Source: an uncultured Gammaproteobacteria bacterium (lineage in GTDB: Bacteria; Patescibacteriota; Patescibacteriia; Magasanikbacterales; GWA2-37-8). Taken from it: a DNA stretch of 64,000 nucleotides. Shown here in pieces: positions 1 through 64,000 of this stretch; position 1 is the stretch's first letter; each line of letters opens with the position of its first letter. Position numbers and translations under genes: made by a program. The notes under the pieces were generated by a model that was not told the DNA's origin, did no database searches, and saw only the letters and a program-made list of their open reading frames with translations. The stretch is taken from positions 978-64,977 of the forward strand of contig CAZWKA010000008.1 in NCBI GenBank assembly GCA_964634875.1, given 5' to 3'.

Positions 1-185
1 AAGTCCCCTGATTTGAGGCAATCGACAATATCATAAAAATGCTTATGATGGACGTCGTGTGTTTGTTTATCGATAACCATGAGTCGTGAATGATCGCGAG
101 GATCAATTGGCGTTTGGGCAATCCGATCCGATGGCAGTTCGAAATCAAATTCAGAAGTAAGCATAGTAAAAAATAATACAGGACA

Positions 186-1070
186 CTACAAATACTTAAA
201 GCGATTCTGGTTATGCTCGTCCAAAGTTTTTCCGTAATACATTTTTCCATCATTGCCCGTCAAAAAATACCAATAATCTGTCGAGGTTGGATCAAGTGTG
301 GCTTTAATCGATGTAACACTTGGGATCGAAATCGGCCCCGGTGGAAGACCTGGGTACTTGTACGTATTCCACAAAGAATCTATTGCGCGCTCTTCACTGG
401 TTGTAAATACGTCACCAGTCCTAGCTACAATATAATGCACACTTGAATCAACCTGAAGCGCCACACCAGCCGCAGCCCGTTGCCACAAAATACCAGCGAC
501 AATTTTTTTATCTTCCAGCGTCTGGGCTTCACGCTCCACGATGCTCGCCATCGTCATAACGTCATGAATAGTAAGATTTGGCAAACCTTTACCAGAACCA
601 AAAATTCGGCGCTGTAAACCAGCTTCCTCTATTGCCAGGTTTGCAAGTTCGGTAGCGCGCTGATCGAGAAGTTTTTTAACAATACTCTCAAGACTCGCAT
701 CCACAAATACCTGGTATGTCTCCGGTGCCAAATACCCTTCAAATGAAATCGTTGCAGGCTTACGACTGACAACTGTCAGTTCCGGAACCAAATTAGGGGG
801 CGGACCAGCCCGCTTGGAACGAATCTCCGCTGGCGTGCCTGTGATATCAAACAGGCTTTCCGTCGAACTAGCCAAGTTCATTTTCACCAAATAATCACCA
901 ATCTGGCGGAGATTCCAACCCGGCAAAAGGGTGATGGTAACTTCGGGGCGGGGAGGGATTGATACGGGGACAGAGGCGGGATGCACTGTACGGTACAACC
1001 ACCAACCTACAAACGGGGCAGCTAAAAAAACAAGGAGGCACAGAACAAAAATTTTTTTATTCAGAGACAT
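186..1070 (-). CDS. mltG: MltG/YceG-like endolytic murein transglycosylase
   Basis: 294 aa with an N-terminal TM/signal segment and the C-terminal YceG-type motif (..YWYFLTGNDGKMYYGKTLDEHNQNR..). Family assignment from memory of YceG/MltG proteins. Confidence 0.7.
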   Translation of the reverse strand: MSLNKKIFVLCLLVFLAAPFVGWWLYRTVHPASVPVSIPPRPEVTITLLPGWNLRQIGDYLVKMNLASSTESLFDITGTPAEIRSKRAGPPPNLVPELTVVSRKPATISFEGYLAPETYQVFVDASLESIVKKLLDQRATELANLAIEEAGLQRRIFGSGKGLPNLTIHDVMTMASIVEREAQTLEDKKIVAGILWQRAAAGVALQVDSSVHYIVARTGDVFTTSEERAIDSLWNTYKYPGLPPGPISIPSVTSIKATLDPTSTDYWYFLTGNDGKMYYGKTLDEHNQNRFKYL

Positions 1071-1073
1071 AAC

Positions 1074-2159
1074 TTATAAATATTTTTTTAATCCGCGTTT
1101 TTCAATTTCCGGTAACAATTTTTTCACATCCTGTGCCCGATTTTTGGGACAGACCAAAAGAGCATCCGGGGTATCAACAATAACAATATTATCAAGACCA
1201 ACCGCTGCCACGATGTGTTTTTCTTCACCGTAGATCAGGCAATTCGTAGTATCAATATGAACAACGTTCCCCTTCACAACGTTGCCTTGCGCGTCCCCTT
1301 CTGGTTCACGAAGCTGCTCGTGGAGGACATCCCAAGCACCAATATCGCTCCACCCAAATTCTCCTTTAACGATTAGGACATCTTTTTTAGAGATGTTCTT
1401 AGTGATAGCATAATCAAACGAAATCTTCTCCAGCTGTTCGTATAGCGCACCGACCTCTTGATCTTTCTTGTTTTTAATTGCTGTAATAATTTGTTCTAAA
1501 ATTACACTCATCTTTGGCTGATAGCGTTTAAAAGCACCGAAAAATGAACGCGGAGTCCACATATAGTAGTTACCATGCCACAAATAATTGCCGCTGGTAA
1601 CATATTTTATAGCGCGACGCACATCTGGTTTTTCGGTATGGCCGGCAAAGGCATAGACCTTAACAGCATCTTTACCGCTCAATAGCTTTCCAATTTTAGT
1701 ATAGCCTAATACCGTACTTGGAAACGTAGCCGTTATACCCATATCCAAAAGCTTGCCTGTTGTAAGTACAAGCCCCTCAGCAACACCAAGAGTATCTAAA
1801 AATTTTTGTTGGTCAGCAATAAAATGATCGATTGGCACAAATACTACCGGCTCGTCAGGAGCGGTGACAAACAATTGCGCCACGACATATCCCATTGCGG
1901 GAGCAGTATCACGCCTGCTCGGTTCTACAATGAAGTGGCGGGCTGGTAAGCCAGGAAAAATTTTTTTGAGCGATGGCGCCAGCTCCTTGGTAACCGAAAA
2001 AAATATTTTATTTTTACCAAATCTTTTTACAAAACGATCATACGTTTCTTTAACCAACGGCTTCTTGCTAATCATTGGAAAAAATTGCTTTGGACTGTTC
2101 TTGCGTGCTAGCGGCCAGAGCCGTGTCCCTTGTCCCCCTGCCAGAATAACAATATTCAT
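1074..2159 (-). CDS. Mannose-1-phosphate guanylyltransferase / NDP-sugar pyrophosphorylase
   Basis: N-terminus MNIVILAGGQGTRLWPL..SPKQF is the classic nucleotidyl-transferase glycine-rich motif of GDP-mannose pyrophosphorylases. 361 aa. Confidence 0.7.
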   Translation of the reverse strand: MNIVILAGGQGTRLWPLARKNSPKQFFPMISKKPLVKETYDRFVKRFGKNKIFFSVTKELAPSLKKIFPGLPARHFIVEPSRRDTAPAMGYVVAQLFVTAPDEPVVFVPIDHFIADQQKFLDTLGVAEGLVLTTGKLLDMGITATFPSTVLGYTKIGKLLSGKDAVKVYAFAGHTEKPDVRRAIKYVTSGNYLWHGNYYMWTPRSFFGAFKRYQPKMSVILEQIITAIKNKKDQEVGALYEQLEKISFDYAITKNISKKDVLIVKGEFGWSDIGAWDVLHEQLREPEGDAQGNVVKGNVVHIDTTNCLIYGEEKHIVAAVGLDNIVIVDTPDALLVCPKNRAQDVKKLLPEIEKRGLKKYL

Positions 2160-2185
2160 AATAACAAACAGTAGTTAACAAATTC

Positions 2186-2731
2186 TTACGCTAACGATTT
2201 ATCCAAATACTCGAGGGCTTTATACCCAGCAAGCTGTACCCAGCCTTCAGCGAACTCGCTACTTCGAAGCATGCCTTCAAAGGTATTGCGCGAAACCAGC
2301 TCGACGGTAATATCTTCAGCGTCTTCAAGTGCTTGCTCACCCGGCAACGTAATATCCCGTGCCAAATAAAAATGAATAGTACCGGTAGTGTATTTTCCTT
2401 TGGCTACTCCACCTAAATGCACCATCTTGACTGCGGTGCACCCTGCTTCTTCGGCAAGCTCTTTGACAGCCGCCTCTTCGGGCTTAAGGCCTTCATCGAC
2501 CATGCCGGCAACAAGTGAAGCAACCTTTTTTTCAAGATTCACATAATACTGCCGGATTATTAAAAACTTTTCGTCAGACGTTACCCCTACGACAATTACC
2601 ACATCGTTTTCAACCTGAATTATAAAGTCTAGTTCCTTACCGTGCTGATTAAGCATTTTCCAATTCTCTATCTTTTTATGAGGATGATTGAAGATACTTT
2701 TTTTATCAATTGTCTTCCAGGTTTCAACCAT
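2186..2731 (-). CDS. NUDIX hydrolase
   Basis: Nudix box GMVDEGLKPEEAAVKELAEEAGC (GX5EX7REUXEEXGU-like). 181 aa. Confidence 0.75.
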   Translation of the reverse strand: MVETWKTIDKKSIFNHPHKKIENWKMLNQHGKELDFIIQVENDVVIVVGVTSDEKFLIIRQYYVNLEKKVASLVAGMVDEGLKPEEAAVKELAEEAGCTAVKMVHLGGVAKGKYTTGTIHFYLARDITLPGEQALEDAEDITVELVSRNTFEGMLRSSEFAEGWVQLAGYKALEYLDKSLA

Positions 2732-2738
2732 ACGTTTA

Positions 2739-3260
2739 CTATAACGACCCTAAAAAATAAAAGAGGCTTGAAACGAGCCCGGCAACCACCGCACCACCAA
2801 CAATATCGAGCGGATAATGAACACCGGCATATACTCTCCCCCACGACACCCAAAGCGCCCCAAGAGCTAGCGGCCACGCTACCGGAAGATGGAACAAAAT
2901 CGCAGCAAAAAAGATCAACCAAGCGGTCATGCCGTGGTCAGATGGAAAGGACTTCCAAGACATTAAGGGGGTAAAGAGCAGCTTGCTTTGTGGATAGGTA
3001 ACGTGGGGCCGAGGTTCCCGGACAATTTTTCCGATACCCATATCAATCAACCAACCCAACGACCAAACACAGCCGATAAAGAGCAGTTGCCCAAACGACG
3101 TAAAGCGGTCAGGCCAATTTTCAATCAAAATTGAAGCGGCCAAGTAGCCTCCCATGGCCAAAATAACATATTCCGCACCAACTTTACCAAAAAAATCTAG
3201 GGCTGCGCTGCGGCCAACCAAAGAATTAATTTTGAAAAAAAGACGAGTATTGAGGCTCAT
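2739..3260 (-). CDS. PAP2-family phosphatase (undecaprenyl-diphosphatase/phosphatidic acid phosphatase type 2)
   Basis: Three PAP2 motifs are present (REPRPH.., PSDHG, VYAGVHYPLDIVGG). Multi-TM, 173 aa. Confidence 0.75.
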   Translation of the reverse strand: MSLNTRLFFKINSLVGRSAALDFFGKVGAEYVILAMGGYLAASILIENWPDRFTSFGQLLFIGCVWSLGWLIDMGIGKIVREPRPHVTYPQSKLLFTPLMSWKSFPSDHGMTAWLIFFAAILFHLPVAWPLALGALWVSWGRVYAGVHYPLDIVGGAVVAGLVSSLFYFLGSL

Positions 3261-3324
3261 AGTATAGCTAGTATCCTACCAATTTTAGCTATTTCTGGCA
3301 ACCTCAAATCAGCCCTGTTTTAGC

Positions 3325-3352
3325 TTGAAAAAGATTTATTACCTGCTATAAT
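3325..3352 (+). promoter_or_regulatory. Sigma70-like promoter for the tRNA gene (TTGAAA-16-TATAAT)
   Basis: TTGAAA at 3325-3330, 16-nt spacer, TATAAT at 3347-3352, about 11 nt upstream of the tRNA 5' end. Confidence 0.55.
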
Positions 3353-3363
3353 GGGGGCATTTC

Positions 3364-3436
3364 GCGCCCATAGCTCAGCGGTTAGAGCGCCACCCTTATA
3401 AGGTGGATGTCGATGGTTCAATTCCATCTGGGCGCA
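3364..3436 (+). tRNA. tRNA-Ile, anticodon UAU (reads AUA)
   Basis: Manual cloverleaf. Acceptor GCGCCCA/UGGGCGC; D-arm GCUC..GAGC; anticodon stem CCACC/GGUGG with loop CUUAUAA (U33, anticodon UAU, A37); T-arm GAUGG-UUCAAUU-CCAUC; discriminator A. No encoded CCA. Confidence 0.8.
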
Positions 3437-3460
3437 CATTTTATCTATAACCCAGAGCAT

Positions 3461-3757
3461 ATGTCACTTACTCCTCCACCCCGGCGCCCCAGCGGCACCA
3501 TCGGTATTGGCGGCAGTTTAGGTCGGCCGAGCACTCCAGCTCCAAGCAGCGCCCCAAAAGGCCTGACCAGCATCAGCCAGATGCATGAGTCATCGCATAT
3601 TTACCAAGTTGGCGACTCGACCAGCATGCACGGATCAAGCGAAGGCGCTGGCAGCCACGCTATTGGCAGCATCGCTCAAACGCTTAAAAAGGGCGGACTT
3701 GGAGGGCCGACCAAGCCGTCCGGCGGCACCAGACCTATCATGCCGCTCCTTAAATAA
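3461..3757 (+). CDS. Small Ser/Gly/Pro-rich low-complexity protein (hypothetical)
   Basis: In-frame Met at 3461 just after the tRNA, ~99 aa, disordered-like composition. The terminator lies immediately after the stop codon. No recognisable domain; could be non-coding spacer. Confidence 0.2.
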   Translation: MSLTPPPRRPSGTIGIGGSLGRPSTPAPSSAPKGLTSISQMHESSHIYQVGDSTSMHGSSEGAGSHAIGSIAQTLKKGGLGGPTKPSGGTRPIMPLLK

Positions 3758-3761
3758 ATAA

Positions 3762-3792
3762 AAATCCGCCGCTGAGGCGGATTTTTATTTTT
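3762..3792 (+). terminator. Rho-independent terminator
   Basis: Hairpin CCGCC-GCUGA-GGCGG followed by a T-run. Confidence 0.6.
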
Positions 3793-3825
3793 ATAAAACA
3801 AAACTTTAAAACTTGTAATTTTGGC

Positions 3826-4833
3826 TTGAATAAGCTATACTTGACCGAACATACTTGTATGGTCAAAAAACTTCCGGACACAATTATCATTACTCCCGAA
3901 ACAGCCGCTCGCCGGCTAGATGTTTTTTTAGCCGAAAAACTTAGTGTTAGCCGCTCACAAGCACAAAAAATGATTGAGGAAGAATTGGTTCAGGTAAATG
4001 GCAAACTCCCTCGCAAGGCTGGCGATTCACTATCCGCCGGAGCAAAGATTACCTTCAGCTCCCCTGCCCTAGCGCCAAACATTACAATAACCACTGAAAA
4101 GAAAGCGGCTTCAAAAGCCGAACCAAAATTAGAAATAATTGCCGAAACACCTGATTATATCGTTATTAACAAACCCACTGGCCTGCTCACACACGTCACA
4201 CTCGCTAAAGAAAAAAATTCGGTTGCTTCGATTTTAAGCAAAAAATATCCGGAAATTAAAAAAATCGGCGACGATCCCAAGCGGCCAGGTATTGTTCACC
4301 GTCTTGATAAAGACGCCTCAGGCCTCCTGGTAGTCGCACGCACTCAAGCGATGTTTGAACATCTCAAAAACCAATTTAAAAAACGCACGATTGAAAAAGA
4401 ATACTCGGTATTAGTACATGGTAAAGTTGCTAAAGATTGGGATGAAATTAATTTTCCACTTTCTCGTTCGCAAAATAATGATCGCATGGCTGCACACCCG
4501 GAAATGATGCGCGGCAAAGTTAACGCTATCGGCAAAGAAGCTAAAACTGAATTTTTACTTGAAAAGCGTTTTGTTAACTTCGGTCTTTTAAAAGTTAAAA
4601 TCCATACGGGCCGCATGCACCAAATCCGCGCGCATATGCTGGCCTACAACCATCCGGTGGTTGGCGACCCGCTTTACTTTCAAAAGAAGCGTAAGCATCG
4701 CTGGGATGATGAGCTGGGACGCTTGTTCTTACATTCCACCAAACTAGGCTTTGTTGACCTGGAAGGAAATACTCAAGTTTTTGAATCTCCACTTCCTACA
4801 CAATTGTCTAATTTTTTGAAAAAACTAAAGTAA
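3826..4833 (+). CDS. RluA-family 23S rRNA pseudouridine synthase (RluD-like, S4 domain + catalytic domain)
   Basis: Catalytic motif HRLDKDASGLLVVART (conserved Asp). N-terminal S4-like region. Start could be the downstream Met at 3859. Confidence 0.8.
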   Translation: MNKLYLTEHTCMVKKLPDTIIITPETAARRLDVFLAEKLSVSRSQAQKMIEEELVQVNGKLPRKAGDSLSAGAKITFSSPALAPNITITTEKKAASKAEPKLEIIAETPDYIVINKPTGLLTHVTLAKEKNSVASILSKKYPEIKKIGDDPKRPGIVHRLDKDASGLLVVARTQAMFEHLKNQFKKRTIEKEYSVLVHGKVAKDWDEINFPLSRSQNNDRMAAHPEMMRGKVNAIGKEAKTEFLLEKRFVNFGLLKVKIHTGRMHQIRAHMLAYNHPVVGDPLYFQKKRKHRWDDELGRLFLHSTKLGFVDLEGNTQVFESPLPTQLSNFLKKLK

Positions 4834-4851
4834 CACAAATTACTTTCTTGT

Positions 4852-5439
4852 ATGTACCCCCTTATAATTATTAGCGGCCCAGCCGGAGTCGGAAAAACAA
4901 CTGTGGCCAAGGCTCTATTCAAAATATATCCCGAATTACGATCAAGTGTAACCTACACAACACGCAAGCCGCGCACGCTTTCGACCGAGGATAAAAAAAT
5001 GTACTACGTCAGCGTGGAAGAATTTACCAAGAAAAAAGATGAGAACGGCTTTCTCGAATGGGCCAAGGTTCATGGCGACTTCTATGGCACCGCAAAAGAC
5101 GAGACCGTCGAAATACTCAAGAGCAATCCGGTTCTCTTCAACATTGACGTCCAGGGTGCCGACCAACTCATGAAAACATTCCCCGGGAACTGTATTACCA
5201 TTTTTTTAGTTCCCGAGTCCCAGGAGCAAATGGTTGACCATATCAAAAACAGAGGCGAGATGTCCGAAGGCGACTTCCAGACCAGGTTAAAATCAGCCGA
5301 ATTTGAACTCGGAAAACGCGATATGTTCCAGAACCAAATTGTCAATAAAGAGGGTAAATTGTCCGAAACTATCGATAAAATAGCCAAAATTATCGAGCCC
5401 GCCATTGCTGCCGCCTCAGGTATTGACAAAAATGCCTAA
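4852..5439 (+). CDS. gmk: Guanylate kinase
   Basis: P-loop ISGPAGVGKTTV and TTRKPR motif typical of Gmk. 195 aa. Confidence 0.8.
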   Translation: MYPLIIISGPAGVGKTTVAKALFKIYPELRSSVTYTTRKPRTLSTEDKKMYYVSVEEFTKKKDENGFLEWAKVHGDFYGTAKDETVEILKSNPVLFNIDVQGADQLMKTFPGNCITIFLVPESQEQMVDHIKNRGEMSEGDFQTRLKSAEFELGKRDMFQNQIVNKEGKLSETIDKIAKIIEPAIAAASGIDKNA

Positions 5440-5530
5440 CTTAGCTAAAATAGGCCTACCTTATTTACTTCAGAGCTGGCACCGGCCCTTTCGCTGGACA
5501 CTCGAAATCACATTTTAACCCAAGATTTGT

Positions 5531-5887
5531 ATGGCCGAAGAAATGAAAGCAAACGCTCCAGTCCAGTATAAACCGGGCATGGTCGTCAAAGTCCACCAAA
5601 AAATTAAAGAAACCAACACTAAGGGCGAAGAAAAAGAACGTATCCAGATCTACGAAGGCACCATTATTTCCGTCAAACATGGTTCTGAAGCTGGTGCGAC
5701 AATTACCGTTCGCAAAGTTTCCGAAGGCATTGGCGTAGAAAAAATCTATCCGATCCTCTCTCCGGTTATCGCTAAAATTGAAATCGTCCGCGAGTTCGAA
5801 GTTCGCCGCGCCAAACTCAACTTCCTGCGCGACAAAGACTTTAAGCGTAAAATGGTTGAAAAGAAGGCTCCAGTTGCTGCAAAATAA
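5531..5887 (+). CDS. rplS: 50S ribosomal protein L19
   Basis: Matches the L19 consensus (..[52 protein letters not shown]...[11 protein letters not shown]..). 118 aa. Confidence 0.9.
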
Positions 5888-5898
5888 GATTAAAATTA

Positions 5899-5931
5899 AA
5901 AAACCTCCGTTCAAAAACGGAGGTTTTTTAA
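5899..5931. terminator. Bidirectional rho-independent terminator
   Basis: Hairpin CCUCCGU-UCAAAA-ACGGAGG with an A-run upstream and a T-run downstream. It sits between convergent rplS and the ACT-domain gene. Confidence 0.6.
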
Positions 5932-5942
5932 TTACTACCAAA

Positions 5943-6377
5943 TTAGAGCAGTTGAGTAAAGCCAAGATCTACTAAAGTCGCGACAGCTTTCTTAAAGCCA
6001 TCCTCTCTGATCAACATGTAATCCTTCGAATAAGTTGAGACAATGGAGAGATTCAACTGAGCATCTGCTATCGCCTGACTAATCGTCGCCAAAAAACCAA
6101 CAGCGTACAACGGCACTGAAGCATGCAAAGTAATCAGGCGATAAAAATATCTATTTTTTTCAAGGAGCTGCAGCTCCGCTAACAAGGCCTCTTTGGTTAC
6201 AACCGTAATTTCATCTGCATCATGCGTTATCAGGAAATGACTACCTTTTACCGGCACCACTGACACTTTCGCATACACATACCTGTCTTCCTCTACGCGA
6301 AAACTACTTTGGTGGATTATTTCTTCAATAGGACTTTGCACACCGCTTTCGCTTACAGAAGATACTTGCCGGTCCAA
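5943..6377 (-). CDS. ACT-domain-like small regulatory protein (hypothetical)
   Basis: 144 aa. The C-terminal half has a beta-alpha-beta-beta-alpha-beta ACT-like pattern (..ITLHASVPLYAVGFLATISQAIADAQLNLSIVSTYSKDYMLIRE..). Weak assignment. Confidence 0.35.
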   Translation of the reverse strand: MDRQVSSVSESGVQSPIEEIIHQSSFRVEEDRYVYAKVSVVPVKGSHFLITHDADEITVVTKEALLAELQLLEKNRYFYRLITLHASVPLYAVGFLATISQAIADAQLNLSIVSTYSKDYMLIREDGFKKAVATLVDLGFTQLL

Positions 6378-9145
6378 CTTTTCTTACACTTCCGGATGTC
6401 GTCCGGAGTACCTACCGCAACGACTTCCCCGCCCCCGTCGCCACCTTCGGGCCCCATATCAATCACCCAATCGGCCGAACGGATGAGTTCGACATTGTGC
6501 TCGATGATAAGAACGCTATTCCCCTTTTCAACCAAACGATCTAAGACTTGCAGCAACCGTTTGATATCTTCAAAGTGCAAACCGGTCGTTGGCTCATCGA
6601 GAATATACAAAGTCTTGCCAGTAGAATGACGCGATAGCTCCAAAGATAATTTGATACGCTGCGCTTCACCGCCCGAAAGGGTGGTGGCGGACTGTCCGAG
6701 CTGGACATAACCCAAACCAACTTCGCGCAGCACATTCAATTTTTCCGCAATCGGTGCAACATCAGCAAAGAATTGATAGGCTTCTTCAACAGTCATGCGC
6801 AAGACGTCCGCAATATGCTTATTGTGGTAGTGTACTTCCAGAGCTTCGCGGTTATACCGCCAGCCATTGCACTCATTACATTCCACGAACACATCAGCCA
6901 AAAATTGCATCGGGATACGGATAGAACCGTCCCCTGAACAGGCTTCACAGCGTCCACCACCTTTAACGTTAAAACTAAATTTACCCGCGTCATACCCGCG
7001 CATACGGGCTTCCGGCAGCGCAGCAAAAAGGTCGCGGATCAAATTAAAGATACCGGTATAGGTCGCTGGGTTCGAACGCGGCGTGCGGCCGATCGGTGAT
7101 TGGTCGATCGCAATAACTTTATCAATATTTGATAAACCCTTAATAGATTTGTGAAGCCCAGGCTCTTCTTTGGCTCGATAAAAATGCTTAGCCAGAGCCT
7201 TACTCAGGATATCAATAATCAGAGTTGATTTTCCTGAACCCGACACCCCGGTAACACAGACCAGCTGACCCAGGGGAATTTCAACATCAACATTCTTTAG
7301 ATTGTGTGCCTGAGCACCTGTAATAACAATTGATTTCGTACCTGCAGCGCCTTTTTTAGGCATCTTTTTGCGGCGAGCAATCGTTGTCCGGCCAAACAAA
7401 TAATCTGCCGTGAGGGATTGTTTTACCTTCTTCAAATCCGGCAAGGTTCCGGCTCCCATCAGCTCACCTCCATACACCCCGGCTCCCGGACCAATGTCAA
7501 TCAGATAGTCAGCGGCATGCATCATTGTCGCATCGTGTTCAACAACGACAATCGAATTACCAAGGTCACGGAGATATTTTAATGTTTCAATTAATTTTTT
7601 AGTGTCACGCGGATGGAGACCGACTGACGGCTCATCTAAAATATAGATAATACCAGACAAACCACTGGATAATTGCGTCGCCAAACGCACGCGGGTAACC
7701 TCACCACCCGAAAGCGTATTCATTGCACGATCTAAGTTCAGGTAACTTAAACCAACCCGCTCCAAATTACCAAGACGAGGGACGATTTCTTTGGTAATAA
7801 GCTGCATGATCTTTGACTTGGAAGCTTTTGCTTTGGTTTGCAAAATCTCTTTCATCTCTTCGATACTCATGGAGGCGAGTTCTGAGATTGTATATTCCCC
7901 AATTCTTACTGATAAAGACTCGGGACGCAAACGCTTGCCTTGGCAGACAGAGCAGATCTTTTCGCGCATATACTGTTCAATTTCTTTGCGCACATACTCC
8001 GAAGTCGTCTCGAGGTGTTTGGCCATGAGGTCTGGGATAACCCCTGGGAACGTGATTTTTTTACCTTCTACCAGGAAGGTTTCCGGTCCCGTGCCATACA
8101 AAATGACATTAAGCGCTTTGGCTGCAAGATCAGCAACCGGAGTATTTAGTGAGAAGCCGTGGCGTTCCGAAACTGCTACTAATAATTTTTGGTAGGCATT
8201 ATGACTTCCTGTAATACGTGTCCAGGGCTGAATCGCTCCTTCCGCGAGGGTCAAGCGCATATTCGGAATAACCAAGCTAGCATCAACTTCCATCGTAACC
8301 CCAAGCCCAGTACAGCGCTGACAAGCGCCGTAGGGACTGTTGAAACTAAAACTACGCATATCAAGAACTGGCATGGTACGTCCGCAGTTGGAGCACAAGC
8401 CGATCGTTGAAAAAACGTGCGTTTTTTCATTGATGAGCACATGAACCAAGCCATCACTGAGGTCCAGAGCAACTTCTACCGGCTTCGTCGGGTCTTGTTT
8501 TTTAACATCAACAATCTTGCCGATCAACAACTCAACGTTATAGGTACTTGTTGCGTCAAAATCATACTGGGGAAGCTCGTTGATTTTGAGCTCTTCACCG
8601 TCGATACGGAGCCACTCATAACCCGACTTCTCTACTTGTTCAATGAGCGCCTTATGATCAACTTTGCCTTTACGGATAAGAGGCGCATAAATAAGCACAG
8701 GTGAATTTTTTCGCGCCAACGTTCGAACTGCTTCCACGACTTCGCCAGACGTATGGGTTTCAACTAAAATATGGCAATCAGGGCAATACTGTTCGCCGGC
8801 TCTTGCAAACAACAAGCGTAAATAGTCATACACCTCGGTAACTGTACCGACAGTAGAACGCGGGTTTTGAGTAAAAATTTTCTGATCAATTGCAATTGTC
8901 GGAGACAGCCCATCAATCGAATCAACATCGGGCTTATCACGAGTTTCCATGAATTGGCGGGCGTAGCTTGACAGCGACTCAGCATAACGGCGCTGGCCTT
9001 CGGCGTAGATCGTATCAAATGCCAAGCTTGATTTTCCCGAACCTGATAAACCAGTGACGACGACTAGTTTATTTTTAGGAATTTCAATTGTCAGGTTCTT
9101 CAAGTTATGGACGCGCGCTCCTTTAATGACAATGTTTTCAGACAT
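6353..9145 (-). CDS. uvrA: Excinuclease ABC subunit A (canonical, with insertion domain)
   Basis: 930 aa. Tandem ABC ATPase with Walker [24 protein letters not shown] and [10 protein letters not shown], zinc modules CxxC, and the UvrA C-terminal ..SWTGKYL. Confidence 0.95.
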
Positions 9146-9150
9146 ACAGA

Positions 9151-10521
9151 TTATTTAAAATATTGCTCGTAGTTAAAACCTTCACTGGAATGGTGGATAT
9201 AGGAAGCTTCGATATTGAGCTCCAAACCTTTAGCCAACATTTCTTCGGTGATTAAATATTTTTTATCAATCTTGGCTCGATTCAGGTCGTTCCTAAAAAA
9301 ACTATTCGTACCCAAATCAACTGCTTTCTTCCCATCATAACCGATCCAATGGTCTTGATCGGTAATATTGATGTTACATGACTTATTCATTTCAAACTTG
9401 ATGACGTAACCTTTTAGCGGGGAATTCTTGCTAAACGTATCTTTTGCTTTTTTAATTTCTTCCGGTGAAACAGCTAAAACATACTCTTGATAGTCACCGA
9501 AGGTCTGGCCTCGAGCAGTCCCACCAATTTCACCCGAAGTTCCGTTCTCGTTTACCCACCACAACTCTTCTTCAGAAACATCAATCATTTTGGGATAGCT
9601 CCAACCATTAAACAAAGGATTTAAACAGCCTGGGTCACGCAATGGCGAAATATACGTTACCTTACCGCTCACCGTCCCTTTTATGCAGTTATAGGGGTTG
9701 GCCGGGTCTTTGCCACCAAAACCAACACACACTGTTCCAGGTCCTCCACAATAATCCCCAAAACAGGTTGCTGCTCCGGCATTTTGGATAAAAAACCGAT
9801 GGCCGCAATAGAACTTTTCTAAGTTGGCCTGCTTCTTATCTTCAAGCGACAAGTCAAACTGAGTTTTTTCATCCTGCTTGACTGGCGATTTTTGATCTTT
9901 AAAATCTTTAGCAAAAGCAAACTTGGTCGAAGGGGCTGTTTGAGAACAAAACGTTGGCGCATAGGCCTGCGGCTTCACCATCCAGACATTCGGCAAACGG
10001 AAACTGACCAGGTCAGGATTGAGGGTGCTTAAGATAAAATACGACAGGTACGCGATCAAAAGGCCGACCAACGCCCCAGCAATCCGGCCTTTAGAGTGCG
10101 TAATTGTTTCGCTGTTACCACCGGACAGCGCCCATTGGAAACCAGAAACAATAATAACAAGCACAGAAACTATTCCAGCGATACCGATCGCATACTTATA
10201 CATCGAACCAATGAAATCACCAATGTGTTCAAACTGCGTACGACCACCAAAAGCAATCGACGTTTTGGTTTGGCCTGCCGGTAAACATTTCCCCCAATCC
10301 TGACCTTTGCAGTCGCCTGAATTTTCAATCCAGCCTTTGGCCAGTGCTTCTGGGCTCGCTCCAGCGTCGAGGATTGCTCGCTGAGCAATGCAATCCGCTT
10401 TATGCCAGCAAAGTGGGTTGTACTCAGGAATAACCGGCTCACCTTGAGCAAACACGGGGACAGCCAAGGCAATACTGAAAGCGAAGGCAAAAAAAATGAG
10501 GCCACCTATTCTTTTAAACAT
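9151..10521 (-). CDS. Cysteine-rich secreted/membrane protein (hypothetical)
   Basis: Signal peptide (..[10 protein letters not shown]), a Cys-rich N-terminal module, two adjacent TM helices, and a large C-terminal domain with more Cys pairs (about 14 Cys in total). No domain recognised. Confidence 0.5.
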
Positions 10522-10530
10522 AGCAAAATA

Positions 10531-11286
10531 TTATTGCTCTTTTAAAAAATTTTCCCAAATAGCGAAGGGAATAGTTCCTTCCACTTTTTCACCATTAATG
10601 AAAAAAGTCGGTGTCGCTCGCACCCCAAACTTGGCACCATCTACATAATCACGGTTAACTGCGGTCTGGGCATTAGAGGTAGCCAGGCAGCGTGCGAGAG
10701 AAGTTTGGTCAAGCTGGGTGGCGCCGACGAGCGTCGCCAGATCTGTTTCACTGAGCACTTCGGGCAACTCGGCTTGGTGGTCAAAAAAATAACGGAGTAC
10801 TGGCCAAAAACGACCTTGCTGCTGGCCACACCAAGCAATCTCAGAAAAACCTGAGGCTCCAGGGTGAGTACTTTCAACCGGGAAGTGACGGACAATGAGC
10901 TTGATTTTGCTACCGTACTTTTCAATGACTTGGCGCATGATTGGTTCGGCGGCAGCGCAATTAGGGCATTTGAGGTCGAGAAACTCTACGACCGTAACAG
11001 GTGCATCGCTCGCTCCCAGGTACGGGCTGTCCGAGCGTTCCAGATCAGCTCGATTGACGGTAACTGACCCGAAAACAGGGCTTGCTTGCTGACCACCAGC
11101 GGCACTTTTTCCGGAATAGACGGTGTTTTGAAGCTGCGCCCCGCGGCCACTCTTAATTTCCTTTAAATACGTATAGGTAACCGCTCCCAACACCCCAATA
11201 AAGACCAAAATAACGAACAAAATAATGCAGAGCATGATCCCCCACCACCGTAAATACCATGGTTTTACCGACCCAACTGTGTCCAT
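10531..11286 (-). CDS. DsbA-like thiol:disulfide oxidoreductase (membrane-anchored thioredoxin fold)
   Basis: N-terminal TM anchor and CPNC active site (..FLDLKCPNCAAAEP..). DsbA-family layout. Confidence 0.7.
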   Translation of the reverse strand: MDTVGSVKPWYLRWWGIMLCIILFVILVFIGVLGAVTYTYLKEIKSGRGAQLQNTVYSGKSAAGGQQASPVFGSVTVNRADLERSDSPYLGASDAPVTVVEFLDLKCPNCAAAEPIMRQVIEKYGSKIKLIVRHFPVESTHPGASGFSEIAWCGQQQGRFWPVLRYFFDHQAELPEVLSETDLATLVGATQLDQTSLARCLATSNAQTAVNRDYVDGAKFGVRATPTFFINGEKVEGTIPFAIWENFLKEQ

Positions 11287-11393
11287 AATCGCTAAAACGT
11301 GCCCTTAAAGCAGCCTAAGAACAGGCTATAATTACCCCAAGTATATACAAAACTTTTTGATTTGGCAACCCGCAGAGGGTGGGCTCGACATTA

Positions 11394-11422
11394 TTGACAG
11401 CTCCCCGGCTCTATGCTATACT
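11394..11422 (+). promoter_or_regulatory. Sigma70-like promoter (TTGACA-17-TATACT) for rpmE
   Basis: TTGACA at 11394-11399 and TATACT at 11417-11422, about 35 nt upstream of the rpmE ATG. Confidence 0.55.
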
Positions 11423-11458
11423 AATCGCACATTTAACCTGTGTTTAAGTCATAAGACT

Positions 11459-11761
11459 ATGAAGAAGGATATCCATCCAGAATATCATGTTGATGCGGTC
11501 GTTACCTGCGCCTGCGGCAATACTTTTGTAACCGGAAGCACTCTCAAAGAAATCCGCGTTGAATTATGCAGCGCTTGCCACCCTTTCTATACCGGTAAAC
11601 AGAAATTCGTCGACACCGCCCGTCGTGTTGAGAAATTCCAAGAACGCGCTGAAAAAATTTCAGCTGCCGCAGCCAGCCGTAAAGGCAAGAAGGTCAAAAA
11701 GGCCGCTACAGCTGCCAAGAAAAAAGCCAAAGCCGAAGCAGAGGCCAAAGACGCCAAGTAG
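11459..11761 (+). CDS. rpmE: 50S ribosomal protein L31 with Lys/Ala-rich C-terminal extension
   Basis: [36 protein letters not shown] is canonical L31 with a zinc ribbon. The upstream part of the track ORF (11357) overlaps the promoter, so the start is taken at 11459. A ~30-aa KA-rich tail follows. Confidence 0.85.
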
Positions 11762-11775
11762 CTTTTATAATTCCA

Positions 11776-11816
11776 AAAAACAGACTATACTCTTCTTTAG
11801 GTAGTCTGTTTTTTCT
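11776..11816 (+). terminator. Rho-independent terminator
   Basis: Hairpin AACAGACUAUAC..GUAGUCUGUU followed by UUUUUU. Confidence 0.6.
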
Positions 11817-11918
11817 TAAAAATAAAAGCGCAAAACGAAAAGATAACAGATAAAAATATTCGAGTCGCTGTGGCGACACAATGTACTTTGAACTTTTCGC
11901 TTCAAACTTTAAGCTTCT

Positions 11919-12974
11919 ATGCTTCCTAAATACCAACAATTTCTCGACCGCTTCACAGAACTCGAAGCTAGTCTCCAAGATCCAGCTATTATTGGTAATA
12001 CCCAAAAATTAAAAACAATTTCCCAGGAATACAGTGACAGCAAAGAAGTAGCTGAAAAGATCAAAGAACTTGCTGGCCTCGAAAAGAGCCTGACGGAAAC
12101 TGATTTGATGGTAAACGCCGAGAGTGACCCCGAGATGCGCGCCCTTGGTGAAGTCGAACTATCGGAACTCCGCAATAAAATAAGTGAACTCGAAAATACC
12201 CTGGCTGACCTGACGCGGCCTCGAGACCCGCTCGACAAAAAAAATGTTATCGTTGAAATCCGCGCCGGTGTGGGTGGTGACGAATCGGCCCTCTTTGCCG
12301 CCGAACTTACTCGCATGTACCAACGCTACGCTGAGAACCAGGGCTGGAAAACAACACTGCTCGATAGCAACAAAATTGGGATTGGTGGCTACAAAGAGGT
12401 TATTTTTTCTGTGGCCGGACGCAGCGTGTATGCCGATCTCAAATATGAAATGGGCGTGCACCGCGTCCAGCGCGTGCCCGACACCGAAAAATCAGGTCGC
12501 ATCCATACATCAACAGTTACTGTTGCCGTACTCCCCGAAATCGAAGAAACCGAAATGAAAATTGAAGCCAAAGACCTCCGCATCGACACGTTCTGTTCTG
12601 GTGGCGCCGGCGGCCAAAGCGTCAACACTACGTACTCCGCCGTACGCATCGTACATATTCCAACCGGCACCATGGTGCAGTGCCAGGACGAACGCTCTCA
12701 AACTGCCAACAGAGAAAAAGCGATGGCTGTATTGCGTTCACGCCTCTACGAAATTGAACGGGAGAAGAAAGAAGCCGAACTCTCCGAAAAGCGTAAGAGC
12801 CAAATCGGCACCGGCGACCGCAGCGAAAAAATTCGCACGTATAACTTCCCACAGGATCGCATCAGTGACCACCGCATTCACCAAAACTGGAACAATATCA
12901 GCACCATCCTCGAAGGACACCTTGAACCTGTGATTAGCGCCCTTAAAGAAGCTGACCAGGCACTCGCCGAATAA
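11919..12974 (+). CDS. prfA: Peptide chain release factor 1
   Basis: GGQ motif ([12 protein letters not shown]) and an RF1-type PxT-region ([17 protein letters not shown]). Strong overall similarity to RF1. Confidence 0.9.
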
Positions 12975-12978
12975 TAAT

Positions 12979-13872
12979 ATGGCGAGCATCCGCGCCCTCG
13001 AAAAAAACTATTTTAACCGAATCCCTGCTAACGATTTGGAGCTGCTCCTGTCTCTCGCGATCAGGCGGCCAAAGGAATTTATTTTTACCCATCCGGAGTA
13101 CTGTTTGTCGGCCAGCGAAACGCTCCGGTTTTTTTATTTACGCTTTCGGTACAACCAAGGATATTCGATTGCCATGCTCCGCGGCCACAAAGAATTCTGC
13201 GGCCTTGATTTTTTGGTTACTAAAGACACCCTTATTCCCCGTCCCGATACAGAGCTCATGGTCGAAACAGTACTTGAGAAAATAAAAACACTTCCCGACA
13301 ATGTACTGCTTATTGATGTCGGTACCGGCACCGGCTGCATTCCTATCTCGATCATAAAAGCACTAGAACACAAAAACCTGCCTACCAACCGGGCAAGCAT
13401 TAAAACAATTGGTACGGATATTTCAGGGCCAGCACTTCGCGTCGCCAACAAGAACGCCAAAAACCACACCGCCGCCATCGACTTTCTACAAGGCAACCTT
13501 CTCGAGCCAATCTTCAGCAATATATCAACGAAACAATATATAAACGAAACCATCATCATTACCGCCAACCTCCCCTATCTCACGAACGAGCAATACCAAC
13601 AGGAAAAAAGTATTTGGCGCGAGCCTAAGGGGGCGCTCGTGGCCGCCGAAAACGGCCTGGCGTTCTACCGAGCATTATTCGAGCAAATTACCTGCAGATT
13701 ACTTCCCCGCTACAAAAATAAGCTCTCGCTATACTGCGAGATTGATCCCAGCCAAAGCACTGCGATTACGACCCTCATAAAAAAGTACCTGCCGTTGGCA
13801 AGTACTGAAATACGTAAAGATTTAGGAGGACACGACCGACTGGTGTGCATCAACCTCCCGACTCGAGACTAA
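12979..13872 (+). CDS. prmC: Release-factor glutamine N5-methyltransferase PrmC/HemK
   Basis: SAM-binding DVGTGTGCI and an (N/D)PPY-like catalytic motif TANLPYL. Immediately downstream of prfA, the conserved operon arrangement. Confidence 0.8.
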   Translation: MASIRALEKNYFNRIPANDLELLLSLAIRRPKEFIFTHPEYCLSASETLRFFYLRFRYNQGYSIAMLRGHKEFCGLDFLVTKDTLIPRPDTELMVETVLEKIKTLPDNVLLIDVGTGTGCIPISIIKALEHKNLPTNRASIKTIGTDISGPALRVANKNAKNHTAAIDFLQGNLLEPIFSNISTKQYINETIIITANLPYLTNEQYQQEKSIWREPKGALVAAENGLAFYRALFEQITCRLLPRYKNKLSLYCEIDPSQSTAITTLIKKYLPLASTEIRKDLGGHDRLVCINLPTRD

Positions 13873-14923
13873 TCACTGCTTCCGGCGGCACGACTTGAAT
13901 CCAAATATGTCCGGGCGTCAAAGCAATTTCTTGGCCACCTTCATCATAAAAACGCGTACGACTATCTAAACTTGTTTTTTTCCATGTACCCCGGACAAGT
14001 GCTCCACGCTTCAAGACCAGCGCATCCCCGTTACTCACCGTGGTGATAGCGAGCCGCCCCTCGTTATCGAGGACTTTTTTATCTGTATTCATAAAAACGA
14101 CTGAGTCTGCTTCAACCCGCTCGCCACCCCTGAGGAGCATTGGCCGGTTATTGAGCGAACGGACAAAACGACCCGTTGAGGTAACAACCTCCCAGGAAAT
14201 AGCATAGGACGATGTGTAGCGCAGGCTCACCGCGCTTGGCAAAGGGGTTTGTCCAGGAGCCGGCTCATTGCCAGGCATATCAAATTTCCACCCCTCCCAC
14301 GAAACCGTCGGAGACGGGCGCGTGCTTTGTTTTTTGGTTAAAATATTTTGCCAGCCTTCTTGGTTGGTAAACAAATTGTGCGGCGCAGGACGCCCGCGGT
14401 CGCGCCAAAAATATTGCCCAAAATAAAATTCATTAGCATCAAACACGTCGCGAGTTTGAATTAAACGAAGTGCCTCGGGAGAACCGCCGCTGTGCACATA
14501 CAGGGCATCGCCATATTCATGAAGCCAGTCCAAAAAATACGGGCGAGCGCTTCTGACCGGACCCACTTCTACCACCGGCTCAGCAGCATTAAACAACGCA
14601 AAATAACGAGTAATACTCCCCTCAACCGGCGCTTCATAAACGATACTAGCTTGGTTGAGACCGGATTGCGGGCGGGCACCCGAGTTATTGTCGATCATTA
14701 CCCCGACCACTGTGGGGCGCACCTCAGCCTCAAACGCAACCGGCAAACCACTGAGGACACTGTAAAAACGAGTTTCTGAAGGCTGGCTATCGATCTTTTT
14801 TATTAAAAGCGAAGAGCCCCGTTGGCTGAGGTACACAACAACCACCGTTACTATAACCAGCACGGCCAACACTGCCCCCCAAACCCACAAAAATTTTCGA
14901 GAACGTATAAAAGAAAAATTCAT
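13850..14923 (-). CDS. DUF3048-family (YerB-like) secreted/lipoprotein-like protein
   Basis: N-terminal TM segment. Motif ..GVMIDNNSGARPQSGLNQASIVYEAPVEGSITRYFALF.. resembles the DUF3048 N-domain (from memory). Confidence 0.5.
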   Translation of the reverse strand: MNFSFIRSRKFLWVWGAVLAVLVIVTVVVVYLSQRGSSLLIKKIDSQPSETRFYSVLSGLPVAFEAEVRPTVVGVMIDNNSGARPQSGLNQASIVYEAPVEGSITRYFALFNAAEPVVEVGPVRSARPYFLDWLHEYGDALYVHSGGSPEALRLIQTRDVFDANEFYFGQYFWRDRGRPAPHNLFTNQEGWQNILTKKQSTRPSPTVSWEGWKFDMPGNEPAPGQTPLPSAVSLRYTSSYAISWEVVTSTGRFVRSLNNRPMLLRGGERVEADSVVFMNTDKKVLDNEGRLAITTVSNGDALVLKRGALVRGTWKKTSLDSRTRFYDEGGQEIALTPGHIWIQVVPPEAVISLESGG

Positions 14924-14998
14924 ATTTTTGAGTATACCACACCAACAGCTTCGTGGCCAAAAAAATAGAGCGCAGCGCGCTCTATTTTTAAAGGGTAA

Positions 14999-15694
14999 TT
15001 ATTTCTTTTCTTCCTCTTTCTTTTCGCCATCAGCTGGAGCAGCTTCTGCACCTTCTTCGTCCTCTTTCTTCTTCTTAGCGGATTCAATCTTGCTAAGATC
15101 AACTGCGCTCGTGCCGGCTTCTTCCATTTTCTTCAACTCTTCTTCAGTGATAGCCGGAGTCGCTTTGACGACCAGGTCATTTTCACTTGGTGAAGTGATC
15201 TCAACACCATCTGGACGCTTGATGTCTTTAACTTTGATTGCGTCGTCAAATGAATTCAAACCGGACAAATCAATTTCAATCATGGATACCAAATCTTTCG
15301 GCAAACAGCGCACCTCAACCGTACTGACATTAGTAACGACTGTACCACCCTGGGCCTTAACAACTGGAGATTCGCCAACAAACTTCAATTCAACTGTAGC
15401 CGTCATCGGCTTGGTCATATCAATGCGGCGCAGGTCAACATGGATGACACGGTCTTTGACAGGGTCAAGCTGAACAGCTTGGATAAGAGCCTTGCCAGCA
15501 TCTTTACCATCAATGGTGAGATCGATAAGACTAGCTTCACCAGCAGATTTATATAATTTTACAAACGCTGGAAAATCAACTGCAATTGACTGGGGCTCAA
15601 GAGCGGCGCCATAAAGCACAGCTGGAATTTGTCCCTGTTCACGCGTGGTATCTCCTCGAGTCGTTCGAGTCTGTGCTACAAGCGAATACGTCAT
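14999..15694 (-). CDS. rplY: 50S ribosomal protein L25 / general stress protein Ctc, with acidic-Lys C-terminal tail
   Basis: N-terminus ..AQTRTTRGDTTREQGQIPAVLYG.. is the L25/Ctc signature. 231 aa with a KE-rich tail. Confidence 0.8.
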   Translation of the reverse strand: MTYSLVAQTRTTRGDTTREQGQIPAVLYGAALEPQSIAVDFPAFVKLYKSAGEASLIDLTIDGKDAGKALIQAVQLDPVKDRVIHVDLRRIDMTKPMTATVELKFVGESPVVKAQGGTVVTNVSTVEVRCLPKDLVSMIEIDLSGLNSFDDAIKVKDIKRPDGVEITSPSENDLVVKATPAITEEELKKMEEAGTSAVDLSKIESAKKKKEDEEGAEAAPADGEKKEEEKK

Positions 15695-15704
15695 ATAAAA
15701 ATTT

Positions 15705-16079
15705 CTACTTGAGAATTAATGAGTTAAACAAATGCTTATTTTGAATGACCTGAAAACCGCTGATCGCCTCGTTCATAGTAATCGGTTCAGCTTTATAGAG
15801 ACGGCGGGCGTCTTCGAGGCTCAAGTCAGTTACCATACCGACAGAGCTAAAACCTTGGCCAAGCATCAAAATCATCGCTACAAAGTAGCTTTGGCATTTT
15901 TGGCACGTTAAATGCACCAAACTGGCGGCTTCGTTTTTACCAAACAAAGTGGCTTGCTCCGGGGTATAGCTTGAGGAGCAAATCGGGCATTTATTGATAA
16001 ATTTTAAAGCCTCGCGCCAGGAATCTGTCTGTGGCTGGGGTATCTGCATAAGGCAGTAATATACTAGTAAATTAAACAA
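15705..16079 (-). CDS. Small zinc-ribbon protein (hypothetical)
   Basis: CPICSS..(27 aa)..CQKCQ: two CxxC pairs. Start probably at the internal MQIPQP. Confidence 0.35.
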   Translation of the reverse strand: MFNLLVYYCLMQIPQPQTDSWREALKFINKCPICSSSYTPEQATLFGKNEAASLVHLTCQKCQSYFVAMILMLGQGFSSVGMVTDLSLEDARRLYKAEPITMNEAISGFQVIQNKHLFNSLILK

Positions 16080-16138
16080 AAAGTGTCAAGGCTTAGGCAA
16101 GCCTCGTACACTCCAACCTTGTAGCTACCCCAACTCGC

Positions 16139-16606
16139 CTAGGACAGCGCTGCCAAATCCTGGAGCACCTCGTCAGCATGCGCTTTGGGCTTTACATTTT
16201 CGTATGTTTTAGCGATTTTTCCCGCCCCATCTATCAAAAACGAAGTCCGAAGGACGCCGTCATACTCACGCCCCAGAAACTTCTTCCGTGCCCAGACGCC
16301 ATAGGCCTTGACTACCACCTTGTCCTCATCGGCCAGAATGGTAAACGGCAGTTGAAACTTATCGGTAAATTTTTTATGGCTTTTGACTGTGTCTGGGCTA
16401 ATTCCCAGTATAACCAACCCTTCTTTTTTGAACTTGGGCAGATTGTCCCGAAAGTTGCAGGCTTCGGTGGTACAACCCGGCGTATCGTCTTTGGGGTAAA
16501 AATAAACCAAAACGTACTGACCCCGATAATCGGCCAGAGAGTGTTCTTTCCCCTCGCTATCACGAAGCGTGAAATCCGGGGCAATTGTTGGAGGCAGTAA
16601 AACCAT
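16139..16606 (-). CDS. bcp: Peroxiredoxin Bcp (thiol peroxidase)
   Basis: YFYPKDDTPGCTTEA active-site motif of the Bcp/PrxQ family. 155 aa. Confidence 0.85.
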   Translation of the reverse strand: MVLLPPTIAPDFTLRDSEGKEHSLADYRGQYVLVYFYPKDDTPGCTTEACNFRDNLPKFKKEGLVILGISPDTVKSHKKFTDKFQLPFTILADEDKVVVKAYGVWARKKFLGREYDGVLRTSFLIDGAGKIAKTYENVKPKAHADEVLQDLAALS

Positions 16607-16661
16607 AGCGTCATCATTAATACAAGTAGTATAACGCGCCCCGTTTAATCTGACAAATACC

Positions 16662-17468
16662 TTATTTGCCTAAAATTTGGGTTGCCCAAAAAACCGTGAC
16701 CGTAGCTGCCGTTTCGGCACGAAGCATGGTTTTGCCCAAACTAACGACTACGGCTCCTGCTGCCCGCGCTTCAGCTACTTCAGTAGGCGTAAAACCTCCC
16801 TCTGGGCCAATAAATAAAGCAATGGGCCGGCCGGCCGGTGGAACATCAATTTCGTGAAGCTCTTTTCCGTCTTGGGCAAAAAAATAAATCTGACTATCTT
16901 TAGCTTGAGCAAGTGCGCTGCTCAAGGGTACCGACTCCCTTAGCTCGGGGACAATACTTTGCTCAGACTGCTCCGCCGCCTCAGTGCTAATCCGCTTGAG
17001 CCGTTCTTCATTCAGCCCTAGTTTCACGGTACGTTCCGAAATAAACGGCGCAATAGCACTGACCCCAAGCTCGGTCGTCTTTTCAACCAGGAATTCGAAC
17101 GAATCTCTTTTTAGTATCGCAGCATATAACGTAACAGGTGTACGCGGACGCCAATCCTGAGCTTGCTCGAGAATGTGACCGATCACAACATCATCTGTCA
17201 GCGTGCCTACACGTACCAGAAACTCAGCCCCCTCACCATCGGCCAAAATTATTTTTTCACCAACGACTATTTTGAGAACGTCTTTAATATGATGGATAAC
17301 TTTTGTATCCACAACCCGTACTTCGTCCCCCGCCACTTCGAGCGGACCAATAAAATGATGGAGTTTCATACAATTATTTAATACTTCTTTTACTTCGATT
17401 AAATGTAATTGCAAACCGGTGCGCCTCATCGCGTACCCGCACCAATAAACTGCGGTGTTCGTCGACAA
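16662..17468 (-). CDS. rsmE: 16S rRNA (uracil1498-N3)-methyltransferase RsmE
   Basis: SPOUT C-terminal motifs LFIGPEGGFTPTEV and LGKTMLRAETA. The N-terminal extent is uncertain (overlaps the uvrC 3' end); a start near MKLHHFIG is likely. Confidence 0.7.
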   Translation of the reverse strand: MSTNTAVYWCGYAMRRTGLQLHLIEVKEVLNNCMKLHHFIGPLEVAGDEVRVVDTKVIHHIKDVLKIVVGEKIILADGEGAEFLVRVGTLTDDVVIGHILEQAQDWRPRTPVTLYAAILKRDSFEFLVEKTTELGVSAIAPFISERTVKLGLNEERLKRISTEAAEQSEQSIVPELRESVPLSSALAQAKDSQIYFFAQDGKELHEIDVPPAGRPIALFIGPEGGFTPTEVAEARAAGAVVVSLGKTMLRAETAATVTVFWATQILGK

Positions 17469-18651
17469 ACCCGATAAACGCGGGCGTCAAAGTACCCAAA
17501 ATAAAATCATTCCGCTTACGCTCCGGACCCTTTGCAATGCCCACAACCGGGATAGTGATCTGGCGCTCGCCTAAAACCTGGTTAACTTTATTAACTTGTG
17601 GTCGCCCCCCATCGATCAAAAATAAATCGGGTAAAGGCCACTCCGGATGATTGAGCCGTCGATTAATAACTTCCGCGAGCGAGTCAACATCGCTTTGTCC
17701 TTCAACGGTTTTAATTGTAAACTTCCGGTACTGGCTTGAGACCGGTCCGCTGTTATCAAACACGACCATGCTCCCCACTTTATCAACCTTACCCAGATTA
17801 GAAATATCATACCCTTCGATACGCAGACGTTTACTGCCAGGCTCGCTCGTCGCCGTGTCCGCATAAAAACTATTATTGAGGAGCGCGACATCATGGATGC
17901 GGTAGAGTGATTGCAATTGATTACGCAGGCGTGCCGCAGTTTCAAAATTTTGAGCTTTACTCGCGAGCTTCATTTGCTTTTCAAACTCTTTCACAACTTG
18001 TTTTTTCTTACCATCCAAAAATAAACTGAGGGGACGGATAACCAATTCCTGATACTCCTTTGCAGTGATCGTACCCATACACACCCCCAAGCACTGATCA
18101 ATCTCATAATAAAAACAAGGCCGCCCGACGCCCGGCTCACAGGTTGAAAAACAAAATAACTGACGCAATAATTTGAGCGTTGCTTTGGCATTAAGCCCTG
18201 GGAACGGACCGAAAATTTTTGTGTATTTATTTTTAATTTCAGTGCGGGTCATTGCTTCCAGGTCATGTTCGCGCGCGGTGCGCAGGGACGGAAAAATATC
18301 TTTAGTCAGCACCAAATAATTCCAACTCTTATCATCTTTACCGAGCACGTTATACTTAGGGTGGAAACGCCGGATCGACAAAGCTTCCAAAATAATTGCT
18401 TCCAGTACTGAATCAGTTTGTCGATAATCAATTTTAACAACCTCATGAATCATTTCTTCAATAGGCCGCGGCGTACGCTTCCCACGGAAGTAACTCCGGA
18501 CTCGACTGCGTAGCGAGGTGGCTTTGCCAACATAGAGCAATTCTTTGTTTTTGCCATAATACAAATAAATCCCTGGAGTGTCGGGGAGCTGGGTCGGGTC
18601 GCTCAAATACTCTTCAAGAAGTAACGCCATAGGATATGAATAGTATAACAA
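17374..18651 (-). CDS. uvrC: Excinuclease ABC subunit C, short form (GIY-YIG + Cys-rich + RNase H-like; no obvious HhH tail)
   Basis: GIY-YIG motif (PGIYLYYGKNKELLYVGKATSLRSRVRSYFR), UvrC Cys motif (RPCFYYEIDQCLGVC), and C-terminal ..IDGGRPQ... 425 aa, shorter than the usual ~600. Confidence 0.7.
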   Translation of the reverse strand: MLYYSYPMALLLEEYLSDPTQLPDTPGIYLYYGKNKELLYVGKATSLRSRVRSYFRGKRTPRPIEEMIHEVVKIDYRQTDSVLEAIILEALSIRRFHPKYNVLGKDDKSWNYLVLTKDIFPSLRTAREHDLEAMTRTEIKNKYTKIFGPFPGLNAKATLKLLRQLFCFSTCEPGVGRPCFYYEIDQCLGVCMGTITAKEYQELVIRPLSLFLDGKKKQVVKEFEKQMKLASKAQNFETAARLRNQLQSLYRIHDVALLNNSFYADTATSEPGSKRLRIEGYDISNLGKVDKVGSMVVFDNSGPVSSQYRKFTIKTVEGQSDVDSLAEVINRRLNHPEWPLPDLFLIDGGRPQVNKVNQVLGERQITIPVVGIAKGPERKRNDFILGTLTPAFIGFVDEHRSLLVRVRDEAHRFAITFNRSKRSIK

Positions 18652-18717
18652 AAAACTGGCACTTGAAAAGCAATAAGGTTCCTGGTAGGGTCAAAGCAAC
18701 TCACGAAGGAGAGCGCC

Positions 18718-19182
18718 ATGTCTCGAGCCGTCAGTATCGCAACTACCTTGACCAGCCTCCTCATTGGCGGGTGTAGCTTCACCACCCCTGCTACGGCACC
18801 GCCAAGTGATCCATTCTCGATGTGCGACGCCAACGAGGTCTGCCTCGCGATCGAGCTCCGGACACCGAACAGCACGCCGAATCGCTTCGAACAGTGTGAC
18901 AGCATCAGCGGAACAGCCATCGCGACCGATTGTGACGGTGCGACCATCAAGATGGCCGACCTCAAGATCGGGGCGCCGAAGTGTGTGATACCAGCCTACT
19001 GGACGATTCACGTCCCGCCGCTCTCCTGTCTACTCACATTCGATATCACCGCCGAAGCGTTCCTGAGCGAGAACAGCGAGTTCGTCACTGGCGTAGAACG
19101 TATTGCCGACATCGGACCAACCCAGCTCGACGGCCGGGAGCGTACCAAAATTCAGATGGTTCTTACCTCCAGCGCCAAGTAG
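18718..19182 (+). CDS. Lipoprotein (hypothetical), high-GC foreign-looking gene
   Basis: Signal peptide plus lipobox LLIGGC. SD AAGGAGAG 6 nt before the ATG, and a TTGAAA-17-TAGGGT promoter-like sequence upstream. GC about 58-60% vs ~46% in flanks. Confidence 0.55.
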   Translation: MSRAVSIATTLTSLLIGGCSFTTPATAPPSDPFSMCDANEVCLAIELRTPNSTPNRFEQCDSISGTAIATDCDGATIKMADLKIGAPKCVIPAYWTIHVPPLSCLLTFDITAEAFLSENSEFVTGVERIADIGPTQLDGRERTKIQMVLTSSAK

Positions 19183-19254
19183 CCCCCCCTGTTAGCGTGG
19201 AGCGAGAAAAATTTTCACTTCTCGCTCCACCCCCTCCCTCATACTAAAAATAAA

Positions 19255-19283
19255 AAACTCCTGACACCGGGAGTTTTTTTATT
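19255..19283 (+). terminator. Rho-independent terminator
   Basis: Hairpin AACUCCUG-ACACC-GGGAGUU followed by UUUUUUU. Confidence 0.6.
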
Positions 19284-19385
19284 CTGTTCCTCAATACTTT
19301 TTTTAAAAGTGCTAAGGAACATCGGCCAGGCGCGAATCGAATCGCGGCCTGACCGGAAACCCTGCGGGTGCAGGGTGTGGGAAAG

Positions 19386-19853
19386 TTATTTCTTGCGAAG
19401 GGCGGCGTGGTAGGCGCCGTCGACCTGCACCGTGCAGATCATCTTGACGGTGGTTGCGCCAGTATAGTAGGTGCTTCCGACTTCGATTCGCTCCGAAGCC
19501 ATCATCCCCATCTCCCCCGTGGCGAGCGAGTGGATCTGCTCACCCGCCTTGCAGATCAGAAGCCCGATCTGGTGCGGACGCGAATCGCTCGCATCACTTC
19601 CATACAGGAGAGCGAGCTTTTCGCCATCGGGGATATTCCGCACCGTGACCCACGCCAGCTGCTCGGGGATAAGCCCGGTGGCGGTAAAATCGGCGTAGTA
19701 GTAATCCTCGAGCTTAGAGTCGTAGATCGGAATCGGCTCGAGCACCTCACCGCAGCCAACGAGCGCGAGAGCGACGAAGGCGAAGGTGGCGATGCGGGCG
19801 GAGACGGAAGCAAACTTCTTGTTCATGACTTTGGACTCCTGGGACGAAAACAC
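19386..19853 (-). CDS. Lipoprotein (hypothetical), high-GC foreign-looking gene
   Basis: Signal peptide plus lipobox ALVGCG. AGGAG SD 9 nt upstream on the minus strand. High GC. No domain recognised. Confidence 0.55.
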   Translation of the reverse strand: MFSSQESKVMNKKFASVSARIATFAFVALALVGCGEVLEPIPIYDSKLEDYYYADFTATGLIPEQLAWVTVRNIPDGEKLALLYGSDASDSRPHQIGLLICKAGEQIHSLATGEMGMMASERIEVGSTYYTGATTVKMICTVQVDGAYHAALRKK

Positions 19854-20058
19854 GCGTATCCGACGCGTGACGGGTCAAGGCGATACCGTGCGCAGAGCAA
19901 AGCAAATTTCGCTCTCCTCTGCGCACAGAATACACTACACCCAATTGTAAAGAACAAAAAACCTGCGGCTTTTGCCTACAGGATGCCTCAGCATAGCACA
20001 CTTTTAGGCTTTTGTCAAGGGATACACGGAATATTTTGGCTAAAATGAGCCAAAATAC

Positions 20059-20092
20059 CAAAACGGAGCTTGGTCACAAGCTCCGTTTTAGC
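20059..20092 (-). terminator. Rho-independent terminator downstream of the uvrA paralog
   Basis: 13-bp stem AAAACGGAGCUUG..CAAGCUCCGUUUU with a U-rich tract following on the minus strand. Confidence 0.55.
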
Positions 20093-20112
20093 CAATAATC
20101 GACAACTAACCA

Positions 20113-22746
20113 CTATTTCAACATTCGTTTCAAATATTCACCCGTAAAACTGCCTTTTTTAATCGACACTTCTTCAGGCGTGCCGGTCGCAATTACCTGT
20201 CCACCGCGATCACCTCCTTCGGGTCCGAGATCAATAATCCAGTCCGCGCACTTAATGAGATCGAGGTTGTGCTCGATAACCATAACTGTATTCCCCTGCC
20301 CGACCAACCGATCAAGTACACCAATTAATTTACGCACATCATCATAATGCAAACCAGTCGTCGGCTCATCAAGCAAGTATAACGTCTTCGTTGTACCGTG
20401 CTTTGAAAGTTCTTTGGAAAGTTTGATACGCTGCGCCTCACCACCCGACAAGGTCGTAGCTGATTGACCCAGCGTCAAATAATCCAAACCGACTTCATTC
20501 AAAATTTTGAGCTTATCATTAATAAGTGGGATATCGCGGAAAAATTCTTCCGCTTCTTCCACGGTCATTGCGAGTACCTCGGCGACATTTTTGTCTTTGT
20601 ATTGTACTTGCAAAATTTCGTTAGTAAACCGCTTGCCCTTACAAACATCACAAAGTATCTCAACACTTGGCAAAAAGTGCATTTCAATTTCGAGCGTCCC
20701 GCGGCCTTCACAATTTTCACACCGTCCACCCGGCACATTGAAACTAAAGCGACCACTCTTGAAGCCGCGTAATTTTGCTTCAGCCGTAGAGGCAAATAAT
20801 TCACGAATGAGGTCAAATGCTTTGGTGTACGTTGCCGGATTCGAGCGCGGCGTGCGGCCGATCGGACTTTGATCGATCACAATCATGCGATCAATGTATT
20901 CGGTACCGGTAATTTCTTTGTGCTTACCGACTTCTTTGTTCATGTGATAAAAACGATTGGCCAACGTTTTTTCCAGCACATCATTCATGAGCGTCGATTT
21001 ACCCGAACCCGACACCCCAGTCAAACACACAAACCGGCGCAGGGGAATTTCCACGGAAATATTTTTGAGGTTATGCTCTTCCGCACCTTTGATTTTTATT
21101 TTTGGTGTTGAGGCATCTACCTTACGACGCTTCTCTGGAATTTCAATTTTCAAGTCCCCTCGTAAATATTTGCCGGTAATAGATTTTTTAGGATCACCCA
21201 GCACTTTACACCCCCAGGTCTCATTTTCATTTACTACTGCCTTGCGTTTGGTCGCAGCACTGAGTGCGCCCGACGCAATCTGCTTCCCTTGCAACAATTT
21301 CGTCAGCGGACCCGAAAACACAACGTCGCCGCCATGCTTTCCCGCTGCCGGCCCAATGTCCACAACCCAATCACTCACGAGTATCGTATCTTCATCGTGC
21401 TCAACTACAATAATCGTATTACCAATATCACACAGGCTCCGCAGTGTTTTTACCAACTGATCATTATCTTTTTGATGAAGCCCAATCGTTGGCTCATCGA
21501 GTACATAGAGCGCACCAACCAAACGCGTCCCAACCTGCGATGCGAGCCGGATACGTTGCGCTTCACCGCCCGACAAAGTCCCGGCTTTCCGATTCAAATT
21601 TAAATAATACAAACCGACATTAAACATGAACTGCAACCGGTTGCTGATTTCTCGGAAGACTGCACCGGCAATCTCCACGGTTTTGGCATCGAGCGACAAC
21701 TCGACTTCAGCAAAAAATTCACGCGCTTCACCGATTGTGAGACTCGTCACTTCCCAAATATTTTTTTCTGCCACGCGTACACTCAAAGCCGTTTTGTTCA
21801 AACGCTTGCCTTCACAGACGGTACAAATTTCGGTACTGAACAGCTCCCGGGTACCAAGGCCTGTGCAGGCTTCGCAATAGCCATACGGACTATTGAAACT
21901 AAATAAACGCGGCTCGATCTCGGGAAAACTAAATCCGTCGTTTGGGCACGAGTACTCGGTACTGTAAACATGCTCGGCCTGCCCCGGGTACGCCACTGTC
22001 GCCAAACCATTTGATAAATCTACTGCTTTATTCACTGCTTCCGTCAAACGCAGCACATCGTCATCGCCCCATTTTTTAACGAGCGGGATTTTATCAACAA
22101 CCACCTCGATCGTGTGCTTGTTGTTTTTGGACAATAAAACGCGTTCACGCAAACTTTTAATAGTTCCATCCACCCGCACTTCCAAAAAACCTGAATTATA
22201 TAAATCATAGAGCATTTGGTAATACTCGCCTTTCCGGCCGCGCACGACCGGCGAAAAAATAGTCAGGTGGTTTTCTTCGACTTTAATTTTTTTAGTTTTT
22301 TCATTCTGTAATTTCGTTTCTGCCATAATCCGATCGATCATCTGGTCGACCGTCATCTTTTCGATCTTGGTACCACAGACCGGGCAATAGGGATTCCCCA
22401 CGCGCGCAAACATAACGCGCAGGTAATCATAAATTTCCGTGATAGTCGCGACTGTCGAGCGCGGGTTGGCGCTATGCGCTTTCTGGTCAATTGAGATAGC
22501 TGGCGACAAACCCTCGATCTCATCGACATCTGGTTTTTGCATGCCACCTAAAAACTGCCGGGCATACGCCGACAAACTTTCGATGTAGCGCCTCTGGCCT
22601 TCGGCAAAAATGGTATCAAACGCAAGGCTCGATTTACCCGAACCTGACAGGCCGGTAAAAACAATCATTTTGTTACGGGGCAATTCGAGACTAATATTCT
22701 TGAGATTATGCTCCCGTGCCCCTTTAATAATAATTTTTTCTTGCAT
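20113..22746 (-). CDS. UvrA paralog (tandem ABC ATPase) apparently lacking the insertion domain
   Basis: 877 aa. N-terminus is nearly identical in pattern to UvrA ([23 protein letters not shown]), with a second Walker [11 protein letters not shown] and C-terminal ..FTGEYL. Relative to the canonical UvrA at 6353-9145, the ~105 aa between the ..CTGLG zinc module and the CxxCxGKRL motif are absent. The UvrB-binding-domain region appears present. Confidence 0.85.
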   Translation of the reverse strand: MQEKIIIKGAREHNLKNISLELPRNKMIVFTGLSGSGKSSLAFDTIFAEGQRRYIESLSAYARQFLGGMQKPDVDEIEGLSPAISIDQKAHSANPRSTVATITEIYDYLRVMFARVGNPYCPVCGTKIEKMTVDQMIDRIMAETKLQNEKTKKIKVEENHLTIFSPVVRGRKGEYYQMLYDLYNSGFLEVRVDGTIKSLRERVLLSKNNKHTIEVVVDKIPLVKKWGDDDVLRLTEAVNKAVDLSNGLATVAYPGQAEHVYSTEYSCPNDGFSFPEIEPRLFSFNSPYGYCEACTGLGTRELFSTEICTVCEGKRLNKTALSVRVAEKNIWEVTSLTIGEAREFFAEVELSLDAKTVEIAGAVFREISNRLQFMFNVGLYYLNLNRKAGTLSGGEAQRIRLASQVGTRLVGALYVLDEPTIGLHQKDNDQLVKTLRSLCDIGNTIIVVEHDEDTILVSDWVVDIGPAAGKHGGDVVFSGPLTKLLQGKQIASGALSAATKRKAVVNENETWGCKVLGDPKKSITGKYLRGDLKIEIPEKRRKVDASTPKIKIKGAEEHNLKNISVEIPLRRFVCLTGVSGSGKSTLMNDVLEKTLANRFYHMNKEVGKHKEITGTEYIDRMIVIDQSPIGRTPRSNPATYTKAFDLIRELFASTAEAKLRGFKSGRFSFNVPGGRCENCEGRGTLEIEMHFLPSVEILCDVCKGKRFTNEILQVQYKDKNVAEVLAMTVEEAEEFFRDIPLINDKLKILNEVGLDYLTLGQSATTLSGGEAQRIKLSKELSKHGTTKTLYLLDEPTTGLHYDDVRKLIGVLDRLVGQGNTVMVIEHNLDLIKCADWIIDLGPEGGDRGGQVIATGTPEEVSIKKGSFTGEYLKRMLK

Positions 22747-22861
22747 ATAAATGACAAAAAGACCCGAAAATACAGGCCAATGGATGGAATAAAGGAAGAA
22801 AAAGGACTACTCGTAAGTGTACGGGAGACATTTTTATTTGTCAACTAAGCCAAAAAAGTGC

Positions 22862-22890
22862 TTGACAAAACCCTTTTTTTGTGCTATACT
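22862..22890 (+). promoter_or_regulatory. Sigma70-like promoter (TTGACA-17-TATACT)
   Basis: TTGACA 22862-22867 and TATACT 22885-22890. It drives the small ORF starting at 22920. Confidence 0.55.
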
Positions 22891-22919
22891 TTACTTGGAT
22901 AGTATCAACTTTTAATTAT

Positions 22920-23222
22920 ATGCTTGAAGGAAAACCTCGCCTCGACCTCATTACCCAAAAAGCCGCTATTTTAAAGGAAAAAACTGCTTCTATCGGCCTT
23001 GACCATGTCACCGACGCTGCAACTGCCGACAAGATTTTAGCTACTCACCAGCGCGATATGACGACTCTCGCCAACGAACAAGCTATCCAGGAGGCTCGCG
23101 CTTTTAATGACAAAAATAAAAAAATGGCTACGAGTGAACTGGCCTCTGCTACCCAACAAGAGATCCAGGCTTTGCTCGAACAAATTGATAAGATTCCTCC
23201 TAATACTCCATCGCTGAATTAA
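22920..23222 (+). CDS. Small coiled-coil-like protein (hypothetical)
   Basis: 100 aa from the first ATG after the predicted TSS (the track ORF start at 22881 lies inside the -10 box). Followed directly by a terminator. No domain recognised. Confidence 0.4.
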   Translation: MLEGKPRLDLITQKAAILKEKTASIGLDHVTDAATADKILATHQRDMTTLANEQAIQEARAFNDKNKKMATSELASATQQEIQALLEQIDKIPPNTPSLN

Positions 23223-23228
23223 ATTTTC

Positions 23229-23254
23229 GACCGCCCTTTCGGGCGGTTTTTTTA
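23229..23254 (+). terminator. Rho-independent terminator
   Basis: CCGCCC-UUUC-GGGCGG followed by UUUUUUU. Confidence 0.6.
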
Positions 23255-23298
23255 TCCCTGAAAAAGCATTGACTTTTATACCTAGTTATGCTAGCTTA

Positions 23299-23340
23299 AA
23301 ATGATGCTGATTCCTGCAAGGCATCAGCATTTTTTTATAC
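23299..23340. terminator. Second bidirectional terminator-like hairpin
   Basis: AAAAU-AUGCUGAU-(11 nt loop)-AUCAGCAU-UUUUUUU, an 8-bp perfect stem with an A-run upstream and a T-run downstream. Confidence 0.4.
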
Positions 23341-23610
23341 GAAGTCAGTTCTTTAACGAGTTCATTGACAAGTTACACCAAAATCACCTGTTCACCTAAG
23401 AGGCCGAATTGCGCTTTTTAGACTGCTCACACCTAAAAAGTGTTTTCGGTCTCTTAAGGTAACTCAAAAGAAAAATACGGAGGAACATCACCGAAAATTT
23501 CCCACAGCTTCGGCTCGAGGAAGACTTCGGAAAAAAAATAGATCATGCAACAAACACCTTTCACACGTTCAACCAACAACGGCAGGTAACCGCCCCTCGA
23601 AGGCAATGGA

Positions 23611-26079
23611 GTGACTCCCATGGCAGCACGCGGACACCCCACAATTGGAGCCCGGTTCGGAGCATTCTACGCGCTCCTGTGTGCGCTCGTCGCGCGAGCG
23701 AACGAGCGACCCGCCATCCCGGACGACGACAAGTTCCCGCCCGGCGTCCCCTACTCCGTCGGCAACGAGCTAGCGGAGCGCTTCAGCTTCTACGGCTTCA
23801 AGACGATCTTGAAGCAGTACCTGACGGCCCTCCTCCTCAACTTCGTCAACGAGGCGATGCTCCCCGCATCGGTCGTCGCCGACGCGATGGTGAAGAGCAC
23901 GGAGTACGTGCACCTCTTCAACGCGGCCGTCTACTCCTTCCCGCTGATCGGCGCCCAGATCGCTGATCGCTACCTCGGCAAGTACCGTACGATCTACTAC
24001 GTGTCGATCGGGTACGTGATCGGCCACGCCATCCTCGGTGTCGCCACTCACTTCGGCACCATCCACCTGTACGAGGCGGCCAAGATCTCCTTCGGCCTCG
24101 GCCTCGGCCTCATCGCCGTCAGCGCCGGCGGCATCAAGCCGTGCGCCTCCTCGAACCTCGGCGACCAGTTCCCGCCCCTCAGCAAGCTCATCCTAATCGC
24201 CTTCTCGCTGTTCTACTTCGCCATCAACTACGGCTCGCTCGGCGCCACGATCCTGACGCCGATCATGCTCGACAAGTTCGGGCCCGAGGTCGCTTTCGGC
24301 CTGCCCGGCATCGCGATGGCGATCGCCACGATCGTCTTCCGCATCGGCGAGAAGAAGTTCATCAAGGCGCCGCCCACCCCGGGCGGCAAGCTCGGGCTCC
24401 TCGATAGCCTCGTCACGACGCTGCTCCTGTCCCCGCTGTTCGCCACCGTCATCGGCTACTTCGTGCTCTGGCAGAAGGACGCCGAGATTGCCGAGAAGGC
24501 ATTCAACAAGGCTAACGAGGTGGCGATCCGCGCCGCCGAGGCTCTCGGCCAGACACCGCCGGAGTTCCACATCACGTGGAGCTTCGTCCAGAACTACCTC
24601 ACCAGCCACTGGTGGCTCTTCGCCCTGACCGCCGCCGCCATCACGCTCGGCTCCATCATCTTCATTGTCCGTCAGCGGCGGCAGCCCGACAATACGAGCT
24701 TCCTTCCCATCCTCATCTGGTCGCTGAAGAACCGACATCTGCGCAAGCAGGGCGACGACTTCTTCGATCCGGCCCGCAATAAGTTCGGCAAGGAAGCCGG
24801 TGACGGCCCCCCGGCCGTGCTCCGCATCATGGTGGTCTTCGGGATGGTCGCCGTGTTCTGGGCGCTCTTCGACCAGCACTCCTCGACCTGGGTCGACCAG
24901 GCCAAGATGATGGCTCTCCACCTTATCGTCCCCGCGTGGCTGGGGTACTGGACCCTCGCCACGTTCACCATCATCATCCTCTACGTGGGCATCGGGCTGT
25001 TCTGCCGCCTGGCCAACCGCCCGCCCAAGCGCCTGACCACCTACACCATCCTCGGTCTGCTCGCCTTCTCCGGCTTCCTCTCCGGCGGCCTCGACCTCTT
25101 CGGCCCGCCGATCGGCAACCGGGTCATCCCGGTGATCGTGAAGACGGACACGCCCACGAACCTGAACGAGGCGAACACCGTCATCAAGAAGAAGCTCCGC
25201 GAGGAAGTCAACGTCTCGGTGATCGTCGTCCGTTCGTCGGTCTACAACCCCAAGAAGGAGAAGACCACTCTCACGACGGCCGACTTCCGCCGTGCCACTC
25301 CGCTGGACGCGCTGATCGCGACCATCGGCCTTCCGGACGCCATGACCCCCGCCAACCTCGCGGAGGCCGCGCGTCTCGGGGTCGAGCTGAAGAACTACTC
25401 GAGCGTCAGCGCCTTCCAGGCCGACATCGAGGCCCGGCGTACCGTCAAGCTCAAGGAGCAACGGCCGCACACCCTCACGCTCATGATTTCCCCGTCGCAA
25501 CCCCAGGCGGCCAACCCGCTCTTCGTCATGATCATTATCCCGCTCCTCACCCTCATCCTCGGCTTCATCGCCACGCGCTACGGGATTGTGATCCGGCCGC
25601 TCTACATCATGGCCGTAGGCATGTTCCTCACTGCCTTCTCGTTCGTGATCGCCGCTCTCGTGCAGCGCCACGTGCAGGAGTCAGGTGAGGGCGTGGTCCA
25701 CGTGCTGTGGCAGCTGCCGCAGTACTTCAGCATGACGGTGGCCGAAGTGATGGTATCGATCACCGGCCTCGCCTTCGCCTACACCCAGGCCCCGCGCGCC
25801 ATGAAGGCCACCGTGACCGGCTTCTTCAACTTCACCGTGGCGCTCGGCAACCTGATCGTGGCCTTCCTCGCCCCGCTCGAAAAGCTCAGCCTCGCCTACT
25901 TCTTCTGGGTGTTCGCTGGCATCCAGGGTTTCGCCGCAATCATCTTCGCCATCCTCGTCTACTACTACGTGCGGCGGCTCAAGACGGACGAGCGGAAGGC
26001 CGAGAAGGCCACCCTGAGCGCCACCCCGTTCATCATCGACACCATACAGGCGCTCGAGGGCGAGAAGAAGTTGCCCTGA
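23611..26079 (+). CDS. POT/PTR2-family proton-dependent oligopeptide transporter, unusually long (822 aa) with a large hydrophilic insert
   Basis: PTR2 signature motifs GNELAERFSFYG, GGIKPCASSNLGDQF, FSLFYFAINYGSL and FWALFDQ. About 66% GC and SD GGAG upstream. A ~150-200 aa non-membrane segment (about nt 25130-25500) lies between late TM helices. Many overlapping ORFs on both strands are artefacts of the high GC. Confidence 0.8.
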   Translation: MTPMAARGHPTIGARFGAFYALLCALVARANERPAIPDDDKFPPGVPYSVGNELAERFSFYGFKTILKQYLTALLLNFVNEAMLPASVVADAMVKSTEYVHLFNAAVYSFPLIGAQIADRYLGKYRTIYYVSIGYVIGHAILGVATHFGTIHLYEAAKISFGLGLGLIAVSAGGIKPCASSNLGDQFPPLSKLILIAFSLFYFAINYGSLGATILTPIMLDKFGPEVAFGLPGIAMAIATIVFRIGEKKFIKAPPTPGGKLGLLDSLVTTLLLSPLFATVIGYFVLWQKDAEIAEKAFNKANEVAIRAAEALGQTPPEFHITWSFVQNYLTSHWWLFALTAAAITLGSIIFIVRQRRQPDNTSFLPILIWSLKNRHLRKQGDDFFDPARNKFGKEAGDGPPAVLRIMVVFGMVAVFWALFDQHSSTWVDQAKMMALHLIVPAWLGYWTLATFTIIILYVGIGLFCRLANRPPKRLTTYTILGLLAFSGFLSGGLDLFGPPIGNRVIPVIVKTDTPTNLNEANTVIKKKLREEVNVSVIVVRSSVYNPKKEKTTLTTADFRRATPLDALIATIGLPDAMTPANLAEAARLGVELKNYSSVSAFQADIEARRTVKLKEQRPHTLTLMISPSQPQAANPLFVMIIIPLLTLILGFIATRYGIVIRPLYIMAVGMFLTAFSFVIAALVQRHVQESGEGVVHVLWQLPQYFSMTVAEVMVSITGLAFAYTQAPRAMKATVTGFFNFTVALGNLIVAFLAPLEKLSLAYFFWVFAGIQGFAAIIFAILVYYYVRRLKTDERKAEKATLSATPFIIDTIQALEGEKKLP

Positions 26080-26270
26080 CCCCCAACCCAGGTGACCCGG
26101 CTGCCCCGCATGTTGTGCGGGGCAGCCGGCCCTTCCCTTTCTCCGCTTCACCGCGGCACTAGGGAAGAGGCAAGTGTAACTTGTCGCCTTCTTATCTGCT
26201 TCAGTCTGGAGCCAATAAGAAGACCCGAAATTATCCCGCCGAGCGGCGAGTATTTTATTTTCCTCAACCG

Positions 26271-26299
26271 TTGACATCACCGTAAAATCATGCTAACTT
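26271..26299 (+). promoter_or_regulatory. Sigma70-like promoter (TTGACA-17-TAACTT)
   Basis: TTGACA 26271-26276 and TAACTT 26294-26299, upstream of the second transporter gene. Confidence 0.4.
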
Positions 26300-26432
26300 C
26301 CTAAGTTAAGTTTTTTAAGGTACACCTTAACTATTCTCTTTGAAAACGTTAGCCGCTTGAAAACGTTTCATATCCTCGACCTGAGGATTGTGGGACACAA
26401 CAAGCTACTAGCAACACGCATGGAGGTTGAAC

Positions 26433-27827
26433 GTGAACAACAACCGACCCGACCTGTCGCGAGCACTGCGAAGCGCTCTTCAGGAGATCATCGCCCCGTT
26501 CCGCGATTTCATCCATGCACCGCGGGCGCTCTGGGGCGTGAACATCCCCTACTTCTTAGAAGGGCTCGTCTACTTTGGCATCCTGACTGTCCTCACGAAA
26601 TTCCTGTCCGAAAATGTCGGCCTTGGCGACATTACCGGCGGCTGGGTCGTAGGAACATTTACCGGCCTGATCACTGGGACAATGTTTCTCTTGGGCGGAA
26701 CGGCTGACCGTTGGGGCGTGCGCAAAGCGATTATCATCTCGCTGACGCTCATCTTATTAGGACGGATCATGCTCAGCTTGGGCGAACTGATGCACCTGGG
26801 AAACGGCTTGTTCGGCCCGCTCTTTAACCTCAGCTGCGCCGGACTCTTCATTGTTGCCATTGGGTACGGGATGTACCAGCCTGCGGCCTACGCCGGCGTG
26901 CGCCAGTTCACGAACGAAAAGACGGCGGCGATGGGTTACGCAATGGTCTACGCCCTCATGAACTTGGGTGCGTTTGGTTCGGGAATCATCTCCCCAATCA
27001 TCCGCCTCATCAGCAAGAACGCTTTTCCACCGAACGGCATCACGGGCGTTTTCTGGACCTACGTCGTGATCACCGGACTCGCGCTGATGCTGACCTTTGT
27101 CCTCCTGACACCAAAAACGGTACGGGCAAGCACGGCAACGAAGCTCGTTTCGGTCACGTCGCCAGTGTCTGAAAAGCCGCCACCTTTTTTCTCGAAGCGT
27201 TGGTTCAACGAGCACCCGCTCACGGACCTTCGGTTCACCTTTTTCATCTTCATCCTGATCCCGGTGCAGACCCTGTTCGCCCACAACTGGCTCACACTCC
27301 CCCTCTACATTGAGCGAGCCTACGCGGGCAATGCGAACTGGGTCAGCCAGAACTTCGAGTTCTTTGGCAACCTCAACCCGCTTCTCATCTTCATCCTGAC
27401 ACCGCTCGTCGCGGCTCTGACCGCAAAAGTGCCGGTCTTCAAGATGATGATCATCGGGACGCTCATAATGGCCGCACCGACCTTCCTCCTATGTCTCGGC
27501 CCCAAGCCCTGGGTCTTATTCATCTACATCTTCACGATGTCGGTTGGCGAAGCGCTGTGGCAACCCCGGTTCCTGCAGTACGCTTCCGAGATCGCGCCTG
27601 AAGGTCGGGTCGGCATGTATCAGGGCGTTGCCCAGCTTCCCTGGTTCCTCACCAAACTGGTGACTGCCGTGTACTCAGGCTGGTTCCTGAAGCACTACTG
27701 CCCCGCGACCGGCCCCAAGCACACCGAGGCCATGTGGTTCATCTACGGCCTTATCGCTCTGGTGAGCCCGATCGGCCTCTACCTGGCTCGCGGCTGGGTT
27801 GGCCGGTCGATTAACACGAAGCAGTAG
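26433..27827 (+). CDS. Second POT-like MFS transporter (12-TM, ~465 aa)
   Basis: GGTADRWGVRKAI matches the POT GGxxADxxxGxRKxI motif, and the hydropathy pattern is MFS-like. Start taken at the GTG 6 nt after a perfect GGAGG SD (the track uses TTG at 26427). GC about 58%. Confidence 0.65.
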   Translation: MNNNRPDLSRALRSALQEIIAPFRDFIHAPRALWGVNIPYFLEGLVYFGILTVLTKFLSENVGLGDITGGWVVGTFTGLITGTMFLLGGTADRWGVRKAIIISLTLILLGRIMLSLGELMHLGNGLFGPLFNLSCAGLFIVAIGYGMYQPAAYAGVRQFTNEKTAAMGYAMVYALMNLGAFGSGIISPIIRLISKNAFPPNGITGVFWTYVVITGLALMLTFVLLTPKTVRASTATKLVSVTSPVSEKPPPFFSKRWFNEHPLTDLRFTFFIFILIPVQTLFAHNWLTLPLYIERAYAGNANWVSQNFEFFGNLNPLLIFILTPLVAALTAKVPVFKMMIIGTLIMAAPTFLLCLGPKPWVLFIYIFTMSVGEALWQPRFLQYASEIAPEGRVGMYQGVAQLPWFLTKLVTAVYSGWFLKHYCPATGPKHTEAMWFIYGLIALVSPIGLYLARGWVGRSINTKQ

Positions 27828-27905
27828 ACCCTCCCCGCGACGATCTGCACCACACAGAACGTCGCGTATCTCCACTAGAAAGTTTTACAAATTTTTAGTG
27901 GAGAA

Positions 27906-27939
27906 AAAATATCCTGGCTACACTCAGGATATTTTTTAT
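27906..27939 (+). terminator. Rho-independent terminator after the transporter pair
   Basis: AAUAUCCUG-(loop)-CAGGAUAUU followed by UUUUUU. Confidence 0.55.
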
Positions 27940-27940
27940 T

Positions 27941-27972
27941 ACAAAAACACCCTCTACATAATCGAGGGTGCT
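27941..27972 (-). terminator. Rho-independent terminator of uvrB (minus strand)
   Basis: CACCCUC-UACAUAAUC-GAGGGUG, with a U-rich run following on the minus strand. Confidence 0.5.
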
Positions 27973-27982
27973 GTACACTATT

Positions 27983-30076
27983 TTACTTCTTTTTCGCCGG
28001 TCGTCCTTTTTTACTTTTCTCCACTTCCCCACTCGACTTCTGCCGTGCGGTCAATTCACGAATCTCATCACGCAGTATCGCCGCCAGCTCGAATTCAAGT
28101 CCTTTGGCCGCATCCTTCATCTGCGCTTCTTTGTCTTTAATAATCACGCTGAGCGGCCGATCGTCCCCAAGCGTATCAAGGTTCGCAAGTTCGGCGCGGC
28201 GACGTTTATGTTCCTTTGTATTTCCACCGGGTGAAGTTTCGCTAATACCAAACTCTTCCAAAATATTACGAATTGTTTTTTGAATTGTTTTTGGAGTAAT
28301 ACCATGTTCCTCATTATACGCCAGCTGAATTTTACGGCGACGATTGGTTTCGGCAATCGCACGCTCGATCGAACCAGTGCTGTGGTCAGCATACAGCACC
28401 ACCTGCCCATTCACATTACGCGCCGCGCGGCCGATCGTCTGGATCAAACTCGTTTCACTGCGCAAAAACCCTTCTTTATCAGCGTCAAGAATTGCAACCA
28501 GCGACACTTCTGGCATGTCGAGTCCTTCACGCAAAAGATTAACTCCAACCAAAACATCAATCTTGCCTTGACGCAACTCCATGATTACCGTAATACGATC
28601 AAGCGTCTGGACATCGCTGTGCAAAAATTTTACTTTCACTTTCTTCTCTTCCAAAAATTGCGTCAGGTCTTCAGCCATGCGCTTCGTCAGTGTAGTGACC
28701 AGCACGCGCTCTTTGGCCGCAATGCGTTCATCAATCCGGATCATCAGGTCTTCGATCTGCGAAAGGCCGTTGTCAGCTTTGCTCGGCGTGATCGGGCGAA
28801 TAATAACTTCCGGATCAATTAAACCTGTCGGACGGACGACTTGCTCCACCACTTGCTTACTTTCACTAATTTCGTATTCGGTCGGGGTTGCCGAAACATA
28901 CACCACCTGGTCAACTAATTTTTCAAATTCTTCGTAGCGCAGCGGTCGGTTATCACGCGCGCTCGGCAACCTAAACCCGTGTTCGACCAACGTGTCTTTA
29001 CGTGCTCGGTCGCCATTATACATAGCACGCACCTGCGGCACTGTTACGTGCGACTCATCAATAATGGTTAAGAAATTTTTTGCCCCATGCTTGAAATAAT
29101 CGAGGAGCGTAAACGACGGTTCACCTTCGGACCGACCTTCAAAATGACGGGAATAATTTTCAATACCGTTGCAATACCCAATATTTTTAATCAGTTCCAA
29201 ATCATAACTCACCCGACGCTTCAAACGGTCGCGTTCCAGTAATTTTCCTTGCCGGTCAAAAAGCGCTAACTGTTGTTCAAGCTCATCTTTGATACGGACG
29301 AATGCACGTTCCCGCGCTTCCTCGCCAACCACATAATGTTTTGCCGGAAAAAGCCACACATCTTCTTGCTCGCGTTTAATTTTGCGCGTCAGCGGATCAA
29401 CCTGCTCAATACGATCGATGTGCGCGCTGATCTCGAAACGATAAATCATCTCTTCGTTCACCGGCATAATCTCGAATACCTGCCCCTGCATCCGAAAGGT
29501 ACCGCGGCGCATGTCTGCGGTTGTACGTTCGAATTGCATGCCAATGAGCTGTTCCATCATGCCGCGCCGGTCGAGATTGTCGCCCACCCGCAGATGCAAA
29601 ACGTCTTTTTCATAGGCCGCCGGCGAACCCAAACCATAGATTGCCGAAACTGACGCCACAATAATAACATCACGCCGCGTCAACAAGGCCTGTGTACACG
29701 CATGGCGCAGACGATCTATTTCTTGGTTGATCTGCGCTTCTTTTTCAATATACGTATCACTGGTAGGAATATACGCTTCCGGCTGATAGTAGTCGTAGTA
29801 GCTCACAAAATACTCGACGACGTTCTCGGGAAAAAAATCACGGAATTCGTTACAGAGCTGGGCCGCCAGCGTCTTGTTGTGCGCGATCACCAGCGTCGGC
29901 ATCTGGACACGCTCAATCACGTTCGCCATTGTGAACGTTTTACCCGAACCGGTAACCCCAAGCAGGGTTTGCTTTTTAAACCCTTCGGCAAGACCTTGAG
30001 TCAACTGATCAATGGCTTTAGGCTGATCACCAGCTGGTTTGTATTGTGAAACGATTGAAAACTTCATACAACCCAT
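27983..30076 (-). CDS. uvrB: Excinuclease ABC subunit B
   Basis: Helicase motif I GVTGSGKTFTMANVI, a beta-hairpin region, and a C-terminal UVR domain (..ELAAILRDEIRELTAR..). True start probably the MKFSIV.. Met at 30067. Confidence 0.95.
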   Translation of the reverse strand: MGCMKFSIVSQYKPAGDQPKAIDQLTQGLAEGFKKQTLLGVTGSGKTFTMANVIERVQMPTLVIAHNKTLAAQLCNEFRDFFPENVVEYFVSYYDYYQPEAYIPTSDTYIEKEAQINQEIDRLRHACTQALLTRRDVIIVASVSAIYGLGSPAAYEKDVLHLRVGDNLDRRGMMEQLIGMQFERTTADMRRGTFRMQGQVFEIMPVNEEMIYRFEISAHIDRIEQVDPLTRKIKREQEDVWLFPAKHYVVGEEARERAFVRIKDELEQQLALFDRQGKLLERDRLKRRVSYDLELIKNIGYCNGIENYSRHFEGRSEGEPSFTLLDYFKHGAKNFLTIIDESHVTVPQVRAMYNGDRARKDTLVEHGFRLPSARDNRPLRYEEFEKLVDQVVYVSATPTEYEISESKQVVEQVVRPTGLIDPEVIIRPITPSKADNGLSQIEDLMIRIDERIAAKERVLVTTLTKRMAEDLTQFLEEKKVKVKFLHSDVQTLDRITVIMELRQGKIDVLVGVNLLREGLDMPEVSLVAILDADKEGFLRSETSLIQTIGRAARNVNGQVVLYADHSTGSIERAIAETNRRRKIQLAYNEEHGITPKTIQKTIRNILEEFGISETSPGGNTKEHKRRRAELANLDTLGDDRPLSVIIKDKEAQMKDAAKGLEFELAAILRDEIRELTARQKSSGEVEKSKKGRPAKKK

Positions 30077-30115
30077 TAAAACACGAAAACATTAAAACAA
30101 CAATTATTTTAATGA

Positions 30116-31210
30116 TTAATATTTCCTCACCACCATGCTTTGAGCAATGCCAATAAGCAACATATTCACTATAAGTGACGACCCGCCATAACTCACAAAC
30201 GGCAAGGTTACCCCAGTCACTGGCAAAAGTCCAATCTCTGCCCCAATATTGATAAAAAACTGGCTGGCGAACAACACGGTGATTCCAGCCAAGGTCGCCG
30301 ACACAAAATCATCATTAGTACTTTGCATGATAACAATCAGTCTCCAAAGCATAACCCCGTAGAGAGTCACCAGGATAGCCGTACCCGCAAAACCCAGCTC
30401 TTCGCCGATAACTGAAAACACAAAGTCAGTTTGTGCTTCAGGCAAAAACCGTAACTGGCTTTGCGAACCAAATCCCAAACCACGACCAAACACCTTTCCG
30501 GCTCCCACCGCAATCGTTGATTGCATCACGTTATACCCGGTATTAAGTGGATCGCGATCTGGATGGATAAAATTGAGTAACCGGTCTTTTTGGTAGCCCT
30601 CAAGCAGAAAAAACCAAGCCGCAACCGAAAAAAGAACACCCACTACGACAAGTCCCACCATATGACGAGCTCTCGCTCCTACCAAATACATGAGTCCAAA
30701 CCAGATTATACCAATCAAAACAGCTGATCCTAAATCAGGCTGGCGCATAATAAGTGCAATGAGGCACAGCGTGATAAAACCAGTACCGAAAAAAAATAAG
30801 GGACGCTCAAACCGCCGTCCAAAATGTGCGACGATGGCCGCTAAAAGCAAAATTATCCCTATCTTGGCAAACTCAACCGGTTGAAGGGAAAATCCGCCGA
30901 TCACAAACCAGCCCCGGGTGCCACGAATAGTCTGCCCAAAAATAAGGACACCAATCAATAGGAGCAGCGACCCAAAATAGGCTAGTTTTGCCCCCGAACG
31001 GAACCAGCTATAGTGAAGCATGCTGGCAAAAATCGCGAGCGTAAGACCAAGTCCAAAAGCAATAAACTGTTTCCTAAAAAAAATGAGTTCAGTACCACGC
31101 GATAAATCAACACTGTAAATGGCCTCCATACCCATGGCAACCAAAAGAAATACTGCCACCATCAGGATCCAGTCGAAACTGCGTGAAGAAAATTTATGGA
31201 AATTCAGCAT
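30116..31210 (-). CDS. FtsW/RodA/SpoVE-family peptidoglycan glycosyltransferase (SEDS)
   Basis: 10-TM SEDS pattern with ..GSSLIVNMLLIGIAQS.. and ..FVFSVIGEELGF.. motifs. 364 aa. Confidence 0.85.
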   Translation of the reverse strand: MLNFHKFSSRSFDWILMVAVFLLVAMGMEAIYSVDLSRGTELIFFRKQFIAFGLGLTLAIFASMLHYSWFRSGAKLAYFGSLLLLIGVLIFGQTIRGTRGWFVIGGFSLQPVEFAKIGIILLLAAIVAHFGRRFERPLFFFGTGFITLCLIALIMRQPDLGSAVLIGIIWFGLMYLVGARARHMVGLVVVGVLFSVAAWFFLLEGYQKDRLLNFIHPDRDPLNTGYNVMQSTIAVGAGKVFGRGLGFGSQSQLRFLPEAQTDFVFSVIGEELGFAGTAILVTLYGVMLWRLIVIMQSTNDDFVSATLAGITVLFASQFFINIGAEIGLLPVTGVTLPFVSYGGSSLIVNMLLIGIAQSMVVRKY

Positions 31211-31295
31211 AGATCAAACAAGATACAAACGATAGAGAATACACTGCGTCCACCGGGGCGCACCAAACGTACTCCTTATTGTTTGTATCTTGTAG

Positions 31296-32321
31296 TTATT
31301 TCTCAGGCGGCAAATAAACTGCATCGTCGTACACGTTGACCAGAGGGAAAATTTTTACCTCATTAACACTCAGGTTTGATCCGAAACTCCGCAGGTCGAT
31401 ATTTTTTGAGGCTAGTGACGTAAAATTATCAAGCGATAACGGCAGGAGGCCGACCAGGTTCTGATCCAAATACAGTCCCACATAAAACCGGGCAGTTTTA
31501 TAACTGTAGGCACTTTGGTTTGTTAGGGTGAAACGAATTATCTCAGCGTTAGCGCCACTCTCATCAAACTGGGGAATAAACTCAAAATTGCTCACCAAAA
31601 AATTAAGGCGTTCCCGCTGCCAGGTTTCTGGATCCAAAAACTCACGGTTCGACAAACGCTTCCAAGCAATATTATCAATCGTTAGGACTGCGCTATCCGG
31701 ATAGGTGTCAGCACTTAACCCCAAATAAGCCACCGGGCGGTTCTCGCGCGGCAAAAGCGTGGTCGTTTGGGACGGCGTCTTAGTTCCATTAAAACTAAAA
31801 TAATAATCGAAGGTGACCAAAAACCGCGGGTTGGAATTAACGACGTCAGCTACCAAATCGTACTTACCAACTCCGCCCGAGTACACTGCTGTACTCAGTA
31901 CTTCAAGCGGCTTAGCGGCAAAACGACTATTGAGTACGGTATAATTTTCAAAACTCGTTAAACCCCGGTCGACCTCAGCGCTTTCTTGTAAACCAAATAT
32001 AAGATACTTCCCCAGCGCAAACAACGAAAAGAAAGCTGTCCCAGCTGCCAGCGCCATAAGCGTCCCCACCAAAATCCGATACAACAGGAGCCGGTGACGG
32101 ACATACCAAAAACCATACTTTAGCTCTTGGCCAGTAAACTCACCGCTCGGATCAACATACTTCTCATAGTTCACTTTCTTGGCAGCAACGACTGGTGCGC
32201 GTCCTGTCGGGGAAGTGGAATGGTTGTTGGCATTATAAATATTGAGCACAAAATATGTAGGATATGATACTCCTAAGTATAGCCCAAAATTTCCATTTTG
32301 ACCACCACCCTTGACAGCCAC
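31296..32321 (-). CDS. Membrane-anchored hypothetical protein (true N-terminus uncertain)
   Basis: The track ORF runs to 32747, but its first ~128 codons overlap the rnpB gene and promoter on the opposite strand. The real start is therefore downstream: a candidate GTG at 32321, or the Met at 32057 just before the TM helix. The large C-terminal extracytoplasmic domain has no recognised family. Confidence 0.4.
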   Translation of the reverse strand: MAVKGGGQNGNFGLYLGVSYPTYFVLNIYNANNHSTSPTGRAPVVAAKKVNYEKYVDPSGEFTGQELKYGFWYVRHRLLLYRILVGTLMALAAGTAFFSLFALGKYLIFGLQESAEVDRGLTSFENYTVLNSRFAAKPLEVLSTAVYSGGVGKYDLVADVVNSNPRFLVTFDYYFSFNGTKTPSQTTTLLPRENRPVAYLGLSADTYPDSAVLTIDNIAWKRLSNREFLDPETWQRERLNFLVSNFEFIPQFDESGANAEIIRFTLTNQSAYSYKTARFYVGLYLDQNLVGLLPLSLDNFTSLASKNIDLRSFGSNLSVNEVKIFPLVNVYDDAVYLPPEK

Positions 32322-32325
32322 CTGA

Positions 32326-32354
32326 TTGACAAGAACGATGAAATATCGTATACT
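32326..32354 (+). promoter_or_regulatory. Sigma70-like promoter (TTGACA-17-TATACT) for rnpB
   Basis: TTGACA 32326-32331 and TATACT 32349-32354, about 8 nt before the P1 helix 5' strand. Confidence 0.55.
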
Positions 32355-32361
32355 ATTAACT

Positions 32362-32828
32362 CTATTACTGGTAATCGCCGGGCAAAAAGGCTCGGAGGAA
32401 AGTCCGAACACCCTTGTTTTTAACAAGACAATGGCAGTGGGTAACCCCCACCCCCCGACCTGTGAAGTATCGGGGAGGGACAGTGGCACAGAGACAATAC
32501 TAGCCCCGTCCACTTCGGTGGATGGGACCAAAGGTGAAAAGTGTATGGAGGTTCTGGTTCTCGAGACCAAAGCTACCATACTCGCCCTGGCTGTGAAGCC
32601 AGTGGCAGTGCTAAACCCTGCCTGGTGCAAGAGCAGCGTGCCGCGAAGCGTCAGAGAGGCGCTTTGCCTGGCGCGAAAAGTTCGCTCGCTTGGCTTGCCC
32701 AAATTCTCACGAATGAAGGCAGCCTGATTGCAACAGTAATGCTGCAACTAGAAAAATGATTATCTTCCCAATCTGTCTGCCGATAGGCAAGCCCGGTTGG
32801 GAAACAAAATTCGGCTTATAGTAATAGC
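32362..32828 (+). ncRNA. rnpB: RNase P RNA (bacterial type A-like), ~467 nt
   Basis: P4 5' strand GGAGGAAAGUCCGAACAC. P4 3' strand ACAAAAUUCGGCUUAUAG pairs with it, including the characteristic bulge. P1 pairing CUAUUACU (32362-32369) with AGUAAUAG (32820-32827). Internal matches to conserved stretches (GGGUAACCCC, AAGGUGAAAAGUG, UAAACCCUGCCUGGUGCAAGAGCA). Promoter upstream and terminator downstream. Confidence 0.8.
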
Positions 32829-32830
32829 GC

Positions 32831-32855
32831 AAAACCTTCCGCAAGGAAGGTTTTG
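32831..32855 (+). terminator. Rho-independent terminator of rnpB
   Basis: CCUUCC-GCAA-GGAAGG followed by UUUU. Confidence 0.55.
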
Positions 32856-32945
32856 TCGTTAGCCAAAAAAAATGATTGACGCGCGGGTCTGCTTAACATA
32901 CAATAGAGACACTATTTTGATCATTTTTCTTACCCACCCCGTGGT

Positions 32946-34367
32946 ATGAAACGTTTTGAGCTTACGTTCACCTTCCTCCAGCTGCCGGTTGATTACCTCA
33001 TGCTTGTTTTGGCTGGGCTCACTGCCTTTACCCTTCGTTTTCATCCAACAGTTACAGCTATCCGACCAGTACTCTTTGCTCTGTCCTGGCCCCGGTACAC
33101 CCAAGCGGTCCTTTTGGTAGCTTTGGGCTGGATTATACTCTTCAGTTTGTCTGGCCTCTATAGCACCAACCCCAACCGAAAATTTTCTCGCGAAATTACC
33201 CGTATTATCACTGCTTGCTCCACCGGTTTTGCAGCCATTACCATTTACGTCTTCTTTACCTTACAAAAATTTGACTCCCGTTTTCTGGTTTTGATCGGCT
33301 GGGTGCTGGCCATGCTCTACACCCTGGCTGGGCGACTGATTATGCGGGGCATCAAAGCCCTGCTATATCGCGCAGGCATTGGTTTACGTCGGACCGTTAT
33401 CATTGGTAACCAGCCAATCAGCAAAACAATAGCTGAAACACTTCAACAAGAACCACGCCTTGGGTATACGGTTGATACAGCTTTCCCTCACTTTGATCAA
33501 ATAACTAAGGGTAGCTTAAAAAAAAGCCTGCCTGACGAAATTATTTTCACCAATCCTCAAGGCAACCAGGAAGAAGTCCTCGAGGCAATCGACTTCGCCA
33601 ACGAACACCATATTGTTTTTAAATATTCAGCCGACCTCTTTGCTACCATTTCCACCAACACCACTGTGTCGACAATTGCCGGGGTTCCGATTATCGAACT
33701 GCGACGCACCCGCCTGACGGGCTGGGGACGTATCATCAAACGTTGCATCGACATCGTTGGCAGCCTACTTTTCATCCTTTTTTTCTGGCCAATCTACCTA
33801 GCTATCAGTCTAGTAATCCTCGTTGAGACAGGCAGACCAGTCATTTATAAAAATACGCGCGTTGGACAAAACGGGATTACCTTTGCCACCCTCAAATTCC
33901 GTTCCATGTACCAAAAATATTGTACAGGAGAACAATTTGGCACGATCGGTGAAGCTGCTCTTAAAGAAGAAAAAAAACTCATCAAGACCAATAGTAGCCG
34001 GACCGGTCCCTTGTACAAAATTAAAAACGACCCCCGCATCACCACCTTTGGACGGTTTATCCGTCGCTGGAGCCTTGACGAACTCCCTCAGTTCATCAAT
34101 GTCTTAAAAGGTGATATGAGCCTGGTGGGACCGCGCCCACATCAACCCCGCGAAGTTGAGCAATACCAAAAACACCACCGGGTCGTACTTGCCATAAAAC
34201 CAGGCATTTCAGGCCTTGCTCAAATTTCCGGCCGCGCCAACCTAAGCTTTGAAGACGAGGTTCGCCTCGATACCTTTTACATCGAAAACTGGAATTTATT
34301 GCTCGACCTTATCATTCTCATCAAGACACCATTCGTGGTGGTCAGAAAAGATGGCGCTATCGTATGA
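32946..34367 (+). CDS. Polyprenyl-phosphate sugar phosphotransferase (WbaP/bacterial sugar transferase family)
   Basis: N-terminal TM bundle plus the C-terminal bacterial sugar transferase signature ..DELPQFINVLKGDMSLVGPRP... Confidence 0.85.
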   Translation: MKRFELTFTFLQLPVDYLMLVLAGLTAFTLRFHPTVTAIRPVLFALSWPRYTQAVLLVALGWIILFSLSGLYSTNPNRKFSREITRIITACSTGFAAITIYVFFTLQKFDSRFLVLIGWVLAMLYTLAGRLIMRGIKALLYRAGIGLRRTVIIGNQPISKTIAETLQQEPRLGYTVDTAFPHFDQITKGSLKKSLPDEIIFTNPQGNQEEVLEAIDFANEHHIVFKYSADLFATISTNTTVSTIAGVPIIELRRTRLTGWGRIIKRCIDIVGSLLFILFFWPIYLAISLVILVETGRPVIYKNTRVGQNGITFATLKFRSMYQKYCTGEQFGTIGEAALKEEKKLIKTNSSRTGPLYKIKNDPRITTFGRFIRRWSLDELPQFINVLKGDMSLVGPRPHQPREVEQYQKHHRVVLAIKPGISGLAQISGRANLSFEDEVRLDTFYIENWNLLLDLIILIKTPFVVVRKDGAIV

Positions 34368-35485
34368 AGCTCGCTTTAGTACACGATTATCTAGCTCAAG
34401 ACGGAGGGGCGGAGCGGGTACTACAAACACTGCATGAACTGTGGCCCGAAGCCCCTCTTTTTGTTTTATTTCACGATCCTAAAAAAATCAGCTCCTTCCC
34501 CAAACATCTCATTCGTGAATCCTGGCTAGCTAAACTCCCTTTTATCAAAACTCATTATCAGTGGTACCTCCCCTGGATGCCTAACGCCACCGAAAACTAC
34601 AACCTCAACGATTTCGACGTCGTTGTTTCATCCACCAGCGCCTTTGCCAAAGGCGTCATTGTCCCCCCAGAGACCCTCCATATTTCTTACTGTCATACCC
34701 CGCCGCGGTATCTGTGGAACGACAGGCATGAATACTTGGCCGACCTTAACTCCAACTGGCTCGTCAAAGCATTTTTGCCCCAAATCATTTTTCGCTTGCG
34801 CCTCTGGGATAAAATGAGCGCCGACCGAGTGGATCATTTTATTGCCAACTCCCATACCGTCGAAGGGCGCATCCAAAAATATTACCGGCGCACGAGCGAC
34901 GTTATCTATCCGCCGGTTGATACTGAACGTTTTTTTATTTCACCAAACATTGGAAATTATTTTGTGGCAGGCGGACGCCTGGTGCCCTACAAACGACTCG
35001 ACTTGGTTGTGCAGGCTTTTAACCGCCTCCACTACCCGCTCAAAATTTTTGGTACCGGCCCCGAGCTCGACAGCCTCAAAAAACATGCCAGACCCAATAT
35101 TGAATTCCTTGGCCGAATTGACGATGAAGCCAAAGCCATTCTCCTCAGCCAAGCACAGGCCTTTATCCATCCGCAACTCGAAGATTTTGGCATCACCCCG
35201 GTCGAGTCGCTCGCCAGCGGCCGCCCGGTCATCGCCTTTGCCGCAGGCGGCGCCACCGAGACAGTGGTTCCTCATGAAACGGGCGAATTTTTCTATAAAC
35301 AAAACTGGGAATCGCTTCTCAACGCTGTTCTACACTTTAAATCCGAAAGTTGGGACAGCGCGCACATCCGCGAACATGCCCTTAAATTTTCCAACAGTAA
35401 TTTTAAAACAAACATTAAAAAATACGTTGACGACCGGTACGAAGAATTTAGTAAAAAGCTTAATCAGGAGTCATTGCTCGGCTAA
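34364..35485 (+). CDS. Glycosyltransferase family 4 (GT-B)
   Basis: C-terminal GT4 motif ..EDFGITPVESLASGRPVIAF... 4-bp overlap with the upstream gene, suggesting an operon. Confidence 0.8.
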   Translation: MKLALVHDYLAQDGGAERVLQTLHELWPEAPLFVLFHDPKKISSFPKHLIRESWLAKLPFIKTHYQWYLPWMPNATENYNLNDFDVVVSSTSAFAKGVIVPPETLHISYCHTPPRYLWNDRHEYLADLNSNWLVKAFLPQIIFRLRLWDKMSADRVDHFIANSHTVEGRIQKYYRRTSDVIYPPVDTERFFISPNIGNYFVAGGRLVPYKRLDLVVQAFNRLHYPLKIFGTGPELDSLKKHARPNIEFLGRIDDEAKAILLSQAQAFIHPQLEDFGITPVESLASGRPVIAFAAGGATETVVPHETGEFFYKQNWESLLNAVLHFKSESWDSAHIREHALKFSNSNFKTNIKKYVDDRYEEFSKKLNQESLLG

Positions 35486-35544
35486 AAGAAGAAAGGTCGC
35501 GCACCGAAGTGGCGACCTAAGAAGGAAGTGTGGCAGAAAAACCG

Positions 35545-35745
35545 TCAGTACAGGCCATCTGGCCGGGGGGAAGGACGCTCTCGCTCAGCATCCAGTTGGT
35601 CGGCGAGCTGGGCAGGGGTGAGCTGTTCGTTATTGAACAGATCTCTGCCCAAAAGCTCAGCTGGCTTCGGGACTACCTCCGCCACTACCACGACACCGGG
35701 ATGTCGGTCAGCGAGCGCGCAATCATCGCCAGAACCTTGCTCCAT
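35545..35745 (-). CDS. Tiny ORF (66 aa) in a short high-GC patch, strong SD (hypothetical)
   Basis: GGAGG 5 nt upstream of the ATG on the minus strand. Local GC about 60% vs ~45% in flanks. No domain recognised; a longer ORF on the + strand overlaps the same patch. Confidence 0.2.
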   Translation of the reverse strand: MEQGSGDDCALADRHPGVVVVAEVVPKPAELLGRDLFNNEQLTPAQLADQLDAERERPSPRPDGLY

Positions 35746-35803
35746 GAAACCTCCTCTAATATATCAGTAAACCACCTCTTAATCCTATCGTCAACCGAGT
35801 ACT

Positions 35804-36955
35804 ATGCACATCGGCATCGACATCCGCTCACTCGCCTCCCCCATCAAAACCGGGGTTGGCGAATACACGTTTGAACTCTTAAACGCGCTTTTTACGATTG
35901 ATCACACCAATCACTATTATCTTTTTGCCAGTGGCCGAAAAAAAATCTTGACACATCTTCCGGAGTGGAAGCAGCCCAACGTGCACTATTGCCCCTTTCC
36001 CTACTCAAATAAACTCCTCAAACTATCCACTAAGCTGGCTGGCTGGCCAAAACTCGACCATACAATCACAAAACAAGCCGGTCTGCCCACCGGGCTCGAC
36101 TATTTCTTCTCACCCAGCATTAACTTCACCGCACTTTCAAAAAAGACCCCGCACATCGTCATGATCCACGATCTCACTTTTGAGTTTTTTCCCCATTTCT
36201 TTTCTGCCAAACAGCGTTTGTGGCACCTTGGCAGTAGTCCCAAAAAAACCTGCCAAACTGCTAAGAAAATTATTGTCCCTTCCGAAAATACAAAACGCGA
36301 CCTGGTTGATCATTATCAGCTCGATCCAAACAAAATAAATGTCATCTACCACGGCTATTCAACACTTTTTGACGGGGAAAAAAACACCTCAGAGAAAGAA
36401 CAAGTCCAAAAAAAATATGACCTCCCCGAACGATTTATCCTTTTTCTCGGCACCATTGAGCCGCGTAAAAATATTCTTGCTCTAATTGAAGGTTTTGAAA
36501 CAGCGGCGCGCCGCCTTGATCCCGCAATTCATCTAGTCATTGCCGGGTCGCCGGGCTGGAAAAATAAGCCAGTGTTCAAACGGATAGCCCAATCACCCTT
36601 TAAGGAACGCATCACCCATATCGGCTACATTGACACCGAAGATAAACCCGGCCTGTACCAAGCTGCTGAAATTTTCGCCTACCCCAGCTACTACGAAGGG
36701 TTTGGTTTTCCTATCATCGAAGCTATGGCCAGCGGTACGCCGGTAATAACCTCAAATCGCTCTTCGCTACCAGAAATTGCCGGAAGTGCCGCCTATTTCA
36801 TTAATCCCAACAAACCCCACACCATTGCCGAGGGTCTCTGCCGAATAGTAAATGACCAAGAGCTAAAAAACCGCCTCATTACGGACGGTTACGAACAGGT
36901 TAAAAAATTTACATGGATGAAAGCAGCCGAAGCCTGGCTCAAGATGCTTGATTAA
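35804..36955 (+). CDS. Glycosyltransferase family 4
   Basis: EGFGFPIIEAMASGTPVITS, a GT4 EX7E-region motif. Confidence 0.85.
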   Translation: MHIGIDIRSLASPIKTGVGEYTFELLNALFTIDHTNHYYLFASGRKKILTHLPEWKQPNVHYCPFPYSNKLLKLSTKLAGWPKLDHTITKQAGLPTGLDYFFSPSINFTALSKKTPHIVMIHDLTFEFFPHFFSAKQRLWHLGSSPKKTCQTAKKIIVPSENTKRDLVDHYQLDPNKINVIYHGYSTLFDGEKNTSEKEQVQKKYDLPERFILFLGTIEPRKNILALIEGFETAARRLDPAIHLVIAGSPGWKNKPVFKRIAQSPFKERITHIGYIDTEDKPGLYQAAEIFAYPSYYEGFGFPIIEAMASGTPVITSNRSSLPEIAGSAAYFINPNKPHTIAEGLCRIVNDQELKNRLITDGYEQVKKFTWMKAAEAWLKMLD

Positions 36956-36985
36956 GACTGCCAAAAATTTACACGCGCCCTTTCG

Positions 36986-38227
36986 CTAATCCAAAAATGA
37001 AGTGACAACAAGCGCCAACGACAACACCACCAAAGCCCCGATCGTAATCCAGGCAATGGCGTTTCCGATTGGTTTATTCGTATACTCCCCCATCACCCGC
37101 TTATTATTGACGATCTTCATCACAAAAATAAGGATAAACGGCAAAAGTATACCGTTCACATCTTGTGAAATAATCATCATTTTAACCAATGAAACGCCGG
37201 GTATAAGCACAACCAAGCTTGGTACCACGATCATGAGGAGAATAATGCTATAAAAAACTTTGCCTGTTTTCCAGGTTGTATCAAAACCAGCTTCCCAACC
37301 AAACGCTTCGCAGAGGGCATAGGCTGTAGCAACCGGCAAAATAAAAGCACCCAACATTGAGGCAGCGAAAAGCCCGGCCGCGAACAAAAGTTCAGCGAGA
37401 TCCCCAGCCAGCGGACGGAGTGCTTCGGCTGCTTCGCGCGCATCAGTAACGTGGATACCAAATTTATACAAAGTTGCCGCAGTACTCACAATGATAAAAA
37501 AACTCACGATGTTCGTTAGAACCGCACCAAAATAAACCTCCTTTTTTGCTGTCTTATAATGCTTAATATCAATACCCTTATCCACCACATACGATTGGAT
37601 AAAAAACTGACCCCACGGAGTAATAGTCGTGCCGATAAGCGCGATTACGGTCACCAAATATCGTGGATTCCACTCGAGCGAGGGCCGGATCATCGCCTGG
37701 AAAGCTGCGTGAAAATCAGGGCCGATAATAAGGCCATTAACGATATATACGACATACAACAACGAAAAAATGAGAAACAATTTCTGCGTCGTCTTAAAAG
37801 ACCCTTTATACAAAACTATCCAGACGACCAGAGCAACCAATGGTACAACGATGTATTTACTGATACCGAATAGCGAAAAAGCTGCTGCCACACCGGCGAA
37901 TTCCGCCGTCGTGGTGCCAATATTAGCAATCAGCATTGCTACCATCGCAAACACCGTCAGTTTGACGCCAAAATTCTCCCGGATGACGCCGCCGAGTCCT
38001 TGGCGGGTTACGAGGCCAATACGCGCACCCATCTCCTGCGTAATTGCCAAAGCAAACGTTAAAAGAAACAATACCCAGAGCATCTTAAAACCAAACTCCG
38101 CACCAACTACGGAGTAGGTCGTGATACCGCCCGCATCATTGTCAGCGTTCGCAGCGATAATTCCGGGGCCAATGATCGAACCGACCACCGCCAGTCTTCG
38201 ACCAATTTGTTTTATTTTTTTAAACAT
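36986..38227 (-). CDS. mntH: Nramp-family divalent metal (Mn2+/Fe2+) transporter
   Basis: GPGIIAANADNDAGGITTYS and an 11-TM pattern typical of MntH/Nramp. Confidence 0.85.
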   Translation of the reverse strand: MFKKIKQIGRRLAVVGSIIGPGIIAANADNDAGGITTYSVVGAEFGFKMLWVLFLLTFALAITQEMGARIGLVTRQGLGGVIRENFGVKLTVFAMVAMLIANIGTTTAEFAGVAAAFSLFGISKYIVVPLVALVVWIVLYKGSFKTTQKLFLIFSLLYVVYIVNGLIIGPDFHAAFQAMIRPSLEWNPRYLVTVIALIGTTITPWGQFFIQSYVVDKGIDIKHYKTAKKEVYFGAVLTNIVSFFIIVSTAATLYKFGIHVTDAREAAEALRPLAGDLAELLFAAGLFAASMLGAFILPVATAYALCEAFGWEAGFDTTWKTGKVFYSIILLMIVVPSLVVLIPGVSLVKMMIISQDVNGILLPFILIFVMKIVNNKRVMGEYTNKPIGNAIAWITIGALVVLSLALVVTSFLD

Positions 38228-38238
38228 ACCTTTCCTGG

Positions 38239-39447
38239 TTAGGCCTTCGGCGCGATCTGGCGCATAACATCATCAATTGAAACTACGCCGATCAACTTAC
38301 CGCGTTTATCGAGTACTGCAGCAAAATATAAGTCATATTTGGTCATTATCGTAATCACGTGGTTGATCTTATCCCCCAGTTGCAGGGTCTGGGCTGAAAA
38401 GCTTTCTACCAAATCGCTCATTTTACTATTTTGCTCTGCAACCAACAGCCGCCTCAACGAAAGCGCGCCTTTAAAAAAACCTTCCTTATCGACCACGTAT
38501 ACATATAAAATGGAACGTAGCAGCGGCGATAAACGACGCACTTCTCCCAGCGCTTCCTCTACAGTTGATTCACTACTGACTGAAACGAATTCCGTTGTCA
38601 TAAGACCTCCTGCCGTGTCGTCATCATACTCAATAAGATTTTCGATCTTTTTCAGTTTTACATTTTTCAGTTGTGACAAAAACACCCGCGCGTCATCTTT
38701 CGGCAAAATCTTTAACAGGTCAACTACCTCATCAACCGACATTTGACTGATAATCCTGACTGCCTCTTCCCGGTTAAGTCGCTGCACCAATGCTTTTTGC
38801 AACTCGGGCTCGATTTCTTCCATAACTTTCGCCGCCGTTGCCTCATCTAGCGACTCGACCAGCGTACTCCCTTGTTTAAGACTGAGGTCTTCAATGATAT
38901 TAGCTAAGTCGGCCGGATGCAAACGGGTTAGAGCGCTTGAAACCGTACTCAGCTTTACCGCACCTTTGACCAATTGGGTTTTACGCCAATCAATCAAATT
39001 AACTTTAAACCAGTCAGGCAAGTCGAGCCAGGCCAAACCAAGACGGCGTAGCAACCCTTTAAAACTGATATCAATACCTAAAACCGACATTTGCCCTTCG
39101 AATAAACCAACTCGCAAATCGTTTACGCGAACAACACGAGCACCTTCTACATCAACAATTTGCTGATCAAGCACATCCCGGGATAAGTATACCCAATCAT
39201 CTTTTGGCTCAGCCGGAGCAATCTTGGCTGCCAAGCTTTTAAGGTCAATCTGGCTGCGGCTCATGCTCTCAACATGGCTATAGGGAATAAAACAACAATC
39301 CTTGCGCCCGGATTGGCTAACTGCTAAAAATAAAAGCGGCGCATACGCCCCGGTTGCCGGCTTTACTACTATATCAACCAATTTTCCGACCACAACGTCC
39401 GCACTATCTTCAATTTTTTTTCCGATTATTTGGCTAAGATAGGCCAT
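38239..39447 (-). CDS. Soluble MgtE-N domain + tandem CBS protein with N-terminal PRC-barrel-like region (no TM domain)
   Basis: The middle region resembles the MgtE intracellular N domain. The C-terminus has two CBS-like repeats (..VVDKEGFFKGALSLRRLL.. and ..AAVLDKRGKLIGVVSIDDVMRQI..). No hydrophobic helices. Confidence 0.6.
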   Translation of the reverse strand: MAYLSQIIGKKIEDSADVVVGKLVDIVVKPATGAYAPLLFLAVSQSGRKDCCFIPYSHVESMSRSQIDLKSLAAKIAPAEPKDDWVYLSRDVLDQQIVDVEGARVVRVNDLRVGLFEGQMSVLGIDISFKGLLRRLGLAWLDLPDWFKVNLIDWRKTQLVKGAVKLSTVSSALTRLHPADLANIIEDLSLKQGSTLVESLDEATAAKVMEEIEPELQKALVQRLNREEAVRIISQMSVDEVVDLLKILPKDDARVFLSQLKNVKLKKIENLIEYDDDTAGGLMTTEFVSVSSESTVEEALGEVRRLSPLLRSILYVYVVDKEGFFKGALSLRRLLVAEQNSKMSDLVESFSAQTLQLGDKINHVITIMTKYDLYFAAVLDKRGKLIGVVSIDDVMRQIAPKA

Positions 39448-39557
39448 AAGAAGAGATTAGATGGCTCTAGTATACCCTTCTTAACTAAAAAAATCAATGA
39501 GGGTGAGTCTAGGCAAAAAAAACCGAGAAGGTATAATAAGATCATTCAATCATCAGT

Positions 39558-40703
39558 ATGCACATCGGCATCGACGCACGCCTCTACGGCCCCGAACAAG
39601 GAGGGCTGGGGCGCTATATCGAACAACTCATCCTTCACCTTGAACAAATCCCTACTACTGACACCTTCAGCATTTTTTTACGTTCAGAAAACTGGGAAGC
39701 CTACCAACCAAAAAACAAAAACTTCCGCAAAGTTATGGCCGATATTCCCTGGTATGGCTGGAAGGAACAAGTACTCCTCCCCAAAATTTTTGAGCGTGAG
39801 CACGTTGACATCATGCACTTTCCCCATTGGAATATACCACTTTACTATAACCAGCCTTTTGTAGTTACTATCCACGACCTACTTTTACTGCATTTTCCAA
39901 CTCGTGCGGCCAGCACCCTGGGGCCTGTCACCTATTGGTTCAAGCAGTATATGTACAAAAAAGTACTCCGCCACGCTGCCCAGCACGCGGAGCATATTCT
40001 TGCGACGAGTGAATTTACCAAGCAAGACATCCATCACACTCTCGATATTGCTCTTAAAAAAATAACCGTCACCTACCAAGCAGCTTTTCTAAAAAAAGAA
40101 AAAGGGTCTGCGGCCTTACAAACCACACCTGTCAAATGGCTCGAACGCCTGGGAATCACCAAACCCTATCTGCTCTATGTTGGAGTTGCCTATCCGCACA
40201 AAAATCTAGATGGCCTACTTACAGCCTGGGAAATTTTCTGCGCGAAGTATGGCAACAACTACCAGCTTGTCCTCGCCGGAAAACATAATTATTTTTATAA
40301 AAAGCTACTAGCAAACCAACGCGCGAGCAAAAACGAAAACAAACCCATCTTTACTGGTTTTGTGTCGGACACAGAACTTGAAACATTGTACAAAGGAGCC
40401 GCGCTGTATGTCTTCCCGAGTTTTTATGAAGGCTTCGGCCTGCCACCATTAGAGGCTATGAGCTACAACCTACCAATCGCAGCCTCAAACGCCTCGTGTT
40501 TGCCCGAAATTCTAGGGGAAGCGGCCGTCTATTTTGACCCACATCAACCGACCGAAATGGCTGCCGTGTTCTTTAAAACACTTACTGACCAAGCCATGCG
40601 CCACGCCCTCATCGCCGCTGGACAAAAACGGTATCCACGTTTCTCGTGGAAAAAACTGGCGGAAAAAACTGCTGAAACGTACCGCGCTAGCCTGGATACA
40701 TAA
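39558..40703 (+). CDS. Glycosyltransferase family 4
   Basis: EGFGLPPLEAMSYNLPIAAS motif. Confidence 0.85.
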   Translation: MHIGIDARLYGPEQGGLGRYIEQLILHLEQIPTTDTFSIFLRSENWEAYQPKNKNFRKVMADIPWYGWKEQVLLPKIFEREHVDIMHFPHWNIPLYYNQPFVVTIHDLLLLHFPTRAASTLGPVTYWFKQYMYKKVLRHAAQHAEHILATSEFTKQDIHHTLDIALKKITVTYQAAFLKKEKGSAALQTTPVKWLERLGITKPYLLYVGVAYPHKNLDGLLTAWEIFCAKYGNNYQLVLAGKHNYFYKKLLANQRASKNENKPIFTGFVSDTELETLYKGAALYVFPSFYEGFGLPPLEAMSYNLPIAASNASCLPEILGEAAVYFDPHQPTEMAAVFFKTLTDQAMRHALIAAGQKRYPRFSWKKLAEKTAETYRASLDT

Positions 40704-40748
40704 GGTGCTCATGCGCCTTACACGAAGGAGGTGGATAAATAAGATATT

Positions 40749-43445
40749 TTGGCTAGGGAAAGACTTGAAAATAGTGTATACTACTATCTAGTCTGTGCTT
40801 GTCCAGGTATGCCAAAAAAAATCAGCCGACCCCAATTGCGCCGTTGTGGTTTTTGCACTAAGGTCGGACACAATAAATCTACTTGCCCACTCTTAAGGAG
40901 TAAGCAAAAAAACCAACCCGCCAACAATCCATCGCAGGTTAATTTTTTTGTTCACCATGTTACAACAGCACCCCCGGCTTCACCACATATTGTTAACCTC
41001 AAAAAACATCTCTCACCACTCTGGGAGGGAATAGAAGCCGCTTCCCCAAAAAAATCTATTAATCCCACGTACCACTTTTATCATCAACAAAAAAGAGGCT
41101 TCCAGGCACCACCTCCTTCACGCGCTGAAATAGTTGCCGTAGAGGCAGTTGCTTCACGAGCAAACCGTATCCTCGAGCAGCCAGAACCCTACGCCATGGT
41201 ACTGCCCTATCACAAAACCCCAACCCTTTCTTCACTTCCACCAAACACCGAAGCATCTCGTGCTATCTTGGCAAAACAAGATCGCCTCAGTCTCCGTCAA
41301 AAATTGAACAATTTACAATTAAAACGTCCCAAAATAAACATAGCGGATTGGCGTTTGCGCCATGCAGAAAGAGTATCCGACGTGACTATGCGTCTCGAGA
41401 ATATCGCCCAATCTATTGGAGAGAGTTTCCGCCTGCTCATAGCAGAGGGGCCGAAAAAACGAAGTATTGCGATCGCCCTTCTTATCATTACTGTTATAGG
41501 CATACTCCCATTACCTGCCCGTAGCTACTATGTTGAATTACAAAAAAACAAGCTAGCAGTTGTCGAAAATAGCACTGCTGGTTTTAAGGCGCTCGAAGAC
41601 TCAACACATCAATTACTAGCTGCCGAACTCGAAGGCGCCGAAGACTCAACACATCTGGCTCTTTCCCATTTTGATAACGCCCTGACGACGCTCGAAAAAT
41701 ACAGTTGGCTAGAAACAATTGTGGGCAGCATTCCTATTGTTAAAGACCAGCTGAAAAGCCGTGAAAGGCTCCTTCTTGCCGGGCAGCAAATTGCAGTCGG
41801 CAATAGCTACCTGCTCGCCAGCGCCACACGTGTTACGTCTGCCAGCACCACCCCCCTCATGAAAACCAACCAACTACTTTCTGCCCTTGTCCCGGCTCTC
41901 CCCAATTACCAAAAAGCTCTCGTAAACTTGAACGACGTAAACCCAGACGTGCTCCCGGAGCAATATCGGACTTCATTTGAAAAATTCCGCACCCTTTTTG
42001 AGGCCACCGTTACCGACCTTGAAAGCATTGCCGCCATGACAACACCGATCAACGAAATTTTTGGCGGCAAAGGCTTGCGACGCTACCTAATCGCTTTTCA
42101 AAACCCCAGCGAACTTAGACCAACCGGGGGGTTTATCGGCAGTTTTGCTATCCTGGAAGTAAAAGATGGCGCCATTACTCAATTTGATATCCCGCCGGGC
42201 GGCAGCTACGATCTCCAGGGGCAGCTTGACCAATTTATTGAACCTCCGGTGCCCCTCCTCCTCACCAATAAACGCTGGGAATTCCAGGATGCGAATTGGT
42301 TTCCAGACTTTCCGGCGAGCAGTGAAAAATTACTTTGGTTTTATCGCCACAGCCGGGGGGTCACTCTTGATGGGGTTATTGCGGTCAACGCCACGGTGCT
42401 TGAACGACTGCTTGCCCTCACCGGACCCATTACCGACGAAAAACGCGGCCTTACACTTACCGCAGAAGCAGCACTTCCTACTATTCAAGAAATAGTTGAG
42501 GAAGGACCTGAAAAAAAGATCAATAAGCCCAAACAAATCCTTGGTGATATTGCACCCACCCTCCTCAAGCGATTGACCACAGTTGATGCCGCCAGTCTCG
42601 TACCACTCCTTAAAAATATCGAGGAAGCGCTTGGTCAAAAAGAAATCCAAGCTTACTTTACTGATCAAGCAACCCAAAATACTATTACATCTTTTGGTTG
42701 GAGCGGCAAAATTACCGAAACGCTGCCAGGACAAGATTATCTCCTCGTCGTTAACACCAATATCCAAGGCCAGAAAAGTGACGCGAATATCAAGCAGGCT
42801 ATCGACCATGAGGCGGTCGTCAATGACGATGGTACAGTGACCAATACTGTTACTATTACCCGCACGCACCAAGGTTCAGCCGACGAAAAATTATACGGCG
42901 CAACAAACATTGACTACTTGCGCGTCTATGTCCCCGCCGGGAGCACGCTCTTGGCCGCCTCTGGTTTTGCCTGGCCCGATGATACGAGTTTCCGCGCCCC
43001 CGAAAGCTGGTACAAAAAAGATTCTTTTTTAAGCGAACAGGAAAAACTAATCACCATCGATGCAGCCTCAGGAACCCACATAGTGAGCGAGTTTGGCAAA
43101 ACTTCCTTTGGCAATTGGCTCATCACCCCACCCGGCCAAACGAGTCAAGTCCAATTTTCCTATCGATTACCTTTCACGATTCTTAATGAGAACCGCGAAG
43201 ATGAGGAGAATTTCTTTACCCGCCTGTTGACACCCCCTCGCACTGTTGCTGACTACCAGCTTGTTGTCCAACGCCAGTCAGGTTCCCCCAGCTCTTTTGG
43301 AAGTAAAATTATTTTCCCGACCGGCTGGAAGCCCCTCTGGAAAAACGGTAACCAAATTTCTTTAGCAAAAAATGGCGCGGAAATTATAGTTGAAAGCCTT
43401 GACCGCGACACAATCTGGGCTTTTGCGATGGAAAAAAATAATTGA
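40749..43445 (+). CDS. Large membrane-anchored protein with N-terminal CCHC zinc knuckle and a DUF4012-like extracytoplasmic region (hypothetical)
   Basis: CGFCTKVGHNKSTC is an exact CX2CX4HX4C match. Single TM (..IAIALLIITVIGILPLPA..) and an ~650-aa C-terminal domain containing ..GGFIGSFAILEVKDGAI... Start may be the Met at 40809. Family name recalled from memory, uncertain. Confidence 0.5.
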   Translation: MARERLENSVYYYLVCACPGMPKKISRPQLRRCGFCTKVGHNKSTCPLLRSKQKNQPANNPSQVNFFVHHVTTAPPASPHIVNLKKHLSPLWEGIEAASPKKSINPTYHFYHQQKRGFQAPPPSRAEIVAVEAVASRANRILEQPEPYAMVLPYHKTPTLSSLPPNTEASRAILAKQDRLSLRQKLNNLQLKRPKINIADWRLRHAERVSDVTMRLENIAQSIGESFRLLIAEGPKKRSIAIALLIITVIGILPLPARSYYVELQKNKLAVVENSTAGFKALEDSTHQLLAAELEGAEDSTHLALSHFDNALTTLEKYSWLETIVGSIPIVKDQLKSRERLLLAGQQIAVGNSYLLASATRVTSASTTPLMKTNQLLSALVPALPNYQKALVNLNDVNPDVLPEQYRTSFEKFRTLFEATVTDLESIAAMTTPINEIFGGKGLRRYLIAFQNPSELRPTGGFIGSFAILEVKDGAITQFDIPPGGSYDLQGQLDQFIEPPVPLLLTNKRWEFQDANWFPDFPASSEKLLWFYRHSRGVTLDGVIAVNATVLERLLALTGPITDEKRGLTLTAEAALPTIQEIVEEGPEKKINKPKQILGDIAPTLLKRLTTVDAASLVPLLKNIEEALGQKEIQAYFTDQATQNTITSFGWSGKITETLPGQDYLLVVNTNIQGQKSDANIKQAIDHEAVVNDDGTVTNTVTITRTHQGSADEKLYGATNIDYLRVYVPAGSTLLAASGFAWPDDTSFRAPESWYKKDSFLSEQEKLITIDAASGTHIVSEFGKTSFGNWLITPPGQTSQVQFSYRLPFTILNENREDEENFFTRLLTPPRTVADYQLVVQRQSGSPSSFGSKIIFPTGWKPLWKNGNQISLAKNGAEIIVESLDRDTIWAFAMEKNN

Positions 43446-43493
43446 ACCCGGCTTTATTTGTGAGCCACCTCCCTAGAAAGCTTTTGTCTTTAT

Positions 43494-45410
43494 TTGCCAC
43501 TCTCTATGCCTGAAGAAACAACCACTCTTTTTCCAAACGCCGAAGCTGCGCCTCGAAAAAAACCTCAATTACGTACCAAAAAAATTACTTCCCGACCTAC
43601 TGTGCGCAAAAAAACCATGCCAACTGCCAACGAACAGAGGATTGACGATGGCCTTGCTTCTATCTACCAAAACGAACAAGGTCGCATGCCGGACATGAGA
43701 AAAATTGATATTAAAAAAAGACATCCAGTACTTGGTTTTATCGTAGCCCTGCTCATCATTGCCTCACTTATGGCTTTTGTAGCCTGGATCGGTTTTTTTG
43801 TCCTACCTTCCAAAGACGCCTTTTCCGAAGACCAGGTCAGCCTCACGGTCGAAGGCCCAAAAAACGTTATGGTAGGCGCAACCACAACATACACTATTGC
43901 CTACCGCAACAACCAAGATACAGCGATCGATAACGCCACCCTCAGTCTCTGGTACCCCGCTGGTTTTGTTTTTGTCACCAGCTCCTTCCCCCTCAAAAAT
44001 GCTAGCCATAACGAGGCCGCCCTCGGCACCCTTGCTCCAGAGGCAGGCGGCGAGATTACCATTACCGGTATCACCTACGGCAGTCTAAACCAGTCAGGCT
44101 CACTCCGATTGTCACTTAAATACGAGCCCCAAAACATCTCCTCAGCGCTTCAAAAGACTGCTGACCTTGTCACCACAGTTACTGAGTCACCACTTACCGT
44201 AACCATCCAGGCACCTGAAAAAATAAGTGCCGGCAGCCAGACTGAAATTACTTTTTTGGTTAAAAATATTGGTAGTGGCACACTTCCTGAACTCCGCCTT
44301 GCTCCGATCGTGCCCCCCAACTTCGCCCCCGCTTCCTCGACCCCACTCCTTACCAAAGACCAACAGTGGGTTATTAAAAATAACAGTACTTCTACAGCCA
44401 GCTTCAAAACGCTCTCTTTTGTCTTGCGCGGTTCGTTTAGCGACGAAGGAGCAGCAGAGTTGCCCATTAAAGCTGAACTATACATCCTCGCACCTGGCGT
44501 CAACCAAGTCTACAAAATCGCCGAAACTGGAGTCCAGAGTAACCTGGTCAAAACCGGGGCGCTCGTCAGCGTGGCCGTTAATGGCAATCTAGAAACGCAA
44601 AATGTCCAACCCGGAAACACCCTTAACTATACCGTAAACATAAAAAACACAAGTGCCAATGAAATCAAGGACGCCAGCGTCCTCTTGGCCATAGACGGAC
44701 CGTCATATAAAAACCAAAGCATCCTCAAATGGGCCGCTATCAAAGATCCTCATGACGGAGACATAAAAGGTGAACAGATCAGTACTTCGATTCGTCATGG
44801 TCAAATTAGTTGGAATAAAAAAAATATTCCTGCCCTAGCCTCGCTCAAACCGGGACAAGAACTCAATATCGACATCGAGCTACCTATTAAAACCAAAGAC
44901 GATGTTGAGTTACAAAATTTTAGCGAAGCAAAAATCACTAATTTAGCAACACTCAACTACACCGACGTTGGAGGAACTAACAAAAACGCCTCAGCGGCCG
45001 CACTGATCCTTCTCGTCAATTCCGACCTAAGCATTGAAACAAGAGACACCGTCACCAGCGAAGGCGGTCAGGAAAAACATGCTATTACCTGGCTTCTGAA
45101 CAACACATTCCATCCCCTCAAAAATATGACGCTCACAGCAAACGTTTTTGGTGATATTGGCGAAATCGACACTTCAGCTGTTCCAGCTGGCACCGCTACC
45201 TTTGATCAAACTGCCAAAAAACTTACTTGGACTATTCCCGAAATGCCTGAATCAGTAGACGTGTTGGCTTGGCCATTTACCGTCACTCTTCTGAAAAAAA
45301 ACCCAACGCAAAATACGTTGGTCTCAAAAGTTACACTAACTGCCGAAGATACCGTTACCGGACAAATCATTTCCCTGACTGGCAACGAAATTACTCTTAC
45401 CACCGAATAA
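43494..45410 (+). CDS. Cell-surface protein with N-terminal TM anchor and repeated beta-sandwich-like segments (hypothetical)
   Basis: TM (..VLGFIVALLIIASLMAFVAWIGFFVL..) followed by ~550 aa rich in T/S/N/V with recurring ..TxxxxNxGxxxxxxxxL.. stretches. Confidence 0.45.
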   Translation: MPLSMPEETTTLFPNAEAAPRKKPQLRTKKITSRPTVRKKTMPTANEQRIDDGLASIYQNEQGRMPDMRKIDIKKRHPVLGFIVALLIIASLMAFVAWIGFFVLPSKDAFSEDQVSLTVEGPKNVMVGATTTYTIAYRNNQDTAIDNATLSLWYPAGFVFVTSSFPLKNASHNEAALGTLAPEAGGEITITGITYGSLNQSGSLRLSLKYEPQNISSALQKTADLVTTVTESPLTVTIQAPEKISAGSQTEITFLVKNIGSGTLPELRLAPIVPPNFAPASSTPLLTKDQQWVIKNNSTSTASFKTLSFVLRGSFSDEGAAELPIKAELYILAPGVNQVYKIAETGVQSNLVKTGALVSVAVNGNLETQNVQPGNTLNYTVNIKNTSANEIKDASVLLAIDGPSYKNQSILKWAAIKDPHDGDIKGEQISTSIRHGQISWNKKNIPALASLKPGQELNIDIELPIKTKDDVELQNFSEAKITNLATLNYTDVGGTNKNASAAALILLVNSDLSIETRDTVTSEGGQEKHAITWLLNNTFHPLKNMTLTANVFGDIGEIDTSAVPAGTATFDQTAKKLTWTIPEMPESVDVLAWPFTVTLLKKNPTQNTLVSKVTLTAEDTVTGQIISLTGNEITLTTE

Positions 45411-45412
45411 GC

Positions 45413-46354
45413 TTAGGTCGCCAAAAAAGCCTTGATGAGCCGCTCGGCCTCCTCAAGATCATGCGCGTCAAGCCACGTAATCCGTTCATCGCGTTTAAAC
45501 CAGGTTAATTGTCGTTTTGCATAGCGCCGTGTCGCGCCCTGTATTTTTTCGCGTGCTTCAGCCAGCGTTAATTCACCCTGAAGGTAATGGTCAATCTCCT
45601 TATACCCAATCCCCTTCATGCTCGGAAGCTTCCATTGGTAACGCTGCCGTAGTAAATCTTTTGTTTCTTCGATCATCCCTTCTCTAAACTGAGTTTCAAT
45701 GCGTTCATTGATACGCGTATGAAGTTCAGAAAGTGTGCGCCGGATACCCAGTTGAAGAACATTAAACAGGGGCTCGGCTTTTTGCTGCTGATCAGCAAAC
45801 GAACTCCCTGTTAAAATAGCAACCTCGAGTGCCCGGACAACCCGCTGGGGATTCTTAAGGTCAACCTTAGCCGCTGATTTTGCATCAATATTGCGCAGGA
45901 GTTCAACTAGCTCTGGCAAACTTTTGCCTTCTAGCCCATCGCGAAGTTTTTTATTCGGGGCGACAGGAGGCAACGTCAGATTGTCAATAAGTGACCACAA
46001 ATAGAGGCCTGTTCCTCCGACTACAAAAGGAACTTTTCCCCGCTGAAAAATATGCCTAATAGCACTGACAGCCGACTCTTTAAATTGTGCCAAGGTAAAC
46101 TCCTCACCCGGGTCTACCAAATCCATTAAATAATGTGCCACACCACCTACCACGTAGGCTGCAGTGCCTTCTGTCTCGCGCCATATACCCTTAGGCTTTC
46201 CCGTCGCAATAGTCATTTTTTTATAGACCTGACGTGAGTCAGCCGAAATAATCTCCCCATTAAATTTTTTGGCAAGCTTAATACCAAAATCGGTTTTACC
46301 GGAAGCAGTGGGGCCCGCCAGGACAATAATTTTAGGTAATTTTTCTTCAACCAT
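45413..46354 (-). CDS. miaA: tRNA dimethylallyltransferase
   Basis: P-loop GPTASGKT and ..ISADSRQVYK.. motifs of MiaA. 313 aa. Confidence 0.9.
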   Translation of the reverse strand: MVEEKLPKIIVLAGPTASGKTDFGIKLAKKFNGEIISADSRQVYKKMTIATGKPKGIWRETEGTAAYVVGGVAHYLMDLVDPGEEFTLAQFKESAVSAIRHIFQRGKVPFVVGGTGLYLWSLIDNLTLPPVAPNKKLRDGLEGKSLPELVELLRNIDAKSAAKVDLKNPQRVVRALEVAILTGSSFADQQQKAEPLFNVLQLGIRRTLSELHTRINERIETQFREGMIEETKDLLRQRYQWKLPSMKGIGYKEIDHYLQGELTLAEAREKIQGATRRYAKRQLTWFKRDERITWLDAHDLEEAERLIKAFLAT

Positions 46355-46379
46355 AAAAAATTAGGTTGACCTCATTAAA

Positions 46380-48128
46380 CTAATTATGTGTTCGGTCTTT
46401 AATTTCTTGCTGTAACTTTTGGACAAAATCAGCGGCCATCATTTTAAGCTGCTCTTCTTGACCACGTACCCGAATTGTCCAAGTTTCTCCAGCTGCTTCA
46501 CGATCGCCAATAACTGCGATATACGGAATTTTTTGCCCAGCGGCCTTGCGGACTTTTTTACCCACTGTTTCATCTGTCTCATCAATCATTACCCGAATAC
46601 CAGCAGCTCTAAACTGCTGGGCTGCTGTTTTAGCAGCTTCAACATGCTTCGCTGAAACAGGCACGATACCGAGCTGTACTGGAGCTAACCACAAAGGAAA
46701 AGAACCGGCATAATGCTCAATGAGGATGCCCATAAAACGTTCAGGAGAACCAATGAGCGCGCGATGGATCATGACCGGATGTTTTTCAACACCATCAGCG
46801 TCGACATAGGTTAAACCAAACCGGACGGCCATATTGAGGTCAAGCTGCACTGTGGAAACCTGCCACTGTCGGCCAAGCGAATCTGTAGCCATAATGTCCA
46901 TCTTGGGACCATAAAAAGCAGCTTCCCCTTCGGCGGCCTCAAACTCAATTTTATTTTCTTCCAAAAGTTTTCTCAAGATCTGCTGGGCTTTTTCCCAAGT
47001 CGCGTCATCACCCAAATACTTTTCTTTTTGTGCTGGGTCGCGGAGCGATAAACGGATCCAGTATTTAAGGCCATACGTGGAAAGTGCTTTAGTAATAACT
47101 TTGAGCACAGCGTTAAATTCAACCTCAATTTGGTCTTCGCGGCAAAAACAATGCCCATCATCTTGAGAAAAACATCGGAGACGTGTCAAACCTGACAACT
47201 CACCAGGACGCTCATCACGGTACAGATTGGCGAAATCCGCAAAACGCAACGGCAGGTCTTTATAGCTGCGCATTTGTGAAGCATAGATCTGCGTATGCTG
47301 GGGGCAGTTCATCGGCTTTAAATAGAACTCCTCTTCCGAATAATGCGATACGACCCGGAACATATCGTCCTTGTACTTGTCATAGTGTCCCGAAATTTTA
47401 AACAATTCTGCCTTATTAACATTGGGAGTATGCACTTCTTCGAAACCAATTTCCTGGTTTAACTCACGTGAAAAACGGACAATCTCATTGCGAACTGCTG
47501 TACCCCGAGGCGTAAATAGCGGCATGCCGGGGCCGACTAAATCTGAAAAAACAAACAACTCTAATTCTTTGCCAAGCTTACGGTGGTCACGCTTTTTAGC
47601 TTCCGCCAAACGGGTAAGGTGCAGATCGAGCTCTTCGGCGGTTGGCCAAGCTGTACCATAAATACGAGTTAGCATTTTATTTTTTTCATCCCCTCGCCAA
47701 TAAGCCCCTGCAATCGACAACAATTTAAAATATTTCAACTCACTGCTCGGATTTTCACTGTGCCCACCACGACAGAGATCGGAGTAGGTTCCAGAGGTGT
47801 AGAACGTAAGTGTCTGTCCTTCACCCGCAAATTCATTAATTAATTCTTCTTTATATTCATTGTCTTTATAAAATTCTTTGGCCTCAGCCACACTTACTTC
47901 TTTACGTTCAAATCCTGTCCAGGTTGGAACGAGCGCATGCATTTTTTCTTCCAAACGAACAAGGTCTTCTTCGGTGATTTTTTCAAGACCGAAATCAAAA
48001 TCATAATAAAAACCATTTTCGATTGCCGGGCCAATAGTGCGCTTAGCATTTGGCCATAGTTCCAAAACTGCAGCGGCCAAAAGATGTGCAGCGGAGTGAC
48101 GGAGATGGTCAAGTTCTTCTTTGTTCAT
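46380..48128 (-). CDS. thrS: Threonine--tRNA ligase (N-terminally short form lacking TGS)
   Basis: HLRHSAAHLLA editing-domain motif, class II core motifs, and a C-terminal anticodon-binding domain. 582 aa. Confidence 0.9.
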   Translation of the reverse strand: MNKEELDHLRHSAAHLLAAAVLELWPNAKRTIGPAIENGFYYDFDFGLEKITEEDLVRLEEKMHALVPTWTGFERKEVSVAEAKEFYKDNEYKEELINEFAGEGQTLTFYTSGTYSDLCRGGHSENPSSELKYFKLLSIAGAYWRGDEKNKMLTRIYGTAWPTAEELDLHLTRLAEAKKRDHRKLGKELELFVFSDLVGPGMPLFTPRGTAVRNEIVRFSRELNQEIGFEEVHTPNVNKAELFKISGHYDKYKDDMFRVVSHYSEEEFYLKPMNCPQHTQIYASQMRSYKDLPLRFADFANLYRDERPGELSGLTRLRCFSQDDGHCFCREDQIEVEFNAVLKVITKALSTYGLKYWIRLSLRDPAQKEKYLGDDATWEKAQQILRKLLEENKIEFEAAEGEAAFYGPKMDIMATDSLGRQWQVSTVQLDLNMAVRFGLTYVDADGVEKHPVMIHRALIGSPERFMGILIEHYAGSFPLWLAPVQLGIVPVSAKHVEAAKTAAQQFRAAGIRVMIDETDETVGKKVRKAAGQKIPYIAVIGDREAAGETWTIRVRGQEEQLKMMAADFVQKLQQEIKDRTHN

Positions 48129-48137
48129 AGTAAAAAA

Positions 48138-48677
48138 TTATTGTTTTGAATAAATGCTCGGTAAGTTTCGTTTTAATTGTTTATGATCAAGCCCGTAACC
48201 AATGACAAAATTATTGGGAATACTGAAACCGATATATTCAATTGGGGTGCTGAACTTGAAGCATTCATGCTTGAAGAGCAGCGTTGCCACGCGCACACTC
48301 TTGGCTCCAGCATCTTCGACATGCTGACGTAAAAAATGTATTGTTTGGCCACTATCCACAATATCTTCAACAATCACTACGTCGCGCCCAGCGAGCGAAA
48401 CTCCCGGTGCTTGTATTAACTCTACAGTACCCGAAGAAACCTCTTCGTTACCATAACTTTTTACCCGAACATAATCAATCTCCAGATCAATCGTCTGTAT
48501 TTCGCGCACCAGATCAGCCAAGAAAATCACAGCGCCCTTCATTACCGCCAAAACAACTGGCGTACTACCAGATAAGTCACGCTCAATTTCTATAGCTAAT
48601 TCTTTGATTCTGTCCTTAATTATAGTCTCTGTATAGAGCTCTTTAAAGACCGTGCCGTCACTGTGGAGTGTATTCAT
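48138..48677 (-). CDS. hpt: Hypoxanthine(-guanine) phosphoribosyltransferase
   Basis: PRPP-binding motif VVIVEDIVDSGQT. 179 aa. Confidence 0.85.
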   Translation of the reverse strand: MNTLHSDGTVFKELYTETIIKDRIKELAIEIERDLSGSTPVVLAVMKGAVIFLADLVREIQTIDLEIDYVRVKSYGNEEVSSGTVELIQAPGVSLAGRDVVIVEDIVDSGQTIHFLRQHVEDAGAKSVRVATLLFKHECFKFSTPIEYIGFSIPNNFVIGYGLDHKQLKRNLPSIYSKQ

Positions 48678-48892
48678 AGATAAAAATACCCCGATGCCTC
48701 CTACGAAAGAGACATCGGGGTCTTAAGGATATTAAGACGGTTCCACCCGAATAGTTAGCTTTTAACCAAATTGTCCTGTACACCCTGACATTGTCAGCAC
48801 TAAGAGTGGTACCATACCGAACAGGGCTGGGCTGGTTCTTAGCCAGATGTACTAAGCTATTTTTATCAAAAAAGAGCCGACCTGTCAAATCA
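48678..48892 (-). promoter_or_regulatory. ~215-nt structured leader of hpt ending in an intrinsic-terminator hairpin (candidate riboswitch/attenuator)
   Basis: On the minus strand, the hairpin CCCCGAUG-(16 nt)-CAUCGGGG (48689-48720) is followed by UAUUUUU and then immediately by the hpt ATG. There is no room for a promoter between the terminator and the ATG, so hpt must be read through it. The upstream ~170 nt is GC-balanced and stem-rich. Confidence 0.4.
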
Positions 48893-50032
48893 CTAATTCA
48901 TATTTTTAACCACAACCTTAATGCGGTCTGGAACACTCGGCGCACTCCGCATCCAGCCGGGTGAAAACTGCACGTCAACTCCCGAAACGTGGTCAAGCCC
49001 CAAAATATAACGCTGGATATCTTCCTTCTTTTTACCCAAAAAATTCTTAGCTAAAAGTTTATCTCCATTAGCATCAAGCGTTACAACCACATCCTGAGTA
49101 ACCGTTAAATCAGCCGTTGATCTCGTTATATCGTACGAACCAACATTAATCCGAGGTTCTTTGGTAAGCGATAATAATTTTTCTGACGAACTATCAAATT
49201 TGGTCGAGAGCTCGTCATTGATAAGTTTAGCCAGGTCAGCAGGATTGTAACTAACCACGAGAAGCGTATTGGTGCCTTGAACGCTGAAATTTGCCACTTC
49301 ATCGCCAACCTTTTGGCTGGCAGTGACGTCTTGGCCTACCAAAACAACCGCGCGGCTTGTACTAGTATCTTGGATGGTTGCTAAAAAGGCATCTTTTACT
49401 TTTTCTTTATAATCCTTAAGCGCATTGGCAATATCGTCTTCACTCAGCACACCAACTTTTTTGGCACCGCCAGTCATCGGTGCAGTACTTACAGCATAAA
49501 TGCTTTTTTGTTTTTCAAGCGCGAGCCCCGGGATAGTAAATTGGCTTGCCGGAATATCACTACCTGAACCTGGTACGTCAGCATACACCGTGGCATCAAG
49601 CTGGCCGTTTGCAGGCACAATAACCGTATCAGATAAACGGAATAAAATACCACTGGCCGTCAGGAGGCGGGTGGTCGCAACAAGTGTTTGTGGGGCACTG
49701 GTTTTGTTATAGAGCGTCACCTGCCCTCCGGCACCGCCTTCAACAACCTTAGTACCTGTTGGATAATATGTATTTGACCACACAAATTTGGTTGAGCTTA
49801 CCGTCCCTACGATCGCGGTTGCACCAGGGGTTTCGGACGCAACCCTTACCGTCAACGGCACGCTCTGGCTGTCTTCTTTAGAAACAACCACTATTGTTGC
49901 TTTTTTGGAAGTGATAAAAACAACCACGCCCAAAATTATAACGGTGAGGAATAAAAAAGACAGGGCAATGGTCTTGTAAAAACGTACTGGCGGCTCCGGG
50001 GCCGGGGCAGTTTCCATGCGACGGATCATCAT
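48893..50032 (-). CDS. Secreted/membrane-anchored hypothetical protein
   Basis: N-terminal TM (..ALSFLFLTVIILGVVVFITS) followed by a ~330-aa Thr/Ser/Val-rich extracytoplasmic region. Confidence 0.45.
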   Translation of the reverse strand: MMIRRMETAPAPEPPVRFYKTIALSFLFLTVIILGVVVFITSKKATIVVVSKEDSQSVPLTVRVASETPGATAIVGTVSSTKFVWSNTYYPTGTKVVEGGAGGQVTLYNKTSAPQTLVATTRLLTASGILFRLSDTVIVPANGQLDATVYADVPGSGSDIPASQFTIPGLALEKQKSIYAVSTAPMTGGAKKVGVLSEDDIANALKDYKEKVKDAFLATIQDTSTSRAVVLVGQDVTASQKVGDEVANFSVQGTNTLLVVSYNPADLAKLINDELSTKFDSSSEKLLSLTKEPRINVGSYDITRSTADLTVTQDVVVTLDANGDKLLAKNFLGKKKEDIQRYILGLDHVSGVDVQFSPGWMRSAPSVPDRIKVVVKNMN

Positions 50033-50104
50033 AGGGTAAAAAGTTACTTAAAAATTGGTAATAAATTATACATAGCATACCACAACTAGAGCTATGTAAA
50101 AAGT

Positions 50105-50149
50105 CCCCAATGTCAAAATCCTAATTTCTAATGTCAAATTTTTTGACAT
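50105..50149. repeat. Palindromic repeat element, copy 1 (CCTAATTTCTAATGTCAAA + inverted arm)
   Basis: AATGTCAAA occurs twice in direct orientation (50107-50115, 50129-50137), followed by the perfect palindrome AATGTCAAA-TTT-TTTGACATT (50129-50149). The 16-mer CCTAATTTCTAATGTC differs by 1 nt from the copy at 61979-61994. Confidence 0.5.
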
Positions 50150-50174
50150 TTGGCATTACAACTTTGAAATTTCA

Positions 50175-51926
50175 TTATTCAGTGACACGGAATACCTCTT
50201 CCACACTAGTAATCTTGTCGAGAGCTTTCAAAAGGCCATCCTGCACCATGGTTACCATCCCATTCTTAACGGCCAAATCCTGGATACTGTACTCTGAAAC
50301 TTGGGCACTCAAAATTACCTGCTCAATCTCTTTGCTCATAACAAAAATTTCATAAATACCAATACGACCTTTGTACCCCAGGCCGCTGCACGCTCCGCAA
50401 CCCTTTCCTTTATAAAAATGTAAGTTATTAAGGTCAACATTCTTCTTTTCCACTTCCGGCAACGTCTCAAATACTTGTTGTACGCGCTCGGCAAACTCCG
50501 GACCGAGTGGAGCCTCTTCCCGACATTTCTCACAAATACGGCGGACTAAACGTTGGCCAATAACCGAATTTAAAGCCGGAGCCAACAGAAACGGTTTCAC
50601 TCCCATCGACAAAAAACGAGGGATAGCGCCAGAGGCACTGTTGGTATGGATAGTTGAAAGCATTAAATGGCCAGTCAAGGCGGTTTGGATAGCGATTTCA
50701 GCTGTTTCGAGGTCACGGATTTCACCAACCATACAAATATCAGGATCCTGACGCAAAATACTTTTGAGCCCCTTAGCAAAAGTATAATCGTGAGCCGAAT
50801 CAACTTGACTCTGGTTTATGCCTTCCATCTTAATTTCCACCGGATCTTCCAGGGTAATGATATTAACACCCGGCTTATTAAGCGTACGAAGTATGGCGTA
50901 CATCGTAGTTGTCTTACCTGAACCCGTGGGACCAGTCGTAATAATCATGCCATTTGGGCGCTCAACTTCACGCTTTAGGCGGCTGTATGCATCGCCACGA
51001 AGCCCTAGGTCATCATAGGTAACTCCTTTACTACCGCTATGCAAAATACGCATAACCACACTTTCACCATACGTCGTCGGCATAGTTGAAACACGCACAT
51101 CCAGGCTGCTTGACGATAATTGCAGTGTTACCCGGCCATCCTGGGGCCGGTCAGAAACATTAATTTTTAAAGCAGCTAAAAGCTTGATGCGTGAAATAAA
51201 ACGTTTCCACTGCTCTTTAGGAAGTGTGGCCACATCATGCAATACACCATCGATACGGTAGCGCACCGCGATCCCCTTTTCTTCGGCCTCAACGTGCATG
51301 TCCGACGAGTTTACCTTAAGCGCCGACGCGATCATCAAGGTCAAGATATCAGTAATAGAAACATTCTTAAATTTTTCTTCAAGACTCGTAAGGTTTTCAA
51401 TGCCCACCCCAAATTTTTCTAACTCTTCGTCAGTAATGTTAATATCTTTAGTGATCGGTTTAACGATCGGCAGGTTCGCATAATAACCCAGTGCCTTTTC
51501 AAGGCTGTGCTCCGAAATAATATAGATACCAACTCGAGCGTGAACGCGTTCACCCAGCTGATAAGCCAATTCATCGAGCTCCGAGCTTTGGGCAAGTACG
51601 CCCAAGCGTAACTCATCACCGTTATAAAAAAAACAGACCATCCGGCGCTCCCGTGCCTCAGCTTCAGGCAGAACACGCAAGGCTTCGGCAGAGATTGGAA
51701 AACCAGTCAGGTCAATATACGGCAAACCAACGCCTGCCGCCTGACTTGCAACTAAATTTTCTTGTTCCTTCAAACCAATCTCTTTCATTTTTACCGCAAA
51801 CTTGCCCTCAGTGGTTTGGTTGTCAGGTAGTGCAGATGAAGCCTTTGAGCCTGGTTGACCAGGACCACCAGGCGTCCCTGGCGAAGTTTTTTTAACCAGA
51901 TCGCTAATTGACGGAAAATCAGACAT
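50175..51926 (-). CDS. pilB: Type IV pilus / type II secretion assembly ATPase (PilB/GspE family)
   Basis: Walker A TGPTGSGKTTT, a Pro/Gly-rich N-terminal tail, and the C-terminal tetracysteine motif C..C..CGACSGLGYKGR. Confidence 0.85.
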   Translation of the reverse strand: MSDFPSISDLVKKTSPGTPGGPGQPGSKASSALPDNQTTEGKFAVKMKEIGLKEQENLVASQAAGVGLPYIDLTGFPISAEALRVLPEAEARERRMVCFFYNGDELRLGVLAQSSELDELAYQLGERVHARVGIYIISEHSLEKALGYYANLPIVKPITKDINITDEELEKFGVGIENLTSLEEKFKNVSITDILTLMIASALKVNSSDMHVEAEEKGIAVRYRIDGVLHDVATLPKEQWKRFISRIKLLAALKINVSDRPQDGRVTLQLSSSSLDVRVSTMPTTYGESVVMRILHSGSKGVTYDDLGLRGDAYSRLKREVERPNGMIITTGPTGSGKTTTMYAILRTLNKPGVNIITLEDPVEIKMEGINQSQVDSAHDYTFAKGLKSILRQDPDICMVGEIRDLETAEIAIQTALTGHLMLSTIHTNSASGAIPRFLSMGVKPFLLAPALNSVIGQRLVRRICEKCREEAPLGPEFAERVQQVFETLPEVEKKNVDLNNLHFYKGKGCGACSGLGYKGRIGIYEIFVMSKEIEQVILSAQVSEYSIQDLAVKNGMVTMVQDGLLKALDKITSVEEVFRVTE

Positions 51927-51945
51927 ACAGTTGTAATACAGAAAA

Positions 51946-52914
51946 CTAGTTAAGACGGACAGCTCGTTCTACAAAATGAATGATGCGGCTACCCACACCT
52001 TGGTGATGCATACGCATAAAGAAATACATCCAGGTACTGGTCGTAAAAGCATTAAAGATAGCTCCAACCACTCCAATCAGCAGGCCAAATAAAAAGAGTC
52101 CGACGATAAGTCCCAAAGTAAAAAGACCAAACGATCCTGTAAATCCAGCCGCCACCCAAATAAACCATGAGGGGACCAGTACAAGAAGCGCCCCCATATA
52201 GACAGCGCCTAAAAGACCCACATTACACAGCACCAAGAGCAGACTAAGCTCGAGCGAAACGAGCAGATGTTCTTCCAGTAGGCGAAGTCCTTCGGCGATT
52301 CCGGCTAGTAACGGGAAGTTATATTCGACAATATACCCTGCAGCGTAAATCGTCACTGCCGATACTGCGAGCATGCCCAAACCGGCAACTGAGATTACCA
52401 GAACCGTAGCCAAAAAACCCCCGACTGTTTCAGCACGAAAGTTACTCAGCAAATAAAAAGTTACCACCCACAAAGCGCCGCTGACAATTTTTTGCATGCC
52501 GTTAAGCGCGAGCAGTGGCCAAAACCGTCGGACCGATTTATGCCAAGCGCGGGCGAGTCGGGGCGATGTTTCATTCTTAAAATAATCTGCTGCCGCTGCA
52601 ATAAGTGCGCCCTGACCCAAAACAGCAACGACTAAAACCAAAACTGCTACCGCTAACATGATTACTACCAGCCAACTAAATAAAAAACCTTGTTCAACAG
52701 TCGTAATCTGCCATACTGGCCAGGATTCTGGCCAAGAAAAAGGGTTAATTGGCGCGGAAGTATTAGTACCCAGAAGTAATAATTGGCCGATAAAATGATT
52801 AAGACCAAATTGACCAACCAGCAAAGCCACAAGCCCAAAGATCCAGGTAATCTTATTGTGCCAGACAAAGCGCCATGATTTAAGGAGCGCATGACTATAC
52901 GTTGGCTCGTGCAT
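51946..52914 (-). CDS. Polytopic membrane protein (hypothetical)
   Basis: About 8 predicted TM helices and no recognised motif. Lies between ftsH and pilB on the same strand. Confidence 0.45.
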   Translation of the reverse strand: MHEPTYSHALLKSWRFVWHNKITWIFGLVALLVGQFGLNHFIGQLLLLGTNTSAPINPFSWPESWPVWQITTVEQGFLFSWLVVIMLAVAVLVLVVAVLGQGALIAAAADYFKNETSPRLARAWHKSVRRFWPLLALNGMQKIVSGALWVVTFYLLSNFRAETVGGFLATVLVISVAGLGMLAVSAVTIYAAGYIVEYNFPLLAGIAEGLRLLEEHLLVSLELSLLLVLCNVGLLGAVYMGALLVLVPSWFIWVAAGFTGSFGLFTLGLIVGLFLFGLLIGVVGAIFNAFTTSTWMYFFMRMHHQGVGSRIIHFVERAVRLN

Positions 52915-53148
52915 ACACGATTAATTAAAGTCTAAAAAAAGATATACTTTAGTATATCATATTTTATCTATTACCGCACCACACTGACAGCGAATAGTAT
53001 GGTGTCGAACTGCTAAACCAGGCCACGCCAGCTACCACTAAAGTAAAAAATCCTAACAAGAATCATCGGAAGATTGGTTTTTAGCACAACTCTTTTACAG
53101 CGAGATAGCGAAAAATGCTCCAGCAGTTGTGTTCCACAGTCATTAAAA

Positions 53149-53181
53149 ATCCCCCACACTCAGTTGAGTGGGGGGATTTTT
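53149..53181. terminator. Rho-independent terminator downstream of ftsH
   Basis: AUCCCCCACACUCAGUUGAGUGGGGGGAU with A/T runs on both sides. Confidence 0.55.
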
Positions 53182-53190
53182 AATCTAAAC

Positions 53191-55053
53191 TTATTTACCT
53201 ACGACCACCGGAGTCTTAGGAGGTGTTGGCCCCAAGATATCTGTAATATCGTCTTGTTCAATAGTTTCTTTTTCCATGAGCGCCGCAACCATTTTTTCCA
53301 TTGCCGGACGGTTTTTCGTGAGCACCTCCCGAGCACGACCTTCCGCTTCAGTAATTAAAACCAGGACTTCGGCGTCAATCATTTCAGCTGTTTTATCACT
53401 GTAATCACGTTCGCCATGCGATTCCCCGCCCAGAAAAACCATTTCTTCACGCTCACCAAATGTGCGCGGACCAAGCTTTGTACTCATACCATATTGAGTT
53501 ACCATGCCACGCGCCAGTTTAGTTGCATTACGCAAATCACTTGAAGGGCCGGTTGAAATATTTTCGTCTCCAAAAACCATCTTCTCAATCACATACCCTC
53601 CAAGTGACATGGCCAGATCATCACGGAATTGTGCGAGCGTATGATAATGCTTGTCTTCAATCGGCATTTTGAGCGTATACCCGCCCGCCGAACCACGCGA
53701 AATAATAGATACCTTGCGGACTGGGTCGCAATTTGGCAACAAATGACCAACAATCGCATGTCCGGCTTCATGATATGCGGTTACCTTCTTATCATAGTCA
53801 GAAATGACCCGGCTCTTACGTTCAGGGCCTAACAATACTTTTTCAATACTCGGCAAAATTTCATTCTCACTAACAACTTTTAAATTTTTACGAACCGTAA
53901 GGATGGCCGCTTCATTCAAAAGATTGGCGAGATCAGCCCCGGAGAAACCGGGCGTGCGCTCGGCTACTTTACGAAGGGACACTTCAGGTGCTAAAGGCTT
54001 ACCGGCTGCATGAATTTTCAAAATTTCTTCACGGTCTCGAATATCCGGCAAATCAATCGTTACCCGACGGTCGAACCGGCCAGGACGCAACAAAGCAGGA
54101 TCAAGCACATCTGGTCGATTGGTGGCCGCCATAATGATAACCCCTAAATTTGGTTCAAAACCATCCATTTCAACCAAAATTTGGTTCAATGTTTGTTCAC
54201 GCTCATCATGTCCGCCGCCCATACCAGCCCCGCGTCTTCGGCCAACCGCATCGATTTCATCAATGAAAATAATCGCAGGCGCAGCTTTCTTGGCCTTAGC
54301 GAACAAATCACGCACACGGCTCGCACCGACACCCACAAACATTTCCACAAACTCTGAACCACTCATATGGAAAAACGGCACATCCGCTTCACCGGCCACT
54401 GCTTTTGCAAGCAATGTCTTGCCCGTACCCGGCGAACCAGTCAACAGCACACCTTTAGGAATCTTTGCTCCGATGTCGGCAAATTTTTTAGGATCTTTCA
54501 AAAAATCAACAATTTCAACCAACTCTTCCTTAGCTTCTTTAGCGCCGGCAACATCTGCAAAAGTTTTTTTGTCTTTATCGTCCGGCTTAACCTGGCGGGG
54601 ATTACTTTGACCAAAACCCATCGCTTTATTGTTCATACCTTGCATGCCACGGGTCATGAAATATAAAAAACCAAGCAAAGCAATAATTGGCAGCGCTGGT
54701 AAAAGCAAATTAACCAACCAAAATCTCCAGGAACTTTCATCTTTTATTTCTACAGCCACCATTTTACGTGCCTCATCAGTAATACCGTAATTCTGAATAA
54801 TATCCCCAAAGGATTCTTGAGGTTCTTTCTTTGCTTGTTGCGGGGCAGCCTTGGGATCATTAAGCTCAATCGTCAGCGTATCTCCTTCAACAACAATTTT
54901 CTTGACCTGACCCGCGTTTATCTCTTCAGCCAATTGGTTGATACCAATTATCTCTGGTTTCTGGGCGCTCTTCCAATTAATAAGGCTCAAGCCCCCCGCC
55001 ACCAGAAGTAAAACACCTAAAATAAGTAAAAAATTCTTCAAAAAGTCTTTCAT
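53191..55053 (-). CDS. ftsH: ATP-dependent zinc metalloprotease FtsH
   Basis: AAA Walker [19 protein letters not shown], the SRH region, and the zinc site HEAGHA. N-terminal TM pair. Confidence 0.95.
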
Positions 55054-55218
55054 AAACCTAAAAAATTAATGTACCAAATAACCATGCGACACTTTCTTAA
55101 TTTCTTAATTTTAGCCCATAAGTAAGAAAAAATCAAGGCCGCACTATATCTCAGAAAAGACCTAACTAAACACCCCTCCCAAGGACTTGCCTTAAGAGGG
55201 GTGGTATCAAATCATTCC

Positions 55219-56379
55219 TTATTCAGCAGCCTTTTCGGCTTCAGGTGCCTCAGCTTTGGCCGGAGCAGTCTTACGACCGCTTTTTCCTTTTACACCGACA
55301 GCTTTCAGGCCAAGACGGTGTTCGGCGGGTTCGAGCGACATAATCTCAAAATCCATTTCTTGACCGATTTTGAAGTGCTCGTTAATATTGGCAATTGGAG
55401 TGTCTGATAACTCAGAAATATGAGCGAGGCCATGGATATCTTTATCAAGGCCAACCATGAGGCCAAATGGTTCAATCTTGAGGATCTTGCCTTTGACTAC
55501 GTCGCCTTGTTTATATTTATCCTTAACACTCTTCCATGGATCGTCTATCAAACGTTTAATCGACAAGTAAATCTTGGAGTGATCGAGCTGGATGATCTGT
55601 GCCTTAACCTTATCCCCTACTTTCACCACGTCTTTCGGGTGATCAATACGTTGCCAAGCAATTTCGGAAATATGTACCAAGCCTTCTAGTCCTTCGCCAA
55701 ATTTAATGAAGGCACCAAACGACGTCAGCGCACTGATCTCGCCATTGACGACATCACCAACCTTATAAGATTCAAGAACTGCTTTTTGGGAATCTTCCCA
55801 AACAGCACGTTCGGAAACAATCAATTTCTCTTCCTTTTCATCAACATCAATAACTTTAACTTCCAATTCCTGACCAACAATTTCACGCAGTTTATCGAGG
55901 ATGCGATTTTTATCACCACCCGTTACGCGAGGATAATGATCAGGGTTAAGCTGCGACACTGGCATGAAGCCAGCAAGCGCTTCTACCTGCATCATAAGAC
56001 CACCTTTGTTAGCCGAAACAACCTTACCTTTAATAGTAACGCCTTCTTTCATTAACTTGATCATGCCATCCCAAGCCTTCTGGTAACCAGCGATACGGAA
56101 TGATAATTCCATTTCACAGTTTTCATTTTCCAGCTCGACAACAGTCGCTTCGACTTCGTCGCCAACGCGCAGACCAGAATACTCGCGGGATTCAGCAAAA
56201 AGCTCACGTCCACGGACAACGCCAGTGGTCATGCCTTCGACATCAATATGAATTTCACCTTTATCAACAGAAAGAACCTTGCCTTTAACGATTGCCCCTA
56301 CTTTAGGGATTTCGGTAAAGTGAGTCTGTAAAAGCGCTTTAAAATCTTGTTTTTTAGCCGTTTTATCGGTATCGGACAT
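55219..56379 (-). CDS. rpsA: 30S ribosomal protein S1 (four S1 repeats)
   Basis: Four repeated S1 OB-fold modules (..GKVVS..KGGLMMQVE.., ..GEISALTSFGAFIKFGEGLEGLVHISEI.. etc.). 386 aa. Confidence 0.9.
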   Translation of the reverse strand: MSDTDKTAKKQDFKALLQTHFTEIPKVGAIVKGKVLSVDKGEIHIDVEGMTTGVVRGRELFAESREYSGLRVGDEVEATVVELENENCEMELSFRIAGYQKAWDGMIKLMKEGVTIKGKVVSANKGGLMMQVEALAGFMPVSQLNPDHYPRVTGGDKNRILDKLREIVGQELEVKVIDVDEKEEKLIVSERAVWEDSQKAVLESYKVGDVVNGEISALTSFGAFIKFGEGLEGLVHISEIAWQRIDHPKDVVKVGDKVKAQIIQLDHSKIYLSIKRLIDDPWKSVKDKYKQGDVVKGKILKIEPFGLMVGLDKDIHGLAHISELSDTPIANINEHFKIGQEMDFEIMSLEPAEHRLGLKAVGVKGKSGRKTAPAKAEAPEAEKAAE

Positions 56380-56560
56380 AAAAAAAATACTTGTTTATCC
56401 CGTCCGAGTTACATCTGGACTGAGTGCCCTTCACTAAAATGGAAAAGCTTGAGTATTTAGGTTATAAAAATAGCGTACCACCATTTTGAAGGGCTGTCAA
56501 GGCTTGCCGGGGTTCAAACAACGTGCTAGAATAACTGCATTCTTTAACCTGAATTTGTGT

Positions 56561-57178
56561 ATGCACCTCTCCTGGCTGGGCCAAACTTGCCTTAAATTAC
56601 AGACCAAACAAATGGACGAAGACGTTGTTATTCTCTTCGATCCTTATAAACCGGAAAAAGGAGATTTCCCACGTAGTTTTTCTCCTCAAGTAGCCCTTTT
56701 TTCCCACCGCGAAGATGACAGCGCTACGCTTTCCCAAGACCCTTTCATAATCAGCACCCTAGGTGAATTTGATATCAAAGGCGTTCTCATAAGTGCTTGG
56801 CCTGGTTCGAACGGCACCATTGTTTTTAAGGTGACTGCCGAAGGAATGTCAGTTGTCCATTTGGGCAATACTACCGAAAAGCTATCAGCTGATTTAATCG
56901 AAAAACTTGGCAAAATTGATATTTTAGCCCTCCCGGTTGGAGGTGAAAAAAAATACCTTACTCCGAGCATTGCCGCCGAAATTGTTAACGACCTCGAACC
57001 GCGCGTTGTCATTCCAATGGGCTACCACTCTGATAATGACCCAGAAGTGAAACCAATTGAAGATTTCATTAAAGAAAGCGGATTAAAAGCTACACTTACC
57101 GACAAAAAAGTAATTCTTAAAGCCAAGGACTTGCCTCAAGAAGACATGCAGTTAATAGTCCTTGAAAAAAATATCTAA
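56561..57178 (+). CDS. MBL-fold metal-dependent hydrolase (UPF0173-like)
   Basis: Start MHLSWLGQTCLKL.. resembles UPF0173 N-termini (MKITWLGHSA..). Beta-lactamase-fold pattern with a degenerate HxHxDH region (SHREDD). Start chosen at the internal Met; the track ORF begins at 56486. Confidence 0.5.
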   Translation: MHLSWLGQTCLKLQTKQMDEDVVILFDPYKPEKGDFPRSFSPQVALFSHREDDSATLSQDPFIISTLGEFDIKGVLISAWPGSNGTIVFKVTAEGMSVVHLGNTTEKLSADLIEKLGKIDILALPVGGEKKYLTPSIAAEIVNDLEPRVVIPMGYHSDNDPEVKPIEDFIKESGLKATLTDKKVILKAKDLPQEDMQLIVLEKNI

Positions 57179-57266
57179 ATAACGGGTAGCAAGAACATCA
57201 AGGGGGCTCGGGAGGTATGCAGAAAAGTGTATCTCTGATCCTTCTCGAGCTTCTTTGTAGCTCGTT

Positions 57267-57761
57267 TTGCCTATGCCACAAAAAAAATCAGGCGCTCCTA
57301 AAAAAACCCGACAATCTGCAGCGAAAAAAAAATCCACTGCGGACATCCCGAGTCTTGTGTTTAATGAAGCCTCTTTTAAAACAACCAAAAAAAAGCCTCT
57401 CCCCGAGACACCCGGCAGCGCTATACAGGCATATGAAACCGTGTTTACCCAGCAAGCCCAGGCCAAACGCTGGATGTGGATTGGTGTTGGTAGTTTCCTC
57501 CTCATGATCAGTATACTCTGGGGTTGGTCACTCAAACTCCAAATTGCCTCCTTCCGTTGGAGTGGCTCCGCTGAAGAAAAATTCCTTGAAGAAAACAAAA
57601 AGAATTGGACTGAGGCATTTAAACCAATTGCCTCCAGCACACCAACCGAAACACCTCAAGCAAAAATAAAGGAAACGATCGCCCTTATCCTTGAAGCCAG
57701 CAGCACAACTACTGCAACAACTACTGCAACATCAACAACACCAACCACTACTCAGCAATAA
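57267..57761 (+). CDS. Small membrane protein with basic N-terminus and Thr-rich C-terminus (hypothetical)
   Basis: One TM (..WMWIGVGSFLLMISILWGWSL..). Low-complexity ATTTATSTTPTTT tail. Confidence 0.35.
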   Translation: MPMPQKKSGAPKKTRQSAAKKKSTADIPSLVFNEASFKTTKKKPLPETPGSAIQAYETVFTQQAQAKRWMWIGVGSFLLMISILWGWSLKLQIASFRWSGSAEEKFLEENKKNWTEAFKPIASSTPTETPQAKIKETIALILEASSTTTATTTATSTTPTTTQQ

Positions 57762-57791
57762 TTTGCAAAGCAATTAAGCACCCTTTTTGTT

Positions 57792-60257
57792 ATGTCCCAG
57801 CAACCCAAACTGATCGTCCAAGAAGCCGGTAAAATTACTCCCGCCGCTATCGTTGACGAAATCAAGCAGTCCTACCTTGAGTATGCCATGAGCGTTATCG
57901 TCTCACGTGCGCTCCCCGACGTCCGCGACGGCCTTAAACCCGTGCACCGCCGCATTCTCTACGCCATGTGGCGCATGGGGCTGCGCCACAACACCAAATA
58001 TCGTAAATCAGCCCACGTAGTCGGTGAAGTGATGGCGAAGTACCATCCTCATGGCGACAGCGCGATTTACGACTCGCTGGTTCGTATGGCCCAAGATTTC
58101 TCGATGCGCCATCAATTAATCGATGGTCAGGGAAACTTTGGTTCCATGGACGGCGATTCGGCGGCCGCATATCGTTATACCGAGGCACGCCTCCGTGCCC
58201 TCGCTGAAGAAATGCTGCTCGACATTGAAAAAAACACTGTCCGCTCTGCTCCGAACTATGATGGCTCACACGATGAGCCAACAGTCCTACCCGCTAAAGT
58301 GCCCAACCTGCTGTTGAATGGAACAATGGGTATTGCGGTCGGTATGGCCACCAGTATTCCACCCCACAATCTCTCTGAACTCTGTTTGGGTGTTATCAAA
58401 CTGATCGAAAATCCAGAAACCACGGTCGAAGAACTCGCCGAGGTTATTAAAGGCCCCGACTTTCCAACCGGCGGCATTATTTACAACAAAAAAGATATCC
58501 TAGCTGCCTACACCAGCGGTCGGGGCGGCATCGTGATGCGCGCCAAAGCCGACATCAAAGAAAATAAGGCCGGTCAATTCCAGATTATTGTGACCGAAGT
58601 GCCTTACCAGGTGAACAAAGCTGAAATGATCGAAAAAATCGCCATGCTGGTTCAGGAGAAAAAAATCGAAGGCATTAAAGACCTCCGCGACGAATCAAAT
58701 AAAGAAGGCGTGCGCGTTGTGGTTGATCTCAAAAAAGATTCCTATCCGAAAAAAATCCTTAACCAACTTTTCAAACTCACAGCGCTACAGACCACGTTCC
58801 ATGTCAACATGCTGGCACTCGTTGACGGCATCCAGCCGCGCGTCCTTAACCTCAAAAATGTTCTTGAAGAATTTGTTAAGCATCGTCAGGTCGTGATTCG
58901 TGCCCGCACCGAATTTGACCTAAACAAAAATAAAGAACGGGCTCACATTTTGGAAGGCCTTAAAATGGCGCTCGACAAAATTGATTTGGTGATCAAAACT
59001 ATCCGCGCTTCCAAAGACAAGGACGAAGCGAAAACTGAGCTCATGGCTCAATTTAAATTCAGCGACCGCCAAGCGACGGCGATTTTGGAAATGCGCCTCC
59101 AACAATTAGCCAACCTTGAACGCCAAAAAGTAGAAGATGAGTTAGCTGAGAAAAAAGCTACCATCAAAGAACTCGAAGCCATTCTGGCCTCGGAAGTAAA
59201 AATCTTAAACATTGTTAAAACTGAAACCGAAGAAATTAATGAAAAATATGGCGAGGAACGCCGCACACAGATTGTCAGCCACGGCATCAAAGATTTTACG
59301 GTCGAAGACTTGATCCCGAACGAACCGACGATCATCATGACAACAACCGATGGCTACATCAAACGGCTACCCCCGGATACTTTCCGCCAACAATCCCGTG
59401 GTGGCAAAGGCGTCATTGGCGTTACCACTAAAGAAGAAGAATCTGTTGAGCAGCTGCTGACCACCAATACCCACGACAACATTCTTTTCTTCACCAACCG
59501 TGGACGCGTGTTCCAACTCTCTGCTTACGAAATTCCGCAGGGTAGTCGCACTGCCAAGGGTCAGGCAATGGTCAATTTCCTCCAGCTTGCCCCGAACGAA
59601 AAAGTCAGCACCATGCTATCAATGAGCGACCTGACGGATCTGAAATACCTGGTGATGGTTACCAAAAAAGGTCTCATTAAAAAAACTGCCCTTGAAGACT
59701 ATGCCAACGTGCGCCGAAGCGGCCTTATCGCCCTTAAACTCCGACTCGATGACAGCATGGAATGGGTACGTCCATCAAGTGGCGCTGACGATATTATGAT
59801 CGCCACCAAAGAAGGACAGGCGATCCGCTTCAAAGAAAGCGATGCCAGGTCCATGGGTCGTACGGCGAGCGGTGTGCGCGGTATTCGCCTGCACGGAAAT
59901 GACGAAGTCATCGGTATGGATACAGTTGACCCCAAAAATAAAAGTATTGAATTCTTGACGATTGGTGAAAACGGCCTCGGCAAGCTAACCGAGATTGCTA
60001 ATTACAAAGTCCAGGGACGTGGTGGCAGCGGTATCAAAACTGCCAAAGTAAGTGAAAAAACCGGCTTCGTCATTCACGGTAGTGCAGTAGATACAGCCAA
60101 AGCCGATGAGCGCGATATCGTCATGATGTCCACCAAAGGTCAGGTTATTCGTATGCCATTCAAATCCATCCCCTCTTCTGGACGCGCTACGCAAGGCGTA
60201 CGCCTGATGCGCTTCAAAGAAGAAGATGACAAAGTTGTCAGCGTAACACTCATCTAA
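57792..60257 (+). CDS. gyrA: DNA gyrase subunit A
   Basis: N-terminus ..[32 protein letters not shown].. is the GyrA signature. Includes the active-site Tyr region and C-terminal beta-pinwheel repeats. Confidence 0.95.
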
Positions 60258-60279
60258 AAAAGTACAAACAAAAAGACAA

Positions 60280-60310
60280 CCGCTATGGTTGTCTTTTTGT
60301 TTATTCCTTC
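60280..60310 (+). terminator. Rho-independent terminator of gyrA
   Basis: AAAGACAACC-GCUAU-GGUUGUCUUU followed by UUGUUU. A second hairpin UUCCUUCAU..AUGAAGGAA follows at 60315-60338. Confidence 0.6.
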
Positions 60311-60487
60311 ATAATACATGAAGGAATAAAGAACGGACTTCGGCTCGTAATTGTACCGAGCAATGCCGGAACGAAGCCTGGACAGACGTTTGACATGTTC
60401 ATGAACTTGACGCAGCAGCAGCCGACGTTTTTCTATCGAAAAAGTAGGGTTGCGTTGTGTCTACGGCGACAAACTTCGATTGTTTCG

Positions 60488-60559
60488 TGCCCCCATGAGG
60501 AATCGAACCTCAATCGCAAGCTTCGGAGGCTCGCATTTTATCCATTAAACTATGGAGGC
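60488..60559 (-). tRNA. tRNA-Arg, anticodon CCG
   Basis: Manual fold of the reverse complement. Acceptor GCCUCCA/UGGGGGC (one G-U); anticodon stem GCGAGC/GCUUGC with loop CUCCGAA (U33, CCG, A37); T-arm UGAGG-UUCGAUU-CCUCA; discriminator A. Confidence 0.75.
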
Positions 60560-60564
60560 AAATT

Positions 60565-61566
60565 TTATACAAGTCTACGCAACCGCCGCAAAAGTTGATA
60601 TATCCTATACTGGAGCGGCCGAAGAATCAAGTCAAACGTCCCAGGCGTTTCTACAACACTACCACCGAACCCTAATTTGAATCTTGTTACTCCGGCATAC
60701 TGGTGTTTCGGATCATACACATATTCTTCAGTTTCGAGTTTGGAGTTTGGAATCACAAGACGAGGTGCAATCCCAAAAAAATCATACTTTATGTATCCTA
60801 ATTTTTTACCAAGCTTAATCCCCTCCCACTGCAAGAGGTAGGGTGCCATCAGTGAACGGTACTCGTGATCCGATGCGCCGAACAAATACGTGAATGTATC
60901 ACCCGAACCTACAAACACGGCTGTTGCAACAGCTTTTTCTTCATGAACGACCGTAAGTTGTAGACTAAAACTCGAATTAAAAATCGCCTGATAATGCTTT
61001 TCTTCGTGCAACCTGAAACCGTCCCGCTCACCAGTTTTTTTCATGAGCCCAATAAATACGGCGTACTTTTTTTCTGAAATAATTTTTAACCCTTTCTTTT
61101 CAGCCAAACGAATATTGTAGCGAGTTTTTTGGTGCATAGCCGCAAGCAACTCATCTTCGGATTTGGCCAGGTCGAGGATCGTCGTCGTGCGAGGGTTGAT
61201 ATCAATCGATTTTTGATAGTGGATAGTGGATAGTGGATTTTTTACGATAAATTCAGGCTCATATCTAAAAAAAAGACAATCTTTTTTCTTAAGATACACA
61301 GACAAAACGTCAAGTGCTTTTATTCCTTGCTCCTTATTCATTGCTCCTTTCGCAAAAACCGGCCCTTTTGGACAAAAGGCGTACAGCCAGCCAAACGGGA
61401 GTTTGCCATAAACAATCTGAGCCTTTACCACCGCCGTGCCATTTTCCATCACGCTGAGGCGCTCAACCTGCCTTTTCTCTGAAACCAAAATTTCACCCCA
61501 ACCCCAGGATTGCGGGAAAACGCTTGTTTTCCAGTCAGTTTTGTCGCTTTCCAGCCGAATTTTCAT
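60565..61566 (-). CDS. FemAB-family aminoacyl-tRNA-dependent peptidoglycan aminoacyltransferase
   Basis: ..YAFCPKGPV.. and ..YLFGASD.. correspond to the conserved FemX/FemAB motifs (YASKGPV, YxYAGS). 333 aa. Confidence 0.65.
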   Translation of the reverse strand: MKIRLESDKTDWKTSVFPQSWGWGEILVSEKRQVERLSVMENGTAVVKAQIVYGKLPFGWLYAFCPKGPVFAKGAMNKEQGIKALDVLSVYLKKKDCLFFRYEPEFIVKNPLSTIHYQKSIDINPRTTTILDLAKSEDELLAAMHQKTRYNIRLAEKKGLKIISEKKYAVFIGLMKKTGERDGFRLHEEKHYQAIFNSSFSLQLTVVHEEKAVATAVFVGSGDTFTYLFGASDHEYRSLMAPYLLQWEGIKLGKKLGYIKYDFFGIAPRLVIPNSKLETEEYVYDPKHQYAGVTRFKLGFGGSVVETPGTFDLILRPLQYRIYQLLRRLRRLV

Positions 61567-61634
61567 AGAATTTCCTCAATACTACCTGAGATTAGGCTAA
61601 AAATCAATAATTTAAGCTTTTACGGGGCTATCCC

Positions 61635-61663
61635 TTGCCAAAACAAGGGATTTGTAGTATAGT
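61635..61663 (+). promoter_or_regulatory. Sigma70-like promoter (TTGCCA-17-TATAGT) for rpmF
   Basis: TTGCCA 61635-61640 and TATAGT 61658-61663. The leader contains the direct repeat TTTATAAACT x2 (61697-61706, 61721-61730). Confidence 0.5.
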
Positions 61664-61738
61664 GACAACGTTCGTAAAGGATATTGTCGCCTAGACTTTA
61701 TAAACTTTAAGGACTTTATACAAATTTATAAACTTCGT

Positions 61739-61948
61739 ATGGGTTTACCCGGTCATCGTCGGACATCCTCTGACAAACGCAAACGCGCCGCTCATTTCGC
61801 TCTGACCGAAATGACGATCCAAAAATGCCCCAAATGCCAGAAACCGCTCCTCCCTCATCGCGCCTGCGCTAACTGCGGCATGTACAAAGGACGCCAAGTT
61901 TTGAATGTCAGCAAAAAATTAACCAGGAAAGCTGCTGCTAAAAAATAA
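61739..61948 (+). CDS. rpmF: 50S ribosomal protein L32
   Basis: ..RRTSSDKRKRAAHFALT.. and the CPKCQK..CANCG zinc ribbon are typical of L32. 69 aa. Confidence 0.85.
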   Translation: MGLPGHRRTSSDKRKRAAHFALTEMTIQKCPKCQKPLLPHRACANCGMYKGRQVLNVSKKLTRKAAAKK

Positions 61949-61977
61949 GGCAGGCTTTATTGTAGGAGGTTTTAAAA

Positions 61978-62044
61978 ACCCTAATTCCTAATGTCTAAAC
62001 TCTTGTGAGCGAATTAGACATTAGCTCATTAGGATTTAGACATC
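61978..62044. repeat. Palindromic repeat element, copy 2 (CCTAATTCCTAATGTCTAAA with inverted partner TTAGACATTAG...TTAGGATTTAGACAT)
   Basis: Forward 20-mer at 61978-61998. The inverted copy TTAGACATTAG at 62015-62025 and CATTAGGATTTAGACAT at 62028-62044 form nested palindromes. Shares a 16/16-1 core with copy 1 at 50112-50127. Confidence 0.5.
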
Positions 62045-62050
62045 GGTTCT

Positions 62051-62506
62051 ATGTCCAATCGCCATCTCGCTCGTTCTATCGCTATGCAATCCCTGTTTGA
62101 ATGGGATTTTCGGGGCGAACCGACTGCCGGGCTCCCGGCTATCGTTGACCACAACTTGGTTGAATTTGGCCCCGGCCTCGAAGAACAGCAATTTGCCAAA
62201 ACCCTTGTCGATGGTGTTATCGAACACCGCTCTGAAATTGACACACTCCTGACGCACTATGCTCCGAGTTGGCCAATCGGCCAAATTACCATTGTCGACC
62301 GTAATATTCTGCGCATCGGTATTTATGAACTTAAATTTTCTAAAGACGTGCCGCCAAAAGTAGCTATCAACGAAGCGATCGAGATCGCAAAAAGCTACGG
62401 TGGCCCTTCAAGCGGCAAATTCATCAATGGTGTCCTCGGTTCCATGTATAACGATCTGCAAAAAGAAACTCCTGCCGCCCCGACCACACCAAACCCTGCT
62501 ACTTAA
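62051..62506 (+). CDS. nusB: Transcription antitermination factor NusB
   Basis: N-terminus ..[17 protein letters not shown].. and ..[10 protein letters not shown].. are NusB signatures. 151 aa. Confidence 0.85.
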
Positions 62507-62594
62507 TATTTTATTCATAGTATCGCCTATCGCCTATCGCTTTTACTTCTTTGCAAGTTAGCGCTACACGAAATGCGATATACGCCTTACGTAT

Positions 62595-63374
62595 ATGCCC
62601 GCCATACCTTCGGTCGCTGAACTACCTGAAGTTCAAGAAAAAAACTTCGCCAAACTTGAAGACCACATCAATATTAAATTTAAAAACATCAACTTTTTGG
62701 TGCAGGCGTTTGTCCACCGCTCCTACCTTAATGAACACCACGATTTTCCGCTTGGCCACAATGAACGCCTCGAATTTCTCGGCGACGCCGTGCTCGAGCT
62801 GATTGTCACCGAATTTTTGTTTGAGGAGTATCTCAATCCCGAAGGCGAACTGACCAACTGGCGCGCGGCGCTTGTGAACGCCAAAATTCTGGCCGGTATT
62901 GCCTACGAAATCGGCATGGAGCCGTTCCTCTTCCTCAGCCACGGCGAAGCCAAAGATAGCGGCACTAAAGCGCGTGAGTATATTATGGCCAACACCATCG
63001 AAGCAGTTATCGGGGCAATTTACCTCGACCAAGGCTATGATATTTCGCGCCAATTTATCACCCGCTGGATTATTTCGCGTCTTCCCCAAGTCCTTGAACA
63101 AGGCCTCTACATGGATGCCAAGAGCCGTTTCCAAGAGTCTGCCCAAGAACTCCTGGGCATCACCCCCACCTATCGCGTTCTCCACGAGGAAGGGCCTGAC
63201 CACGCCAAAAATTTCAAAGTCGGCGTTTTCCTTGATAAAGAACTGATCGCCTCTGGTAACGGTACCAGCAAGCAAGAAGCCCAGACCGACGCCGCTGAAA
63301 ATGCGATCAAAATCAAAAAATGGAAAGGACCAAAAATTAACATCGTGAAGCGTGAAGCCGGGGGCCCTCTCTAG
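62595..63374 (+). CDS. rnc: Ribonuclease III
   Basis: RNase III signature ERLEFLGDAVLELIVTEFLF plus a C-terminal dsRBD (..GPDHAKNFKVGVFLDKELIASGNGTSKQEAQTDAAENAI..). Confidence 0.9.
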   Translation: MPAIPSVAELPEVQEKNFAKLEDHINIKFKNINFLVQAFVHRSYLNEHHDFPLGHNERLEFLGDAVLELIVTEFLFEEYLNPEGELTNWRAALVNAKILAGIAYEIGMEPFLFLSHGEAKDSGTKAREYIMANTIEAVIGAIYLDQGYDISRQFITRWIISRLPQVLEQGLYMDAKSRFQESAQELLGITPTYRVLHEEGPDHAKNFKVGVFLDKELIASGNGTSKQEAQTDAAENAIKIKKWKGPKINIVKREAGGPL

Positions 63375-63437
63375 GGACTGGACAAAAAACTCATAATCGA
63401 TTATCTTGTTAATGCCGCAAGGCTTAACCAGATTACC

Positions 63438-63510
63438 AGGGTCGGTAGCTCAGCTGGTAGAGCAGATCCCTCTTAAGGATAAGGTCCTGGGTTCGATCCC
63501 CAGCCGACCC
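63438..63510 (+). tRNA. tRNA-Lys, anticodon CUU
   Basis: Acceptor GGGUCGG/CCGACCC; D-arm GCUC-AGCUGGUAGA-GAGC; anticodon loop CUCUUAA (CUU); T-arm CUGGG-UUCGAUC-CCCAG; discriminator A. Confidence 0.8.
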
Positions 63511-63523
63511 ACAGAAGCAAGTT

Positions 63524-63633
63524 CAAAACGCAAAGCTTAAAACGCAAAACTTTAGTATTCGCTCCGCTCATCTATTTTAAAAAATATTATCGCGCAGCGA
63601 CACTTTATTTTTGAACTTTAAGCTTTGCGTTTT
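63524..63633. repeat. 17-nt perfect inverted repeat (AAAACGCAAAGCUUAAA / UUUAAGCUUUGCGUUUU) separated by ~76 nt, between two tRNA genes
   Basis: Arms at 63524-63540 and 63617-63633. AAAACGCAAA also occurs as a direct repeat (63524-63533, 63538-63547). Confidence 0.5.
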
Positions 63634-63643
63634 ACGTTTATTT

Positions 63644-63715
63644 GCCCTCGTCGTTCAACGGATAGGACGGCAGCCTTCGAAGCTGCATATGTGGGTTCGA
63701 TTCCTGCCGAGGGCA
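63644..63715 (+). tRNA. tRNA-Arg, anticodon UCG
   Basis: Acceptor GCCCUCG/CGAGGGC; D-arm GUUC-AACGGAUA-GGAC; anticodon stem GCAGC/GCUGC with loop CUUCGAA (UCG); T-arm GUGGG-UUCGAUU-CCUGC (two G-U); discriminator A. Confidence 0.75.
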
Positions 63716-63745
63716 CAATAAAGAAAATTGCTCGAACACAATAAA

Positions 63746-63773
63746 ATACTACGCACGCGTAGTATTTTTAAAT
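63746..63773 (+). terminator. Terminator-like hairpin after the tRNA cluster
   Basis: AAAAUACUACGC-ACGCGUAGUAUUUUU, a perfect palindrome followed by a U-run. Confidence 0.5.
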
Positions 63774-64000
63774 AAGTGCAGTCACTACGACTGTGCAGTG
63801 GGACAAAAAATAATTTAAAACAACGCTCTTCCAAATCATTTCCAAAATTTTCATTATCATTTTTAAAATACATCATAAAATTTTCTTTGCCTGTGCATAA
63901 CTTTCGCTTGACCTATTTATTTATTTCTCAAAACAATCTATAATGAACGTAGGTCGAAAGAAAAATTTTTACATCAATGCTTGTTATGTAAAAATTCTTC

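Follow-up and report, generated by a model that had tools for sequence, protein, structure and literature searches.

A uvrB-uvrA-uvrC neighborhood in Patescibacteria with a cluster UvrA lacking the insertion domain and apparent cargo turnover in its uvrB-uvrA gap

The window, a 64,000-nucleotide stretch of DNA from a Magasanikbacteria-type Patescibacteria (CPR) genome, contains a uvrB-uvrA-uvrC neighborhood whose UvrA is naturally devoid of the DNA-clamping "insertion domain" (ID), the main surprise of our analysis. We consider it probable that this is an ancient, open-gap neighborhood with cargo swapped by horizontal gene transfer (HGT), that the ID-less protein (dID UvrA) is the orthodox damage sensor of nucleotide excision repair (NER), and that a second UvrA of 930 aa is an accessory paralog.

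All four uvr genes lie on the minus strand (Table 1). A preliminary description of the window had placed uvrC, the 877-aa UvrA, and uvrB on one strand, separated by two high-GC patches, with the 930-aa UvrA elsewhere; Pfam and NCBIfam confirmed all four genes at those positions. The patches correspond to four high-GC3 genes: lp1 and lp2 (island 1, between uvrA and uvrC) and the genes of a POT and an MFS transporter (island 2, between uvrB and uvrA). Terminator hairpins follow uvrA, lp1, POT, and MFS/uvrB, and together with the divergent promoter pair they indicate that uvrB, uvrA, and uvrC are separate transcription units. An ORF at 19368-20048 on the plus strand was considered as an island 1 gene and rejected, the conserved lipoprotein frame being that of lp2.

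Table 1. Features of the uvr region and the second UvrA gene, in window coordinates
Feature	Positions	Strand	Basis or remarks
Second UvrA, 930 aa, with ID	6353-9145	-	Pfam UvrA_inter and UvrA_DNA-bind; above NCBIfam UvrA cut-off
uvrC, short form, 425 aa	17374-18651	-	Pfam/NCBIfam GIY-YIG, UVR, and RNase H domains; no HhH
lp1, small lipoprotein gene, lipobox LIGG/C	18718-19182	+	Translation; GC3 0.72
Hairpin terminators between lp1 and lp2	19197-19230 and 19252-19279
lp2, small lipoprotein gene, lipobox LVG/C, convergent with lp1	19386-19853	-	Translation; GC3 0.78
Intrinsic-terminator-like hairpin downstream of 877-aa uvrA	20057-20092	-	13-nt perfect stem; 16-pair stem, then T-run
Cluster-embedded UvrA, 877 aa, without ID (dID)	20113-22746	-	Pfam UvrA_inter, no UvrA_DNA-bind
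Divergent promoter pair	22816-22890
Native-GC gene, 100 aa, divergent from uvrA	22920-23222	+	Own promoter-like site
Terminator of 100-aa gene	23229-23248
POT/PTR2-family peptide transporter, 819-822 aa	23611-26079	+	Pfam PTR2 4.7e-65; GC 0.64, GC3 0.92
GC-rich terminator hairpin after POT	26097-26129
MFS transporter, 464-466 aa, second gene of island 2	26427-27827	+	Pfam MFS_1 3e-23; GC3 0.78
Two hairpins between convergent MFS and uvrB, bidirectional-terminator-like	27869-27937		Inverted repeats I12, I18
uvrB, 697 aa, canonical domain set	27983-30076	-	Pfam, NCBIfam

This arrangement appears ordinary for CPR. At 39 of the 47 Patescibacteria loci with enough flank, uvrB precedes the dID uvrA on the same strand; uvrC lies downstream at 37 of 42, and both neighbors were found at 22 of 32. 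Throughout Patescibacteria the order is kept, and native-GC genes fill gaps of 0-5.6 kb. On the basis of these comparisons, uvrB-uvrA-uvrC appears to be an ancient phylum-wide neighborhood, conserved in strand and order, and the 877-aa protein its phylum-wide cluster UvrA. In the uvrBA operon of Firmicutes, uvrB directly precedes uvrA on the same strand; the Patescibacteria arrangement is similar, and the two genes are only 0-60 bp apart at three loci (L010, L017, and L055). Unlike in that operon, uvrC is linked as well in Patescibacteria, and the uvr genes of the window are parted by opposite-strand genes and terminators and therefore form no operon.

Like the class I UvrAs of E. coli, G. stearothermophilus, T. 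maritima, and M. tuberculosis, the 877-aa protein has two ABC ATPase modules, the UvrB-binding domain, and the Zn2 and Zn3 modules, and it keeps both Walker A lysines, G502, and the signature-II DNA-contact arginines. In contrast to them, it lacks the ~110-residue ID, and a linker of 13 residues closes Zn2; many dID members have Asp as the fourth Zn1 ligand (CPND), and a variable insert of ~30 aa lies between the ATPase halves. Alignment to E. coli UvrA showed that the deletion is precise, removing residues ~290-400. An ID HMM matched none of the 69 cluster UvrAs in a genome scan and none of 120 homologs, and the dID form was present in every Patescibacteria cluster UvrA tested. These proteins were 73-96% conserved in our homolog search, indicating strong purifying selection. 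The AF2 model of dID UvrA (pLDDT 83.8) found its best fold match in the UvrA of the UvrA-UvrB complex 3uwx (TM 0.87).

The same segment is missing from engineered ID deletions. The E. coli construct UvrA d290-400 retains incision of short damaged substrates and supports Mfd-dependent transcription-coupled repair (TCR) (Manelyte et al. 2010, PMC3025350), and published ID deletion mutants still bind UvrB and discriminate damage less well on long DNA (PMC3025350). Another engineered deletion, B. stearothermophilus UvrA dID, is cited in the same paper. Those proteins are laboratory constructs, whereas the Patescibacteria deletion is a natural one, fixed throughout a whole phylum-level lineage; some lineages also have a second, ID-containing paralog.

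The preliminary description had taken the 930-aa protein for the canonical UvrA and the 877-aa protein for a paralog, labels that synteny, residues, and the neighbor-joining (NJ) tree reverse. We consider it unlikely that the 930-aa protein is the working NER UvrA and the dID protein a degenerate or non-NER paralog comparable with class II UvrAs. The 930-aa protein does have every class I domain and scores above the NCBIfam equivalog cut-off for UvrA, and the ID aids damage discrimination in E. coli (PMC3025350). However, the dID protein passes the cut-off too, sits between uvrB and uvrC phylum-wide, is strongly conserved as described above, and retains R216 in 61 of 61 and E222 in 56 of 61 sequences (E. 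coli numbering, by alignment), along with the DNA-contact arginines. The 930-aa family, in contrast, has lost R216; the 930-aa protein of the window has D at that position, with 'RKGE' changed to 'KGKVD', the ABC signature GEAQR to GEVTR, and G502 to S. The dID protein shares 54% identity with E. coli UvrA versus 48% for the ID-containing copy. In the NJ tree, E. coli and Planctomycetota UvrA cluster with the dID protein, whereas the 930-aa protein forms a long separate branch.

Class II UvrAs (D. radiodurans UvrA2, DrrC, and Ecm16) lack Zn1 and the UvrB-binding domain and keep the ID (PMC9328131). The present case resembles them in that one genome holds an additional UvrA and in that domains are lost relative to class I; however, the 877-aa protein does the opposite, keeping the UvrB-binding domain and losing the ID, and the 930-aa paralog also differs from class II in that its UvrB-binding domain is still recognizable. 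Homologs of the 930-aa protein (67-94% identity) occur in Magasanikbacteria and apparently also in other Patescibacteria, and both UvrA types were found on the same contigs in at least seven genomes. Two UvrAs, previously regarded as unusual for a small genome, are a conserved Magasanikbacteria trait. The ~11-kb linkage of the two genes is shared by the closest relative only, and they are ~117 kb apart in a 75% relative. The 930-aa UvrA is a divergent, long-branch paralog with a remodeled UvrB-binding domain, conserved in Magasanikbacteria, and it is probably an accessory copy.

UvrC is reduced as well. The short form measures ~418-425 aa, and all 44 complete cluster-linked Patescibacteria UvrCs fall within 385-516 aa. 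The match of T. maritima UvrC-C (2nrt) to UvrC ends at chain residue 162 of 220, and the (HhH)2 domain is absent throughout the phylum. The D. radiodurans deletion mutant UvrC d(HhH)2 still binds UvrB and DNA, makes the 3' cut, and carries out dual incision, its 5' cut being weaker (PMC10085695). Unlike that deletion, the loss in Patescibacteria is natural and phylum-wide, and unlike the Cho nuclease, Patescibacteria UvrC keeps the RNase H-like 5' nuclease domain.

Only four genes in the 64 kb are strongly high in GC3, namely lp1, lp2, POT, and MFS (z = 4.2 to 7.6 against a backbone GC3 of 0.472 ± 0.059, n = 50), which lends compositional support to the earlier claim that the patches are foreign. 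A native origin of the high GC3, through a recombination-prone segment undergoing GC-biased gene conversion or through synonymous-site selection on envelope genes, seems to us quite unlikely, and it is the lipoprotein genes that favor it. lp1 is clade-restricted: a search of 1.84 billion representatives returned only two real homolog clusters and no homologs outside the clade, and neither Pfam nor Rfam gave a match. Its orthologs are 79% (L082) and 50% (L083) identical, with a coding-type substitution pattern, and the lp2 ortholog in L081/L082 (76%) differs mostly at third codon positions. Orthologs of both genes in L081-L083 are still high-GC3, and their third-position divergence (0.29-0.32 for lp1) is below that of backbone genes (0.45-0.47); ancient HGT followed by simple amelioration accounts only in part for this lp1 pattern. 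Against a native origin, the 877-aa uvrA gene, flanked by both patches, has a normal GC3 of 0.49, and GC3 is also normal in the genes of native membrane proteins (RodA, Nramp, MgtE, and FtsH). Moreover, the closest relatives of POT are in high-GC phyla, the transporters are nonorthologous between close relatives, and in a relative of 36% GC (L085) the gene at the uvrB-uvrA site has a GC3 of 0.32, near its own backbone. Island 1 is a pair of clade-restricted lipoprotein genes, probably also acquired horizontally, and the uvrA-uvrC gap probably carries fast-evolving surface lipoproteins in this clade.

Island 2 looks foreign and horizontally acquired. POT homologs of 49-54% identity occur in Planctomycetota, Myxococcota, and Verrucomicrobiota, the nearest full-length ones on contigs of uniformly 68% GC, and no donor closer than ~50% identity was found. 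Composition suggests the direction and date of the POT transfer, and acquisition of the pair was probably recent because GC3 values of 0.92 and 0.78 still fit high-GC donors. The POT, MFS, or OPT transporter in the uvrB-uvrA slot differs between the window, L081/L082, L083, L084, L085, and L086, being nonorthologous in five relatives from four further lineages. The slot transporters are mutually 21-40% identical, compared with 80-96% for UvrA of the same relatives. The POT at the equivalent site in L081 shares only 30% identity with that of the window, the L086 MFS only 22% with the window MFS, and the MFS position in L081/L082 is taken by an OPT-family gene. These differences indicate that the cargo turns over, with neither att sites nor mobility genes present, and the earlier suggestion of an insertion-prone region holds for this gap as a recurrent gene-turnover site. 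The 100-aa gene is the native edge of island 2 on the uvrA side; it was called identically in L089, with fast-evolving counterparts at the equivalent position in L081, L083, and L086. Relatives also have insertions at other junctions (rodA-uvrB in L086 and uvrC-rsmE in L085), and the uvr gaps themselves may not be special.

The preliminary description had asked whether the uvr genes are contiguous in relatives, native-GC spacing there speaking against insertion. Such spacing is close to what we found phylum-wide; in Magasanikbacteria at 72-75% identity, for example, the uvrB-uvrA gap holds a native-GC DUF218-like gene and a lipoprotein gene. The gaps are old, predating the present inserts. That foreign DNA twice interrupted a once contiguous uvrC-uvrA-uvrB unit at site-specific or att-type hotspots is therefore improbable and largely refuted by the comparative data. 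Its appeal lies in the position of both patches exactly in the two gaps and in cargo that differs in each relative; random placement gives ~4% for two islands flanking one single gene and ~0.07% for these two particular junctions, both post hoc figures. However, the uvr genes have their own terminators, a native gene lies within the uvrB-uvrA gap in addition to those in relatives, and our search of the island edges, including the proposed check for short direct repeats and att-like sites, found no flanking direct or inverted repeats, att-like sites, integrases, transposases, or tRNA genes. Chimerism, with assembly or binning bringing in the patches from a high-GC organism, is scarcely credible, for although the composition jump is sharp and the sequences are metagenomic, an independent Logan assembly (contig L089) is 100% identical over 20839-28649, across both island 2 junctions, which makes a chimera unlikely, and analogous arrangements were recovered independently in L081 (NCBI MAG), L082 (Logan), L083 (JGI), L084, and L086.

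Marine and enteric pangenomes supplied the concept of replacement-type flexible genomic islands, which lie between conserved core genes. The slot resembles them in having a fixed place between conserved genes, same-class cargo differing per relative, and no mobility genes, flank recombination being putative here. Unlike them, it is very small (1-2 genes) and holds nutrient transporters instead of surface polysaccharide genes. In the ancient neighborhood that we favor, both gaps would always have been open, with lineage-variable small genes. Within the clade whose cluster UvrA is at least 80% identical, the uvrB-uvrA gap would have come to house peptide-uptake transporters of the POT, MFS, and OPT families on the opposite strand, swapped by horizontal transfer and filled by the POT-MFS pair in the window's species-level lineage. 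In an organism that naturally imports DNA, the most likely route would be recombination or illegitimate insertion between core genes that are highly conserved, a site-specific mobile element not being favored.

The islands are of modest interest; greater novelty lies in the minimal NER proteins. The dID UvrA would be the orthodox NER damage sensor of Patescibacteria, working without an insertion domain as the partner of UvrB and of a UvrC that lacks (HhH)2.

The window, with a GC content of about 46%, carries four uvr genes, all on the minus strand. The preliminary description placed uvrC, the gene for an 877-aa UvrA, and uvrB on the same strand, parted by two high-GC patches. Our annotation confirmed this arrangement and resolved the patches into four genes: the small lipoprotein genes lp1 and lp2 between uvrA and uvrC (island 1), and the genes of a POT and an MFS transporter between uvrB and uvrA (island 2). 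These genes run opposite to, or convergent with, the uvr genes. The cluster does not have the structure of a single uvrBAC transcription unit, as opposite-strand genes and predicted terminator-like hairpins intervene between all three genes; because of these hairpins, the uvr genes look like separate transcription units by prediction. Neither mfd nor a photolyase gene was found within the window. A mechanically called ORF for an rsmE-like methyltransferase (16662-17468, minus strand) shares 95 nt with the end of uvrC; in relatives the called product has 233 aa and begins 4-5 nt beyond uvrC, and the true start therefore probably lies downstream of the TTG at 17468.

Coordinates of the uvr genes, the genes between them and the terminator-like hairpins in the window
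Feature	Position	Strand	Properties
UvrA with insertion domain (ID+), 930 aa	6353-9145	-	Pfam UvrA_inter and UvrA_DNA-bind
UvrC, 425 aa	17374-18651	-	GIY-YIG, UVR and RNase H-like domains; no HhH
lp1, small lipoprotein gene	18718-19182	+	lipobox LIGGC; GC3 0.72
Terminator-like hairpin			3' of lp1
lp2, small lipoprotein gene	19386-19853	-	convergent with lp1; lipobox LVGC; GC3 0.78
Terminator-like hairpin	20057-20092		3' of the uvrA gene lacking the insertion domain
UvrA without insertion domain (dID), 877 aa	20113-22746	-	Pfam UvrA_inter, no UvrA_DNA-bind
Native-GC gene, 100 aa	22920-23222		lies between uvrA and island 2; promoter-like site and terminator of its own
POT/PTR2 peptide transporter	23611-26079	+	GC3 0.92
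Terminator-like hairpin	26097-26129		3' of POT
MFS transporter	26427-27827	+	GC3 0.78
Terminator-like hairpins	27869-27937		at the MFS/uvrB pair
UvrB, 697 aa	27983-30076	-

Both UvrA proteins score above the cut-off of the NCBIfam UvrA equivalog model (1147), with values of 1290 and, for the 877-aa protein, 1270. The latter, aligned with UvrAs of solved structure, paired with them in three blocks that leave out about 90-110 residues, and it gave no match to the insertion domain (PF17755). Compared with E. coli UvrA, the missing segment corresponds to residues ~290-400 and is a clean gap. This domain of about 110 aa, a class I feature, normally lies within the Zn2 module, where the dID UvrA has 13 residues between the first CxxC and the second. 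An HMM of the insertion domain built from the 930-aa family recognized all 120 homologs of the 930-aa protein, none of the 69 Patescibacteria cluster UvrAs from our genome scan, and none of 120 homologs of the 877-aa protein.

The dID UvrAs, which are 54% identical to E. coli UvrA, keep the Walker A lysines (K37 and K646 equivalents, 61/61) and the LSGGEAQR signature. The predicted UvrB/Mfd interface is also conserved (R216 in 61/61, E222 in 56/61), as are G502, R712, R722, R724, and R730, and UvrA_inter was detected in the 877-aa protein with an E-value of 3.8e-22. From its sequence, the predicted zinc ligands are C291/C294/C308/C311 in Zn2 and C676/C679/C699/C702 in Zn3, with CPVC plus CPND in Zn1, where the fourth ligand position is Asp. 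The AF2 model (pLDDT 83.8, pTM 0.73) found its best fold match in UvrA from the UvrA-UvrB complex 3uwx (TM 0.87), with the class II UvrAs 2vf7 and 7sh1 ranking below class I. Among the features tested, only the missing insertion domain sets the 877-aa UvrA clearly apart from class I.

Most ID-less UvrAs have CPxD (CPND, CPDD, CPKD) rather than CxxC in the second half of Zn1 (window residues 267-270); this form was also seen in six other scan loci (L003, L013, L017, L029, L039, and L060), and CxxC is kept in L010 and L047. Family members in the homolog list are 848-960 aa long, and residues ~487-520 of the 877-aa protein form a variable insert of ~30 aa between the ATPase halves (pLDDT 52-58).

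The cluster-linked UvrC is short as well, measuring 385-516 aa in all 44 complete Patescibacteria copies. Comparison with 2nrt showed that the window UvrC ends right after the RNase H-like domain, and no Pfam HhH match was found, so that it departs from canonical UvrC. Published domain deletions keep activity. With E. coli UvrA d290-400, a damaged duplex of 50 bp is still incised and Mfd-dependent repair is still supported, and damage discrimination on plasmid DNA is poor (PMC3025350). UvrC d(HhH)2 from D. radiodurans retains binding to UvrB and DNA and makes both incisions, the 5' cut being weaker (PMC10085695). The activity of these deletion proteins makes plausible our inference that the dID UvrA serves the cluster as its functional UvrB loader. 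Our full-text literature searches turned up no account of a UvrA family without the insertion domain, nor of UvrA in CPR.

The 930-aa UvrA noted in the preliminary description is present, with both the UvrB-interaction-type and insertion-domain Pfam matches listed in the table. It has the overall domain set of a UvrA and departs from the canonical UvrB-interface residues and ABC signature. Its family shares 48% identity with E. coli UvrA, has D or N at the R216 position (D in the window protein), and has lost the UvrB-binding-domain motifs RKGE and KHTIEVVVD, both of which are replaced (RKGE by KGKVD). It also reads GEVTR for GEAQR and has S for G502; the paralog family as a whole keeps these changes. 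The label "paralog", originally attached to the 877-aa protein, thus has to be reversed, the 877-aa form being the cluster UvrA. Neither protein fits class II, since both have UvrA_inter and the 877-aa form is without the insertion domain. Class II UvrAs (UvrA2, DrrC, Ecm16) lack Zn1 and the UvrB-binding domain and keep the insertion domain (PMC9328131), and the 877-aa UvrA, which keeps the UvrB-binding domain and loses the insertion domain, is their mirror image.

A recent duplication of uvrA is ruled out by the 52% identity of the two window proteins and by the separate long branch of the ID+ family. In a coarse neighbor-joining tree of 795 ungapped columns with only two outgroups, the dID clade grouped with the E. 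coli and Planctomycetota UvrAs, and the ID+ paralogs formed that separate branch. Homologs of both proteins occur in Candidatus Magasanikbacteria and other Patescibacteria, and at least seven genomes carry both paralogs on the same contig. The spacing is ~11 kb in a relative with 96% UvrA identity and ~117 kb in a 75% relative (1.34-Mb contig). The two-UvrA state pointed out initially is therefore real and conserved, but the 11-kb linkage is not.

The 930-aa paralog could be a specialized sensor, a heterodimer partner, or a global-repair sensor, the dID form then serving transcription-coupled repair. In one version, the paralogs would divide Mfd/RNAP-guided repair and global damage search between them, as the E. 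coli d290-400 phenotype suggests; in another, they would act as a heterodimer.

The ID+ paralog has a DsbA/Thioredoxin_4 gene as its neighbor in each of the three genomes inspected (window 6353-11286, L091, and L092), with a T4SS-pilin-like gene between them in two. In L092, a DUF218 gene follows, of the same family as the uvrB-uvrA gap gene of other Magasanikbacteria. The Verrucomicrobiota loci of the scan (L071-L073, L076-L080) have UvrA-like ORFs of 1,384-1,995 aa, which are double-length tandem UvrAs consistent with the 1,809-aa type of NCBIfam PRK00635.

Scanning one genome per GTDB species yielded 80 loci, 71 of them from Patescibacteria (L001-L069, L074, and L075). We counted synteny over these 71 and six closer relatives fetched separately from other assemblies (L081-L086), using tblastn with the window proteins and loci with enough flank. 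Among Patescibacteria loci, 39 of 47 had a same-strand uvrB upstream of the cluster uvrA, 37 of 42 had uvrC downstream of it, and 22 of 32 had both. These counts indicate that uvrB→uvrA→uvrC is a phylum-wide neighborhood; the order was seen in Magasanikbacteria, Paceibacteria, Wolfe-, Nomura-, Uhr-, and Komeilibacteria, and Minisyncoccus archaeiphilus. Gaps range from 0 to 5.6 kb, with GC mostly at or below backbone. Magasanikbacteria whose UvrA is 72-75% identical usually have two genes in the uvrB-uvrA gap, one DUF218/SanA-like with native GC and one for a small "LLGAGC" lipoprotein, so the gaps are older than the high-GC genes. This removes much of the ground from the initial suggestion that insertion of foreign DNA had interleaved the cluster.

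In Minisyncoccus archaeiphilus PMX.108 (L010; NZ_AP038758.1, 1298531-1321080), uvrB directly adjoins the gene for an ID-less UvrA of 853 aa; 3.2 kb downstream lies a short uvrC. A 75% relative (L093; GCA_964596525.1, 641240-663969) has no uvrB within 10 kb upstream of its ID-less uvrA and carries a uracil-DNA glycosylase gene there instead, with uvrC still 3.3 kb downstream.

The four island genes stand out from the backbone, whose GC3 is 0.472 +/- 0.059 (50 other ORFs), with z = 4.2-7.6, and no other gene in the window comes close. The only other mildly GC3-rich ORF encodes 114 aa (35530-35874, plus strand; GC3 0.66) between glycosyltransferase genes, and it may not be a gene, as it overlaps neighboring ORFs. 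A chimeric assembly is ruled out by a Logan contig (L089) that is 100% identical across 20839-28649, and the junctions of island 2 therefore did not arise in assembly. Nor is high GC3 typical of membrane proteins in general, because the native membrane proteins RodA, Nramp, MgtE, and FtsH in the window have ordinary GC3.

An exact-protein look-up provided closer relatives, with UvrA identities to the window protein of 96% (L081/L082; ~82% at the DNA level), 89% (L083), and ~80-82% (L084, L085, and L086). All six carry an opposite-strand gene of a peptide-transporter family in the uvrB-uvrA gap: OPT699 plus POT799 in L081 and L082, POT453 in L083, OPT603 in L084, POT437 in L085, and MFS550 in L086, compared with POT822 plus MFS466 in the window. 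These transporters are mutually only 21-40% identical. Their genes have a GC3 of 0.77-0.92 in genomes of ~47-50% GC, and in L085 (36% GC genome) the value, 0.32, is close to the 0.22 of its backbone. Deviant composition and patchy presence, as expected of a mobile island, are thus found, the cargo being different in every relative. The window POT is matched by an identical copy in L089 alone; the next homologs, 49-54% identical, come from Planctomycetota/Pirellulales, Myxococcota, and Verrucomicrobiota, and the two nearest full-length ones lie on contigs of uniformly 68% GC (GC3 0.90-0.97). We read this as a probable horizontal transfer, in which the POT gene would have come from a donor lineage of high GC once the L081 lineage had split off, with hardly any amelioration.

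Island 1 is older than island 2. Orthologs of lp1 and lp2 occur in L081-L083 (50-79% identity), with a coding-type substitution pattern by codon position. This pattern speaks against island 1 being a structured RNA, which long ORFs on both strands had raised, and a search against Rfam returned nothing above the gathering score. A 226-aa ORF (19368-20048, plus strand) was dropped in favor of lp2, the frame conserved in relatives. Third-position divergence of lp1/lp2 is 0.29-0.32, below the 0.45-0.47 of backbone genes. A search of 1.84 billion representatives gave only two real homolog clusters for lp1, and for this reason no donor can be named.

The islands lack the machinery and flanking sites of mobile elements. 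No integrase, recombinase, or transposase gene lies in the gaps, which contain the two lipoprotein genes, the small native ORF, POT, and MFS. A search for att-like sites or direct repeats at the boundaries, as suggested initially, showed none at either island, where we found only chance-level direct or inverted repeats of 10-17 nt and terminator hairpins. There is no tRNA target at the islands, the nearest tRNA genes being at 3364 and 60487. Relatives carry insertions at other junctions (an M15 peptidase gene between rodA and uvrB in L086, six genes between uvrC and rsmE in L085), so the uvr gaps are not alone in accepting inserted genes. Of the insertion-prone region proposed initially, a recurrent slot for peptide transporters stands, but the gaps are old and site-specific machinery is lacking. 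The islands behave like small versions of replacement-type flexible islands between core genes, and their story is ordinary for CPR.

Elsewhere in the window, tRNA-Ile (3364-3437, plus strand) has the anticodon TAT (UAU), an uncommon bacterial way to read AUA; the lysidine (TilS) route may be absent. The ~320 bp directly 3' of it (3438-3757, plus strand) have a GC of 0.57 and hold only a dubious 116-aa ORF overlapping the tRNA; nothing in Rfam scored above threshold. A class A RNase P RNA (32359-32834, plus strand; 138.6 bits) is 476 nt long where the model has 367 positions, and thus carries insertions. It overlaps the start of a mechanical ORF (31296-32747, minus strand), whose true start must lie further in.

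Together, a naturally minimal UvrA and UvrC with a complementary second UvrA constitute a variant of a known system. In Magasanikbacteria the degeneration is complementary: one UvrA keeps the UvrB-binding surface without the insertion domain, and the other keeps this domain with a remodeled UvrB-binding surface. We tentatively propose, as a possible reading, that nucleotide excision repair across Patescibacteria is minimal (UvrA without the insertion domain, UvrC without (HhH)2) and that the Magasanikbacteria paralogs might split the work. Annotators should beware that "UvrA paralog" calls in CPR genomes have the two forms reversed. The islands suggest that ultra-small symbiotic bacteria unable to make amino acids may refresh their peptide-uptake genes through the exchange of foreign transporters at one fixed position between conserved core genes, without the machinery of mobile elements. 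If the proposed reading is true, it would offer a natural experiment on the purpose of the UvrA insertion domain, whose role in damage discrimination has so far been argued from laboratory deletions with conflicting results. Here a whole phylum-level lineage has fixed this very deletion in the UvrA encoded alongside uvrB and uvrC. Minisyncoccus archaeiphilus PMX.108 is one such organism, and as it has a strain designation and a complete genome record, the question looks open to experiment there.

Follow-up and report, generated by a model that had tools for sequence, protein, structure and literature searches.

Small laterally acquired islets are known by their atypical GC content and codon usage, and their later drift towards the composition of the host is referred to as amelioration. 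Phage morons are independent promoter-gene-terminator units of deviant GC content located between two genes, and small lipoproteins are a common cargo of these elements. We describe here a locus with features of both, in a stretch of DNA of 64,000 nucleotides (the window). Judging from its uvrC gene, the relatives of which are Candidatus Magasanikbacteria / Patescibacteria MAGs, the source organism is a CPR bacterium belonging to Candidatus Magasanikbacteria, an affiliation with the CPR that had been considered possible in the original prediction for this DNA; its sister genomes include GCA_964510495.1 and the CAZINT01 assembly. The locus is probably a horizontally acquired, self-contained islet of some 1.3 kb (about 18,660-20,020), located between uvrA2 and uvrC, two genes that were ancestrally contiguous.

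The high-GC segment (patch A) was placed by maximum likelihood at positions 18,681-19,895, with a GC content of 0.576 versus 0.460 in the surrounding 5 kb. This segment deviated strongly from the 1,250-bp windows of the host (z = 5.4; host mean 0.462, standard deviation 0.021, maximum 0.512), and within the 64 kb only patch A and the region at 23.0-28.5 kb exceeded the mean by more than three standard deviations. The tetranucleotide distance between patch and host was 0.495, versus 0.266 +/- 0.022 (maximum 0.334) for host chunks, and patch A was closer to patch B (0.330) than was any host chunk (minimum 0.455). GC at third codon positions (GC3) was 0.72 and 0.78 in the two genes of the patch, lipoA and lipoB, respectively, versus 0.47 in uvrC and 0.49 in uvrA2. 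The islet therefore deviates from its host in GC content, GC3 and oligonucleotide usage, as an acquired island does, and the predicted GC step was confirmed both by sliding-window GC and by tetranucleotide distance. Its limits were displaced from those first proposed: GC content does not rise exactly at the start of uvrC, but about 50 nt beyond it (the start being ATG 18630, not TTG 18651), and it falls about 160 nt ahead of the uvrA2 terminator, rather than just before it. As for patch B, sister genomes have non-orthologous high-GC transporters there; a tblastn search with its POT protein against plasmids gave only partial matches of ~30% identity, in many phyla, and was uninformative about a donor.

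The islet consists of two convergent genes, each with a lipoprotein signal peptide and an AGGAG Shine-Dalgarno (SD) site. The first, lipoA (18718-19182, plus strand), encodes a 154-amino-acid lipoprotein with the lipobox LLIGG-C19 and six further cysteines, and the second, lipoB (19386-19826, minus strand), encodes a 146-amino-acid lipoprotein with the lipobox ALVG-C25 and two further conserved cysteines. The second gene had been predicted to extend over 19386-19853; the lipoprotein gene exists, but GTG 19853 is simply the start of the mechanically called ORF, the start codon of the gene being ATG 19826, 9 nt downstream of a conserved AGGAG (19836-19840, minus strand; GGAG conserved in four genomes). 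In the PROSITE PS51257-type rule, a lipoprotein signal peptide has K or R in its first seven residues, an uncharged hydrophobic stretch and the pattern [LIVMFWSTAG]2-[LIVMFYSTAGCQ]-[AGS]-C, with the cysteine at about positions 15-35. This rule, coded by hand and applied to 10 family sequences, was matched by nine of them, including both window proteins (cysteine at positions 16-26), in agreement with the signal peptides first proposed for both genes; the lipoA of genome L002, with N at position -3, failed the strict pattern and retained ...SGC. Searches of Pfam, NCBIfam, PHROGs, PADLOC and PDB sequences yielded no match for lipoA or lipoB, which are, on sequence criteria, two new orphan lipoprotein families. 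A seven-stranded beta-sandwich was predicted with confidence for lipoA; comparison with PDB folds gave generic beta-sandwich matches only, and the matches in a viral structure set were weak (TM about 0.4). An all-beta fold was predicted for lipoB with low model confidence (pLDDT 63), and no usable fold match was obtained in a search with this model. Both products would be exported, lipid-anchored, disulfide-bonded beta-sandwich surface proteins.

A consensus scan identified a promoter-like site for uvrC (18642-18669, minus strand; TTTTCA-16-TATACT, TG-extended), in which TAGTATA is invariant in four genomes; the -10 box of this site ends 12 nt ahead of ATG 18630, so the uvrC mRNA would be nearly leaderless. 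The promoter-like site of lipoA (18663-18691, plus strand), read from the sequence as TTGAAA, a 17-nt spacer and TGnTAGGGT, lies below the -10 threshold of the scan and is thus a candidate at the level of pattern only; it is conserved in the window, L001, L003 and L002, and also in L085, a lineage from SRR23592405 in which the upstream gene is not uvrC. The SD site of lipoA (AGGAG, 18707-18711, plus strand), located 6 nt before the ATG, is invariant in four genomes and reads AAGGAGG in L085. The scan also detected a lipoB promoter-like site (19990-20018, minus strand; TTGACA-17-TATGCT with a TG extension) that is conserved in four genomes. The 5' leader of lipoB (19851-19982, minus strand; about 155 nt) contains three hairpins. 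A stem-loop with a U-run occupies 19955-19982 at the 5' end and is followed by a long, imperfect hairpin (19872-19942); the third, CACGCGT-CGGAT-ACGCGTG (19851-19869), is invariant and lies shortly before the SD site. In the fold computed for the leader alignment, 15 of the 36 pairs showed compensatory changes across the four sequences. The uvrA2 terminator (20057-20092, minus strand), a perfect 13-bp stem that is bidirectional, delimits the right junction on the host side. At the level of consensus and conservation, both islet genes are autonomous promoter-gene-terminator units of deviant GC content, their promoter-like sites, SD sites and terminators being conserved in four to five genomes, L085 with its different upstream neighbour among them.

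The translation signals of the islet also differed from those of the host. For all four high-GC genes of the window, AGGAG or GGAG(G) is found at a distance of 6-9 nt, whereas even a weak SD-like motif was present in only 2/42 host ORFs (Fisher p = 9e-5). Similarly, across about 80 Magasanikbacteria loci, SD motifs were found for 55% of high-GC3 ORFs, versus 6% of typical ORFs (p = 5e-16). The presence of SD sites in the patch genes and their lack in host genes had been predicted, as had the separation of the patch from its surroundings by composition and translation signals together; both claims are upheld by this contrast, GC3 and the z-value given above.

Conservation within the islet is highest in a block of hairpins of 203 nt between lipoA and lipoB. 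Immediately 3' of the lipoA stop codon, hairpin 1 (19197-19230) forms a perfect 12-bp GC-rich stem; L085 has a different sequence at this place, which is still hairpin-forming. A bidirectional intrinsic terminator (19252-19279; A6-stem-T7) common to both convergent genes is followed by the AT-rich inverted repeat TGTTCCT...AGGAACA (19285-19321), which occurs once within the window. This repeat had been proposed at 19283-19319; it is present, but 2 nt further on and with arms of 17 nt (14/17 complementary) rather than just 7 bp. The boxes TTCCTCAA.AC and AGGAACA are invariant in five sequences. Next to the repeat, a GC-rich hairpin (19322-19356) has an outer stem, CGG.CAGG/CCTGACCG, that is conserved in sequence, and an inner stem that in L085 is swapped for a different paired sequence. 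The small hairpin CCCTGC/GCAGGG (19360-19375, minus strand) is the first structure past the lipoB stop codon. When the patch (hairpin block and lipoB leader) was searched with the covariance models of Rfam 15, the highest score was 28 bits, below the gathering threshold of 50; every match was partial and terminator-like. A scan with the 19-nt degenerate motif CTNAGGAACANCGGYCARG returned at least 120 metagenome loci and 11 viral loci; those listed were rejected as chance matches to a pattern that is too short, with only a 22-27-nt seed aligned and no match to lipoA or lipoB. A 27-codon minus-strand mini-ORF running through the AT-rich inverted repeat was rejected because a 1-nt deletion in L003 shifts its frame. 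Integron attC sites have RYYYAAC/GTTRRRY boxes; the repeat arms do not fit these boxes and each gene has a promoter of its own, and an attC site was accordingly discarded.

Among about 58 Magasanikbacteria loci, uvrA2 nearly always lies next to uvrC and in the same orientation. The gap between them is 9-55 bp in about ten other Magasanikbacteria, and elsewhere it is mostly occupied by unrelated genes; in L007-L009, the closest genomes that fall outside the clade, there is other content. The patch is therefore a genuine insertion at a junction, uvrA2->uvrC, that was ancestrally tight, consistent with the initial description of a patch wedged between uvrC and a UvrA paralog; no close empty-site genome (>90% UvrC identity) was found. 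The lipoA/lipoB pair was present in five other distinct sampled versions, which come from several independent assemblies, and is thus neither a chimera nor a private acquisition. In four of these five versions, the pair occupies the identical uvrC-uvrA2 junction. No integrase or transposase gene was found in the gap, the nearest tRNA is >15 kb away, and the only direct repeats flanking the islet were short ones at chance level. A blastn search against 50,697 phage records gave no match, and no PHROGs family was assigned.

The depth of silent-site divergence in the islet was strongly discordant with that of its flanks. The dS values ranged from 0.32 to 0.65 in the islet and from 1.2 to 2.3 in uvrC/uvrA2, and the proportion of identical fourfold sites was 72% in the islet versus 38% in the backbone for the window and L001 (p = 8e-12), and 66% versus 43% for the window and L003 (p = 3e-6). 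Between the same genomes, lipoA was 79-82% identical, whereas the host neighbours RsmE and AhpC were only 58-64% identical. The ratio of synonymous GC->AT to AT->GC changes was 41:23 in the islet and 237:265 in the backbone, indicating that islet composition is not at equilibrium. This excess of 1.8:1 is weaker than the roughly 3.4:1 estimated for unconstrained decay, and as such counts against the acquired-islet explanation. By back-calculation, the ancestral GC3 of the islet would have been about 0.80-0.87. Four-taxon site patterns within the islet (14:10:3 for lipoA) were not clearly incongruent with the backbone tree, so that the argument for a later spread is carried by the contrast in silent-site rates, which selection on silent sites could mimic. 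An apparent mosaic upstream of lipoB, where the window resembles L002, was rejected, as it only follows the backbone split. The flanks share only about 80% DNA identity and are a poor substrate for homologous replacement.

The islet might also be an old, vertically inherited, lineage-specific island, the pair having entered or arisen in the ancestor of a small clade and stayed put; selection acting on codons or on mRNA structure, or else GC-biased gene conversion, would then maintain the high GC3 and the slow silent change. This history has a real but minor share of the probability. Locus, order and orientation are constant in every clade genome covering the junction, the four-taxon patterns do not clearly conflict with the backbone, the SD site is conserved in all copies, and the copies of L002 and L085 have diverged to the limit of saturation with GC3 still high (lipoB 0.80 in L002; 0.79-0.88 in L085). 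Such a history is difficult to reconcile with the GC->AT bias of the substitutions and with a GC3 of lipoA as low as 0.52 in L002. Furthermore, GC3 is not high in native, highly expressed genes such as L25 (0.40), which makes translational selection for GC-ending codons unlikely. It had been proposed that homologs with the same high GC content at the same locus in sister genomes would indicate an ancient, lineage-typical island. Such homologs were indeed found, but an ancient island fits poorly because the silent sites of the islet are about 3-5 times less diverged than those of the backbone; the sharing of a locus among sister genomes is not, taken alone, a sign of antiquity, and it is silent-site depth that separates the islet from its flanks.

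A recent, direct transfer of the genes from a high-GC actinobacterial host of the epibiont, the candidate source named in the original prediction, now appears improbable. The GC3 of 0.72-0.78 and the use of SD sites are typical of Actinobacteria, among many other groups, and the back-calculated ancestral GC3 would also suit such a donor. High GC content and SD use are found together in many phyla, however, and the islet is common to at least five other sampled genomes and so is not private to the window genome. A word-indexed search of 5.8 billion proteins returned four matches for each protein, and an exhaustive profile search with HMMER, covering 1.84 billion representatives, returned two, both from the clade or its relatives; neither search contained a homolog of lipoA or lipoB from Actinobacteria or any other group outside the clade, which leaves an actinobacterial donor unsupported. 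The case for a foreign origin is accordingly made by composition, signals and rates, rather than by phylogeny.

There is very little likelihood that the two ORFs are not genes, the patch being GC-rich non-coding DNA or the antisense ORF (e.g. 19368-20048, plus strand) the real one. Long ORFs are present on both strands of the patch, and one public gene call (L217) took the antisense frame of lipoA. In the proposed frames, however, dN/dS was well under 1 (0.18-0.28 for lipoA and 0.23-0.36 for lipoB) and GC3 was far above the GC content of the gene overall, the antisense ORF having a GC3 of 0.54; the start codon, SD site, lipobox and all cysteines are conserved across copies 28-82% identical, and the fold prediction for lipoA is confident. 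Finally, an assembly chimera, or a contaminating fragment fused to a CPR contig, would explain the sharp compositional step on both sides, but is contradicted by the recurrence of the uvrC-lipoA and lipoB-uvrA2 junctions, with conserved junction sequences, in assemblies made independently by separate sequencing projects (NCBI MAGs from SRP286056 and SRP257259, two in all; Logan assemblies of SRR11567520, SRR11567528 and SRR12404957; and the Logan assembly of SRR12901024, which shows the uvrC side and the lipoB leader), and can be set aside.

In the acquired islet that we favour, the two convergent genes would be single-gene transcription units, each equipped with a promoter of the sigma-70 type, with AGGAG as its ribosome-binding site, and with hairpin terminators. 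Both lipoprotein precursors would be exported, Cys19 of lipoA and Cys25 of lipoB would be modified with diacylglycerol, and the signal peptide would be removed by signal peptidase II, leaving mature domains of about 13 kDa tethered at the outer face of the membrane. LipoA would be a beta-sandwich with three probable disulfides, C36-C42, C60-C89 and C72-C104, and lipoB an all-beta domain with one. These fast-evolving surface or envelope proteins may function in adhesion, or interact with the environment or with a host cell, and are candidate components of the cell-surface interface in an uncultured CPR lineage. The islet would derive from a higher-GC gene pool using SD sites, unlike the host backbone; it may have spread or been replaced among related lineages after their divergence, and its composition would now be drifting slowly towards that of the host.

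Taken alone, the islet is an ordinary object, a small laterally acquired islet with a surface-protein cargo. It may, more tentatively, belong to a distinct, turning-over compartment of Magasanikbacteria genomes, in which about 5% of genes would form self-contained promoter-gene-terminator cassettes that are SD-led and high in GC content, mostly orphans and transporters. These cassettes would come from an unsampled high-GC pool (a host or a mobile element) and be exchanged at hot spots, such as uvrA2-uvrC, later than the divergence of a backbone initiating translation without SD sites. The lipoprotein pair and its sequence-conserved hairpin block would then be one cassette, and the boxes TTCCTCAA.AC / AGGAACA.CGG.CAGG could be recognised in cassette exchange or in regulation, rather than being simply a terminator. 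High GC3 combined with SD use provides a simple, testable marker of imported genes where native genes lack SD sites; within the high-GC3 class, transporters, pyrD and rpiB do have homologs, by which donors could be named. If the anti-SD of the 16S rRNA is degenerate, as reported for part of Parcubacteria, the way in which SD-led genes are translated becomes a question.

At the level of the proteins, the closest structures were beta-sandwich lipoproteins with 7-19% identity to lipoA, the Mfa2 fimbrial anchor (5nfi), ExsB/pilotin (2yjl, 5wec) and Bacteroides adhesin-like proteins (3up6, 4q1z). LipoA shares no Pfam family with them and does not belong to their sequence families; the match is generic, so no specific function can be transferred, and lipoB differs from the beta-sandwich surface lipoproteins in having no fold match. 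The locus resembles phage morons in that each islet gene is autonomous (promoter-like site, SD site and terminator), deviant in GC content and located between otherwise adjacent genes, but it lies outside any prophage, flanked by the chromosomal DNA-repair genes uvrC and uvrA2. With acquired islets it shares atypical GC, GC3 and tetranucleotide usage, insertion between genes that abut in relatives, an accessory surface-protein cargo and a GC->AT drift. It differs from them in lacking an integrase, a tRNA target, direct repeats and an identifiable donor, and in occupying the same junction in several diverged genomes, with silent sites nonetheless less diverged than those of the flanks. SD-led initiation has been lost in part of the Parcubacteria, no anti-SD motif having been detected in around half of their 16S rRNAs (Tsurumaki et al. 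2022, RNA 28:1041, PMC9297842), and the host genes of the window are likewise essentially without SD motifs; alongside them, the window has a minority class of high-GC, SD-led genes that is absent from the description of Parcubacteria in that paper.

The high-GC patch between uvrC and uvrA2 (which encodes a UvrA paralog) was confirmed as a real compositional feature. A two-change-point fit bounded it at 18,681-19,895, with a GC content of 0.576, versus 0.460 in the 5 kb around it. This patch (patch A, or the islet) lies 5.4 sd from the mean of host 1,250-bp windows (mean 0.462, sd 0.021, maximum 0.512), and only one other patch within the 64 kb, at 23.0-28.5 kb (patch B), exceeded the mean by more than 3 sd. 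Patch A was also a tetranucleotide outlier (L1 distance 0.495, versus 0.266 ± 0.022 for host chunks), with a profile nearer to that of patch B than was the profile of any host chunk. Its two convergent lipoprotein genes, lipoA (18718-19182, +) and lipoB (19386-19826, -), have GC3 values of 0.72 and 0.78, respectively, versus 0.47 for uvrC and 0.49 for uvrA2. The lipoB start is the ATG at 19826, the GTG at 19853 merely opening the mechanical ORF. As originally predicted, Shine-Dalgarno (SD) sequences distinguish both genes from those of the host, with AGGAG located 6 nt (lipoA) and 9 nt (lipoB) 5' of the ATG. Among the 46 large ORFs of the window, only the four high-GC genes (lipoA, lipoB and the two transporter genes of patch B) had an SD motif of this kind, and 2 of the 42 host ORFs had no more than a weak match (p = 9e-5 for the contrast).

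This association extends across Magasanikbacteria. In a survey of 888 ORFs from about 80 loci (L001-L085), the SD motif was found in 6% of ORFs with typical GC3 (internal control 5%), versus 55% of those with a GC3 more than 0.2 above the locus median (control 9%; p = 5e-16). No Pfam family was matched by 14 of the 20 high-GC3 outliers, and POT, dihydroorotate dehydrogenase, RpiB and a sigma-70 region-4 protein are among the remainder. Tsurumaki et al. 2022 (PMC9297842) report that, for about half of Parcubacteria, no anti-SD motif is detected in the 16S rRNA. All copies of the islet, including those of the sister loci L002 and L085, keep the SD while the adjoining leader bases differ, which suggests that it is functional. 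In patch B (23450-27900), the SD-led genes encode a POT/PTR2 transporter (23611-26079; GC3 0.92) and an MFS transporter (26427-27827; GC3 0.78). Sister genomes carry different high-GC POT, OPT or MFS genes at this position, and the window POT and MFS proteins share only 29% and 24% identity, respectively, with their high-GC counterparts in L003 and L002. These are different, non-orthologous genes, and patch B supports recurrent import.

Neither lipoprotein matched Pfam, NCBIfam, PHROGs, PADLOC or PDB sequences. Both had only four members among 5.8 billion clustered proteins (for lipoB, after a profile search), and an exhaustive HMMER profile search with lipoA against 1.84 billion representatives recovered two proteins only, both from the same small group. 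As these searches yielded no outside homolog of either protein, nothing points specifically to Actinobacteria, the candidate donor first proposed, and no donor can be named. Many phyla have both a high GC content and SD use, and Magasanikbacteria have no known host. Judged from their sequences, lipoA and lipoB are real genes, because the lipoprotein signal rule fits nine of the ten family sequences (lipid-acceptor Cys at positions 16-26), the further Cys residues are all conserved among copies, and dN/dS is 0.18-0.36. The most divergent lipoA copy lacks both C60 and C89, and this joint loss suggests that they form a disulfide pair. The products would be exported to the surface as lipid-anchored proteins with disulfide bonds; a DsbA-like gene at 10531-11286 was recognised from its synteny with annotated loci of sister genomes.

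The 203 nt between the two genes are predicted to form five hairpins (z = -8 to -9 versus shuffles), and include a bidirectional terminator (19252-19279), an AT-rich inverted repeat (19285-19321) and a GC-rich hairpin. The repeat had been predicted with 7-bp arms; it is present, and single-copy in the window, but its arms are 17 nt long (14 of 17 complementary). This hairpin block is conserved more strongly than the rest of the islet, with identities in the 19200-19350 bin of 0.94 (L001), 0.90 (L003) and 0.80 (L002), and 78% over 85 nt with L085, the proteins of which are about 43% identical. In L085, other, still-pairing sequences replace hairpin 1, the terminator stem and the inner stem of the GC-rich hairpin; the TTCCTCAA.AC and AGGAACA.CGG.CAGG boxes are invariant, L085 included. 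The block matched no Rfam family. We read it as a putative stacked terminator/3'-UTR module, which could also have a sequence-specific role. A 27-codon ORF (MFLSTFKKSIEEQNKKTPGVRSFLFLV; 19242-19324, -) running through the repeat and terminator is probably not coding, because a 1-nt deletion in L003 shifts its frame; two differences from L001 are synonymous in that frame. The lipoB 5' leader (19827-19983, -; about 155 nt), also with no Rfam match, has three conserved hairpins, including a 5'-terminal stem-loop with a U-run and an invariant terminator-like hairpin directly 5' of the SD. Compensatory changes affect 15 of 36 pairs, which is suggestive only, given the four sequences available, and the leader is possibly cis-regulatory. 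Elsewhere in the window, a bacterial RNase P RNA (32359-32834, +; 138.6 bits) overlaps a mechanical ORF (31296-32747, -), which is therefore probably at least partly non-coding, and there is a tRNA-Ile with a TAT anticodon (3364-3437, +), an uncommon bacterial way of reading AUA.

Several independent assemblies yielded five further distinct sampled versions of the lipoA-lipoB pair: L001/L005 (NCBI MAG from SRP286056), L003/L004/L006 (Logan assemblies of SRR11567520 and SRR11567528, and an NCBI MAG from SRP257259), L217 (SRR12901024, covering the uvrC side and lipoB leader only), L002 (SRR12404957) and L085 (a 1.3-kb contig from SRR23592405). All but the last have the pair at the uvrC junction, in identical order and orientation, and again GC-rich. 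This recurrence in independent assemblies excludes a chimera, and the islet is shared rather than private to one genome. High-GC homologs at this locus in sister genomes are also the outcome that had originally been named as refuting. In L001, lipoB and uvrA2 are separated by an additional sigma-70 region-4-like gene (L001:11418-11969). In L085, the most divergent copy, the gene upstream of the lipoA homolog is not uvrC, but a third Cys-rich lipoprotein gene (L085:2-388, GC3 0.70). As L085 nonetheless has a lipoA promoter-like site (TTGAAA-17-TAGGGT), SD and hairpin block, the cassette carries its own signals; it may have another genomic context or a three-gene form.

In about 58 Magasanikbacteria loci containing both genes, uvrA2 and uvrC were nearly always adjacent and co-oriented, separated by 9 bp to 5.6 kb (9-55 bp in about ten loci). 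The wider gaps mostly contained unrelated, lineage-specific genes, several GC-richer than their flanks. The junction is hypervariable, and only one small clade has the lipoprotein pair inserted there. Loci L009 (two paralogs) and L016 have a different, low-GC lipoprotein family there. The window UvrC is short (418 aa), and the start region of its gene (18628-18669, -) has a putative -10 box (TATACT) ending 12 nt 5' of the ATG, so its mRNA would be nearly leaderless. Among 185,579 species genomes, the closest uvrC relatives were MAGs labelled Candidatus Magasanikbacteria, Magasanikiibacteriota or Patescibacteria, bearing out the suspected CPR affiliation. Many records of L005-L084 are titled "uncultured Gammaproteobacteria bacterium", yet their uvrC/uvrA2 similarity and synteny clearly place them in Patescibacteria; the title looks like placeholder taxonomy, because such MAGs interleave with named CPR MAGs. 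The original interpretation is partly supported, as regards a foreign-looking patch in a CPR genome; the islet, however, is neither limited to this genome nor chimeric, and its donor cannot be named.

The sister genomes are not close: dS of the backbone has reached saturation (uvrC and uvrA2, 1.2-2.3), and the host neighbours RsmE and AhpC are just 58-64% identical between genomes. In the region aligned between the window, L001 and L003, no other DNA is as well conserved as the islet (nucleotide identity 0.81-0.94; dS 0.32-0.65). Fourfold-degenerate identity was 72% in the islet versus 38% in the backbone for the window and L001 (p = 8e-12), and 66% versus 43% for the window and L003 (p = 3e-6), with composition-adjusted excess identities of 0.50-0.67 in the islet versus 0.13-0.33 in the backbone. 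Polarised changes in the three close copies of the islet were biased from GC to AT (GC->AT:AT->GC of 41:23 at synonymous sites, 103:66 at all sites), whereas those of the backbone were balanced (237:265). On the simplest reading, the islet would derive from a source of richer GC, its copies would share a more recent common ancestor than the genomes carrying them, through later spread or replacement, and its composition would now be drifting toward that of the host. An old island in which silent sites are constrained, although less probable, remains a serious rival, because site-pattern counts yielded no clearly different tree, the GC->AT bias falls short of the estimate for free decay, and inspection of the islet ends revealed no mobility gene or repeat marking them. 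Codon selection is an unlikely cause of the high GC3, because native highly expressed genes do not share it (L25, 0.40). Follow-up would be most worthwhile for the shallow depth of the islet's silent sites and for the association of SD use with GC3. With a richer-GC source and recent shared ancestry preferred, we interpret patch A as a small islet acquired laterally, an object of a known kind, here carrying two orphan surface-lipoprotein genes.

Follow-up and report, generated by a model that had tools for sequence, protein, structure and literature searches.

A class I-derived UvrA without the insertion domain, conserved in the uvrB-uvrA-uvrC cluster of Patescibacteria, is a probable sensor in classical excision repair

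Introduction

The present locus raises the question of whether a UvrA protein that has lost its insertion domain (ID) may still act in classical excision repair (NER). The role of the ID is debated, and deletion results conflict. G. stearothermophilus UvrA without the ID has no apparent in vitro defect, whereas in E. coli loss of the ID weakens both damage discrimination and global NER when the DNA is long (PMC3025350). With E. coli UvrA Δ290-400, a 50-bp lesion substrate is still incised, and damage discrimination is poorer on plasmid DNA (PMC3025350). In the UvrA-like protein Ecm16, the ID is needed for DNA binding and drug specificity, and its deletion abolishes DNA binding (PMC10192343). 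Recent cryo-EM studies describe two IDs that clamp DNA; they are split between lesion recognition in the ID pocket, as proposed by one group, and ATP-driven changes in the core.

A natural, conserved, and free-standing UvrA without the ID, whose gene belongs to the uvrB-uvrA-uvrC cluster in a major bacterial radiation, provides a ready test case. If a homodimer of this protein suffices for NER, lesion recognition in vivo does not depend on the ID. The classes of UvrA are reportedly defined in the 2008 review by Goosen and Moolenaar. That review was outside the scope of the searchable literature, in which we found no description of an ID-less UvrA class or of UvrA in Patescibacteria.

Results

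The window, namely, the whole stretch of DNA analyzed (64,000 nt), corresponds to positions 978 to 64,977 on the forward strand of contig CAZWKA010000008.1 (assembly GCA_964634875.1). Its source is an uncultured Gammaproteobacteria bacterium by name, which GTDB places in Patescibacteriota, Magasanikbacterales, GWA2-37-8. The window encodes two UvrA proteins, of 877 and 930 aa, as well as UvrB and UvrC.

20113..22746, minus strand: uvrA without the ID, 877 aa, class I-derived (open reading frame, PDB phmmer, NCBIfam)
27983..30076, minus strand: uvrB, 697 aa, upstream in the conserved uvrB-uvrA-uvrC cluster (Pfam, NCBIfam)
17374..18651, minus strand: short uvrC, 425 aa, with GIY-YIG, UVR, and RNase H-like domains and without the C-terminal (HhH)2 (Pfam)
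6353..9145, minus strand: second uvrA, 930 aa, ID-bearing, with a divergent UvrB-binding domain (open reading frame, Pfam)

Loss of the insertion domain

A preliminary description of the window had proposed that the 877-aa UvrA lacks the ID and retains the UvrB-binding region, and both points were borne out. The elements concerned are the following.

21814..21876, minus strand: Zn module 2 and deletion junction, C291-E-A-C294 TGLGTRELFSTEI C308-T-V-C311
21988..22350, minus strand: UvrB-binding domain, residues 133-253, near the class I consensus (PF17760, 78.7 bits)
20641..20721, minus strand: Zn module 3 and beta-hairpin element, with C676, C679, C699, and C702, sequence CENCEGRGTLEIEMHFLPSVEILCDVC
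21187..21288, minus strand: lineage-variable insertion of ~32 aa before the inter-NBD linker, residues 487-520 (BLASTP gap, low confidence)
nt 7961-8299, minus strand: ID of the 930-aa UvrA, residues 283-395 (BLASTP against the 877-aa UvrA)

By BLASTP, residues 1-298 and 306-872 of the 877-aa UvrA align with residues 1-282 and 396-929 of the 930-aa UvrA, and residues 283-395 of the latter (113 aa) have no counterpart. A Pfam search identified the ID (PF17755, UvrA_DNA-bind) in the 930-aa UvrA only, at residues 288-391, and did not find it in the 877-aa UvrA. The UvrB-binding domain (PF17760, UvrA_inter) was detected in both proteins, with a higher score in the 877-aa UvrA than in the 930-aa UvrA (53.8 bits). 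Similarly, when the 877-aa UvrA was aligned with the G. stearothermophilus structure 2r6f, its residues 3-301 matched chain positions 22-304 and residues 304-480 matched 420-594, passing over ~115 residues of the structure. In the MAFFT alignment, the 877-aa UvrA fills the region of E. coli 290-400 with 0-1 residues and that of 131-248 with 131 residues. Thus, in place of an ID of ~110 aa (E. coli 290-400), a connector of 13 residues joins the two CxxC pairs of Zn module 2. The junction had been placed at 21750-21950, and the minus-strand translation of 21751-21948 spans it.

The remainder of the 877-aa UvrA comprises two ABC ATPase modules (GLSGSGKS, LSGGEAQR, and LDEPTIGLH; GVSGSGKS, LSGGEAQR, and LDEPTTGLH). 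It is a single unit with two Walker A motifs, whereas a tandem double UvrA has four. Zn module 1 reads CPND, with Asp rather than Cys as the fourth ligand; this Asp may still bind zinc. In the AF2 model, residues 491-506 have a pLDDT <50, and the extra loop (residues 487-520) is probably disordered. This loop was considered as a substitute for the ID and rejected because of its predicted disorder and its variable length, 31 to 90 aa among family members.

A conserved family in Patescibacteria

The family alignment contained 74 ID-less UvrA members from Patescibacteria, covering Magasanik-, Uhr-, Komeili-, Wolfe-, and Nomurabacteria, Paceibacteria, and the cultured Minisyncoccus archaeiphilus. 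The ID region is occupied by 0-12 residues in all 74 members and by 0-3 residues in all but two. Nearly all Patescibacteria loci with a readable Zn module 2 carry CxxC-13 aa-CxxC in frame; in non-CPR UvrAs, 117-126 aa lie between these CxxC pairs. We rejected a pseudogene, chance, or an assembly artefact as the origin of the gap because the in-frame architecture recurs across the family. Identity to the 877-aa UvrA was 71-96% among the best 120 database relatives and decreased to 52% among the genome-scan loci.

The Walker A lysines (equivalent to E. coli K37 and K646) and the four Cys of each of Zn2 and Zn3 are invariant (74/74). The DNA-binding arginines (R712, R722, R724, and R730 equivalents) and G502 are kept in all or nearly all members, and the Arg at the UvrB interface (E. 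coli R216 equivalent) is present in every member (74/74). The position of E. coli E222 is Glu in 64 of the 74 members and Asn in the 877-aa UvrA, and the fourth ligand of Zn1 is Asp in 65. Overall, the sequence conservation of the family points to purifying selection.

We noted that the Asn at the E222 position and the Asp ligand of Zn1 in the 877-aa UvrA are points against a role in NER.

Affinity to class I UvrA

The 877-aa protein is a class I UvrA by sequence, fold, and tree. Its PDB phmmer scores were 1020 bits for class I UvrAs, 569 for D. radiodurans UvrA2, and 446 for Ecm16. It exceeds the cut-offs of the NCBIfam equivalog NF001503 (1270.2 bits vs 1147) and of TIGR00630 (1209.5 vs 729.8). 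Against 3ux8, an engineered core-only construct of the G. stearothermophilus protein, it scored higher than the 930-aa UvrA (859 vs 829 bits).

The preliminary description had called for profile alignment, model comparison, and phylogeny. Alignments to UvrA structures placed the gap at the ID and left the UvrB-binding domain intact. The AF2 model, which is of moderate confidence (pLDDT 73.8), best matched 3uwx_A, the class I UvrA of the UvrA-UvrB complex, with a TM of 0.79. In a neighbour-joining (NJ) tree with limited outgroups, the ID-less family is monophyletic (100/100 bootstraps) and lies beside the class I proteins of Bacillus, E. coli, Neisseria, and Planctomycetes, with the 877-aa UvrA grouping with class I and not with class II. 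The NJ distance of the family was ~1.0 to class II vs 0.6-0.7 to class I.

Class I UvrAs of known structure (E. coli; G. stearothermophilus 2R6F/3UWX; T. maritima 3PIH; M. tuberculosis 3ZQJ; C. thermocellum 9GX*) show ~45-52% identity and TM values of 0.72-0.79. They share with the 877-aa UvrA the two ABC modules, the UvrB-binding domain with the Arg equivalent to R216, Zn2, Zn3, and the arginines of signature II, as well as linkage to uvrB and uvrC and passage of the equivalog models. However, the ID-less family differs from class I in the absence of E. coli 290-400, the Asp ligand of Zn1, and the variable loop before the linker.

Comparison with other UvrAs that lack a domain

The engineered deletions in E. 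coli (Δ290-400) and G. stearothermophilus (ΔID) take out the identical domain, cut at identical points within Zn2, between its two CxxC pairs. However, these are laboratory loss-of-function proteins, whereas the ID-less UvrA of Patescibacteria is a natural lineage in several groups with a retained UvrB-binding domain. The core constructs 3UX8 and 6N9L differ in that both the ID and the UvrB-binding domain are missing.

In class II (D. radiodurans UvrA2, 2VF7; Ecm16, 7SH1; DrrC; plasmid-borne paralogues), one accessory domain has been lost and a second UvrA coexists, as in the present window. However, the domain lost in class II is the UvrB-binding domain, along with Zn module 1, and the sequences are far more distant. 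In plasmid-borne class II-like UvrAs, the UvrB-binding region is reduced to 3-10 residues, and the ID region holds 103-118. The 877-aa UvrA, with its UvrB-binding domain present and ID absent, does not belong to class II; it is the mirror image of that class, in agreement with the contrast drawn in the preliminary description.

Tandem double UvrAs (~1800 aa) provide another comparison. They surfaced among the best 150 matches of a representative search, which was dominated by double-length UvrAs with higher summed scores. Domain occupancy was read from an alignment of 12 proteins; a regular expression on Zn2 spacing mixed up Zn3 (19-aa spacing) with ID loss. In 6 of the 12, an N-unit with the ID (94-121 residues) is followed by a C-unit without it (0-14 residues), and these C-units keep the UvrB-binding domain, as illustrated by P0245, P0257 (Fibrobacterales), and P0243. 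However, the two units of tandem proteins are fused in one polypeptide, whereas the ID-less UvrA of Patescibacteria is a free-standing gene. In terms of phylogeny, the tandem ID-less units and the CPR ID-less family are unrelated, and ID loss in tandem UvrAs was independent and occurred more than once.

Gene neighbourhood

Of 43 loci whose flank extends to at least 7 kb, 35 have uvrB upstream of the ID-less uvrA in the same orientation. For uvrC, the corresponding count downstream, again in the same orientation, is 34 of 39 loci. All copies of uvrB (46/46) and uvrC (44/44) share the strand of the ID-less uvrA. Domain 2 of UvrB presents a canonical surface, with residues equivalent to R183, R194, R213, and E215 of the B. 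caldotenax protein in place. The short UvrC scored 334 bits with TIGR00194 (cut-off 285). In Blackburnbacteria (Microgenomates), an ID-bearing UvrA is encoded upstream of the same short uvrC and is the positional counterpart of the ID-less protein.

In the present window, transporter genes separate uvrB and uvrA.

23611..27827, plus strand: genes of a POT and an MFS transporter that interrupt the uvrB-uvrA interval, opposite in strand to both (Pfam)

The POT and MFS genes have a GC content of 64 and 58% and a GC3 of 92 and 78%, respectively; the GC3 of the uvr genes is 47-51%. A relative with 96% identity carries a POT and an OPT transporter in the slot between uvrB and uvrA. Among the 71 Patescibacteria loci covered by the genome scan, none had a POT/MFS homologue near the ID-less uvrA. 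The contrast in GC3 and the POT and OPT genes in the same slot of the relative mark the POT and MFS genes as foreign DNA inserted between these two uvr genes, outside the repair unit. The preliminary description had noted that the 877-aa UvrA adjoins transporter genes. The adjacency itself was correct; however, a functional link is not supported because the insertion is foreign and uvrB and uvrC are the conserved neighbours.

The second, ID-bearing UvrA

In the ID-bearing CPR family, all 31 members have Asp or Asn at the position of E. coli R216 and Ser at that of G502; in the 930-aa UvrA, the former residue is Asp218. By these substitutions, the 930-aa UvrA is the more deviant of the two copies. 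The designations of the 877-aa UvrA as paralog and of the 930-aa UvrA as canonical were misleading, since it is the ID-less copy whose ATPase core and UvrB-binding domain are closer to the canonical form.

Both types of uvrA were observed on one contig or in one MAG in at least eight cases, including MAG RIFCSPLOWO2_02_FULL_44_11 and contigs of 416063, 139214, 1343778, 778751, 96850, 45796, and 181277 bp. This co-occurrence covers Magasanikbacteria-like genomes with loci that reach 10 kb, and the pairing is ambiguous for contigs of 953736 and 873259 bp. The ID-bearing family is as strongly conserved as the ID-less family, and its gene has a separately conserved neighbourhood (DsbA-pilin-like-uvrA). 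In the NJ tree, the two CPR families were sister clades in 0/100 bootstraps.

Discussion

The 877-aa protein is most likely a working excision-repair sensor because it is the copy located between uvrB and uvrC across Patescibacteria. We consider it probable that it is the class I-derived UvrA of the uvrB-uvrA-uvrC cluster, acts in classical NER, and lost the ID in an ancestor, presumably that of a large part of Patescibacteria. The repair activity of the ID-less UvrA and its tolerance of ID loss are predicted from sequence. The protein would dimerize through its intact ABC core, bind DNA via signature domain II, and sense distortion via the ATPase cycle and the beta-hairpin of Zn3. It would then recruit and load UvrB via the canonical UvrB-binding domain, and the short UvrC would subsequently make the incisions.

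ID loss could be tolerated in two ways. The ID could be an accessory DNA clamp that is dispensable in a streamlined NER, in parallel with the loss of (HhH)2 from UvrC. The two losses suggest that CPR repair proteins shed accessory DNA-binding domains in parallel. Alternatively, the ID-bearing paralogue could supply the missing function. By analogy, an ID-less homodimer may be a poor global sensor because of the effects of the deletions in E. coli and Ecm16 and the clamp visible by cryo-EM. The ID-bearing UvrA is equally conserved in the genome, and it may therefore be argued that the ID-less UvrA alone is insufficient, at least in this lineage.

In this context, the two proteins may form an obligate asymmetric heterodimer in which the ID-less UvrA contributes the UvrB-binding domain and the 930-aa UvrA contributes the DNA-clamping ID. 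We regard this arrangement as possible, albeit doubtful. The defects of the two proteins are complementary, with R216 and G502 retained in the ID-less family and replaced in the ID-bearing family, in which the PF17760 match is also weaker. Furthermore, the genes occur together and are conserved alike, and the tandem UvrAs that join an ID-bearing N-unit to an ID-less C-unit resemble a Rosetta stone for this pairing. However, the genes reside in two separately conserved neighbourhoods, the families are not sister clades, and the evidence for co-occurrence is confined to Magasanikbacteria-like genomes. Moreover, as the tandem ID-less units are unrelated to the CPR clade, the analogy is architectural only. 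A wider proposal is that, in many Patescibacteria, either this heterodimer operates, with the ID-less protein loading a single UvrB, the ID-bearing protein clamping DNA, and fused double UvrAs of other phyla embodying the same arrangement, or an ID-less homodimer suffices for NER; we consider this proposal rather unlikely.

The two UvrAs may instead divide their labour without forming a heterodimer. The ID-less UvrA would then serve mainly recruited repair, with the lesion located by stalled RNA polymerase together with Mfd or by another sensor, and the ID-bearing UvrA would scan the genome. E. coli UvrA Δ290-400 shows a stronger bias to Mfd-dependent template-strand repair, with global NER impaired more than TCR, and the UvrB-binding domain, which is retained here, is likely also the Mfd-binding domain (PMC3025350). 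However, the E. coli result reflects a loss of function, not specialization, and the ID-bearing copy, with its weakened UvrB-interface residue, is unlikely to be the main global UvrB loader. A search for mfd across the window and ~1.1 Mb of flanking DNA from Patescibacteria gave matches to the UvrB module only, a result that bears on this sequence and not on whole genomes. We consider such a division of labour improbable.

The suggestion in the preliminary description that the 877-aa UvrA acts outside NER, in drug tolerance or adduct displacement tied to its neighbouring transporters, is hardly tenable: POT and MFS genes adjoin it here and POT and OPT genes do so in the closest relative, but these genes are foreign in composition, on the opposite strand, absent at the 71 scanned loci, and, in the case of POT and OPT, peptide importers by family annotation rather than drug exporters, whereas its conserved partners are uvrB and uvrC, its affinity is to class I, and known drug-resistance UvrA-like proteins (class II, e.g., Ecm16) have the opposite architecture, without the UvrB-binding domain and with a required ID (PMC10192343).

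A role of the 877-aa UvrA in classical NER may be approached through Minisyncoccus archaeiphilus PMX.108 (NZ_AP038758.1), since one ID-less family member comes from this cultured organism. Annotation pipelines name both uvrA genes of the window plain "UvrA", and the ID-less architecture is therefore invisible in genome annotations.

Results

The window holds a complete excision-repair gene set, all on the minus strand, and has a GC content of approximately 45–47%.

Excision-repair genes of the window and the intervening transporter genes
6353-9145, minus strand: uvrA, 930 aa, with the insertion domain (ID)
17374-18651, minus strand: short uvrC, 425 aa, with GIY-YIG, UVR and RNase H-like domains, without the C-terminal (HhH)2
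20113-22746, minus strand: uvrA, 877 aa, without the ID
23611-27827, plus strand: POT (822 aa) and MFS (466 aa) transporter genes, separating the 877-aa uvrA from uvrB
27983-30076, minus strand: uvrB, 697 aa

The best database matches of both UvrAs were labelled Patescibacteria or Magasanikbacteria, and a 96%-identical relative lies on a 416-kb contig of the MAG GCA_964540825.1. The two copies share approximately 50–52% identity over shared positions, varying with the alignment used. Since both pass the UvrA equivalog thresholds of NCBI, pipelines label each simply "UvrA".

The preliminary description proposed, from an alignment by eye, that the 877-aa UvrA lacks the ID; BLASTP, Pfam, phmmer, and an alignment with E. 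coli UvrA all bore this out. Translation of the region flagged there (21750-21950) showed the ID-less junction. Residues 283–395 of the 930-aa UvrA were unmatched in a protein-protein BLASTP search. PF17760 (UvrB-binding domain) was present in both proteins and PF17755 (ID) in the 930-aa copy only. Against solved structures, phmmer matched the 877-aa UvrA in pieces, skipping approximately 115 residues of G. stearothermophilus UvrA that correspond to the ID. Aligned with E. coli UvrA, it had 0–1 residues within 290–400 and 131 within 131–248. All four Cys of zinc module 2 (Zn2) are kept, with a 13-residue connector between the CxxC pairs, and the ID has thus been cleanly removed between these pairs. 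An AlphaFold2 model (pLDDT 73.8) best matched class I structures (3uwx_A, TM 0.79), and its structural alignments ran approximately 110 columns beyond the query length.

This architecture is family-wide and not a single case. PF17760 was found in all and PF17755 in none of the best 120 database relatives (71–96% identity). A genome scan with one genome per species detected about 70 Patescibacteria loci (52–75% identity) in Magasanik-, Uhr-, Komeili-, Wolfe- and Nomurabacteria, Paceibacteria, and the cultured Minisyncoccus archaeiphilus PMX.108. Zn2 spacing was 13 residues in nearly all Patescibacteria loci with a readable Zn2, and 117–126 residues in Planctomycete and Verrucomicrobial UvrAs. 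Among 74 aligned ID-less UvrAs, 0–3 residues occupied the ID region (11–12 in two members) and 112–183 the UvrB-binding region. The fourth ligand of zinc module 1 is Asp, not Cys, in 65 of these 74 (CPND in the 877-aa UvrA; residues 267–270, 21937-21948, minus strand).

The 877-aa UvrA scored approximately 1020 bits against class I structures, versus 569 and 446 bits against D. radiodurans UvrA2 and Ecm16, respectively. Against the core-only engineered G. stearothermophilus construct 3ux8, it scored higher than the 930-aa copy (859 and 829 bits). Published work defines class I UvrA by both domains and class II by the absence of the UvrB-binding domain. In plasmid-borne class II-like UvrAs, the pattern is reversed relative to the ID-less family: 3–10 residues occupy the UvrB-binding region and 103–118 the ID region. 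In a neighbour-joining tree (807 shared columns, few outgroups), used for class assignment only, the ID-less family lay beside class I UvrAs of Bacillus, E. coli, Neisseria, and Planctomycetes, and class II-like proteins were distant from both CPR families. The ID-less family and the ID-bearing CPR family, which contains the 930-aa copy, were each monophyletic in 100/100 bootstraps; their sister grouping occurred in 0/100. Searches of the searchable literature, without paywalled key reviews, yielded no account of a UvrA that naturally lacks the ID and none of how UvrA varies among Patescibacteria.

We mapped residues tested in E. coli UvrA (PMC3025350). R216, at the UvrB interface, is Arg in 74/74 ID-less UvrAs and Asp or Asn in 31/31 ID-bearing CPR UvrAs (residue 218 of the 930-aa copy). 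G502, at which G502D abolished damage discrimination in E. coli (PMC3025350), is Gly in 74/74 and Ser in 31/31 (residue 493). UvrB-binding domain motifs, including RGRKGE and KHTIEVVVD, are intact across the ID-less family and have degraded in the ID-bearing one, matching the lower PF17760 score of the 930-aa UvrA. Judged by these residues and motifs, the 930-aa UvrA, previously described as canonical, is more deviant than the 877-aa copy. Domain 2 of the window UvrB keeps the equivalents of B. caldotenax R183, R194, R213, and E215, which Truglio et al. are said to have found in 2004 to contact UvrA.

The ID-bearing uvrA follows genes for a DsbA-like thioredoxin and then a 450–490-aa T4SS-pilin-like membrane protein, the latter 5 nt away in the window. 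Three genomes share this order (window, 6353-11286, minus strand; scanned loci L092, 3859-8841, and L093, 3763-8850), the other two showing 74% and 69% identity. Both types of uvrA occurred together on one contig or MAG in at least 8 cases, and their levels of conservation are similar.

Loci were oriented on the ID-less uvrA. Where the flank was long enough, uvrB lay upstream in 35 of 43 loci and a short uvrC downstream in 34 of 39. Every copy of uvrB (46/46) and uvrC (44/44) shared the strand of uvrA. Median gaps were 1.2 kb (uvrB–uvrA) and 0.7 kb (uvrA–uvrC). In most Patescibacteria loci, the gene after uvrA encodes this short UvrC form (approximately 400–450 aa aligned). The window keeps the uvrB-uvrA-uvrC order, with a uvrB–uvrA gap of 5.2 kb owing to the transporter genes. 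The latter have a GC content of 64% (POT) and 58% (MFS) and a GC3 of 92 and 78%, versus 47–51% for the uvr genes. No POT or MFS homologue was found in any scanned Patescibacteria locus, and the 96%-identical relative carries POT and OPT transporters in the slot between uvrB and uvrA. The transporters are thus an acquired island rather than a functional partner. The island (23611-27827, plus strand) is sharply bounded.

Discussion

Of the elements that the class I cycle requires, the ID-less family lacks the DNA clamp alone: its two ATPase sites, signature II arginines, Zn3 hairpin, and domain for UvrB binding are all present and conserved. In the basal state seen by cryo-EM, the two UvrA insertion domains clamp the DNA, and the ID of the class II protein Ecm16 is essential for DNA binding (PMC10192343). 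UvrA without the ID still supported the incision of short substrates, with poorer damage discrimination on long DNA and relatively better Mfd-dependent repair (PMC3025350). D. radiodurans UvrC without (HhH)2 retained dual incision with weaker 5' cutting (PMC10085695). Based on the conserved class I parts and the published ID deletions, we consider it most likely, with reasonable confidence, that the ID-less UvrA acts as the UvrB loader of a streamlined nucleotide excision repair (NER) system. The UvrC of the window likewise lacks (HhH)2. The uvrB and uvrC context argues for a classical NER role.

A mixed dimer of ID-less and ID-bearing UvrA is a serious, albeit less probable, possibility: the defects of the paralogues are complementary, and some fused double UvrAs pair an ID-bearing with an ID-less unit. 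Specialization of the ID-less UvrA for recruited repair is rather unlikely. The drug tolerance or transporter link raised in the preliminary description is contradicted and very improbable, because the conserved neighbours are uvrB and uvrC and the transporters were acquired.

Double UvrAs of approximately 1800 aa dominated an exhaustive representative search with the 877-aa UvrA. In 6 of 12 aligned, which come from other bacteria (P0243, P0245, P0249, P0257, P0258, and P0263; one from Fibrobacterales), the ID is present in the N-terminal unit (94–121 residues) and missing from the C-terminal one (0–14), which retains a UvrB-binding domain. These ID-less units were scattered in the tree, some beside ID-bearing sister units and none with the CPR family; the ID thus appears to have been lost several times independently, every time alongside an ID-bearing unit. 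A Blackburnbacteria (Microgenomates) UvrA (P0372, 979 aa) has the ID and the Cys-to-Asp change in zinc module 1 (CPVD), and its gene lies upstream of a short uvrC (436 aa, locus L095) of the same kind as in Patescibacteria loci. This suggests that the ID was lost within Patescibacteria, in the cluster-encoded uvrA, albeit weakly, given that by overall identity P0372 is no nearer the ID-less family than Bacillus UvrA is.

The 877-aa UvrA also carries a 32-aa insertion with Lys and Arg residues ahead of the inter-NBD linker (residues 487–520; 21187-21288, minus strand), a stretch of 31 to 90 aa across the ID-less family that is predicted to be disordered. Some database records have problematic labels: under the titles 'uncultured Gammaproteobacteria' or 'Saccharibacteria', several MAGs carried UvrAs approximately 73–75% identical to the Magasanikbacteria-type 877-aa UvrA (L001, L004–L007, L009, L011, L022, and others). 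Three PLSDB hits (H1–H3; Bacillus, Neisseria, and Proteus) were multi-megabase 'plasmid' records, the size of which suggests mislabelled chromosomes.
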